This document shows positions 1 through 64,000 of a DNA stretch of 64,000 nt, one piece after another. Source of the stretch: Macrostomum lignano (taxonomy: Eukaryota); assembly GCA_002269645.1 (NCBI GenBank), contig NIVC01000051.1:496001-560000 (forward strand), in the 5' to 3' direction. Positions within the stretch are counted from its first letter, which is position 1. Every line of letters begins with the position of its first letter. The notes below the pieces were generated by a model. The model made no database searches and had not been told where the DNA came from. It saw nothing but the letters and a program-made list of their open reading frames with translations. The translations under genes and the position numbers were made by a program.

Positions 1-1128
1 CTTAAGACACTATAGTTGAGGGTATCCATAGTCACCTGGTGCCACCTGTTGAAGGCTACCGATGCCGTTAGGATGAGGACGGAGTGCTTAAGACACTATA
101 GTTGAGGGTATCCATAGTCACCTGGTGCCACCTGTTGAAGGCTACCGATGCCGTTAGGATGAGGACTGAGTGCTTAAGACACTATAGTTGAGGGTATCCA
201 TAGTCACCTGGTGCCACCTGTTGAAGGCTACCGATGCCGTTAGGATGAGGACAGAGTGCTTAAGACACTATAGTTGAGGGTATCCATAGTCACCTGGTGC
301 CACCTGTTGAAGGCTACCGATGCCGTTAGGATGAGGACGGAGTGCTTAAGACACTATAGTTGAGGGTATCCATAGTCACCTGGTGCCACCTGTTGAAGGC
401 TACCGATGCCGTTAGGATGAGGACGGAGTGCTTAAGACACTATAGTTGAGGGTATCCATAGTCACCTGGTGCCACCTGTTGAAGGCTACCGATGCCGTTA
501 GGATGAGGACTGAGTGCTTAAGACACTATAGTTGAGGGTATCCATAGTCACCTGGTGCCACCTGTTGAAGGCTACCGATGCCGTTAGGATGAGGACGGAG
601 TGCTTAAGACACTATAGTTGAGGGTATCCATAGTCACCTGGTGCCACCAGTTGAAGGCTACCGATGCCGTTAGGATGAGGACGGAGTGCTTAAGACACTA
701 TAGTTGAGGGTATCCATAGTCACCTGGTGCCACCTGTTGAAGGCTACCGATGCCGTTAGGATGAGGACGGAGTGCTTAAGACACTATAGTTGAGGGTATC
801 CATAGTCACCTGGTGCCACCTGTTGAAGGCTACCGATGCCGTTAGGATGAGGACGGAGTGCTTAAGACACTATAGTTGAGGGTATCCATAGTCACCTGGT
901 GCCACCTGTTGAAGGCTACCGATGCCGTTAGGATGAGGACGGAGTGCTTAAGACACTATAGTTGAGGGTATCCATAGTCACCTGGTGCCACCAGTTGAAG
1001 GCTACCGATGCCGTTAGGATGAGGACGGAGTGCTTAAGACACTATAGTTGAGGGTATCCATAGTCACCTGGTGCCACCTGTTGAAGGCTACCGATGCCGT
1101 TAGGATGAGGACGGAGTGCTTAAGACAC
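1..1128. repeat. 86-bp tandem repeat, 13 near-identical copies, cut by the window start
   Basis: Unit cttaagacactatagttgagggtatccatagtcacctggtgccacctgttgaaggctaccgatgccgttaggatgaggacggagtg recurs every 86 bp with only single-base variants. Confidence 0.98.
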
Positions 1129-1831
1129 TTAAGTGCTTAAGTGTTTAAGAATATGCATGGCGCATATGGTAAGAATCCGACCTTCTGGCGACTTGATTCT
1201 CACTCAAGAAGTTTAAGAAGCTTTAAGTTTGTATGTACTACTAGCTTTTTCAACTAGCGCTTATTCCATCATCCAGGGAGAGATGGGAGGTAAAGAGAAT
1301 GGAGATGTGAGAGAAGGGAGCAAGATGAAATACGTTTGGAGATAGAGAAGTGAGGCGCAGAAAAATAAGGAATCGTAATTCAAAGGCGATTTCCAGACCG
1401 ACAGGCAGGCAAACAGACAGCCAGCCAGCCAGCAGACAGGCAAACACACAGACCCGATGAAAACGGTACCCAGGCTAAGAAGCGTCTGTCACTTGCGTCG
1501 CCCCAGAGCTGTTTGAGAGTCATTGCAGGTAATACAGGTACGAGAATAGGAAAAAAGTGACTCACGTCTCTAAAACGACGTGACGCATTTTGCATTTATA
1601 ACAACTCCATTTAGTCTACTTGAGTTAGTAGAAAGTTAAGCGTTAACACAGCGACTCTTGGACAACTGTTTCGTGACTCTTTAATTATGCAACAAGTCGC
1701 TTCTACGTCGCATACAGTCGTTTGAGTCGTGAAGGTCTCAAGAGTTGCCCCAGAGTCGTTAGAGTCACTACTGAGTTGTTTGCAATGACTCTTTATCGAT
1801 TCTTGTCACGGTAACGTTTTCAACGGGAAAT

Positions 1832-1832
<1 letters not shown>

Positions 1833-1865
<33 letters not shown>

Positions 1866-1868
1866 CTC

Positions 1869-1905
<37 letters not shown>

Positions 1906-1940
1906 CTCAGACAGACAGACAGACAGACAGACAGACACTC

Positions 1941-2011
<71 letters not shown>

Positions 2012-2058
2012 CAGACAGACGGACAGATAGACAGCAGACAGGCAGGCAGCAGACAGAC

Positions 2059-2093
<35 letters not shown>

Positions 2094-2224
2094 GCCTGTC
2101 AGACAGACAGAAAGACAGACAGCCTGTCAGACAGACAGAAAGACAGACAGCCTGTCAGACAGACAGAAAGACAGACAGCCTGTCAGACAGACACTAAGAC
2201 AGACAGCCTGTCAGACAGACACTA

Positions 2225-2269
<45 letters not shown>

Positions 2270-2284
2270 CTAAGACAGACACTA

Positions 2285-2345
<61 letters not shown>
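1833..2345. repeat. (CAGA)n microsatellite with CACTCAG/CACTAAG and GCCTGT interruptions
   Basis: Read directly; lies just downstream of the last detected COG7 exon. Confidence 0.97.
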
Positions 2346-2347
<2 letters not shown>

Positions 2348-2359
2348 GGTGAAACTAAC

Positions 2360-5300
2360 CTGGTCGCTAGTTGCAGTCGCAGCGCCATCCTCAGTCTCAG
2401 CGGCCTGTTGCTGCTGCTGCCCCAGCCTCTGATGCTGCTGATGGTGATGATGCTGCAGCATCTGGGTGAGACCGGAGTGAGCAATAGCGGACCTGAGGCC
2501 AGGTGTATCGGCAGACAGGAAGGGCCCCAGCTGCTGAGGCAGGTGCAGCAGGTACTGCCCAACCTGGGCAACGCACTCGCTGGCTAAATAACCAAAAGCC
2601 GGCAGTTGCTGAGCTGCAGCCGGATCGTCGGGTCTGAAGGTTTTTTTTCAATTTTTTACCTCTTACTTTTTTAATATATGCTACTTCCAAAAGCATAAAT
2701 GAGTAGTAAAACGCGAGCAATACGCTCGTATGTAAGTGAGAGGAAAAAGAGTTAACTGATTGAAGCAGGATGCTAAATTTGTTACATTTGTCTATGGCAA
2801 CACCGCATTTAACGCTTCATAGAGAACGAATCATTGATAACACTACACCAGCACCAGGATTCGGCAAACTATTTTTACTTAAAAGGCCAGATAGAGAACC
2901 TCTAGGCTAGGCGGGCTAGCGCATGACTGCAGGCCAGAGGAGGGAGGAGAGAGGAGAGAGAGAAGAAGAAAAGGAGAGAGGAGAGAAGGGAGAGGAGAGG
3001 AGAAGAGATGAGAGAAGAGGAGGAGGAGAGAGAAGAGGAAGAGAGAGGAGAGAGAAGAGAGGAGAGGGAGAGGAGAAGGAAAAGAGGAGAGATGAGAGAA
3101 GGGAAAGAAGAGAGCAGAGAGAGAGAGAGAGGAAAGTAGTTGAAAGAAAGTAGAGTAGAGGAAAAGAGACACAAACCTTGAGCGGACCAGAGTTTGCCGA
3201 CCCCTGCACTACACACTGTAGTCTCCCAGGTAATTAGTCGTAATCTTCACTGACAGAAACTCGCAGCTTAGTAAACATGCGCTATGAACTACGCACTGCA
3301 CCAAGCAATTCCAATACACGCATACAAGTTACCTTGGCGACCAGCAAGGCAAGCCGGGCAGAGCGCTTAACAGCCTGTCAACAGGCTTAGCCAACAGGCC
3401 AAACAGCAGGCGGTGCTGCTCCCTGCAGAATGCCTGACAGGAGGCGCGCATCTCGCGCAGCCAGCCAGGCTGTCGGCCGTCTTGCAGCGCGCTGATCAAC
3501 TCGCGCAGCAGGCGCCGGTCGTCCTCGGCGCTGTCGGCATAAACCAGCACAGTCCAGTCGGGCAGGCGCAGCTGGTCAGAGCTGGCCGCAGCTGTCAGGC
3601 AGCTGTCCGAGAATTCAACGGCAAACTGGGCGGCGGCATCCACCAGACGGCCCAGCAGGCAGCCGGTGCGAAGTATGACGCCAACAGCTGACCAATCGTC
3701 CGACGGGTCGGGCAGCTTGGCCCGGACATTGCCCAACACTCTGGACAGCTCGCGCAGGTAGTTGGCCAGGTGCGCCGGCAGAAGGCGGGCTAGGCGAGCC
3801 GAGCAGACAGGCGGACTGACGGTCAGGCACGCTGAGGACAGGCGGCTAGCGGAGGACATGGCAAGGGGGGTGGCGTTCTCTAACAAGCCCAGAGTGTCGT
3901 CAACATCGGATTGATCCATGGGGATGGCGCCCAGATCGCTGGACAGTTGCTGGGCGGCTGCCTGCTCGATGTCGGCTAGCAGATTCGGACAAGCCGGACG
4001 AAGCAAGCCGGACAGAGCGGCTGTCCGAGATTCTTCCATAGCCGAGGAGGTGCCGTCGTGGGCAGCGGCGGCTGGGAATAGATCGGCCAGATCGGCGGCG
4101 GATCGGCACATGATGCTTAAACGTCGAAGGGACACGTGAAGGTCAGGCTGGGCGGCATCAGCGACAGTGGACTTGGGTCGGACAACGTCCGGTATGGAGG
4201 GTCGCAACGCTGGCAAAGCGCGAGCCAGACAGTCCAGCACGAGCCGGCGGCAGTCGGACAGCAGGCTGGCTTGCAGTTCGCGACGGCAGGCGCTAAGCAG
4301 AGCGTCTAGCGACGATTCGGCAGTTTCCACTGCTTTGGCTGCTGAAAGTTGAGCAGCAGGGTGAGGTACCGACATGTATCGAAAAAATTAGTAAAATTAA
4401 ATCAATTTTTTTAATACACATATCGCCTGACAGTCTCGCTTTTGTTAAATGTTTGATAATTTCGCCGATATGCATTGAAAACTATTATCCCAGTAAAGAG
4501 CTATTATTTAGTCCGACGATAAAATTAACAATCGCCGATATGTATCGAAAACTATTATTCCAATAAAAAGCCCGACGATAGTCGGACGATAAAATAAAAA
4601 AATCGCCGATATGTTTAGAAAACCTATTATTCCGGTAGAGGCATTATTTAGTCCGACAATAAAACAAAAAATTCCGATATGTATCGAAAGCTGCTATTCC
4701 AGTAGTAGAGATACTATTTAGTCCGACAAGAAAAAATCGCCGATATGTATCGAAAAAAACGGAAATGTAAATTCGAACCTTTCGAATCGGTGTCATCCTC
4801 CGAAGCGGCAGTCTTAGAGTCCTCAGCAACCTCGGCAGCTTGCTGGCTGTCGTCTTGCTTGGCTGAACCGGCGGCGGAGGCGGCGGCAGCGGACCAGACG
4901 TCGGCCAGGTGACCAGTGAGCCATCGCTGATAGTGAGTATTGGCCGCTGCCGGCCTCCCAATCCGAGCCAGCAGGCCCACCAGCCGAGCGCACTCGCCGG
5001 TGTCTCGGCCAGCGAAAGCTCGATACACGTGTACAGCTAGTTGGGCCTCGAACTGATTGCGCCAGGATTCGAGCTGCTGCTGGCGGGACGCGTAATCTGG
5101 CGAAGAGTCGAGCATGCTCAAAGACTGAGCTAGCTGAGCCAGGCGATCGGCTATGCCAGCGAGATCGTCGCTATCAAGCAGATCGTCGAGATTGGCTGAC
5201 AGACTGGTCCAGTTGTCGGCCTCTCGCAGTGCCGAGCTGGCTCGCTGTAAGCGGCTTTTTAATCTGTCAGCCTCAACTAATTTGGCCATGCTGGCCGAGG

Positions 5301-5963
5301 TCTCCTGCGTTGGTAATAATTAACTAATTTTTTATAGTTTAATTTTTTAAAAGGAAAATTTCAATTTCAATTTTTGCTGATCAATAGGCTACTATAAGTA
5401 GAGGAAGGAAATCGGATATTTCTGCTGAAGAAAATTTCATTCCTAAGAAATTCATTTTTTAAGGTTCGAAGGTAAGGCCAAATTTATGTAAAAACTACGG
5501 AATAAAACAGCAAAAACAGCGATTTACCTATCAGCTACTACAAGTAGAAAATATAGATAAAAAACGGAAATTCTGAATTTTTAATAAAAATAAGGGAGAT
5601 TTCGTTTTGATCTACTATAAGTAGTTTAAAAGCAACAAAGATAAAAATAATAAAATTACCAACCTGCTCTACCCGCTCCAATTGCGACTTGACCGACCTC
5701 AGCTGATCTTGCAACAGCAGGGCCTCCTGCTTCACCGAAGCCATCTCTCTAGCAGCCCTTGGCACCGCGGCAATTGCCGAAGTCCAGCTCTCTTCTAGTA
5801 GGGCACCAACTTCTTGCTGATAGGACTGCAGTTTAGCCAACAATCTGTTAGCCGTGTCAGCATCGTCAAGACCTTCGGGCTCGTCGGCGGCTCCAGCAGC
5901 GAATGCAGCGTTAAGCCAAGCCTTCATGTCGAAGTCTGGCTCGAAAATTGGTGTACAATCCAT
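2360..5963 (-). CDS. COG7: Conserved oligomeric Golgi complex subunit 7, partial (exons 5664-5963, 4779-5304, 3333-4341, 2360-2579; C-terminal exons not found in window)
   Basis: MDCTPIFEPDFDMKAWLNAAF...KLQSYQQEV...EADNWTSLSANLD...PDYASR and WSPSECVAQVGQYLLHLPQQLGPF match COG7 from memory (FDVKEWINAAF, EADKWSTLSADIE, IGQYIMSLPLNLEPF). GT-AG junctions keep phase (0, 1, 2). Confidence 0.92.
2849..3206. mobile_element. hAT-type non-autonomous element (MITE) with GA-rich interior, in COG7 intron 3
   Basis: Ends caggattcggcaaac (2855) and gtttgccgacccctg (3206) form an imperfect hAT-type TIR. The 8-mer cactacac is at 2841-2848 and 3207-3214; six extra bases precede the left TIR. Confidence 0.75.
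4395..4765. repeat. Degenerate tandem repeat filling COG7 intron 2
   Basis: Recurrent cgccgatatgtatcgaaaa...tattattcc...agtccgac blocks. Confidence 0.8.
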
Positions 5964-6072
5964 CGGTGTGTCTGATCTTTGTGTGCTGTGGGGTGCAATG
6001 GCGTTATAAGCTGTGAAATTAGCTGCCAACTTTAATTCAGATTTTAGCATAAATAATTAAACTGTGCTTCTG

Positions 6073-6586
6073 GAAGATGAGGATGTTCTCAAAGAGGCCT
6101 TTCCAAGAAATCCCATGGATGATGAGGATGTTCTCAAAGAGGCCTTTCCTAGAAATCCCATGGATGATGAGGATGTTCTCAAAGAGGCCTTTCCTAGAAA
6201 TCCCATGGATGATGAGGATGTTCTCAAAGAGGCCTTTCCTAGGAATCCCATGGATGATGAGGATTGTTCTCAAAGAGGCCTTTCCTAGGAATCCCATGGA
6301 TGATGAGGATTGTTCTCAAAGAGGCCTTTCCTAGGAATCCCATGGATGATGAGGATTGTTCTCAAAAAGGCCTTTCCTAGAAATCCCATGGAAGATGAGG
6401 ATGTTCTCAAAAAGGCCTTTCCTAGAAATCCCATGGAAGATGAGGATGTTCTCAAAGAGGTCTTTCCTAGAAATCCAATGGATGATGAGGATGTTCTCAA
6501 AGAGGTCTTTCCTAGAAATCCCATGGAAGATGAGGATGTTCTCAAAGTGGTCTTTCCTAGAAATCCCATGGATGATGAGGATTGTT
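6073..6586. repeat. 45/46-bp minisatellite just 5' of COG7
   Basis: Unit gatgatgaggatgttctcaaagaggcctttcctagaaatcccatg, about 11 copies. Confidence 0.95.
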
Positions 6587-6967
6587 CTATGGTGACTTTT
6601 CTGGAACAATTCTATATAAGAAATTAAAAGAAAAAATCAAACATGACAAAACACATTAACTGTCAGCTACAGGAATGTAAAAGTATTAATATTTTGTTGC
6701 TAAATTTATTTTATAGCAATACTTACATGTAATTGATAAAAAAAATCTGAGGGATTATCACAGTAAAAATCAGAATCACAGCCATCTATCAATGTCAATA
6801 TCGTTAGCAAGAAAGCTTAAAATTAGCATGTTTACAGTTAGCAATGCTCAATATCTTCCAAAGCGTTGGAGTAACTTCGGTGATATAAGTACTAACATTA
6901 AAATACAAAATTTAAATTTGATTTTAGGAATAAATTATAGATTAACAGTTATTAATTATACTAGAAT

Positions 6968-7572
6968 GGTGGTTGGCCTGACTGGGCAGGAATTAAGTAC
7001 ACTGGGGGAGTGAGGTGGCTGGCCTGACTGGGCAGGAATTAAGTACACTAGGGGAGTGAGTTGGTTGGCCTTACTGGGCAGGAATTAAGTAAACTTGGGG
7101 AGTGAGGTGGCTGGCCTGACTGGGCAGGAATTAAGTACACTGGGGAGTGAGGTGGTTGGCCTGACTGGGCAGGAATTAAGTACACTGGGGGAGTGAGGTG
7201 GTTGGCCTGACTGGGCAGGAATAAGTACACTAGGGGAGTGAGTTGACTGGCCTGACTGGGCAGGAATTAAGTACACTGGGGGAGGAGGTGGCTGGCCTGA
7301 CTGGGCAGGAATTAAGTACACTTGGGGAGTGAGTTGGCTGGCCTGACTGGGCAGGAATTAAGTACACTGGGGGAGGAGGTGGCTGGCCTGACTGGGCAGG
7401 AATAAGTACACTGGGGGAGTGAGGTGGTTGGCCTGAATGGGCAGGAATAAGTACACTGGGGGAGGAGGTGGCTGGCCTGACTGGGCAGGAATAAGTACAC
7501 TGGGGGAGGAGGTGGCTGGCCTGACTGGGCAGGAATAAGTACACTTGGAGAGTGAGTTGGCTGGCCTGACTA
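6968..7572. repeat. ~42-46-bp G-rich minisatellite in the CYBA-COG7 spacer
   Basis: Unit ggcctgactgggcaggaattaagtacactgggggagtgaggtggct, about 13 copies. Confidence 0.95.
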
Positions 7573-7660
7573 GGGCTTCAATTATTTTCGTATCTCAGAA
7601 TTGAATATGGACTGTATTAGTAGATAAAGATTTAATTACACAGAGTTTAGTTTTGCAAAA

Positions 7661-9234
7661 TCAATAATTAGAGAATCCGCCACTATTAGTCAGTTCAGTT
7701 TGCGACTGCGGCATAGGCGGCGGCTGCGTTGGTAAACTCATACCTCGGCCACCTGCCGGCAGATAAGCTCTATTCTTGGCATCAGATTCTGGTAGGCAAA
7801 ACTTCTCTCCGCGTAGTGTAGCAGCTAGATAAAGACAGGCCGATATTAACAAAGACAATGACGGCGCAGTCAATGGTAGGCAGAACAGGCAGGGCAAAGC
7901 TACAACCAGATGGAGAACGCATCGAGTGTACAGCTTGCCAATTAGTGGCCACCGAAACAGAGGGTACAGACGGCTTTGCCAGCGTCTCTCGACTTTGAAG
8001 GCCCGGGGATACTCCAGCAGGGCTAGCAGTGGGCCCAGCAATAAGCCGTAGATTCCCAGGCCCCAACGAGAGCCGCCAGCGGCAATGGCGAATACGCTGG
8101 AGGCGGTGAGAATGCCAGCAGATAGCAGGCTGTTCTCATTGGCTAGCGGGGAGATTTCCTGCGGAATTGTGTTTGATCGAATAATGGGCGGGTGCACACA
8201 TTGCACACGTACTTCGATTCGCTTATCTACTGTATTACCATCTACCTATTTGAGCATAGTCTACCTATGGAGTCTACCATATCTGATATTTTCTAAGAAA
8301 CCTACACGTGGAGTCTATCGAATCTCTTATCAGAGTCTACCCTATCTACTATCATAGTCTACCATATCTACCATCAGAGTCCACTCTATCTACTATCAGA
8401 GTCTACCCTATCTACTATCAGAGTCAGCCTGTCTACTATCGGAGTCTACCCTGTCTACTATCGGAGTCTATCCTATCTACTATCGGAGTCTACCCTATCT
8501 ACTATCGGAGTCAGCCTGTCTACTATCGGAGTCTACCCTGTCTACTATCGGAGTCTATCCTATCTACTATCGGAGTCTACCCTATCTACTATCGGAGTCT
8601 AGCGTATCTACTATCGGAGTCTACCCTGTCTACTATCAGAGTCTATCCTATCTACTATCGGAGTCTACCCTATCTACTATCGGAGTCTACCCTATCTACT
8701 ATCAGAGTCTACCCTATCTACTATCGGAGTCTACCCTATCTACTATCGGAGTCTACCCTATCTACTATCGGAGTCTACCCTATCTACTATCGGAGTCTAC
8801 CCTATCTACTATCAGAGTCTACCCTATCTACTATCGGAGTCTACCCTATCTACTATCGGAGTCTACCATATCTACTATCGGAGTCTACCCTATCTACTAT
8901 CGGAGTCTACCCTATCTACTATCGGAGTCTACCCTATCTACTATCAGAGTCTACCCTATCTACTATCGGAGTCTACCCTATCTACTATCAGAGTCTACCC
9001 TATCTACTATCGGAGTTTACCCTATCTAAGATAACCTACTTATGGAGTCTACCATATCCTTGATGAGACAGCACTTTAATCTAATTAATGCTATTAAATA
9101 TTAACTAAACTATACAAATAACTATTAACAAAAGGAATTTATATTAAGAGTAGAAAGAGTAACGTTTATTTAAAAAGACAATGCCACGGGGAGCGCAAAC
9201 TCATGGACGCACCAATAGGAAAATGCTGAGCCAT
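7661..9234 (-). CDS. CYBA: Cytochrome b-245 light chain (p22phox); preferred model joins a 22-nt exon 9213-9234 to exon 7661-8142
   Basis: ANENSLLSAG...LLEYPR...YTRCVLHL...LYLAATLRGE...PTQPPPMP aligns to p22phox (WANEQALASG, LLEYPRG, YVRAVLHL, IYLLAAVRGE, PPSNPPPRP). The main exon has no in-frame ATG. Micro-exon ATG GCT CAG CAT TTT CCT ATT G|gtgcgt is phase-compatible with ctag|CCAATGAG (504 nt total). The first exon is less certain than the identity. Confidence 0.88.
8308..9060. repeat. 22-bp minisatellite in the predicted CYBA intron
   Basis: Unit gagtctaccctatctactatcg, about 30 copies. Confidence 0.96.
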
Positions 9235-9439
9235 TTGTAAATTTAACAAACCATATAAATTAATAATAGAAAATTAAGTTTTTAAATAGTAAAACAAGTA
9301 CCGCTGTATTGAATAATAATGATATAAAATACTACTACAAGTATCAGTAGTACAAAATGCAAACGCTTAGAATACGAGTATAACTCGGGAGAACAAAATA
9401 TTTATTAAAAAACTGCTTTGTCTGTCTCACAAATTCACA

Positions 9440-9900
9440 GTTGATACCAAATCTACCCAGATTGGACACCAAATCTACCCAGATTGGACACCAAATCTAC
9501 CCAGATTGGACACCAAATCTACCCAGATTGGACACCAAATCTACCCAGATTGGACACCAAATCTACCCAGATTGGACACCAAATCTACCCAGATTGGACA
9601 CCAAATCTACCCAGATTGGACACCAAATCTACCCAGATTGGACACCAAATCTACCCAGATTGGACACCAAATCTACCCAGATTGGACACCAAATCTACCC
9701 AGATTGGACACCAAATCTACCCAGATTGGACACCAAATCTACCCAGATTGGACACCAAATCTACCCAGATTGGACACCAAATCTACTCAGATTTGACACC
9801 AAATCTACCCAGATTTGACACCAAATCTACTCAGATTTGACACCAAATCTACTCAGATTGGACATCAAATCTACCCAGATTGGACACCAAATCTACCCGA
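9440..9900. repeat. 22-bp minisatellite in the FANCI-CYBA spacer
   Basis: Unit ttggacaccaaatctacccaga, about 20 copies. Confidence 0.97.
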
Positions 9901-9950
9901 ATCCATCCAGATTGCACTCTATATTTAGTCTGCAGGTCTGCAGGTAGATT

Positions 9951-23722
<13,772 letters not shown>

Positions 23723-24334
23723 GTTGGCAGACGTCAAAATTCTTTAAAACTTGTCGCGAATCTGAAAGCAAAATTACCTCACTGTCAGTCTTTAACAAGC
23801 TAGGCTACTAGAACTAAGTAGTAACAAAAGAGCAATAAAAGAAGTCGCGCAGTTATGCAAAATCGAATGACACAGCAGGTGTAAGGAAAATAAAACATAG
23901 TATTTGTATTTATTTAGATAGCACATTTAAAACTTACACTTCAAGCAAGCAAAAGCGGGTTAAGTATTTTTACTTTCCAAAAACTCTTTGATAACAGCAC
24001 ATATTAGAAAGTTCTACGCTACCGATACTACTGATATGAAATTTAGTACAGTAGTATATACGTTGGTTGAATGTTTTGCAAACATGCTTAGCGCGCTGTT
24101 ACACCGTAGTGAGAAAATGCAAAATAACCGAGTTTATGATGAACCCATAGACAGGCAGTAGTAGGCAACACCTTGCTCAAATTATATTACTCAAATGCAA
24201 TTCACAAACAAATCAACGGAACTGAAAGGGTTCTAAATCAATAAGGACAAGCCGTACTTTAAAACCGAAATAAGCTGGAAAGACATACTGAACTTTAATT
24301 TTAAAGGATTATTCCTATGCTAGACCAGTAATCC

Positions 24335-24897
24335 TTGTAACTCTGGCGCCATTTATTACACTTTACAGCTACAGTAAGTCCTGTAACTCTGGCGCCATTA
24401 TTACACTTACAGCTACAGTAAGTCCTGTAACTCTGGCGCCATTATTACACTTACAGCTACAGTAACCCCTGTAACTCTGGCGCCATTTATTACACTTACA
24501 GCTACAGTAATCACTCTAACTCTGGCGCCATTTTTACACTTACAGCTACAGTAATCCCTTTAACTCTGGCGCCATTTATTACACTTACAGCTACAGTAAT
24601 CCCGCTAACTCTGGCGCCATTTATTACACTTACAGCTACATTAATCCCTTTAACTCTGGCGCCATTTATTACACTTACAGCTACAGTAATCCCTGAAACT
24701 CTGGCGCCATTTATTACACTTACAGCTACAGTAATCCCTGAAACTCTGGCGCCATTTATTACACTTACAGCTACAGTAAGTCCTGTAACTCTGGCGCCAT
24801 TTATTACACTTACAGCTACAGTAAACCCTCTAACTCTGGCGCCATTTATTACACTTACAGCTACAGTAAACCCTCTAACTCTGGCGCCATTTATTAC
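24335..24897. repeat. 44-45-bp minisatellite in the CDK7-FANCI spacer
   Basis: Unit aactctggcgccatttattacacttacagctacagtaatccc(n)t, about 12-13 copies. Confidence 0.96.
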
Positions 24898-25013
24898 GTA
24901 AATGTAAAAGTGGCACCAAAATGACAGGGAATACTGCAGCTTTATATGCAATACACTTATTACAAAAAATGAAAGCAGGAACTGCCAAGTTAATTGAGTA
25001 ATCAATCAATCAA

Positions 25014-26910
25014 TCATCTACCCGAGTCAAACTGCAATCGGCGGGCAACCTTAGCAGCGGGCGGAACAGACAAACCGCCCCCGCTACCGCCGTTCGAGCC
25101 GGGCAAAATGTGATTCCTCGTAGTGGCTGATTGGTTGCTATGGTAACTAGCAACGCCGCCGATAACGCCACCGTCGAATCCGCGACCGCCGCCACCGCCC
25201 AGAGGAATTTGCTGATTAGTGCAAGGAGCCGGCGGCATCACAAAGTAGGGCATGGTCAAGGCCTCAGCTGCGGTCAGCCTGCAGTTATTGAGTCAGAGGC
25301 TGCCTTTTTGAGCTGAGTTTTGTCTTACTAAATGACCAACTAACTGACCAACTAACTAACTAACTAACTAACTGACAAGCTAACTAAAAAACGGACTAGC
25401 TAAATAACTAACTAAATGACTGACTAGATAACAAACTAACCAACCTCTTAGCCGGATTAAGTCTCAACAGGCCCTGCATCAGGTCCAGCAGATCATTTGT
25501 AGCAGCCGTGAACACATCGTGCAGCGGTACTGGTTGGCACTCCTTAAACTGCAGATAATTCTCCAGCTGAGCAACCTCAGGCCAATCCTCTAAATTAGGC
25601 GTGCCCAACAGGTGATAGATTTTCGACAGCTGCATGATATCCGACTCGCCTGGGAACAGCGCAGTTCGACGCAACAATTCGGCAAAGACACAACCGGCGG
25701 CCCACATGTCAACGCCTGGGCCATAAATTTTGGCGCCTAGCAACAGTTCGGGGCATCTGTACCAGCGGGTCACCACTTGGTTTGTCAGTGGCCGGTTGGG
25801 ACTGCCGTACATGCGGGCCAGACCGAAGTCGCCGAGCTTCACCTTTCACAATTTTTAGTTTTATTTTATGAATTAGGAAACTATTTTAGATGTCGAGAAC
25901 AGGATATTGGGGGAGATTTTTGAGAATGGGATATTGGGGAGATGATGGGGATGGGAAATTGAGATGCTTCTCGAGAATGGGATACTTTATTGGAATATTG
26001 GGGATGTTATAGGGAATGTGATATTGAAGAGATTATCGAGAATGGAATATTTGGGGGAGATTATCGAGAGGGGGATATTTGGGGGAGATTATCGAGAGGG
26101 GGATATTTGGGGGAGATTATCGAGAATGAAATATTTGGTTGGGAATGGGATATTTGAGGGAGATTATCGAGAATAAGATATTAAAGAGAGATGATCGAGA
26201 ATTAGATATTTGGGGGATTTAATCGGGAATCGAATACTGTATTGGGGAGAGATTCTCGGAAATGTGATATTGGGGAGAAATTATCGGGAATGGGATATTG
26301 GGGAGAATCTGACAGTCAAAGAATCGAAAAAGATAGATTAGAGGAATTAGAAGCGGATATTAATATTGTACACTGGGAAGACTTCAGGAGCGTAAAGATA
26401 AGGATATGTCTAGAAGGCATTAATTATAAAGCAATAGGTATGAGGTACACACACCTGACCAGTAGCGCTAACAAAGATATTGTTACTCTTAATGTCCCGA
26501 TGCAGCACAAAATTAGCGTGCATATAATCCAGGCCGCGCAGGCACTGCAGCATAATATTCTTAATGTGACTAGGGGACAGCACTACACTCTGATCGTGCA
26601 CCAGCTTCTCCAAATCTGTGTGCATAATTTCGAAGACTAGATTAACATTGCCATCATCGCCGAATGCGTCAAGCAATCTGATGACATTGTCGTGCAACAG
26701 TTCGCGAAGCAGTTTAATCTCTCTAAGCGCGGTCCGGTTCACACCATCGGCAATGTCTTCTCGGGTGCCGGACTTCACTTTCTTAATGGCAACCAAGCGG
26801 CCATTGTGCGTGTCGCGAGCCTTGTACACCAGAGCGTACTGGCCCTCGTCAAAGTAATCAATTTTTTCGTAGCGTCGACTCTTTGGATTGGCAGCCAGTA
26901 ATGTGTCCAT
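25014..26910 (-). CDS. CDK7: Cyclin-dependent kinase 7 (exons 26455-26910, 25445-25842, 25014-25278)
   Basis: CDK7 signature [11 protein letters not shown]; VAIKK; HRDIKSNN; [25 protein letters not shown] with the Ser164/Thr170-equivalent sites; C-terminal ARRLQF. Junctions keep phase (0, 2). Confidence 0.93.
25870..26325. repeat. Degenerate gggagattatcgagaatgggatatt repeat in CDK7 intron 1; intron 2 (25330-25440) holds (TAAC)n
   Basis: Read directly. Confidence 0.8.
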
Positions 26911-27481
26911 GGTGACATCAGCCAAGTTCATTTGAATAGAATTGAACAATCAATTATAAAGTTTTATTTGTGCCACAGAGAGGTTCACTATAGAATTGAT
27001 TTTTTCACTGATAGAATCTTGCTAATGTAACACTAAAACAGATTTTTATCAAAAGACTTTTCTTATTTTTTCATCTTTGATGAGAATTTAATTTCATCTT
27101 TTTATTTATCAAGCTCAAAATGACCAAATAACAAATAGAGGGATGCCTTAAGCTTTGATTAATCAATAAACTTAGACTTCTACAACTTCAATGGGTTAGA
27201 GAAGCTTAACTATATAAAGGGTAGGAACAGCATCTTGGTTGCTATTTAGAGTTTTTTAAATTCATAAAGGAATAGATATATAAAAAATGAAGTTGTTAAA
27301 TAGACAATTAATCTATTAATAAGGCCTAAGTAATTTTAAAAATCTATTATATCTATTATCTACTATCTAATATGTTAACCATTATGCAGAATTTTAATAA
27401 TATGTGTCTTGCTTATTTGTACTTTTCATATTTGGCCACATATTCTCGATAGACATTTTCTTTGAATAGATCAGATACCAA

Positions 27482-28339
27482 AATACATGCAAAACACCTA
27501 GCCAATCTGGCTGGCTGGCAAGGGACAAAGCCAAGGTAAGTCATAAAAATGCCTTTTCTATAAAAAATAGATGTAGTATAAGCATACTAATAGGATGATG
27601 AGGCATGTAACCTTTTTTTATTAGAGGCAGGGGGTTACGTGCACCTTGGCGCAATTTAAGCGTCATAGGCACACAACCTGCGAGAGGCATTACTGCCCAT
27701 TCCACTGACTCCCCTGAGCAGGCATACAAGCGCGCGGATACGTACGCACATACATGCGCAACTGCTGGCCGACCTGGCCGATCTGGCCACCGTAAATTGT
27801 GGTGGACCAGGGGTAAGTCGCAAAAATTCCCAGCCTGAAGAATACAGACATAGTACTAATTAGATGACGAGGCATTTATACCTTATAAGACAGTCATAGT
27901 TACTCCTGCCGTTTACCCAAAATTGCGTTAGGGTTTTCTTTTACAGGTAAGTCGCATTTTTGGTCAAAAAGTAAGTCGCATGGCCAGTGTAAATCAGGGG
28001 GGTTGTGCATGTATGCGTACGCAGGCACACACTCACACAAAAGTGTACAGCGGCCCTAACTTTATATTATCATTAGGCATGTACACTTCACTGTGCCTTG
28101 GGGGGTTGGCTCTCAAGGCCGTTAATTGCACAAGCAGAGCCAAGACGAGATTCCAATTCAGCCCCAAATTAATGTGACTGCACTTGGAATCAAGCCTGGT
28201 ATAATACATTTATACTTACTCCTACCATTTACCCAAAATTACATTAATTTTTATTAGGTTTTTATTATAGGCACATTGCATTTTTGGTCAAAAAGTAAGT
28301 TGCATGGCTGGTATAAATCAGTGGTATTGAGCATGTATG
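27482..28339. mobile_element. Older degenerate family-A copy, interrupted by an unrelated insert that carries copy 1
   Basis: Ends aatacatgcaaaac and gagcatgtatg; internal family-A motifs (gaggcat..., ttactcct..catttacccaaaatt) lie on both sides of about 27620-28200. Confidence 0.55.
27749..28015. mobile_element. MITE family A, copy 1
   Basis: TIR catacatgcgcaac / gttgtgcatgtatg; perfect 8-bp TSD cgtacgca (27741-27748, 28016-28023). Confidence 0.92.
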
Positions 28340-29521
28340 GTCATTAATAATTTCAAATTTCAAACAAACAGATCTTAGAAATTTAGCATATTGCAATTGT
28401 TATCAATTTAGTCATTTTATAATAAAGGCCATAACAGAAGGGTAGTACAAAAACAATGCCATAGGGAGCTTAGGTTTTAACACTCTTAGATGTTTGCCTG
28501 CATGTTTAGGATCAATTGCTACCAACTTGAAACAGATCAGCTGAGACAAATAGTATTTGCTTTCAATTGAGCTCTTTATCTTATTGCTACTTTTCTGTCC
28601 TTATATTGCAGCTTCTTAAATAATAAAGAAAATAATAATAATAATAATAATAAATAGTTCCATTCTTTTCTTGCTTATTTGCATACAAGTATGCAACCTT
28701 CTTTCCTTGGCTTTAACTATTTAATGCTCATGCATTGTCTTATTATAGGAACTTGAGTACATTGCTAATATGCAAAATTTTATTGATAAACTTAATAAGA
28801 TTGCTTTTTTATAACTCATAAAATGGCAGCTTGGAGTTAATGAGTATATACAATAGTCTGCTAACAAGCCACATGTCATTGCTATTGTATGTGCTTTCTA
28901 GGCCTAATCTAAATATATTAAATCTTTAAGGTTTTTCTAATTTTTTGCTGTTTGGCTGTCTGTCATTGATTTTCTTCAAATTAGCTTTACAAAATTCATA
29001 ATTTTTGGCAATCATGCATAAATTTTTTGATGAACTATTCAAATGGGAAGTGGGTCAAAAATTTGAAAAAAAATTAAATGCTTTCAATGGGCACTCTCTT
29101 TTAATTTAAAATTTATAATTTAAAATTTAAATTTTTAATTTTAATTTAAAATTTAATTGCTCAGTTCAACCATTTAGGCCTCTCCTTGGCCAATGTATTG
29201 TATGAATGTACATTCACAATAAAGTTAAAGAGTTTTTTGACCCTTCATGTGGCAGGCTTGCAATTTGTGGGGTTAGTTGAATTTTATTATCATTTATCAA
29301 CCAGTCTAATATAGAATATTGATGATGATAAAAGAGTGGGTGCATGGGGGGTTAAAAAGCCTGAAATTTATCAATCCCCTAAACTGCTTTGATCTTATTT
29401 GTCTTATTTTATGAATACAATACCAAGTGGCATAGTTGCAGATTGTGGCAGTAGATAATAGACCCAATTAATTCAGATTTATTTGGCAAATTAGTATATA
29501 AAAATATATAAAAATTATACC

Positions 29522-29815
29522 CATACATGCACAACAGTTTGGCCAAGTCAGCAAATGCAGCTGACCAATTTGGCAGCCAACCAAGGTAAGTCCCAAAAAT
29601 GGCCATCCAAATAAATACCTAAGTAGTACTAAGTAGATGACGAGGCATTTTGCCTTGATAAGACAGTCAGGGTTACTCCTGCTATTTATCCAAAGTTGCA
29701 TTAATTTTGCTTCTTTTACATGTGATGTAAGTCGCATTTTTGGCCAAAAACTATGTTTCATTTTTGTTAAAACTAAGTTGCACGGCTGACCTATTTTGGA
29801 GGTTGCGCATGTATG
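29522..29815. mobile_element. MITE family A, copy 2
   Basis: TIR catacatgcacaac / gttgcgcatgtatg; perfect TSD attatacc. Confidence 0.9.
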
Positions 29816-29939
29816 ATTATACCCATTGTTATATAAGGTCACATATTCAAAAAACAAGTTTATAATGCTATCAATGCTTGAATTTTTTACCACCCATCAT
29901 CAGGGGCTTAGTGTTGTAATATACTTACATACTCAACAA

Positions 29940-30235
29940 CATACATGCGCAACAGTTGGCTGAGTCGGCCGATCTGGCCGACCGATTTGGTGGCCAATCA
30001 AGGAAGTTGCAAAATGCCCACCCAAAAAAATACCAAAGCAGTAGTACTAAGTAGCTGATGAGGCATTTTGACTTAATAAGACAGTTAAGTTACTCCTGCC
30101 ATTTACCCAAAGTTGAATTGAATTTGCTTTACAGTTTTTTTACATGTAAGTCACATTTTTGGCCAAAAACAATGTCGCATTTTTGTTAAAACTAAGTTGC
30201 ATGGCCGACCGAATTTTGGAGGTTGCGCATGTATG
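29940..30235. mobile_element. MITE family A, copy 3
   Basis: Same TIR; TSD ctcaacaa / ctcagcaa (7/8). Confidence 0.9.
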
Positions 30236-32174
30236 CTCAGCAACATCAAAAAGTTGCTATTGCAGAAGAGTGCAGCAAATAAAGTCTCCCTATCTTTGTA
30301 AGTGATACAACGTGCTATACCTTGGCAGGCTTGAGTTGAGGAATGAAAAAGGGAGGTGTAGTGTGTGAGGGTTTTGTTGGATGGATTAATGCACCCAATC
30401 AGTTTTCTTGTATCTTTTATTTCAGAATAGTCCAAGAGAAATTGCTCACTGGCACATAGAGTAGCAATTTTTCAATGTTGCTGAGTATATATAAAATTTT
30501 AAACAATAAAAAAATGATTTAGAAGTGAGACAAATATTCAAAAAACTGGACATACTTTCAATGTTTTTTTATGCTTGAATTTTTTTATTTTAAATATGAA
30601 TGCCCCCATGGGGGCTTAATGTGCTAGGCCTAGTCTAAATTATTTGAAAAAAATAAAGTTAAAAAAAAGACAAAGCAAGTTACCAAAAAACTACTTAAAT
30701 GATCTACAAAATTAAATTCTTTTTAATCAAGTGCCATAGTCTTATAGAGGCACTATCCATGTAGGAAATCATGCTTTCCATGGGACCAATAAGGCATTAT
30801 AACAACAAAAGACCTTTTTTGTAGTTGCAACAATAAGTATACCTAGCATGATTTTACATGTTGTTAGTAGGTAAATATGATGTAAAACTTATTAAAATTA
30901 TCTCAAAAAACTGTTACACAAAACTCTAAAATTGAATTTGTTACTTTCTTAAAGCTTATACAAATTGTATGTCTATGTCTATATAGAAACTATTTTACTT
31001 TATTTGGAAAACAAATTATATATTTCTGTTGATAAGAATTTTAATTTAGCTTTTGGATTTGCAATTCCATTGTGTATTTTTTTCACATTGCTAATGTAGC
31101 AGGCTATTAATATTGTATGAATACTTAGTTCCTTTTTAGCTTTTGTTCTCCAATTAGCCTTATTTGAAATTCTTAACTCTTGCCTTATTGTTTCAATCAT
31201 AAAATAGAATCTTTACTAACCACCTTTTTACAAGTAAATTGCGATGCTACTATCTTTAGTAATAATACATATAATAAATGTTTAATTTACTAGAAATTTA
31301 GTAACTTTAGTGTATATCTTTAGTAAGAATTTTGTAATAAAAGTATTTTGTTTGAATCTGTCCACCATTTTTTTGTAATGCTACTATAAATATAAGCATG
31401 AAAACTTAGTTGAAGACCAACTTGCGCTACTTGCTATTAAGGCCTAGTGCCAAGTGAACAGTTTGTTCTAAAAATAGCCACTGAGTCAGCCTTGTTCATT
31501 TAGAGACGTGCAGTCTCCGCCTTCTCTCTCCTTCCCCCAGCAGAACAGGCGTACAGCCCTTCCCTCTTCTCCCCAGTAAATTGGTCTCTCTCCTCCCCCC
31601 CCCAGTAGAACAGGCATATAGCCTTTCCTACTGCCATACATTCCAGGACCTGTTAATTTAGATTGGCACTCTGCCAAATTCCTAGCTCAGTAGCTTATTT
31701 GCTCAGCCCTTTCCCAATTCGATCATTTTGTTAGGCGTAGTGCCTTCACACCTATTAGACACTATCCCCTCCATGAAATTATTCCCTATTAGTTGCAAGA
31801 CCCTTTATTAGTGTGTTGATTCTCCAGGCAACTCTGATCCATTGCAAAGCCCTTACCTTCCCCAGTTATATTTCCCTGGACTGAGTAGAAAATTGTGTCT
31901 TGCCGCTTGGACACACCACGCCACCAGGAGCAACCTAAGGCTTACTCCTGTTAGTAGAATAAATTGCCTTTTCCTCCTCAAATCCTAGGAAACGCTTGGA
32001 AAATCCCCAGTAACCCCCGACCCCTATAACAAATTTGGTTGCAGCATTGTGATAGGAATGCAGACAGAAGTTAACCCTGTAACAAATTTGGTGGCAGCAG
32101 TAAAGGATCAGAATCTCGCGAAACGCGCACTTAAAAACCCCAGCCTAATTTCCCATCCCTATCCCTGAAGTACA

Positions 32175-33796
32175 ATGGCAGTAGGAATCAACGAAGCCCT
32201 AGGACTCTTAGCTGAAGAGCTCCGCAACTGTCTAGAATTAGGTCCCCTTAGACATGTAAAGATTCAGAAATATGTCCCCAGCCAAGATATCAGAGTATGG
32301 CTCACTGTATTTGACCAGCAATGTGAAAACGAAGGAATAGAAGAAGAAAATCGAAAGCAGGAATTGCTCACTAATTTAGACTTAAGCACTGCATTTGCGG
32401 CAGTTCAACACATCAATCTCCCAGCTAATCTCCCCTATGAAGAATTCAAGGAGAGACTGGTAGAGAGATTTGGAAAAGTATGAAGTTCCGCTGAATTTTG
32501 CGAAGAATTCCGAAACCGAAGCCAAGGTCGAAATGAGTCCCCTCACGCCAAAATTTTGCTTACTCTCCGGCCTCCCCATCATTTTGAAATGCCCCCCAAC
32601 CAAAATACTGGCAACCTCCCCAGTATGGTTTCCGTTATCCCTGCAAAAACCTCCCATGTACAGCCAATGCCTGTAAATAATGCGATATTTGTCTCCCCCA
32701 ATAATTTCTCACTTCTTGCCTTTGATGATGCCGACGATGCCATGCCAAATGCCCCCCCCATGATCCCCATGTGTACAATGCCTCCCATGCGACTACTGCG
32801 ACTAAAGCTCATGGGACTACTCCCCATGTAACCAATGCGATTTCTGCTCATTTTGCATCCACACCCCATGTACCCACTGCACTTGCATCCCATGTATCCC
32901 ATGCGATTGAAACCAAAAATGCTTTATCCAGTGCTAAAAACTGCTCAAGGAAGTGACAAAAGCCAAAACCCAATTCCCCATCCCAAATCGACCTGACTAA
33001 GCTAGAAGGCTATGAAGCTGTAATTGTCGGCGATATTCAGAAAGAGACCATTGATTTTCTGCTAGACACAGGTGCCAGAAATAATTTCCTGAGCCGCTCA
33101 ACCTGGTCTAAGCTATTCCGTGCCGATCAAATTCAAGAAACTAGTAAAAGTATTAGTACATTTGACGGTACCCCAGTCCAATTAGAAGAAGTATCTGCCC
33201 AAGTGAAGTTTGGTGATATCCAGATAGAAGTTGATTTCCTCCTTTGCCGACATGACTGTGACAATATACTAGGAATGGAATTTTTCTTATCCCAATGTGA
33301 AAGCATTCAGCTAGCCAAAGGAATGCTAGTGCTTAATGAAGGTACCTGTATACCCATGCAGTATACCCGCCTACCCATGAAAGTTTGCCAAGTTTATACT
33401 TAAGAAAGAACAATCATCCTAGCTAATAGTGCTTTCTGAATACCCGTGAAGTTAGCCAAGAATTGTGAATCGAATTATGGCACTCCCATGACCATTGAAG
33501 CCATTGGCGATACTATCCGAACCCGTGATTTCTCATTAGAAATGGTTCCAACCCTAGTAACTATGAAAGAAGGCAAAGGAATTGTCAAGATTATTAACCG
33601 CCACCTAGTAGATGTGAATTTAACTAAGACTTCCCTAATTGGCCTAGCCAGATCCATGAAAGCCAAAGACTTGACCTATTTGCAACCCCAATCTACCAAC
33701 CCCCAACCCCCTGCAAAAGTCAACCAGACCCAATGTACAGAAGGTTCATGGATTAATGAAGTGAGCCTTGGCCCTGAATTGTCAGATGAACAGTGA
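32175..33796 (+). pseudogene. Frameshifted gag and aspartic protease remnant of the gypsy element
   Basis: IRVWLTVFDQQCE...YEEFKERLVERFG (gag-like); IDFLLDTGARNNF...ILGMEFF (retropepsin DTG motif, about 33050-33290); broken by stops and frameshifts. Confidence 0.75.
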
Positions 33797-34076
33797 AAAG
33801 CAGTCATCAACTTAATGAAAGAAAACCGTGAAGCTTTTTATTGTACCAAGCTCAGTTATTGCAGCAGCAAGCTAAGGCTCCTGTCGAGGTCTCCCCGGAG
33901 ATGGCGAAACGCCAACCCCAAGGCAGTTGGGCTGCCGTGGCCCTGCCTCAGAGTGCCGCGCCGAAGCTGCATATTGCCCGCCGGCTTGAAAACCGTTAGC
34001 CGCCAAGATCACATGCGAGATCACCAGTTTCGCCGCCAAGAGACCCTAGACCACGTCCAGTTTTGCCATTAAGAGA

Positions 34077-34352
34077 CATACATGCGCAACTGCTGGCCGA
34101 CCTGGCCGATCTGGCCACCGTAAATTGTGGTGGACCAGGGGTAAGTCGCAAAAATGCCACCCCAAAGAATATGGACGTAGTACTAATTAGATGCCGAGGC
34201 ATTTAAGCCTAATAAGACAGTCATAGTTACTCCTGCCGTTTACCCAAGTAAGCGTTTATTTTGCTTTAGGGTTTTTTTCACAGGTAAGTCGCATTTTTGG
34301 TCAAAAAGTAAGTCGCATGGCCAGTGTAAATCAGGGGGGTTGCGCATGTATG
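34077..34352. mobile_element. MITE family A, copy 4, inside the gypsy internal region
   Basis: Perfect 14-bp TIR; degenerate TSD ttaagaga / ccaagaaa; removing it restores a continuous reading frame. Confidence 0.88.
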
Positions 34353-35267
34353 CCAAGAAACCCCAGACCACGCCCAAGATCACCTGTGAGACCGCCCCGA
34401 GATCCAGGACTGCCACAGGACAGGCCACCGTTACGACTCCAGCAACAGGTTATGAACAGGGTGGCCACCCTTCTTGAGTCTCTAGAGGTAGAAGTCCACC
34501 ACTTATGCTAGAACCCCCGGAAGTCGGGCCACTGCATGAAATTGGCAGTAATTTCAGCACCATTATGGCCAACATGCCTGAAGCGCTCCATGGCAAGTAT
34601 CGTCGTCGAGTATCTAAAGTCAAGGCATATCTAGTTCAAGTCAGGCGCTTCAAGATAGATGGATCACGGCCCTTCCCCTCGCAAGAGGATGTGCGGCCCA
34701 CTGTCCAGGCCTTACAACGCATGCAGCCTGAGCAGGCCATCACCGCCAGGAGACGTGCCATAGCCTATGCATTGCACGATTTGAACCAAGGTTGGGTCAA
34801 CAGAGCCCAATTGAGGATCAAAGTGCAGTGGACCGGTGAGGCCTATGGCTGGCCTTCTCCTGGGAACCTGCCAACTGAAATGGTCCAGTACCTTTGACTC
34901 TAGTAGTAAAACCTGCTTAATCTACTTTTAAATTTTTTTTCACTCGTAAACATTGTTTGAAAAATTTTGTCAGGAAAGCCAATTGTAACAGGCTATTAAT
35001 ATTGTATGAATACTTAGTTTCTTTTTAGCTTTTGTTCTCCAATAAGCCTTATTTGAAATTCTTAACTCTTGCCTTATTGTTTTGATCATAAAATAGAATC
35101 TTTACTTACCACCTTTTTACAAGTAAATTGCGATGCTACTATCTTTAGTAATAATACATATAATAAATGTTTAATTTACTAGAAATTTAGTAACTTTAGT
35201 GTATATCTTTAGTAAGAATTTTGTAATAAAAGTATTTTGTTTGAATCTGTCCGCCATTTTTTTGTAA

Positions 35268-37221
35268 TCTCTACCTATAAAAATCAAAACTCTGTGTGTG
35301 TGTGTGTGTGTGTGGACAATTTTGATCGCTATGGACTCCCAAACCGCTCAACCAAATTACACCAAACTTTACACCCACCCTAAACTTACTACGGAGAATG
35401 TCTTAGGCTACCTTTTAATTTCCTAGACTCAAGTCTTCCTACCTAAAAGTACAAAAAACTGCTCAAAATGCGAGATTTTTTCACTAAATCCTCCATAGCG
35501 CCGCTCCACTTCTACCAATTCTCTTTAAATTTGACACAGACAATCTTCAACTATTTTGACACAATCGTGTAAAATTTCAAGTCTCAAAGTTGATCCCGAA
35601 CGGCGCTGTGCACTTTTAAAGTTAGGCTGTTTTTTTCAGCGTGGTAGCCACCCCAATCTTCGCCCGCCTGCCCTCTTTCCCGATCTGGCTGGGCCCAGAT
35701 GTGTAAAAGGGGTTTTAAAATTGACTAACTTTCAGCTGCCATAAGTTTGCTCCACGTAAAGCGATTGATTTCTAACTTAACACAATTCTTCTTTGATTCA
35801 TTCTCTGTCTAAATGTAAAGTCTCAACTCTGTATCTCAATCAGGACGGAAACTGTAAGCATGTGAAGTTTGTCTGCTTTTTCTGTTGTTTGTGCCACTCA
35901 CTCACTCATTCCCCCAGAGCCAGACGAAGGGTCAGGCGATAGGACTGAATGTAGATAGCAAATGTACAGTGTTTTGGAATAACTTTATTTATAGCCTTCT
36001 CTGCACCCCGAGAGTGGAAAGGCTACGTTTAGCCATGACAGTTTAGTGAGAAATTCTAACCACTGCCCTCCCCTCTGTATTGGCAAACTCTGCAGCAGTT
36101 TAACACTGGATGGCAATTGGCAATTGGCAAATCGAGGGAATCCACTATCCAGCATGGTTTGTAAAAGCGAAAGATTTATGAAAAGGCGATGCGATGCAAT
36201 GCAATACAACCCTACTAAATTAGGAAAACCATGGAAATTTTAGGGTTCTTTTAAAGGTACTGTGTAAATATTAAATGGCCTCCTAAGAAATGCGTATTTC
36301 CTTGGTTGTTAGACTGATGCAGACTGCAGTGGAGCTGAAGATACACAAATTCCTTTCAGGGCTGCAAATTGGCAAGAAAGATGACATGATCAAAGCATGA
36401 GAACAACCATGAGAGTACTACGTCCCACAAACTGGCTTTCCAAGCAGGGATGGGCAGACTTTTACCTCAAAGGCCAGATAAAGAATCCAGCTCATAGCTG
36501 AGCTGCTGAGGGGCAGATGAAAGTGGAAAGAAGAAGGAATAGACGATTCGAAGAGAGGAGAGGCGACAGAGGGGATAAAAGTAAAGATAAAAGATAATAG
36601 GAGAGATGAGGGGGTGAGGACGATGAGAGAGAGGGGGAGAAGAGGGGAGAGAGGAAAAGCGAGAGAAAGAGTAGAGATGAGAGAGCAGAGAGCTGCAGAT
36701 GAGAGGAGAGAGGAGACAGCAGAGAGGAGAGCAGAGAGGAAACAGGTGAAAGAAGAGATGAGAGAGTAAAGGGAAGAGAGAAGAGATCAAGATACATCTC
36801 TACATCTCTAAGGTTGTAGAGATGAGAGAGGTGGAAGGAGAGATGAGAGATAACGGAGAGAGGAGAGTGGAGTGAGAGAAGAGAGGGAGACAGAGCATAG
36901 AAAAGGGAAGAGAGAAGAAAAGAAGAAAGGAGAAAGGAAAGTGAGGAGTCAAAAGAGGGGAAAGAAAAGAGTACAGAGGAGAGAGGTGAGAGAACATATA
37001 AGACAGAGATGCCAGATTAAAGAGGGGGATGAGAGAGCAGAGACGAGAGTGAACAGATGAAAGATGGGAGAGTAGAGAGAACAGATAAGAGATTACAGAG
37101 ACTAGAGGAGAGAGGAGAGACAAAGGTAGAGAAGTGAGTGAGGAGAGAGGAGAGGAGAGAGGAGAATGGAGAGGGGGGAGAGTGGAGAGGAGGAGAGATA
37201 AGAGAGAAAGACAGAGAAGAC

Positions 37222-37319
<98 letters not shown>

Positions 37320-37936
37320 GGGGAGCAGAGAGAAATGAGAAGAGATAAGAGAGATAAGATAAGAGAAAGGAAAGATGAGAGAGCAAAGACGAGAGAGAAA
37401 AGAGGTGAGGGAAGAGACGAGAGAAGAGGGGAGAGATGAGAGAGTAGAGGAGAGAGTTAAGAGAAGAGAGAAAAGAATAGAAAGGAGAAGGAAGATCAGA
37501 GAGAAGAGGGGGTGAGAGGAGAGAGGAGAGGAGAGAGGAGAGGAGAGAGAAAAGAAGAGACAAGAGATGAGATAAGAGAGATGAAAGAGAAGAGAGATGA
37601 GGGAAGATACGAGAGAAGAGGGGAGAGAGAAGAGAGAAATTTTAAAGGATCCAAGGGACGTAGGGAGAGTCAGGGAGAGGCCAGAGTTTGCCAATACATG
37701 TTTTAGAGTCAGACAGACATTGTCTGACATTCTGCGCAGTACCCCAGCCAACAATATCAAATGTTTGCCTCAAACCCTAATTTTACACGAATGTGCTCCA
37801 TTTTATGTCCACCTCTATTCTACTAACTATTAACAAGTTTTTGTTTGTGTATGGCCTTAGATTTCAGCATACATGCAAAATTAGTTCCGGGGATTGGAAT
37901 TCCCCGGGTTCAAAATCCGCGGGTTTCAACAGCTTG
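35268..37936 (+). mobile_element. Non-autonomous Helitron-like element inserted in the 3' LTR
   Basis: Starts TCTCTACCTATAAAAATC then (TG)n; ends with GC-rich hairpins (37887-37923) and ...caacagCTTG. It sits between A and T with no TSD; the empty site gtaa^tgctactataa is in the 5' LTR at 31378/31379. Confidence 0.8.
36445..37700. mobile_element. hAT-type MITE with expanded GA-rich interior, nested in the Helitron; related to 2849-3206
   Basis: Left cagggatgggcagacttttacctcaaaggccagat and right ccagagtttgccaatacatg resemble both ends of the 2.85-kb element; TSD is poor. Confidence 0.6.
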
Positions 37937-37995
37937 TGCTACTATAAATATAAGCATGAAAAATTAGTTGAAGACCAACTTGCGCTACTTGCTAT

Positions 37996-38643
37996 CCATA
38001 GTGTGGAAGGACGGGTATACGCCAGAAATCTCCGTCGTACACAGGGATTGCCTGTCGTACATGTCGTACATCGCTAATTTTTGGGGGCGCTATGTCGTAC
38101 ACTGTCGTACATGTAAACATGTTATATGTCTGTCTGTCGTACACTTGTCAATGTCATATGACTCATACATGAAGTATAGACATAGTTAGTATTCCTTTGA
38201 TAGACAATCGGACACCAGTACCAGATACTCGTAGTCTCGTAACTAACTCATAACATCGTTGTTAATGTATTGCGTTGAAGCAAAGAAGTAAAAATTCAAT
38301 AGTTGCACTTTTCCACTCAAAGGGTAATTTAAATTATCAGTATTATATTTGTATAAACTCTTAAATTCAATTTTATTGGCGCAAAACTATACTTGACATT
38401 GCAAGCAGAAAAGTACAATATATCTGTTGTTTTACTTTGCATATAAAAAAAACGCAATATCAAGAATTTCCCACACCTACCCACATATGTAAGTGCCACT
38501 ATTTTTGTCGTACAGCACTTCCTTAAACTCTAACTCTGTCGTACAACACTAGTACCATTTTCCAATCCCTGTCGTACTGTCGTACAACAGGCCGAAATGA
38601 AAATTTACCTTCCGTCGTATACAGAAATCCTTCCGCACTATGG
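37996..38643. mobile_element. MITE B with 8-bp TSD and subterminal TGTCGTAC motifs, in the 3' LTR
   Basis: TIR ccatagtgtggaagga / tccttccgcactatgg; TSD cttgctat / ctcgctat; empty site cttgctattaagg at 31430 in the 5' LTR. Confidence 0.88.
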
Positions 38644-38846
38644 CTCGCTATTAAGGCCTAGTGCCAAGTGAACAGTTTGTTCTAAAAATAGCCACTGAGT
38701 CAGCCTTGTTCATTTAGAGATGTGCAGTCTCCGCCTTCTCTCTCCTTCCCCCAGCAGAACAGGTGTACAGCCTTTCCTACCGCCCTACATTCCAGGACCC
38801 GTTAATTTAGACTGGCGCTCTGCCAAATTCCTAGCTCAATAGCTTA

Positions 38847-40589
38847 CAAGGACCACTAGAAGTTACCGTTGTATAAGGACGCAACACTCGTAAATATTGC
38901 AAAACTACTTGAAGGCCCGCTTGTTTACGTGTATTTATCGGTACTTGCCTTCAAAAAAGTATTCTACTTGACTGTTTTAAAGAAGCATGCACTACATTTG
39001 AGCCTCAGAAGCTCCATAAATAGGTGTATTTATACTTTATTTAGGCTTTAATCTGTTAAATCTAGATATTTTAAGTAATTATGTCATTATATGCAACTTT
39101 GCAACTCAATCGTTTTAAAATTTCTGAAGTTTTTATGCCCACAGCAGACATACTATATAAATTGGTGAAAGCGTGAGAAAAGGATCAGATGGGCTTCTAA
39201 CTAGTTTACTATCAACAAAAAGTAATATTTTTAGCTTATAAGCTTAGCCTTTAGCTGTATGACTAAGTTATAGCCCTATCATACTAAAACTTTAAATGCT
39301 ACTAGCCTAGGCCTAACATGATAAAATTCTATTCTGTTACTGTTTTGAAATAGGCCTAGTTCACAATTAAATCTATATAGTTGATTACTTACAATGGTTA
39401 CAGGACAACATTCTAATACTTATATAGTTTAGATTGGTATAGCATAATGTAATATAGTGGATAGAATCCTTGTTAGTTTTTTGCAAGAAAGTTTTATATA
39501 GAAGTTTATAAATTCCATATTATACAATTTCAATTAGTAATTAATTAATAAAAGTAATATTAATTAATTAATTAATTAATATAATATTAATTAATTGAGT
39601 AATTAATTAGTAATTAATCAATCAGTAGTCCTTAAATGGCCATTAATTTTTTTTATATTATTAATTATACTGGATTAATTATATTATTTTACTAAGCTGA
39701 AGTTTTATGTTTAAAACTGAAGTCTAGGGTAAAAGAATAATGTTTTCACTATATATTAACATGACAAATAGAAAAAAAAACATTTTAGCCTAGGCTAAAC
39801 TTGAAGACAAATATAGCTGTACACAGTAAGTATTATAGACAATATGTTTTTTGTTTATTTAGCAATATGGCTTGTAGTTTTTATAGCTTTTGTTGTTAAT
39901 ACAATAATATTTTGAAGCCTAAGATATTTATTTCCTTACTTATTAAGACAGTTTTGTATAGTAGGATATATACTATTGTTAGATTTATCTTAAAGGTATT
40001 GCCCTAACTATAGGCCTAGCTTTGGCGGGAGGGAGGGAGGAGGAGAGAGGAGGGAAAGAGAAAAATAGGGGAAAGAGAAGCAAGCGGAGAGGGAAGAGAT
40101 GAGAAGGAGAAAGAAGAGAGATGAGATAAGAGAGAAAGGAAAAAGTAGAGAAGAGAGTACAGATTAGAGAGCAGAGTAGAGAGAAAAGAGAAGAGAAAAA
40201 AGGAGAAAGGAGAGATGGAGAAATTAAAGGGAAGAGAAAGGAGGAGAAAGGAGAGATGGAAAAAGTAAAGGGAAGAGAAAAGAGATAAGATTGTAGAAAT
40301 GAGAGAGATGAAAGAAGAGATGAGATAAAGGAGAGTGGAGAGAAAAGAGAGGGAGAGTAGAGAAGAAGGTAGGTAGAGAAGAGAAGAGAAAGGAAAGAGA
40401 GGAGTCAAAAGAGGGGAAAGAAAAGAGTACAGAGGAGAGATAGATATGAGAGAAGAAATGAGACAGGAAAGAGTAGATAGGAGAGAGAATCGAGAAGAGA
40501 GGAGAGAGGATCGAGAAGAGGGAGGAGTAGAAAGATGATAGGAGAGATAAGAAATGAGAACAGAGACAGGAGAGGGGAGAAGAGGAAAT

Positions 40590-40636
<47 letters not shown>

Positions 40637-41581
40637 CTACCTAACCTAATCTAGTTTTTTATCAGTGCAATAGAGAGAGAATTAACTAGAAACAAATATT
40701 TTGTCGTTCATTGCAAAGCAGATATTTATTGATCTCACATTGGTTTCATTCCAGGTGTGCCAATTCATCCAATCAGATAGATGTTCATCCATCAATGTCT
40801 GATGAGCTACCATGGTGAAGTACAGTACTTATGATTCATTATGCTTTGTGATTTCAAGAGATTTTTTGGACAGAATGACTCGATTGATATGGAAGTTCAA
40901 GTTTAAAATACATACATAGGCTTACTGTTAGTTTTTTGCTTAGTTTTCTTATTTCGCATGCATTTTTATGAAATTAGAAGTTTTTATATCGAAAGTGAAC
41001 TTTAATACAAATAAAGTTGGTGATACTGTACAAGTTTTATTTGACTCCTACTGTTCATTTGAACAGCAAAAGAAAGATTATGAATGTTGGAGTCCTTGTT
41101 GGGCTGGTGTGCCAAGAATTCAAAAATACTACGCCTTTCTTGATTTTGATAATACTGGTTTTTGATAGTGAAGTGTATAACGCCTTTGCAGCCTGCTCAA
41201 CTCTGTACAGATTATCTGCTTTATAAAGCTTCAAAACTGCAGGATATAAAGCATGGTCTGCTACTTTATCGAGACTAGGAGGCTATGGTTGAAAAAACAA
41301 ACTTTATATTCATTTTTACTGCAATGAAATATTGCGTATTGCCGTTACTTTACTGTACACCCGCCGCTCTTACATGTAGATATAGCGCCAAACTTTGCAT
41401 CATGTGAAAGAGAACAAAATTTTGAGCAACCTGGCGAAAAAATTATCATTCTAGGTGCAACCAGTCCGGAGTTATGAGCATTTAAAGTTTAGCTGCAATG
41501 CAAACAAGCGGGCCTTCAAATAATTTTGCAATATTTACAAGTGTTGTGTCCTGATACAACGGTAACTTCTAGTGGTCCTTG
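38847..41581. mobile_element. Non-autonomous DNA transposon with 80-bp TIRs (hAT/P-like), in the 3' LTR
   Basis: caaggaccactagaagttaccgttgtat... at 38847-38926 and its reverse complement at 41502-41581 (5 mismatches); perfect TSD atagctta; empty site at about 31690. Confidence 0.9.
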
Positions 41582-43159
41582 ATAGCTTATTTGCTCAGCC
41601 TTTTCCTAATTTGATCATTTTGTTAGGCGTAGTGCCTTCATACCTATTAGACGCCATCCCCTCCATGAAATTATTCCCTATTAGTTGCAAGACCCTCTAT
41701 TAGTATAGTGTGTTGATTCTTTAGGCAACTCTGATCCATCGCGAAGCCCTTATCTACCCCAGTTATTTTTCCCCAGACTGAGTAGAAAATTGTGTCTTGC
41801 CGCTTGGACACACCACATCACCAGGAGCAACCTAAGGCTACCTTACTCCTGTTAGTAGAATAAATTGCCTTTTCCTCCCCAAATCCTAGGAAACACTCGG
41901 AAAATCCCCAGTAGGCCTAACCCCAACCCCTATAACAAATTTGGTAGTAGCGTTGTGATAGGAATGCAGACAGAAGTTAACCCTGTAACACTAACTTTTT
42001 TAATCAAATTAAATGCCTATTCATCTTACTACTAGGGGCCTACATTGCAAAATATTAATAACCTAAAATATGAGCTGCACTATCTTATATATTGTGCAAC
42101 ACTAGGCCTAACAGCTTGCAATTTGCTTTGCACACCCAGCATGTGGCTACATATCAGTGGGAATGACTAAGGGGCCTATATGCCAATCTGCATATGGAGC
42201 AGATTTTTAAAAGCCAATGCTTGCAGGAATTTTCACCAAAAAGGGCCTCCAAAAGACTATGGGAAGTGATAACAAAAATAAATTAGAAAACACTTATTTT
42301 TTGACAGTATATTTAATATTCAGGCCTATAATTATACAACTATTATTAGGCTTATCTAGATTTTAGGCCAAGACAATATATAAATAGAGAAAAAAACATG
42401 CTACAAAAAGAATGTCTATTTATTAAAAAAATATATGCAATGCAACAACATACCATTTACCTAGTAGGCTTTACTTTGTATATTGTAGGCCCTACTTTAT
42501 AACTCATAGGCCTAACTTGCTAGGCCTATTGTTCTATTTTATAGGCCTTCTTGCCTATGATCCTAGGCAAGTATTATTTTAAGGGTAGATTTATAAGAAA
42601 ACTGACAAAATAGTATTAACAAATGATAATATATATTATAGCCTATGTCTTTGGTAGGCCTGTGCTATACAGATTTAATTGGGAGTGCGAGTAGTAGCAG
42701 CAAGTGGGGGGCCTACTGCGTAACTGCCATTGCCATACTGGGTACTGGAATGAATTGAATCTTGGCTTTTATTTATTTCATGCCTTTTTAGCTAGGCCCT
42801 ATGCTACGGCTACGGCTAGGCCTATGCCCTAGTCACGCCTGGCTGTTTCCTATTTTTTCAGTTCAGATGGTTGTGTTGGGCTCAGCTAGGTCAGATGTCA
42901 CAACTGAAGCTGCATGCACACGCTTTTTTCACCATCAGTTGGGGAAAGTTTCTTAGAAAGTCTACAAAAATTACGCGTTTCAATTGATTAAGTTTTGCGT
43001 TAGTTGGTGTGATTGTCTGAAAGGAACGGATACAAAAACAAGTTACAGAATAGCATACACCAGGCAAAGAGACCTGGAGGTTCGGCTGAGTGCAATGAGA
43101 GTATACGTATATGTACACATGCTAAATTACTTATATTTGCTTTTTGGGCTTGGGACCAG

Positions 43160-43312
43160 ACTGGGACCTGCCGTCGCCCCCCGCGCAGCTGCGACCTCGG
43201 TCGAGGCCCACAAACTAGCCAAGTACACCGACCTGGGCGACCACTACTACCTTCAGTCGGTCGCTGTGGAGACTCTCGGCGCCTTTGGCACCCATGCCCT
43301 GGAGTATAATTG
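43160..43312 (+). pseudogene. Fragment of a non-LTR retrotransposon restriction-like endonuclease C-terminus (CRE/R2-like)
   Basis: AATSVEAHKLAKYTDLGDHYYLQSVAVETLGAFGTHALE fits the AE..K..KY..L...F.P.AVET.G.WG pattern. Confidence 0.55.
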
Positions 43313-45749
43313 TTTCCGCTGTTGCGGCCCGTATCCGCGCCCATTCATGGGGAACGGGGGACCCGGGTGCGCATCTTAAGAACAAAATTAAGAACAAAAG
43401 AATAAAAAAGAATTTAGGCCGGGGGTACATTTGGCTAGTCCACAGTGCTTTTGCACTGCTCAAAGAAACTAACCCCCCCCCCCCTAATGCCTAATTATCA
43501 CACATGCATTGCCTTTGTGCTATTGTGAAGGCCTGTAGTGGTGAATACAAGAAATCATGGTCAACTGTACTCTAGCGACTAATAAAAACACAGAAACAAA
43601 ATTTCAATTCATACGATACGCTCCATACGATTTTTGGGCGTTCTTCCTGGGCTCCTATAGAAGAGAGAATCAGCTAGTGGATAAGCGCGCGTCGGCCCAC
43701 GTCGCCGACGCCGGATTGCTGCTGTACGGGAGGGGCATGCAATCACTTTATGGCAGTAAATTGATGAGGACGCACTTTTTTCCAAACCCCGCGCTAGCAC
43801 ATGGGCTCTAAACTTACTAGCCTACTACATTTAACAGTGGGCAATGGGCATTTTTATCCTTTTCCTGCGAATTGTCATAGAATCTATACTAGATATAATG
43901 TTTGGTCATACTAGTAGTCATAATAACATAGGCGCAGCTTTTTGGGTCATAAATCATCGATTTCGAAGCTGGTCTGACAGCCACCTGCACCTCACTCAGT
44001 GAGTGAGGTGACCTGCACCTAAACCTCACCTCAATTTCTATTTAATAAGAGCTTTCTAATGTATATTTTTTTCATTAATTTTTGTCAATTCTACGCGAAA
44101 AATCATAAATATTTTTTTGCGATTTTGATTGATTTATGGCCGCACCTGTCATATTTTTACGACCCCGAGGGAACTGATAGATCTCCCGGTCACGTGATTC
44201 TGGGTAGCAACCAGCCTAGCCAATCAGAAAATTCGGCGCTTATTTTAACAAAACGGCTCAGCCAATCAGAATCGACGTGTTCCATTAAAACAAACTGCGG
44301 TCCAGTTGGCGGCTATTTAAACTGGTGTTTTTGGCCCGCTCGGACCTGCAACTCCTCCTGGGACCATAGCCTGGATTGAGACGTCCCGGAGCGCGACCGT
44401 CGTTTCTTGATCCCCGGATTGCGACCTCCCCCATCATCATCAAGGACGAGTCCCCCGGTCATCAGCAGCGAACATCAAAGTTAAGAGCATCACCTGCTAG
44501 CTATCTGCGAAGACCGTGACATCAGCTGATCAGCACCATCCCGGGTCTACAGCTGCGAAGCACTAAGCCGATTCGGTCACTGTGGATTACCTGGTCTCCG
44601 GCTGTTGAGTTTCTGATTGGTTGGGTGAGAGGCTGCCTAGACTTGCTTGATTGGGTGATTCCTTATCTGTCCCCTGTTTCAGTAGCTGGATTAGGCGCAC
44701 AATTTTGCTCTTTTTGTTCAATAGTGCTGTTGCTGAGGCAGAAGTCATTCAATAATACTGCTAGTAGTCTAAAACTCCAATTCAATCTGAAGTGTGAAGT
44801 GATCTGAGTAGAAAGTTAAATCTGACAGTTATTTTTATCGGTTTTATTTCTTTGTTCGCCGATGGCTCAGATGAATAGCTAAGCTAGTAGGCGCCAGTCA
44901 CAGTGGACCAATGGCAAGGAAGTTCTCAGTCGATCAATCTATCAAACCAGTTAGCGAATTTGCCAAAAGTGCAGAATCGGCTCTAGAGATGTACTCTGTG
45001 CACTCTAGGTTAGCCAAGCGGCTCGGTCTCTGAAGTTCGAGTTAGTCTATCATCAGCGCTATGAGAGGCTAGTTGGCGCGTTGAAGGCCAAAAGTACAAT
45101 TCCTCGTATTTAGCAATGTAATAGTACATGTAGCTACCCCATAGACTCGCCACTGCAAGAATCCCCTGCACAAGTCCCCTCTGTACCTGCATGGCCAATG
45201 CGATCAAGTCCCAGCAGTGTCCCTTAACATCGGCTATGACTTCGAGATTGACAGCAAAAAGACACTAGTTGGCAGGTAAGTGCAAAGCCCCTTCTAGTTG
45301 GAAGCCCGATTTCGAGAGTCCCGGTGTGGTGAGCCAGGACGTACGGGCTGGTGGCAGCGAGTTGGCTAATCTGCGGATTAACAAATTTCTACCTTCAAAA
45401 TTCTCCCTGCTTGTCTCCCGCTGTCCCTCTCTTAGCTATAGGACCTAGACTGCTCGCCACACGATCAAGCTACCATGGGGCTGACCATCTGACAGGAGTG
45501 GGTGGCCAGGACTCTAATTGATTTATTTCTGAGACCTGAGGCCCGAAGGCTTCCCCACAAGGGGGCCGAAAGGTCGAAACCCATCAAAATGCTCAACAGT
45601 CAAGTGGCTTGGCAACCAAAAGTCATTGGCAGTCGAATTGTGGCAGAAAAAGTCGTTGACCCCATCACATGATCAGCAATTTCCTTCCCGCGAGCCTAAG
45701 AATCTCAGCAACTTCCTTAGGACATTAGTTTAGTTCAACGCTTGAGACT

Positions 45750-45910
45750 TCGACACTGACGGACTCGCTCGATCAACAAGTTGACGCGGCACACGCTGCG
45801 AGGAGCGAGTTAACAACACGGCACTTTATCACCGCGACGCCCTGTCGGTCCAAGCGACCTGTTTGCGCCGTCACCGACTCCAGCTGGCAGGCCACATCAT
45901 CCGCGCAGGG
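45750..45910 (+). pseudogene. Fragment of a LINE (RTE-like) ORF2 C-terminus
   Basis: RVNNTALYHR...LRRHRLQLAGHIIR resembles the N..LY...R.RRL..AGH..R tail; followed by a short tacg/tatc repeat. Confidence 0.5.
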
Positions 45911-46598
45911 TCGAAGTATCTATACGTATCTACGTATATCTACGTATATACGTATTTATCTACGACCGTATCTAGCTCGTACGGTCGTAGTAGTACCTAT
46001 CGTAGCCACAGGCACCCTACTTGCAGGGACAGGCGCTCACTCAGCGTTTCGGCTTTTCGTTCGTGACCTGGCCCACCCTGTGGCGCTGCTTTCTAAAGAA
46101 ACTGACAGCGCATTTTGTTTCTGTTTTTTATTGTTGTTGTACTTCTTACATGGACCCTTTTTAGCCTTTGCAACTCAGCATTCCTATTTAATTGAGGCAT
46201 CTTCCTCAAAGCCTTAATATGCTACGAGCTACAAGGCCTTGTAAGACCAATAATCTTTCAGCAACAAAGCTGAAGCCCGAAGACTTAGGAGCAAGCTGAA
46301 TGTGCAATATGAAAACATCTGCAGGTTCTATATATCGCACATGAATTATTGCATTTTCAGTCTCAGACAGATTTAGATCGAGTCCAATCAGAAGAACGGC
46401 TCTATACTTAATAGTTCTAGTTTAGTCATGCATCGCTGAGTTTGTAACATCGCCATTCAGATGCAGATCGCAGATCGAGCTTCTCTAGCTAGCATATTTA
46501 TCAAATTTAAATGACGAGTGTGCTCAGTTTATACAAAAACAAATCTCATATCAGGTTCTCAGACACAGCAATAAGTGCTTTTTTGGGTCTTCAATTGC

Positions 46599-48280
46599 TT
46601 ACTGAATAAGCATTTCGAACTCTTTCATTGAGTAGGCATAGCCGAAGCGATAGTACCAACTGATGCCAGTGCCAAACGTGGGAACTCTGGCAGCCTCAGG
46701 CAGATTGTAGTAGAGTCCATTCCCATTGACGAGATGACATGCACGGTGCCACCAGGCTCCTTTGTAGATTTGAGGGCAGTTGCCTGCTAACAGATCATTA
46801 TCCGAGTCGAAGGTACTAAAACGCAGACCATTGTGAGTCGCCATCGAATCGCCAACCTGGTTTGATGAGCTCGAAAACCCGAACACCCTTAGACGAAATT
46901 TGTCAGTCTCGTCGGCAACAGAGAAGCTGCTGTACTCAGCCCAGTGCTCAGTGTCGTCCCACTTCTTCATACGTACGCGAAGAGTTCGAGCAGTTGGCGA
47001 AGTGAGCCAGTGAAGAGTTCGAAGGCCTGGAGTTGCAGAGATTTCGCATTTTATTTGATTTGATCGACTGGCATGATCGAACCGCAATAAAAAAGATCTG
47101 TCGGAAATGTCAAGGGTTGAAAAAGGCCGTAAATAAGGTCGTGCATTTTCGCAGCTCAACATCCACTTGCTCATGGTTGCTGTCGATCTGGACAAGGTGA
47201 CGCAAACCGTCTGTTTGACTACATACTAACCACGGCCAGCTCTTCTTAACTGGCTTACGTTGCTGCTTATGCTTACCTACTCTAGCCTATCAACCCGAGC
47301 TGGATAATATGCTGCTTTCTGAGCTATTCTAGATATCATAATATCAACATCAAGTATTTTTTGTATGGATTCATGTGAATTTTGCGCTTATTTTCGACTT
47401 GATGAAAACGGTTTCGCTACTAAAATTGAGAAGTATTTCCTAGATAACTGGAAAATTCATCTACATCTCAACATACGCACCAATCCAGAAGTTCCTGCTC
47501 GGCTCCTGACCAAATCCGACAGCATAGTCAGTCCAGTTCCGGTAGAAGTCAGTCGTATTGTCCACTCTGTGCTGAATTGTAGTCCAGCAGGTTTCCAGTG
47601 ACGTCACAAAAACCTGTAATAAATACATGTAACTCAATTGAGATAGAGTTTCAAGAAAAGAAACAGGTGGTAAATCACCAAATCAGTCAACTTACTTTCA
47701 TCGATGGTGTCTTGTCTAGTTTCATGGGGCTGTTTCTCGGCAGTTTGAGGCAGCGAGCTCGATAGGCTAAAAAAGCGCGTTGGTTTTCGATGAATTAAAG
47801 TTGAACCAATTAAGCTTCAAACAAAAATGAATGAAAGGAAAGCGTCCTTAAAGGCAGAGGAGATTAGAGAGAATAGAGCTGAATAGGAGACACAAAATCG
47901 AGCGTGCCGCATTGCCATTGTGAAGTTTCAAAGGACCCCGAGGACCGGATAGAGAGGCTTGGCGGGCCGTTGATTATGCCGACCCTTGAGCTAAGTTCAT
48001 TTTTGCGCTATTTCTGATATTATATTATAACCGACTCACCAAAGAAGCATTGGGGTTCTACTACTCGACTTCCACCGATGAAGACAAGAAGCTGATTGCT
48101 AAGCAGGTACTTGGCTGCAAAAGCAGTGCACTGCAACAAACTGTTTGCTTGGTTGGCGAACGATAGACTGAACTGGCGCACCTTATCACCTGACCAACTC
48201 GGGCTGTCAACTTCGTGCAGCTCAACAGCTGCAGCGACTGCTACTGAGCACAGAGTCAGCAGAGCTAGAAGCCGCTGCAT
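46599..48280 (-). CDS. Secreted fibrinogen-related domain protein (exons 48040-48280, 47696-47766, 47481-47613, 46599-47026)
   Basis: Signal peptide MQRLLALLTLCSVAVAAA; WTTIQHR...DFYRNWTDYAVGFG...FWIGLRTLH; FSTFDSDND, NCPQIYKGAWWHRACH, GISW. All three junctions keep phase. Confidence 0.9.
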
Positions 48281-49379
48281 GCTCGATTGACTGGGGTGAG
48301 TTGGTTGTTTCTCTGAAAATATGAGCACTGACAGGCAGTTCTGATGAGGCTGAGCCCTATAGCTACTGAAATAAAAGCTTGTTGATTGCTCTTATATATA
48401 TTATTCAGGCCCTAGAGGATGTGGCAGTTGCGACCAATGCTGGATCTGTTATTGACGGCTTTGCTAATGCATTGTGGGGAGAAAAATTATGAACGATAAT
48501 ACCTGCCTGACAGTTACGACTTGAAGTGGGGGGAGGGGTTGAAGCACTTGGGACAGAGCAGTCCAGCAAATTTAAAGTGGCTTAAAGTAACTCATATAAT
48601 ATGGTTAACCCTTCTCGTCGGTTTTTAGCGCTCATTTAGTTTTAATTGATAGGACCAAGCTTTTCAGTTGATAGAGTTCCATATCTATTTTTTTGACTCA
48701 GTATTTCTATAGCTAGCAGTTTTTTTCTATCCTGTCCCTGTTTTGCACTACTATCCTGACTGATAGGCACTGAGAGACTGTACGTACTTCAATTTAATTC
48801 GAGGGCTGTACAAAAAGTTCTGTGTATTACCTGATAATTATAATCAAATGATAGACAGCAATAAACAGACCCTGCATTGACTTCATGGCGCGGATGAAGA
48901 AGAAGAGGCTGAGGTCTGGGGAGTATCTGGCGAATACGGAGGAATTTCCCACAAGGACTACTCAAGTAACATATAACAAAAACGTTTAAAATAATGACAA
49001 GACCAATTAAGCATGAAAAATCGATTAATGCGTCATTAGAGCAGCATGTGAGGCACAAAATAGTGTGATTAGAACTTTCTCTAACACTGTTAAGAGACCC
49101 AATCACTGTTTTAGTGTTGAAAATCGTGAAATTTTCTATCTCCGTAGTGTATTTTTCTGGTGAAACCTGCCTTTAAAAATATTTCTGAACGAAAAGCTTT
49201 ACACATTCGATAGAGCAATAAGAAAGGCACAACATATCAAAAGATAAACACTGGGTCTGCCTCCTATCAAAAGCAATAACAATTTTTGTGCTGAAAATAT
49301 TAAAACCCCCTATCTCTGTAGTGTAATTTTTCGGCAAAAAGTTGCCTTCAAAACATTTACCATAGATTTCGAGTGTTGC

Positions 49380-49630
49380 GTCCTTCTACTTAAGTTTGTC
49401 CTTGATTTCCCACCCCATGATTCGATGGCTGTCAGCGCTCTCATGCTTCCTATGTTCCAATGAGGAGCTGCATTGTAAGAATTGCCCCCATCCCTCAATT
49501 GGAGTCCTCTCCAATGATACGATGCGTTTGCTGCATCAAATCGAAGATCTCATTTGGTTAGCACCCATGCAGAACACATGAAACTTGATTATGGCTCGCT
49601 GATCGTGTGCAACTAAGTCAGCCATGGTGG
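49380..49630 (-). pseudogene. Possible decayed Tc1/mariner transposase N-terminus
   Basis: DQRAIIKF...EIFDLMQQT recalls the mariner helix-turn-helix start; multiple frameshifts and no TIR found. Confidence 0.3.
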
Positions 49631-50030
49631 TGCAGGAAAGTATTTACTATGCAGGTTAAAAATGATTTTAAGACGTAAAACCGAAGCTATCAGCTCTGTA
49701 CATATATAAAGTTGTCTATGGCGAATCATAGAATGGCGAATCATAAATCATAGCCTTCAATCATTCATTGTTGAAGAGTGAGAATAAAATTTAAATTAAA
49801 ATGAAACCTTCATGTCGCATTTAGCGAGAATTTAGCAATCAAAGTGTTGTTTCGTCTTTCTTCATGTCGCATAGTATTAGACAGCTCGTATAGAGCAAAG
49901 AAACATGAATAGAATTGTTTAGTTTTAATCCGTTTTACTGCATTTGCTCGTGTATGAAAAGTCGTATTGAATGGGTATATAATTTTCGTTGATTGTGGAG
50001 TTTCATCCAATTAATAAGCTCCTATTCAAT

Positions 50031-53000
50031 CAGTGGTTCAATTCTTGAGCCACTTGCACGGCGTTCTCCAAATCCCAGCAGATTCTGTCCAGCAGGTGCT
50101 TCACAGCCTCCGATGAAGCGCTGGTGGCCGAATCCACGGACTGAGTGTACGGATTGTACAACAGTACCTGCCTTCGCCTTAAAGTCTTCGCGAAATGCCT
50201 AAAACCGCATAGAAAAGTCTGTAAAATGTATAATATAGATATTTGAGGAATTCTTGAAATGCCTCACCTAAGTTTTTCCTTAGCTTCTGTGAAGCTGTTT
50301 GTAAAGAAGTACATGTCCTGAAAAGTGGTCACCTTGCACTCCTGCTGTAAAACGATTGCTGGATCGAATTTGCATATTTTAGCCCGGTCACTGACTGCGT
50401 GCTAAAATTGTTAATTGTAGTTATATACTAAGTTCTATTAGAACTCATATAGTAAAAATAAAATTTTAATGCAGAGTTTTTCAAGCCAATCAAGCTTAGA
50501 AGCTGGCTGCAGTTATCGATCTGGGAATTTGGGCTTGCAATCAATACTTTCTGAAGTAACGCTTTGCGAGTGGGGTGACTGTTGAGCTTGTTATGTTGGA
50601 GTTTTACTTTCAATTAAAATTTAGCAGTGCTGGAAAGTGTAGTGAGTGAAACGAGGCTAGACTGCTCGTTGTAGTCGATAGTTGCCGAAAGCTTGCAGGC
50701 GAGAATAATAGCGATGAGTATATTTATTGAATTATTGAGCTGAGTCAGAATGGTGATCAAATTTGCACCATGCACATTTGATGTTGTACGCATAAGGGTT
50801 GAGCTAGCAGAGTCACGCGGCGCAGCCGCTAACAACCCCCCAACACACACGATAGTAGGCGCTGCCTACACTTCTCCCCCCCAAAGGAATTAAAAAAAAC
50901 TTCGAACTAAAGAAAATTAACTGCAATGCGGATCAGTTACTTAGCTCGTATAGCACTTCGGCGTGTCGCGGGCTGCTCTTGGATGCCGTCTCTGAGCCAC
51001 AGACTCTGCTTCTTGACTAGCGGCCTGGCCGGCTGACTGGCCGGCGGACTGGCCGGCTGATTGACCGGCTGACTGGCCGGCTGACTGGCCGGCTGACTGG
51101 CCGGTGGACTGGCCGGCGGACTGACTGGCTGACTGGCCGGCGGACTGGCCGACTGACTGGCCGGCGGATTGGCCGGCGGACTGACTGGCTGACTGGCCGG
51201 CGGACTGGCCGGCTGACTGGCCGGCGAACTGGCCGGCTGACTGGCCGGTGGACTGGCCGGTGGACTGGCCGGTGGACTGGCCGGTGGACTGGCCGGTGGA
51301 CTGGCCGGTGGACTGGTCCGACGGTTCCATCAGAGGCCGCAGCTGAGTCACGTGCCGCATACAAGACTGCTGGCCTCGCCGTAGGATGCAGGTGTCGCCT
51401 CGAACCTCCTGCACCGTCCATGGCTGAGTTTCGAATGGCAGCTGCGTTTTTTCGCGTGCCTGCTGCTTGCGAAGAACACCCATGCCGGGAACGATGCGGT
51501 GCTCCTTTGCGGCCGTGCGCCTGTCGAACGCATTCTTCATCTGCTGCGTGTACCGCCGGTTCCAGTCCTTCACGGCTTCCTGGCTGACATCAGATGACTT
51601 CGGCTGCCTGCTGGCTGGGATTCCGTCGTTGATCGGCCTGCCCATGAGGAGCTCGGCCGGAGTCCGCCCAGTTGCTCGGTGAGGCGTTGTGCGGAACGCC
51701 AGAAGCCAGTCGTTGACTGCATGATGTCGACTTTCGGGTACTTGGAGTACAGGTCCGTGGTGACCAGCAGCATCTGACCTTGCACCGGGCCGTAGAAGTC
51801 CATGCCGAGCAGTTGCCAAGGTCCGTCCGGCATCTCCGTCGGCTTCAAAGGCGTCTGGTGCACGTGCGTGGCCGCTGCTTGGCAACCGACACAGCACTTG
51901 ACGAATACTTCTCAGTCGCTGCGCATCTTTGGCCACCAGACTTTGGTCTGCAGTCGCTTCAGGGTTCTGTCCGCACCGAGATGTCCCGTATGGGCCAGCT
52001 GCAGTATCGGTCTCCGCAGCGACTCGGGGACAACGATGAGATCTCCGCGGAGCAGAATTCCGTCGCTCTCGGAAAGTTCGCTGCTGCTGGACTTGAGTGC
52101 GCGTTGCACCGGGTCGAGCATGTTCCAGCTGCCGGTTCTGATCGCGCTGAGCGCAGCCTGGATCTCCGTTTCAGTCCTTGAAGAGTCTCGGATCTGCTGA
52201 AGGCTGAATCCCTTTGGCACGGCACCTGCTGACACGGCACTGATGAATGCCGCATCGATGACCTCGCCGATGTTTGGCCTGAGCTCCGGTAGCGGCTGGC
52301 GGCTCAGCAGATCGGCCGGATTGGCAGGTCCCGGCCGGTACAACAAAGTGAAGCGCAGGTGCTGGATGCGGAGGGCCATCCGCTCGATGCGCGGCGGAGG
52401 GCGGGACCCCGGCTTGAAGAGCGGCACAAGAGGTCGATGGTCCGTCACGACGGTGAAGTTCGGGTCGCCTGCCAGATAATGCTCGAACTTCAGGCAGGCA
52501 AACTTGATGGCCAGCGCCTCCCGCTCGATCTGAGCATAGCGCTGCTCCACTGGCGACAGAGCTCGGCTGGCGTAGGCCACGGGTCTGCTGCTGCCGTCTG
52601 GCTGCTTCTGGGTGAGGATGGCGCCGAGACCGATGGGAGATGCGTCCACCAGAAGCTCCGTCTGCCGCTTGCGGTCGAAGAACGCCAGCGTGTCGGCTCC
52701 GGCGATGGCCTTCTTGATTGTGCTGAATGCCTCAGTGTGGCTGGCAGTCCATTCCCATGGCTGACCCTTCTTGGTCAATTGGCGCAGCGGGGCTGACACG
52801 TCGGCGAATCTTGGGATAAATTTCGCCAGAAAGTTTGCGGTGCCGAGAAACGACCGAACTTCTGAGACATTGGCGGAAGTCTTGCATTGCGCGGATTTTC
52901 TCAGCAGCTGGTTGGATGCCTTTGGCTGACAGGTGCATCCCGAGAAATTCAACAGCCGGTTTGGCGAACTTGCACTTGTCCTTGTTCAGCGTGATGCCGA

Positions 53001-56000
53001 ATTCGCGGAGGCGGTGAATGCGGGATCGCGACCGAGTATTGTGAGACCATCGCCATCCATGATGTGGAAGGGCACGACGGTGCTGACTGCTCCGACGCGA
53101 ACTTCCAGGTCGGCGATTCCGAAGATGTTGAGTGGTGCAGAGCAGCCATAGGCTCTGACTTCCGATTCTGGAGTTCGCAGGTGAGGCCGATTGAGCGTCT
53201 TGAAAGTGCGGCTGCTCATAATGCTGCAGCTGGCACCGCTGTCGATCATCATCGAGAGCTGCCGACTTCCCACTTGGACTTTCAGCGAGACCTCAGCCGG
53301 GTAGGTGCCGTTTCTGTGCAGGGTGAACACGTCTTCGCTGGCGACGGCGTCAGGGACCGTGCAGTCTGCGTTGGCGTGGATCTGCTGCCGGGCTCTGCTG
53401 CCGGCTGAGCGCGGTTGACGGCACGCCTTGGCCAGGTGATTTGGCTTACCGCAGTTATTGCAGATCCTGCCCCTGGCTGCGTCGCAGGTGGCGTGGCCAC
53501 GCTCGCCGCATCGGTAGCAGATGTTCATCTGGCTCGGCTTTGATCTCGGTTCGCTGGCGGGTCCGCGTCTGTTTGTCGCTGTTTTGCTGCTCCTGGCCAG
53601 GCTAGCTACCTGGGCGTCGGTGGTCTTCTCCATCTCAGCAGCCTGATCTTCCGCAGCCTCGAATGCTCTGGCCTTCCGCAGGGCATCCTCCAGCGTGATG
53701 CCTGCTTCTTGGAGCAGCCGTCTGCGCAGTTTGTCGGAGGTGCATGTCGCGACGAGCTGGTCCCGGATGAGCGAGTCCCTCAGGTTTTCGAATTCGCACG
53801 GTTCGGCTGCCGCCCGCAGTCTGCTGTGCCAGGCCTCGATTTTCTTACCGGCTTGTTGGATGCACAGGCGAAATTGGTATCTCGCAAAAACAATGTTTTT
53901 CCTGTCGTCGAAATGGCGCTTCAGTCCGTCGAAGATGCTGGCCAATGTGTGCTCCTTCTCTTCGCCTTCAACCTGAGGCTTTGGTAGCTCGCGAACGATA
54001 TCAGAGACCTCCTTTCCGGCAGTGTAGCAGAGCAGCTTGCACTTCTGGTTCTCATTTGCAACTCCGGACGCCTCGATAAAGTCTGTGAAGCGCGCTGCCC
54101 ATTCGCACCAACGCTTGCCAGCGTTGTGAGGGTCGTCGGAGATGACAAATGGTTCGGGGGGCGGTAGCGCGATGTAATTTGTGGCCATGCCCCACGCTGG
54201 ATGCGGTTGCTTGCGACGCCACTGTAGTGAGTGAAACGAGGCTAGACTGCTCGTTGTAGTCGATAGTTGCCGAAAGCTTGCAGGCGAGAATAATAGCGAT
54301 GAGTATATTTATTGAATTATTGAGCTGAGTCAGAATGGTGATCAAATTTGCACCATGCACATTTGATGTTGTACGCATAAGGGTTGAGCTAGCAGAGTCA
54401 CGCGGCGCAGCCGCTAACAACCCCCCAACACACACGATAGTAGGCCCTGCCTACAGAAAGATTGAAATCGAACCCAATCAATGCTCAGGGAATTCTTCAT
54501 CTGCCATATCCGTGTTTTGTCTAATAAAATCTGTTATTGTCAATGGCCCAAGGCTAGAAGAACTGTGAAGGGCGGACTGCGTGCCCAAATTTTCGGATGA
54601 ATGCTCCACAGGCCCCCTTCTGTGCCATTAACAGTGAAAACCAAGTCTTCAATAGCTTGACTCTTCATTGAGGATTTAAATGCTTGCTCCTAGGCTAAAT
54701 TGGCTTAGAAAAGCCAATGGTTCTGTACCTCAAATTCGTCCACACAGGCTAACAGACCAGCTCCGTACGCTTTCAAATGGCCGGCCTCTTTGCAGAAACC
54801 AAACTCAACGGTGAAGAAGTAGCACTAAAAAAGGTATCAACTCTGTAAATTAAAACTGCGTGGTCGCATAACATGCAGTTGTAGCAAATAAAAGCTATAA
54901 CGTACAGTAGCGAGCTTCTTGACGTCCTCCTCTGACGCGCCGAGCGATGCCAAGCCGATCTCTTGAGAGAAGTGCGCAAATGTTGGATCTGCCAGCATTG
55001 GAACGTGACCAAGTAGTTCGTGACAGCAGTCTCTGTAACCAACGGTAAAAGCAGGTGAGTATCCAAGGAGAGCAGCCATTGAGGAGAAGTCCAGCTCATC
55101 TGTGCAACTCACGGCTCAGGTGTATAGAACGGCTTCTCCCAGTGCCTGATGTACTGAGTGCAGCAGAAGACCCTCAGCGCCAGAGCTGAGAGAAAGTCCC
55201 GAGCAGACAGGTAGCCAGCGACGGGACGGAGCGTGAAGCCGGAGCGGCGTCTCACAAAGTCGGAGACGTCGCGCAGCTGCGGAATGCGGTCGCTCCTTCG
55301 AGGGGTAAAAGGAGCTGTATCGTTTTTGGTAACTTTACGATAGGAAAAGTGGGCTTGCAGGTTTATGAAGTTAATGATCGCTTGAGTTGCTTGTCAATGG
55401 GCTTTTGCCGCAGAAATAATAAATATTAGCTTCATATTTCTTTTTCACTACTTGTTAGTAGTCGTTATTTTTTTGTCCAAATATTTCACGGTCTCTACGA
55501 ACTTTAAAAGCCTGTTTCTAGAACACGAACATACTATTTGACTATAAACCATATTAAACTTAACATTTGTGTACCACTTGATATCGTTCAAGCCCTGAGG
55601 ACTACAACGTATGCATAATGCTAGTCACATACTTAGTAGAACAGAATGTTTGAAACATACCTGTACAGGCCGATCTCTCTCAGCTCCTTGAAGTTCTCCA
55701 AGAACTCTTTGCAAGCGTGCTTATCGTAGAGTTCGCACAGACGGTTGAACACGATGGACCAGGTTCGATTCTCCTCTTCAGTGTAGTCCACCAGCGGAAT
55801 GGGCTGGTCGTGCTTGTAGTCGAAGGCCAGTTGGGCAAACATTTTTCTTCGCGTTTTGTACTGCTCGTCTTGCATGCTCTGCCAGAAAGAGTTCAATGAG
55901 TAATTATTTGCATGGAGTAATTGCATCAAATGGTCGAACATTGTTTGTTGCAAAAACTTACAGGATGATCAATGCTTTGCTCTTCAACTTGGAAGACACT

Positions 56001-56914
56001 GCCAACCACTTGATCCAGGTCAGCAGGTCGTTTTGGAAACCAAATTTCTTCGTCTTTATATTGATTTTGAGCGTGTTTTGTTAGAATGCTTTCAAGATAA
56101 ATAAACAAATTCGAAAATAAATAGCATTGCTAAGACCTTAAACCTTACCAGTATCGCAGACAAGCTTCACAGCTTTAGATGTCGTATTTTTAGTGTCCTC
56201 AAAAGCCAAAACCTTCAGTCCCAAGTTGGAAAGCTGGTGAATCGCTCTGTCCTTTTCCAAATGATCACTTGGGGGACGCACGTCCACCACTAAGTCGGTT
56301 GGGCAGCCGTTTTGCTGACTTGATCGATGCGATTCCAAGTGGATCAGTGAGAAACCGGCATCCTGCAATAACATTAGTCATTTGTTTGATTGGCTGCTAA
56401 GCATGTATATTGCGTAGTTATAAGTGTATACGAGTAAGTTAAACTTCATTTGTACTTGCTAATGATGCTCTTGGTCTGTTGGTCTACTGTCTATTGTATG
56501 GGTGCCCGTGTCTTTGATGTGGTTTCTCACTGTTAGTTGCATGGGTGCCCCTGTCTATTAGGTGCGTTGCCACTCTCTATTAGTATGTGGGTGCCCGCTC
56601 CTGTCTCTGAGAAGGGCCGTGACCTCCCCAGACCGTCTTCATAGGACACTGACAGTACGTGACCTTTACACGTACCCAAAAAATTATATTACCTGAATGC
56701 CTTGCAGAATATCACCCCATTGATCTGACGGCAGGTGAGCTACAATTCTTAAGCTATTCGTCTGCTCGGAGAGTTGACTGTTCGATTGCAGCATCAGTCG
56801 TTCGCGTAGCGATCCAGCCATTCGAAGTGCGGCCCCGCCAGCCAGTTCTAGGTAGGCACCGTCATTAACCTGGTCTCCAGTAGCAGTTGGTGATGTGCTT
56901 CTTCTATCGCTCAT
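50031..56914 (-). CDS. TPH: Tryptophan hydroxylase paralog A (exons 56693-56914, 56149-56362, 55962-56053, 55661-55878, 55113-55295, 54906-55032, 54729-54824, 50268-50401, 50031-50198)
   Basis: ACT-like N-terminus; [58 protein letters not shown] and QEC..TTFQD are TPH-type rather than PAH/TH-type; iron ligands His, His, Glu are present. Confidence 0.9.
50941..53010 (-). pseudogene. pol remnant: RT C-terminus, RNase H, integrase zinc finger, integrase tail
   Basis: [43 protein letters not shown]...C..C, MDFYGP; stop at 51912-51914; the integrase core is deleted (VDIMQST joins [13 protein letters not shown]); no YxDD seen. Confidence 0.88.
51020..51315. repeat. 12-bp in-frame repeat (QSAG/QSTG) in the integrase tail
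   Basis: ctgactggccgg / gtggactggccg units. Confidence 0.93.
52986..54188 (-). CDS. Gag-protease ORF (two CCHC knuckles, DSG protease); fused by deletion to the RT tail
   Basis: [34 protein letters not shown]; after ILGRD the sequence jumps to [15 protein letters not shown] in another frame. Confidence 0.9.
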   Translation of the reverse strand: MATNYIALPPPEPFVISDDPHNAGKRWCEWAARFTDFIEASGVANENQKCKLLCYTAGKEVSDIVRELPKPQVEGEEKEHTLASIFDGLKRHFDDRKNIVFARYQFRLCIQQAGKKIEAWHSRLRAAAEPCEFENLRDSLIRDQLVATCTSDKLRRRLLQEAGITLEDALRKARAFEAAEDQAAEMEKTTDAQVASLARSSKTATNRRGPASEPRSKPSQMNICYRCGERGHATCDAARGRICNNCGKPNHLAKACRQPRSAGSRARQQIHANADCTVPDAVASEDVFTLHRNGTYPAEVSLKVQVGSRQLSMMIDSGASCSIMSSRTFKTLNRPHLRTPESEVRAYGCSAPLNIFGIADLEVRVGAVSTVVPFHIMDGDGLTILGRDPAFTASANSASR

Positions 56915-57419
56915 CGCTTTTGGTAGAGACTTCCTAGGTCGTCAGTATTAATTACAAGTGGCCTTATTTATTTAGGGTGCTGTAGTTGCGAATCAGCTGT
57001 CTGGCTCGTGACGGCTGCTCGGGTGCCAATATAGCTCGTACCACGAGAGGTCACCACAAAAATTTGTGCAATTCTGAATGCAAAACACAGGGCTAGAACC
57101 GTTATTTGTTTAGAGGCTAAGTTACCCTGCATTCGAATCAAATTATATTGCCCGCAGTTATTCACTGTTAGAGTATCACACGTGAAACTCTTGCATACTG
57201 TCAGACAGGCGTGAAATGTAAACACAAAGTAGACCAAGTTGACAGGTTAACTTGACTGGGTCTTGCCTGATAGAATTTCTAGAAACGACTGCGTTCTGTT
57301 GCACCCTCCTCCCTTGGGAGGGGGGGCAACGAAGAAAGGAATAAAAAAATTGAATAAACTATGTACACGTAGGCTTTGACCTTGTACAATCTTTGTACAC
57401 AAACCTTGTATTGTTAGTT

Positions 57420-57590
57420 TCATGGAGTGCTAATAGCACGACATGGAGTGCTGATCCCATTTATACATGGAGTGCTAACAGAATCACGTGGAGTGCTGAT
57501 TGCATGACATGGAGTGCCGATCCCATTACATGTAGTGCTGATCGCGGAACATGGAGTGCCGATCGCATGACACGGAGTGCCGATCACAGG
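57420..57590. repeat. Degenerate ~20-bp repeat (catggagtgc(t/c)gat) between the TPH genes
   Basis: About 8 imperfect units. Confidence 0.7.
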
Positions 57591-58080
57591 AATAGACTAC
57601 TAAATATCACAAACCATGTAGGACATTATGTACTCAGCATATGTCATGAAATACATAGAATTTGTTTCATTCGTCATGGCTTTTGAGCATGTTCTCTTCA
57701 ATTCAATAACTTTAATTACGAAAGAATGAACTACACAGGCCTAAGAATTGCTCAATGACTCGCGTAACTTAACACTACATTGAGTGCACATGGTGGTATA
57801 TTTCAGTTGAAAATTTGCATCGGCACAAAGATTGATTTGCTTTAAAATGGTTGTTAACCATACAGTTTATTAATTGCCAATCAGATTTGAATAATACTAG
57901 ATGAATTAGGCATTGAGCGATAATTAGAAAATATGGCTATCCAAAAATATCTATTTTTGAAAATTACTATGATAATTAAAAGTATAGCTATAGAGTTACC
58001 AATACCGACACCAAAGTAGTTTCCTCATCGAACAGAACAGCAACCAGTTGATGGAGCATTAGCAGGCTCAAGCATAATCT

Positions 58081-61000
58081 TCAGCGCTCCAGACTCTTCA
58101 GCATTCGCTGTCCAACATCAAGGTCGAAACTGATGCGTTCGAATAGTCGACAGAGATCAGCGACGCTCGCGATTGTCTCAACAGACTGGGTGAACGGATT
58201 GTACACCAGCTGGTGGCGACGCTCCACTGATTGGAAAAACTTCCTGAAATTTATTTAATACGAACTTCTGCATAATTTCCATTAGCTATTCATAGAATAA
58301 TCGCTTCTTATGACGTCTTACCTTATCTTAGTCACGGCATCGGTGAAGCTTGATGTATAGAAGTAGCCATCCTGGAAGGTCGTAATCCGACACTCCTGCT
58401 TCACAACAAGTTCGGGCTCGAATTCGCATACGTTTGACTTTTCGCTGAGCGAATGCTAAAATGTTCAGATGGTGTAGAGTATAATTATTCTAAAATGCTA
58501 CTGTAAGTAGACTACTGCAAACATGCGCAGCAAAACATGCGCGGAAACTATGAAGCATGTTACTATTTAGAACAACGAATCTTCCTTCAGACCAAGTCAA
58601 CCAAGACTCGTCTGAGTTATTTGCGGTAAGCCTTACTCATTTGCCCTAGTTGTTTGAGTCGACTCAAGAGTGATATTGTGACTGAGTCTATTCGAGACTC
58701 TATTGGTTGTTAGTCTCCAGAAGGACTACCCTGATAGCCTACCGAAGACCATCAGTGATTACCGGAGCTATACCTAGAGTGGATTAAGCCACTGCTAGAA
58801 GGAGAAGGCTTATTTGAAACCGAAGCTTCCTATTGGACCGAACTACAGATTCCGGCCGAAGACAATTCGAGACAGATAAAAGGAACTTGGACCGGAACTA
58901 CAGAAGTCAGGCGCCTGCACTAACTGAATATAAGAAGTTCCGGAGAACTAATCACGAGAATTCAACACCTTCAAGGTAAGCGATAACATTGATTGATTAC
59001 TGGGTTGCCTATCAGTAGCTAGAAGTGATTGTTCCTTGATTACTAAGAAAGTCTTGGTATTAAGGAACACATCCATGGCATGGGTTAATAATGAGAATAC
59101 GAGCTAATTGCAGGAGGCTTGCGATCACATTAGCGCAACGTTTTTGGCGACATCGTCCCGCAAATGGCGCTGAAGCAATTCTGCCCATTCCACTGGCTCC
59201 TGAGCACACGCAAGCGCGTCAATACTGTACGCAGGCCGCACTCACACACACGCTCACACAGGGTCAAGCTGTACTCTCTGTGTTTTGGAGTTTGTCCCTC
59301 ATGGCTGTGAATCTCGCGACAACCCCAGGTCTAATAATGGGACCGCACACGGAATCAAACCAGATTGTCGTGGTGCGAGTCAGACATGGTTATCGCTAAA
59401 CTGCTCTGTACTCGTTAAAATGGGTTTAAAATCATTTTCTGCTCATTTTGACGAAGCATAGGGTTTAGCATGCCACTTGGCTCACCACAAGTTCATCAAC
59501 ACACGACAGTAGACCAGCGCCGTATACTTTCAGTTGATCAGCCTCCTTGCAGAGTCCGAACTCGACGGTGAAGAAATAGCACTGAAAAATCAAATTCGTT
59601 AATAAAGAACGATGGGCCACACGTTTTATCATCTGCTTGTAGCACAATCAAGTGTGCATCTAAGAGGTCAATCAAATAGCTGAGTTGACTAACCGTAGCG
59701 AGCTTCTTGACGTCCTCCTCTGACGCGCCGAGCGATGCCAAGCCGATCTCTTGAGAGAAGTGCGCAAATGTTGGATCTGCCAGCATTGGCACGTGACCAA
59801 GTAGTTCGTGACAGCAGTCTCTGTAACCAACGGTAAAAGCAGGTTAGTATCCAAGTAGAGCAGCCATTGAGAAGAAGTCCAGCTCATCTGTGCAACTCAC
59901 GGCTCAGGTGTATAGAACGGCTTCTCCCAGTGTCTGATGTACTGAGTGCAGCAGAAGACCCTCAGCGCCAGAGCTGAGAGAAAGTCCCGAGCAGACAGGT
60001 AGCCAGCGACGGGACGGAGCGTGAAGCCGGAGCGGCGTCTCACAAAGTCGGAGACGTCGCGCAACTGCGGAATGCGGTCGCTCCTGCGGCGGGGTGAAAG
60101 GTTTATAGATCTATTGGTTTATTGATAAAAAGTAGGCATTATCACTGCTAATAGGGGCCAGAGTAGTTTAGCCATTAACGCGTCATAATCTCACGTTAAA
60201 TGTCCAGTCTTGATTCCGTGATTCTCGCTAATGAGGGCCGACTACCGCTCAACAACAACTAGAAAATCAGTGCCTCTGTAAAACCTGTGTGAGTATTTGG
60301 CTGAGTTTGCTTCTGTTATGTGGATGTGTGCTCAGGTGTTAGCGGAAAGCACCTAATCCCTTTCTGAGCTGCCGTTGGGGGCTTGGGGGTGGTTTGTGGG
60401 GGTCGGGCGTTTTCCCGGCCCTAGTCGTCATGGCTGATGCAGTGGCTGCGTGCCCTTAGCTACTGTTCCCCACTCTCTTCTCTTCTTTGCTCTCTTCCCC
60501 CCTCCACTCACCTACTGCAACGTACCGAAAAGACAATCTCTTACTAATAAACTGTACGGTTACTGACACAGTAACCCAGGGACTACTTAAGTTTAAGTAA
60601 TCCCTGAAGTAACCTTCGATAAGCATCGCAAAAGACCCCAAAGACCCCAAATGCACTCAAGACACGTTTCAAAACCATCGGCTCTAATACACAAGTCGTA
60701 GACTGATAGCGAAATTATGTATCGCACTCAAGGCACATTTGTAAACTACGAGCGTAGTCATCGGTTTAATACAATAATGGTGTAATACAATCAAGTCTTG
60801 TTTGTAAACAACTCATCTGCTTCACCACAAAAGTAGTCTGATAGTTTGATTACTATATCAAGCTTGTTGCGTGATCGGACATTCTGTCTAGATATTCTTT
60901 GGCGGAAAAAGCATAACTATTTGCTTTCTCCCACTGCGCCCACTTGTCGCGTTGATTAGCAAACAAACTAACACTGCCAGGTATCTGTGAAACCGGTCAA

Positions 61001-61979
61001 ACTTCCTACCTGTACAGGCCGATCTCTCTCAGCTCCTTGAAGTTCTCCAAGAACTCTTTGCAAGCGTGCCTATCGTAGAGTTCGCACAGACGGTTGAACA
61101 CGATGGACCAGGTTCGATTCTCCTCTTCAGTGTAGTCCACCAGCGGAATGGGCTGGTCGTGCTTGTAGTCGAAGGCCAGTTGAGCAAACATTTTCCTTCG
61201 CGTTTTGTACTGCTCGTCTTGCATGCTCTGTTTAAGCAGGATATAGCGTGAAAGTGCCTGCTGAATTGCAATTTAAGGTAGAATATTGTCATAAAAGTCA
61301 AAAAGCCTCAAAGGTGCATCAGCTCACGGGATGATCAACGTCGTTCATCTGCTCCAGAAGCAGAACCCTGTTAATCACAATGTCCAAATCGGCTACGCTT
61401 TTCGGAAACCAAGTATTTTCGGCAACTGAAGTGAGCGAGTTTTGGAGTAAGGTTTCTGGGAAACAAATTACTTATATATATGTCAAGAGACTAAAGTGTA
61501 GTACCTGTCATTTTATCTCCCTCTACGTCACGACTGTCATGTAGAAAGCGCACGTCCTTGCCGCAGCTACTTAATAGCTGCAACGCAGACGAAGAGCACG
61601 TATCAGTGTCTTCTGGGAGACAGATTTGCACAAACAGGTCGAACGCTGTTGCAGTATCGTTTTCGCCCTTCTTCGAACGAAACTCAACCTTTTCAATGGC
61701 TGCATTGGCAGTCTGGAATGAAGTTTTGGGTCGTATATAACATGATAAAGCATATAAGACGCTTACTACTGTAAATAAACAAAAACTAACTTGGATAGCT
61801 TCAAAAACTTCTCCCCATCTTGAGACTGGCAGGCTGACAACCACAGCAGCCGTTCGCGACCTTTCTGGCGTCTTCTTCGAGGTCACTTTGCCTGCGTTGA
61901 GCTCCTTGCGTACACTACTTGTCAGATTGTTCGCTGCCTCACTGATGGCGACTAGGTGAGCTAGTGATGCAACTTTCAT
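58081..61979 (-). CDS. TPH: Tryptophan hydroxylase paralog B (exons 61791-61979, 61505-61712, 61328-61465, 61010-61227, 59901-60083, 59694-59820, 59486-59581, 58322-58455, 58081-58243)
   Basis: Same nine-exon layout as paralog A; [41 protein letters not shown]; junctions keep phase. Confidence 0.9.
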
Positions 61980-63526
61980 GACAATGTAGGATTCGGATGC
62001 TTTTAAATAGAACTATAGTGCGCTAGAAATAACTACTGGAGGTGCATTTTGTAATAAAACCTATTCAGTCAGCAGCTTGAGGACTCTCCTTTGCTCTATA
62101 TTTATAGTCAAGAACGAGTCTACATGATTGCTACTCTCTCGGATTGACAGAATAATTGCGTTGACCTGCAGATCAGAGAACACTTGTCGCTGAACTGTCA
62201 GTCAGAACTAATTCTCAGTTGAAAGCTTCAAATTGCATGGTGACAAGGGTATATTTAGGCGAATTAAAATCGATCTGTTTAGGTATAAAACACCAAAAAA
62301 GCATTCGAAATAGGGGTTGTAATGCACGCAACACAATGTAACACAACCTTATACGAAATGTATACTTTTAATTTTCATATATCAAATTTCGCGTATCAGT
62401 TGAAGCACTTACTGGATAATAAAGTGTGGGTCAGCTCGAGTAAAATGTATTATGAAACAACCCGTCTTAGTCAGCTTTTAGGCGTTACTCTGTAGTAGCA
62501 AAGTCTATAAGAGAAAAAATGGCTCAACTCAACACAAAAATGTATTGCATTGCAATCACACAGGTATGGTTAAGTAAAATCAAAACGCTCGTAGCTATAC
62601 TTAATTATTGTGTATCCAATATTGGACTTAAACTTCAGAGATTGCATTCCCAGTATGCGTAAGCCATTAACAGATTGGGATAAGATTTCTGCCTTTAGCA
62701 GGTGATTGGTGTGAAAATTAAAAAAAAAGTTTTAAACAAAAATTGAATATAACTTCATACGAGCATTTTAATACATAATGTTCAATGTGACTAAAAGGGT
62801 ATGTTCAACTTCGGGCCAAACTGACTGCAGTATCGATAATTACCGGATTGGTTGAAAAAAGTTCCACCGAAACATCCTATCGAGGTTTTTTCAAGGGAAT
62901 TTCCCTTTGAAAGGGAATACAATGGGATTCCATGTCTAGTCGTGGCTCTAGAATACAACTTGTTATAATCTCTCAATATCGCACGTACACATACATACCG
63001 ATAAACCAATGCAGTTGACAGATTTTATATTTTTCTTAATTGTTAGGAATCTGTCTCAGATCCGAGATCTGTAATTTGGCATTTTCTATTCGTAAACTAC
63101 AATAGTAACTTTCTGCTTGGACTCAACCTCAGGGGCATCAGAGCGGTAACCATGGCCGTCTCAGGTCATGGATGCGTTGCTAAGCATCGCTACCCTCAGG
63201 TGAAATCAATTACGCCTCTCTATCTTCATCTGTGACTGGACAGGCTTTTTTAGGACAGGCTCACCTACCTCGGGCCTAACCAGAATTCCACTCCGACATT
63301 TTCAACCTAGAGCGTTCCTGTCAGTTCGTCCACTACCTAAATCCTAAATCCACCTTCTGGACTCTACGGGAAGGTGCGCTGCGGATCGACTAGAAGATCT
63401 TCCTGCGCGACACCGCAGCACTACCTTTTAACTTCCCAGTTACATTTTCAGTTATTAATAAAATAGCAAAACAATACTAGCTTAAGTGTATGTTTTACGC
63501 TGGAGGCTGTAATAAAAAAACACGAG

Positions 63527-63970
63527 TCAGCCCTTTGACGTTCCGCCGCCGCCGCCGTTACGCCGATATGATAGCTCGCGCCTCACGGCTGCGGCAATGG
63601 AAGCGCAGACTTCGTTCGGCTTCTCATGGTAGAAACTGATCAAACGCTTCAATAAGAAGCTGGACTCCACAGCCTGCTTGCTGGTGTCGACTTTGGCAAG
63701 ATTGTTGATCCGAGATCGTCTTAGTTTGAGATCGTCAAGGTTCAGCAGCTGACGGCACTCTGCTGGATTTCCAGGCGACAGCAACACTAACAAACTGAGG
63801 TCCAGTAGAATCAGGTGATGCTGCTGAGATTGAGAACCGCTTCCATCCTGATGCTTCAGCATGGAGCGCTTTGGTTTGCCAATCATAGCTTTGAAGTTGA
63901 TTGCTGGCTCGTGCAGTAGGTCAAATAGTAGCAACTTGCGGGTCGGAACTTTACTGCCGCATTCGCAGAC
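63527..63970 (-). CDS. Probable last exon of an unidentified gene extending beyond the window
   Basis: Open frame from an acceptor-like atag|GTC TGC GAA to a TGA at 63527, with coding-like composition; no family recognised. Confidence 0.5.
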   Translation of the reverse strand, partial: VCECGSKVPTRKLLLFDLLHEPAINFKAMIGKPKRSMLKHQDGSGSQSQQHHLILLDLSLLVLLSPGNPAECRQLLNLDDLKLRRSRINNLAKVDTSKQAVESSFLLKRLISFYHEKPNEVCASIAAAVRRELSYRRNGGGGGTSKG

Positions 63971-64000
63971 CTATATTGTTAGTCAAAATCTTTTTTTAAT

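What the first reader, a model, noticed from the sequence alone, without database searches (positions are those of the whole stretch)
54906..61227. Two old TPH paralogs with a near-identical catalytic core bounded by exon edges
Exon 4 differs at 3 of 218 nt (55661-55878 vs 61010-61227). Exon 5 + 80-nt intron + exon 6 differ at about 6-7 of 390 nt (54906-55295 vs 59694-60083). Identity collapses at the outer splice sites. The intron between the two blocks is unrelated, exon 7 is clearly diverged, and exons 1-3 and 8-9 are barely alignable as DNA. This points to ongoing gene conversion of the active-site core while regulatory (ACT) and oligomerisation ends diverge: one catalytic module with two regulatory shells. 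Including the 80-nt intron argues for DNA-level conversion or a partly spliced template.
Basis: partly seen in the sequence, partly recalled or inferred. Interest (0 to 1): 0.7.

Follow-up and report, generated by a model that had tools for sequence, protein, structure and literature searches.

The report
Gene conversion between tandem flatworm TPH paralogs
Two old, side-by-side tryptophan-hydroxylase-like genes of the flatworm Macrostomum lignano share three almost identical middle exons plus one small intron, most likely because one gene was copied onto the other; this kind of event is well known, and here it is unusually clean.

Summary
Two intact nine-exon genes lie head-to-tail on the minus strand: B at 61979-58081 and A at 56914-50030. 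Both encode TPH-like aromatic amino acid hydroxylases. The organism is Macrostomum lignano, or something very close to it.

Exon 4 differs at 3 of 218 nt. Exon 5 + intron 5 + exon 6 differ at 7 of 390 nt. Silent sites in exons 1-3 and 7-9 are saturated (pS 0.63-0.81), but dS is about 0.05 in exons 4-6. Intron 5 differs by 3.75%, which matches that dS. No other intron aligns. All four identity edges fall within 3 nt of a splice site.

The best explanation is DNA-level gene conversion between the two loci, confined to the two longest uninterrupted stretches of homology. GC3 is raised in the shared exons, and an independent M. lignano protein model has identical cores in both halves.

- "Ongoing" conversion is not shown. 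Neutral divergence of the shared blocks (about 4.5%) is no lower than the published 2.2% between subgenomes.
- The shared block covers only part of the catalytic domain. The third iron ligand and two pocket residues lie outside it.
- A template made from partly spliced RNA is not excluded, but it is less parsimonious.

This is a new example of a known phenomenon. Interest is modest.

The parts
58081..61979 (-). Gene B (upstream copy), a TPH-like aromatic amino acid hydroxylase of 471 aa with 9 exons: 61979-61791, 61712-61505, 61425-61328, 61227-61010, 60083-59901, 59820-59694, 59581-59486, 58455-58322, 58243-58081.
   Evidence: All junctions are GT-AG and the ORF is intact. Pfam Biopterin_H E=1.6e-143. 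It is 97% identical to the first half of UniProt A0A1I8JF91 from M. lignano.
50030..56914 (-). Gene A (downstream copy), a TPH-like hydroxylase of 484 aa with 9 exons: 56914-56693, 56362-56149, 56053-55962, 55878-55661, 55295-55113, 55032-54906, 54824-54729, 50401-50268, 50198-50030.
   Evidence: All junctions are GT-AG and the ORF is intact. Pfam Biopterin_H E=6e-140. It matches the second half of A0A1I8JF91.
55661..55878 (-). Converted block 1 in gene A, equal to exon 4 (218 nt, 73 codons). Differences from B are at 55721 (K/R, the only replacement), 55834 and 55846.
   Evidence: 3/218 differences. dS 0.049, dN 0.006. Identity ends within 3 nt of both splice sites.
61010..61227 (-). Converted block 1 in gene B, equal to exon 4.
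54906..55295 (-). Converted block 2 in gene A: exon 5 (55295-55113), intron 5 (55112-55033, 80 nt) and exon 6 (55032-54906). Differences are at 55276 and 55145 (exon 5, silent), 55084, 55068 and 55057 (intron), and 55002 and 54906 (exon 6, silent).
   Evidence: 7/390 differences and no indel. Intron 5 differs at 3/80 = 3.75%, against dS 0.045 and 0.071 in the flanking exons. Intron 5 Smith-Waterman z=43.
59694..60083 (-). Converted block 2 in gene B: exon 5 (60083-59901), intron 5 (59900-59821) and exon 6 (59820-59694).
55296..55660 (-). Intron 4 of gene A (365 nt). It separates the two converted blocks and is unrelated to B's intron 4.
   Evidence: Smith-Waterman z=2.3 against shuffles. blastn with word size 7 finds nothing.
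60084..61009 (-). Intron 4 of gene B (926 nt), unrelated to A's intron 4.
54729..54824 (-). Exon 7 of gene A (the B counterpart is 59486-59581). It was not converted and serves as an internal control. It carries the third iron ligand (Glu of TVEFG).
   Evidence: 78% amino-acid identity but 76% nucleotide identity, with pS 0.76.
50638..54455 (-). LTR retroelement inserted in intron 7 of gene A, in the same orientation as the gene. It is not part of the conversion, but it explains the 4.3-kb intron.
   Evidence: 233-bp LTRs (TGTAG...CTACA) with 1 mismatch and a 5-bp target-site duplication GAAAG. Pfam hits to gag zinc knuckle, aspartyl protease, RT-RNase H and integrase zinc domain. No reverse-transcriptase (RVT) family matched any of the three large ORFs.

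Best explanation
A and B descend from an old DNA-level tandem duplication of an intron-containing TPH-type gene. They have diverged to saturation everywhere except in two islands: exon 4, and exon 5 + intron 5 + exon 6. These islands were homogenised by non-reciprocal homologous recombination (interlocus gene conversion) between the two genomic copies, which lie about 5 kb apart in the same orientation.

Heteroduplex or repair synthesis can only run as far as the two copies still pair. Every other intron has become unalignable, so each tract stops at a splice site. The 80-nt intron 5 sits between two conserved exons, is carried along with them, and therefore stays homologous. The unrelated intron 4 (365 vs 926 nt) splits the region into two separately converted islands.

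Shown here: the mosaic, its edges, equal silent and intronic divergence, intact genes and raised GC3. Inferred: the recombination mechanism, the number of events (one episode or recurrent), and the direction of transfer. After conversion both copies stayed under purifying selection.
For: 1. Divergence mosaic. pS is 0.63-0.81 in exons 1-3 and 7-9, against dS 0.049, 0.045 and 0.071 in exons 4, 5 and 6. The longest identical run is 130 nt, against a permutation maximum of 41.
2. It is not protein constraint. Exon 7 has dN 0.10 but saturated silent sites. Intron 5 is homogenised to the same degree as silent sites, 3/80 vs 6/118.
3. A genomic DNA donor is enough. Block 2 is collinear through an intron with no indel. 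Both genes keep intron 4 at the ancestral position, which the canonical M. lignano TPH locus L001 shares.
4. The converted pieces are the two longest uninterrupted homology blocks (218 and 390 nt, against 92-134 nt for exons 3, 7 and 8). They are also the most conserved exons across animal TPHs, at 75-77% identity.
5. GC3 is 0.71-0.72 in exons 4-6 against 0.52-0.54 in the other exons (Fisher p=5e-5 and 2e-4). The same exons of the canonical paralog show no such rise (0.62-0.64). This fits GC-biased conversion.
6. The genes are tandem and co-oriented. Partial concerted evolution in old linked paralogs has precedents (PMC2720389).
7. Independent support comes from UniProt A0A1I8JF91, a different M. 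lignano gene model that differs from the window at about 0.9% of residues. Its 176-residue cores are 100% identical in the B and A halves.
8. Of the 7 exonic differences, 6 are silent (P=7e-4 under random placement). Both copies are therefore still under selection.
Against: - No second DNA copy (homeolog, allele or sister species) could be retrieved. The classic signature, in which the core groups by genome and the ends group by paralog, is untested.
- The two islands have the same neutral divergence. That would suit a single event, but a single DNA tract should also have homogenised intron 4, and it did not. Two tracts, or recurrent conversion, must be assumed.
- The outermost 20-30 nt of the islands show no erosion of identity. 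Conversion must therefore reach the very edge of homology. Exon-exact edges at 4 of 4 boundaries are also what a transcript-derived template would give.
- The GC3 excess could partly reflect codon bias in conserved exons.
Confidence: 0.78

Rival explanations
1. Transcript-templated conversion. A partly spliced RNA, or a cDNA made from it, of one paralog had introns 3, 4 and 6 removed and intron 5 retained. It templated repair of the other paralog, so the tract edges are the exon edges of the template.
For: All four outer edges lie within 3 nt of splice sites. The two islands have equal neutral divergence, as expected from one template. The genes are tandem and co-oriented, and one public model joins them into a single B-then-A protein. 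An LTR retroelement has inserted recently at this locus, though this copy has no recognisable reverse-transcriptase domain. cDNA donors have been argued for fungal ribosomal-protein paralogs from dS being lower than the intron rate (PMC6993855).
Against: A template lacking intron 4 that converts across the exon 4/5 junction should delete the recipient's intron 4. Both genes keep it, with unrelated sequence. The model also needs retention of intron 5, which runs into a stop codon almost at once. Exons 3 and 7 would be on the same template but are not converted. Homology-limited DNA conversion explains the same edges with no extra assumption. No expression data are available.
Confidence: 0.08
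2. One replacement episode rather than conversion at steady state. A single historical event, or a close pair of events near the genome duplication, pasted the exon 4-6 region of one gene into the other. There has been no exchange since.
For: Neutral divergence is similar in exon 4, exons 5-6 and intron 5, pooled at 4.5%. This is not below the 2.2% between subgenomes (PMC10733133). The island edges show no erosion.
Against: Before such an event, silent-site identity in the exons would have been as low as in exon 7 (76% nt). That is poor substrate for starting homologous recombination. The raised GC3 suggests repeated biased conversion. The K/R site differs between this copy and A0A1I8JF91, so there has been some change since the copies split, though a plain mutation would also explain it. 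This is a variant of the best explanation, not an alternative mechanism.
Confidence: 0.1
3. Assembly or polishing artefact. Reads from one paralog were used to correct the other, so the consensus was homogenised only where the copies cross-map, which is in the exons.
For: The M. lignano genome is triplicated and hard to assemble. 93% of read pairs map to several loci, and some paralogs are represented in error (PMC10733133). Cross-mapping would also stop at exon edges.
Against: Cross-mapping needs prior high similarity, yet the equally constrained exon 7 is only 76% identical. The 10 remaining differences are placed as biology predicts, with 6 of 7 exonic ones silent and the intron the most diverged. 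There are no Ns or junction anomalies. An independent protein model (A0A1I8JF91) has identical cores in both halves. Unique introns on both sides anchor any long read.
Confidence: 0.03
4. Extreme selection on the nucleotide sequence itself, for example an overlapping RNA element or an antisense gene, with no recombination.
For: None specific.
Against: Rfam finds nothing in 49-64 kb. Conservation covers 608 nt including an intron, while the adjacent, equally constrained exon 7 is saturated at silent sites. The canonical paralog shows no comparable constraint.
Confidence: 0.01

Closest known systems
Regional concerted evolution of old linked paralogs by gene conversion (human BMP8A/B, DDX19A/B, TUBG1/2; PMC2720389)
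   Same: Old duplicates lie close together on one chromosome. A subset of consecutive exons plus an intervening intron stays above 97% identical while the rest of the genes diverge. GC3 is raised in the converted part.
   Different: In the mammalian cases the tracts run through several introns and their edges are not tied to splice sites. Here all introns but one are unalignable, the tracts are cut into two exon-exact islands, and cross-species evidence is lacking.
CDS-restricted conversion of fungal ribosomal-protein paralogs, attributed to cDNA donors (PMC6993855)
   Same: Silent-site divergence is far below intron divergence, and introns are retained but unrelated in both copies.
   Different: Here one intron is homogenised with its exons, which a spliced cDNA cannot do. 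Only 3 of 9 exons are affected. The genes are tandem rather than dispersed.
Canonical bilaterian tryptophan hydroxylase (human TPH1/TPH2; M. lignano BOX15_Mlig010937g1; planarian TPH)
   Same: The three-part architecture is shared (ACT-like N-terminus, Biopterin_H domain, C-terminal helix). Intron positions are the same. The His-His-Glu iron triad and the TPH-type Phe in YFF are present. The best matches among solved structures and NCBIfam models are TPH.
   Different: A and B score 523-524 bits against a TIGR01270 cutoff of 705.5. Their core is only 64% identical to any TPH, whereas canonical TPHs share 75-77%. The near-invariant YGSELDADHPGFKD motif is reduced to (I/V)DHPSMQD, and RVFHCTQY is RVFCCTQY. 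B's N-terminal domain has no detectable relative other than A0A1I8JF91 among 1.84 billion representative proteins.

Membership tests
Biopterin-dependent aromatic amino acid hydroxylases (Pfam PF00351) | Significant full-length match to the Biopterin_H catalytic domain | tested here: met
   A scores 466 bits over residues 149-476 and B scores 478 bits over 137-461. The cutoff is 22.7.
Biopterin-dependent aromatic amino acid hydroxylases (Pfam PF00351) | 2-His-1-carboxylate iron triad (human TPH1 H272, H277, E317) | tested here: met
   The alignment to human TPH1 chain 5l01_A places H303, H308 and E348 of B at these positions. The same residues occur in A, and all are invariant in the 40-sequence alignment.
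Biopterin-dependent aromatic amino acid hydroxylases (Pfam PF00351) | N-terminal ACT regulatory domain and C-terminal tetramerisation helix | tested here: inconclusive
   Pfam ACT (PF01842) is not detected at E<=0.001. The AlphaFold2 model of B has a strand-helix-strand-strand-helix-strand unit at residues 42-119 (pLDDT 65-81) and a helix at 445-470, but its mean pLDDT is only 66. Foldseek aligns 440-470 columns to full-length TH and PAH structures at TM 0.47. A was not modelled.
Tryptophan 5-monooxygenase (NCBIfam TIGR01270 equivalog) | Score above the curated equivalog cutoff | tested here: not met
   A scores 522.6 and B 524.3 bits against a cutoff of 705.5. TPH is still the best model, ahead of PAH (430-438) and TH (426-438). 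The canonical M. lignano TPH scores 693.
Tryptophan 5-monooxygenase (NCBIfam TIGR01270 equivalog) | TPH-type substrate-pocket residues (Phe313 rather than the Trp of PAH; Tyr235, Arg257, Thr265, Pro268, Ser336, Ile366) | tested here: met
   With the offset from the alignment, B has Y266, R288, T296, P299, F344, S367 and I397. A has Ala at the Ser336 position and Val at the Ile366 position, both in unconverted exons. Which residues define the pocket is taken from my own knowledge of the TPH1 structures. Enzyme activity was not tested.
Interlocus gene conversion / regional concerted evolution | Significantly long near-identical fragments within an otherwise diverged paralog alignment, including silent sites | tested here: met
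   The best fragment scores 461 against a permutation maximum of 46. At third codon positions the identical run is 107 against a maximum of 28.
Interlocus gene conversion / regional concerted evolution | Non-coding sequence inside the tract is homogenised to the same degree as silent sites | tested here: met
   Intron 5 differs at 3/80, against 6/118 at silent sites.
Interlocus gene conversion / regional concerted evolution | In the tract, paralogs within a genome are closer to each other than to their orthologs or homeologs; outside it, the reverse | not testable with these tools
   No DNA of the other subgenome copies or of sister species could be fetched. Protein A0A1I8JF91 only shows that the cores are identical within that copy too.
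Interlocus gene conversion / regional concerted evolution | Raised GC at silent sites of the tract (GC-biased conversion) | tested here: met
   GC3 is 0.71-0.72 in the tract against 0.52-0.54 elsewhere, p<=2e-4. It is not raised in the canonical paralog. This is suggestive only.
cDNA/RNA-mediated gene conversion | Exons homogenised while every intron stays diverged, or the intron is precisely lost | tested here: not met
   Intron 5 is homogenised. No intron has been lost in either gene.

The most novel reading that the evidence does not exclude
The splice-site-exact edges at all four boundaries, the equal age of the two islands and the survival of an unrelated intron 4 may mean the template was a partly spliced transcript (RNA- or cDNA-templated repair) exchanged between two tandem paralogs that may be co-transcribed. 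That would be a natural animal example of transcript-mediated gene conversion that keeps the recipient's introns.
Probability: 0.08. Interest if true: 0.7.

Novelty: new member of a known kind. Interest (0 to 1): 0.3.

Why it matters
The locus is a very clean small example of partial concerted evolution. Exon 7 acts as an internal control, an intron lies inside the tract, and the barrier is known to the base. That makes it useful for teaching or for benchmarking conversion detectors.

It also matters for anyone building trees or dating duplications of flatworm monoamine-synthesis genes. The middle third of these genes will wrongly suggest a recent duplication.

The triplicated M. lignano genome offers three copies of the same pair. 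A simple comparison of these would time the conversion relative to the genome duplication and could separate DNA from transcript templates.

Biologically, M. lignano has two fast-evolving TPH-like enzymes besides its canonical TPH. Their regulatory domains are almost orphan sequences and their function is unknown.

Tried and rejected
- A search for relatives with gene A and then gene B proteins found only one close protein, UniProt A0A1I8JF91, which is a fused B+A model. Everything else was 62% identical or less.
- Exact-product look-ups found nothing on record for A0A1I8JF91, the exon 4 and exon 5 ORFs, B's N-terminal ORF, the neighbouring fibrinogen-domain ORF or the retroelement gag ORF.
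- phmmer with B's N-terminal ORF against 1.84 billion representatives returned only A0A1I8JF91 and two repetitive chance hits.
- A metagenome scan with exon 4 peptides found only distant hydroxylases at 42-44% identity, plus one short 19-residue match at 68%.
- Rfam found no RNA family that could explain conservation of intron 5.
- The roughly 17 nt of weak similarity at the 3' end of intron 4 was considered as a sign of tract spill-over. It is not significant (z=2.3).
- Retroposition was rejected as the origin of the pair, because all eight intron positions match the canonical gene.
- A literature search found no paper on TPH paralogs in Macrostomum.

Full report
**1. Observation**

- 55661-55878 and 61010-61227 differ at 3 of 218 positions. 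54906-55295 and 59694-60083 differ at 7 of 390, with no indel.
- A word-7 blastn between the two halves of the region finds only these blocks, a weak extension through exon 7, and two short hits in the 3' exons.
- The window contains only these two copies.

**2. Gene models**

Both genes are on the minus strand, head-to-tail. B (61979-58081) lies upstream of A (56914-50030).
- I built nine-exon models with canonical GT-AG junctions and intact reading frames, giving 484 aa for A and 471 aa for B.
- Block 1 is exactly exon 4. Block 2 is exon 5 (183 nt), intron 5 (80 nt) and exon 6 (127 nt).
- The canonical M. lignano TPH locus, fetched as L001, has introns at the same positions. Its intron 5 is 621 nt.
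- The pair therefore arose by DNA-level duplication of an intron-containing gene, not by retroposition.

**3. Identity of the genes and the organism**

- Both proteins match Pfam Biopterin_H at E<=1e-139.
- The closest solved structures are human TPH1 and TPH2, at 432 and 428 bits. TH scores about 370 and PAH about 364.
- The best NCBIfam model is TIGR01270 (tryptophan 5-monooxygenase) at 523-524 bits. PAH scores 430-438 and TH 426-438. The TPH score is well below the equivalog cutoff of 705.5.
- The iron triad and the TPH-type pocket residues are present.
- The only close database protein is UniProt A0A1I8JF91 from Macrostomum lignano, an 821-aa model that fuses B and A.
  - It differs from the window at about 0.9% of residues.
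  - That fits a homeologous or allelic copy. The DV1 genome holds three subgenome copies that differ by 2.2% overall and 1.1% in coding sequence (PMC10733133).
- The canonical M. lignano TPH (BOX15_Mlig010937g1) is only 62% identical to A.
- An AlphaFold2 model of B (mean pLDDT 66) shows an ACT-like strand-helix-strand-strand-helix-strand unit at residues 42-119 and a terminal helix at 445-470. Foldseek aligns it end to end with full-length TH and PAH.

**4. The mosaic**

Nei-Gojobori estimates per exon:

| Region | Silent sites | Replacement sites |
|---|---|---|
| Exons 1-3 and 7-9 | pS 0.63-0.81 (saturated) | dN 0.10-1.18 |
| Exon 4 | dS 0.049 | dN 0.006 |
| Exon 5 | dS 0.045 | dN 0 |
| Exon 6 | dS 0.071 | dN 0 |

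- Exon 7 is the key control. It is 78% identical in amino acids (dN 0.10), yet pS is 0.76. Protein constraint therefore does not preserve silent sites in these genes.
- Intron 5 differs at 3 of 80 positions (3.75%), the same as silent sites at 6 of 118. Pooled neutral divergence is 4.5%, with 95% CI 2.1-8.5%.
- All other introns and the flanks are unalignable, with z<=2.9 against z=43 for intron 5.
- Permutation of alignment columns never gives an identical run above 41 nt, against 130 observed.
- Outside the core, A and B are no more alike (24-47% amino-acid identity) than either is to TPH of molluscs, insects or fish. The split is deep, or both genes evolve fast.

**5. Edges**

In the alignment identity begins at the CAG acceptor of exon 4 and ends at the GTA of its donor. 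It begins again at the first base of exon 5 and ends one base before the end of exon 6. The outer 20-30 nt of the islands show no gradient of divergence.

**6. Mechanism**

- A fully spliced cDNA donor is excluded for block 2, because the intron is homogenised.
- A single continuous DNA tract from exon 4 to exon 6 is excluded, because intron 4 is unrelated (365 vs 926 nt).
- The simplest reading is DNA-level interlocus conversion that can only run where the copies still pair.
  - The two islands are the longest uninterrupted homology blocks (218 and 390 nt), against 92-134 nt for exons 3, 7 and 8.
  - They are also the most conserved exons in the family.
  - Intron 5 is short and enclosed by conserved exons. 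It is co-converted, so it never gets the chance to diverge.
- GC3 is raised in exons 4-6 (0.71-0.72 vs 0.52-0.54, p<=2e-4) but not in the same exons of the canonical paralog. This is what GC-biased conversion would give.
- Published cases of the same kind are BMP8A/B, DDX19A/B and TUBG1/2 (PMC2720389). Conversion restricted to coding sequence, with cDNA proposed as donor, is described for fungal ribosomal-protein genes (PMC6993855).
- A partly spliced transcript template would also give exon-exact edges and one common age. However, it should delete intron 4 when it crosses the exon 4/5 junction, and it needs retention of intron 5. I give it about 8%.

**7. Timing**

Neutral divergence of the islands (about 4.5%) is not lower than the divergence between subgenomes (2.2%). 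'Ongoing' conversion is therefore not demonstrated.
- The single replacement difference is Lys in A and Arg in B at B residue 218. It reads Lys in both halves of A0A1I8JF91.
- That is compatible with a private mutation in this copy, or with a later conversion in the other copy.
- The LTR retroelement in A's intron 7 is much younger, at 1 mismatch in 233 nt.

**8. What the shared block encodes**

The block covers B residues 166-341, which is 176 of the 325-328 residues matched by Biopterin_H. It holds both iron-binding histidines and, from my own knowledge of TPH1 structures, the pterin-binding and most substrate-binding residues. It does not include the iron-binding Glu (exon 7). It also leaves out the positions matching TPH1 Ser336 and Ile366, where A has Ala and Val and B has Ser and Ile. 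'One catalytic module with two regulatory shells' is therefore an over-simplification, and no adaptive explanation is needed.

**9. Artefact check**

- The window has no Ns.
- The remaining differences are distributed as selection predicts, with 6 of 7 exonic ones silent (P=7e-4).
- Exon 7 shows that cross-mapping similarity would not exist without real homogenisation.
- An independent protein model shows the same identical cores.
- Read-level confirmation was not possible with the tools at hand.

**10. Limits**

No DNA from other copies or species could be retrieved. The comparative test that would settle timing and template remains to be done. The expression and enzyme activity of A and B are unknown.

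**Verdict**

The gene-conversion reading is right in its main point. This is a new example of a known phenomenon, and interest is modest.

Noticed in passing
window 50638-54455 (minus strand): A young LTR retroelement sits in intron 7 of gene A, in the same orientation as the gene. It has 233-bp LTRs (TGTAG...CTACA) with 1 mismatch and a 5-bp target-site duplication GAAAG. Pfam finds gag zinc knuckle, aspartyl protease, RT-RNase H and integrase zinc domains, but no reverse-transcriptase (RVT) family matched any of the three large ORFs. It looks like an internally deleted, non-autonomous copy and could cut gene A transcripts short.
   Followed up: partly
window 51020-51316: A 12-nt tandem array (about 25 copies, consensus GCGGACTGGCCG) lies inside the retroelement where the integrase core would be expected. 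It reads as a QSTG/QSAG repeat in the ORF.
   Followed up: no
window 57421-57585: A 21/63-nt tandem repeat lies in the 1.17-kb spacer between the stop codon of gene B and the start codon of gene A.
   Followed up: no
UniProt A0A1I8JF91 (P0001) vs window 50030-61979: The only public protein for this locus fuses the two genes into one 821-aa product. It uses a different acceptor for B exon 3 and skips A exons 2-3. No separate model of either gene appeared among NCBI or UniProt proteins, so the genes look unannotated or misannotated in current M. lignano gene sets.
   Followed up: partly
window 61494-61979 (B exons 1-2) and 56149-56914 (A exons 1-2): The N-terminal regulatory regions are close to orphan sequences. 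A and B share 24% identity there, and each shares 7-21% with other TPHs. phmmer of the B region against 1.84 billion representative proteins finds only A0A1I8JF91. The B region is nevertheless predicted to fold like an ACT domain.
   Followed up: partly
window 55068 / 59856 (intron 5): One of the three intron 5 differences falls in the likely branch site. B reads TACTAAC, a perfect consensus, and A reads TACTCAC.
   Followed up: no
A and B proteins, exons 3-5: Both proteins depart from near-invariant hydroxylase motifs. YGSELDADHPGFKD is reduced to (I/V)DHPSMQD across the exon 3/4 junction, and RVFHCTQY is RVFCCTQY. The effect on activity is unknown.
   Followed up: no
window 1-1129, 6071-6588, 6968-7576, 8310-9028, 9430-9898, 10395-11291, 11659-12577, 15493-17038, 19187-20400: The first 20 kb holds many separate tandem-repeat arrays. 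One example is an 86-nt unit at 99% identity at 1-1129. They lie between exons of minus-strand genes, and several produce long spurious ORFs.
   Followed up: no
window 3329-6050, 17186-17743, 25408-26949, 46599-47195 (all minus strand): Other genes in the window, judged from exon-sized ORFs: COG7 (Golgi complex subunit), a FANCI solenoid fragment, a protein kinase, and a fibrinogen C-terminal domain gene 2.8 kb downstream of gene A.
   Followed up: partly
window 21678-21836 vs 22169-22327: A 159-nt inverted repeat at 98.7% identity with arms about 330 nt apart. It may be the termini of a small transposon.
   Followed up: no
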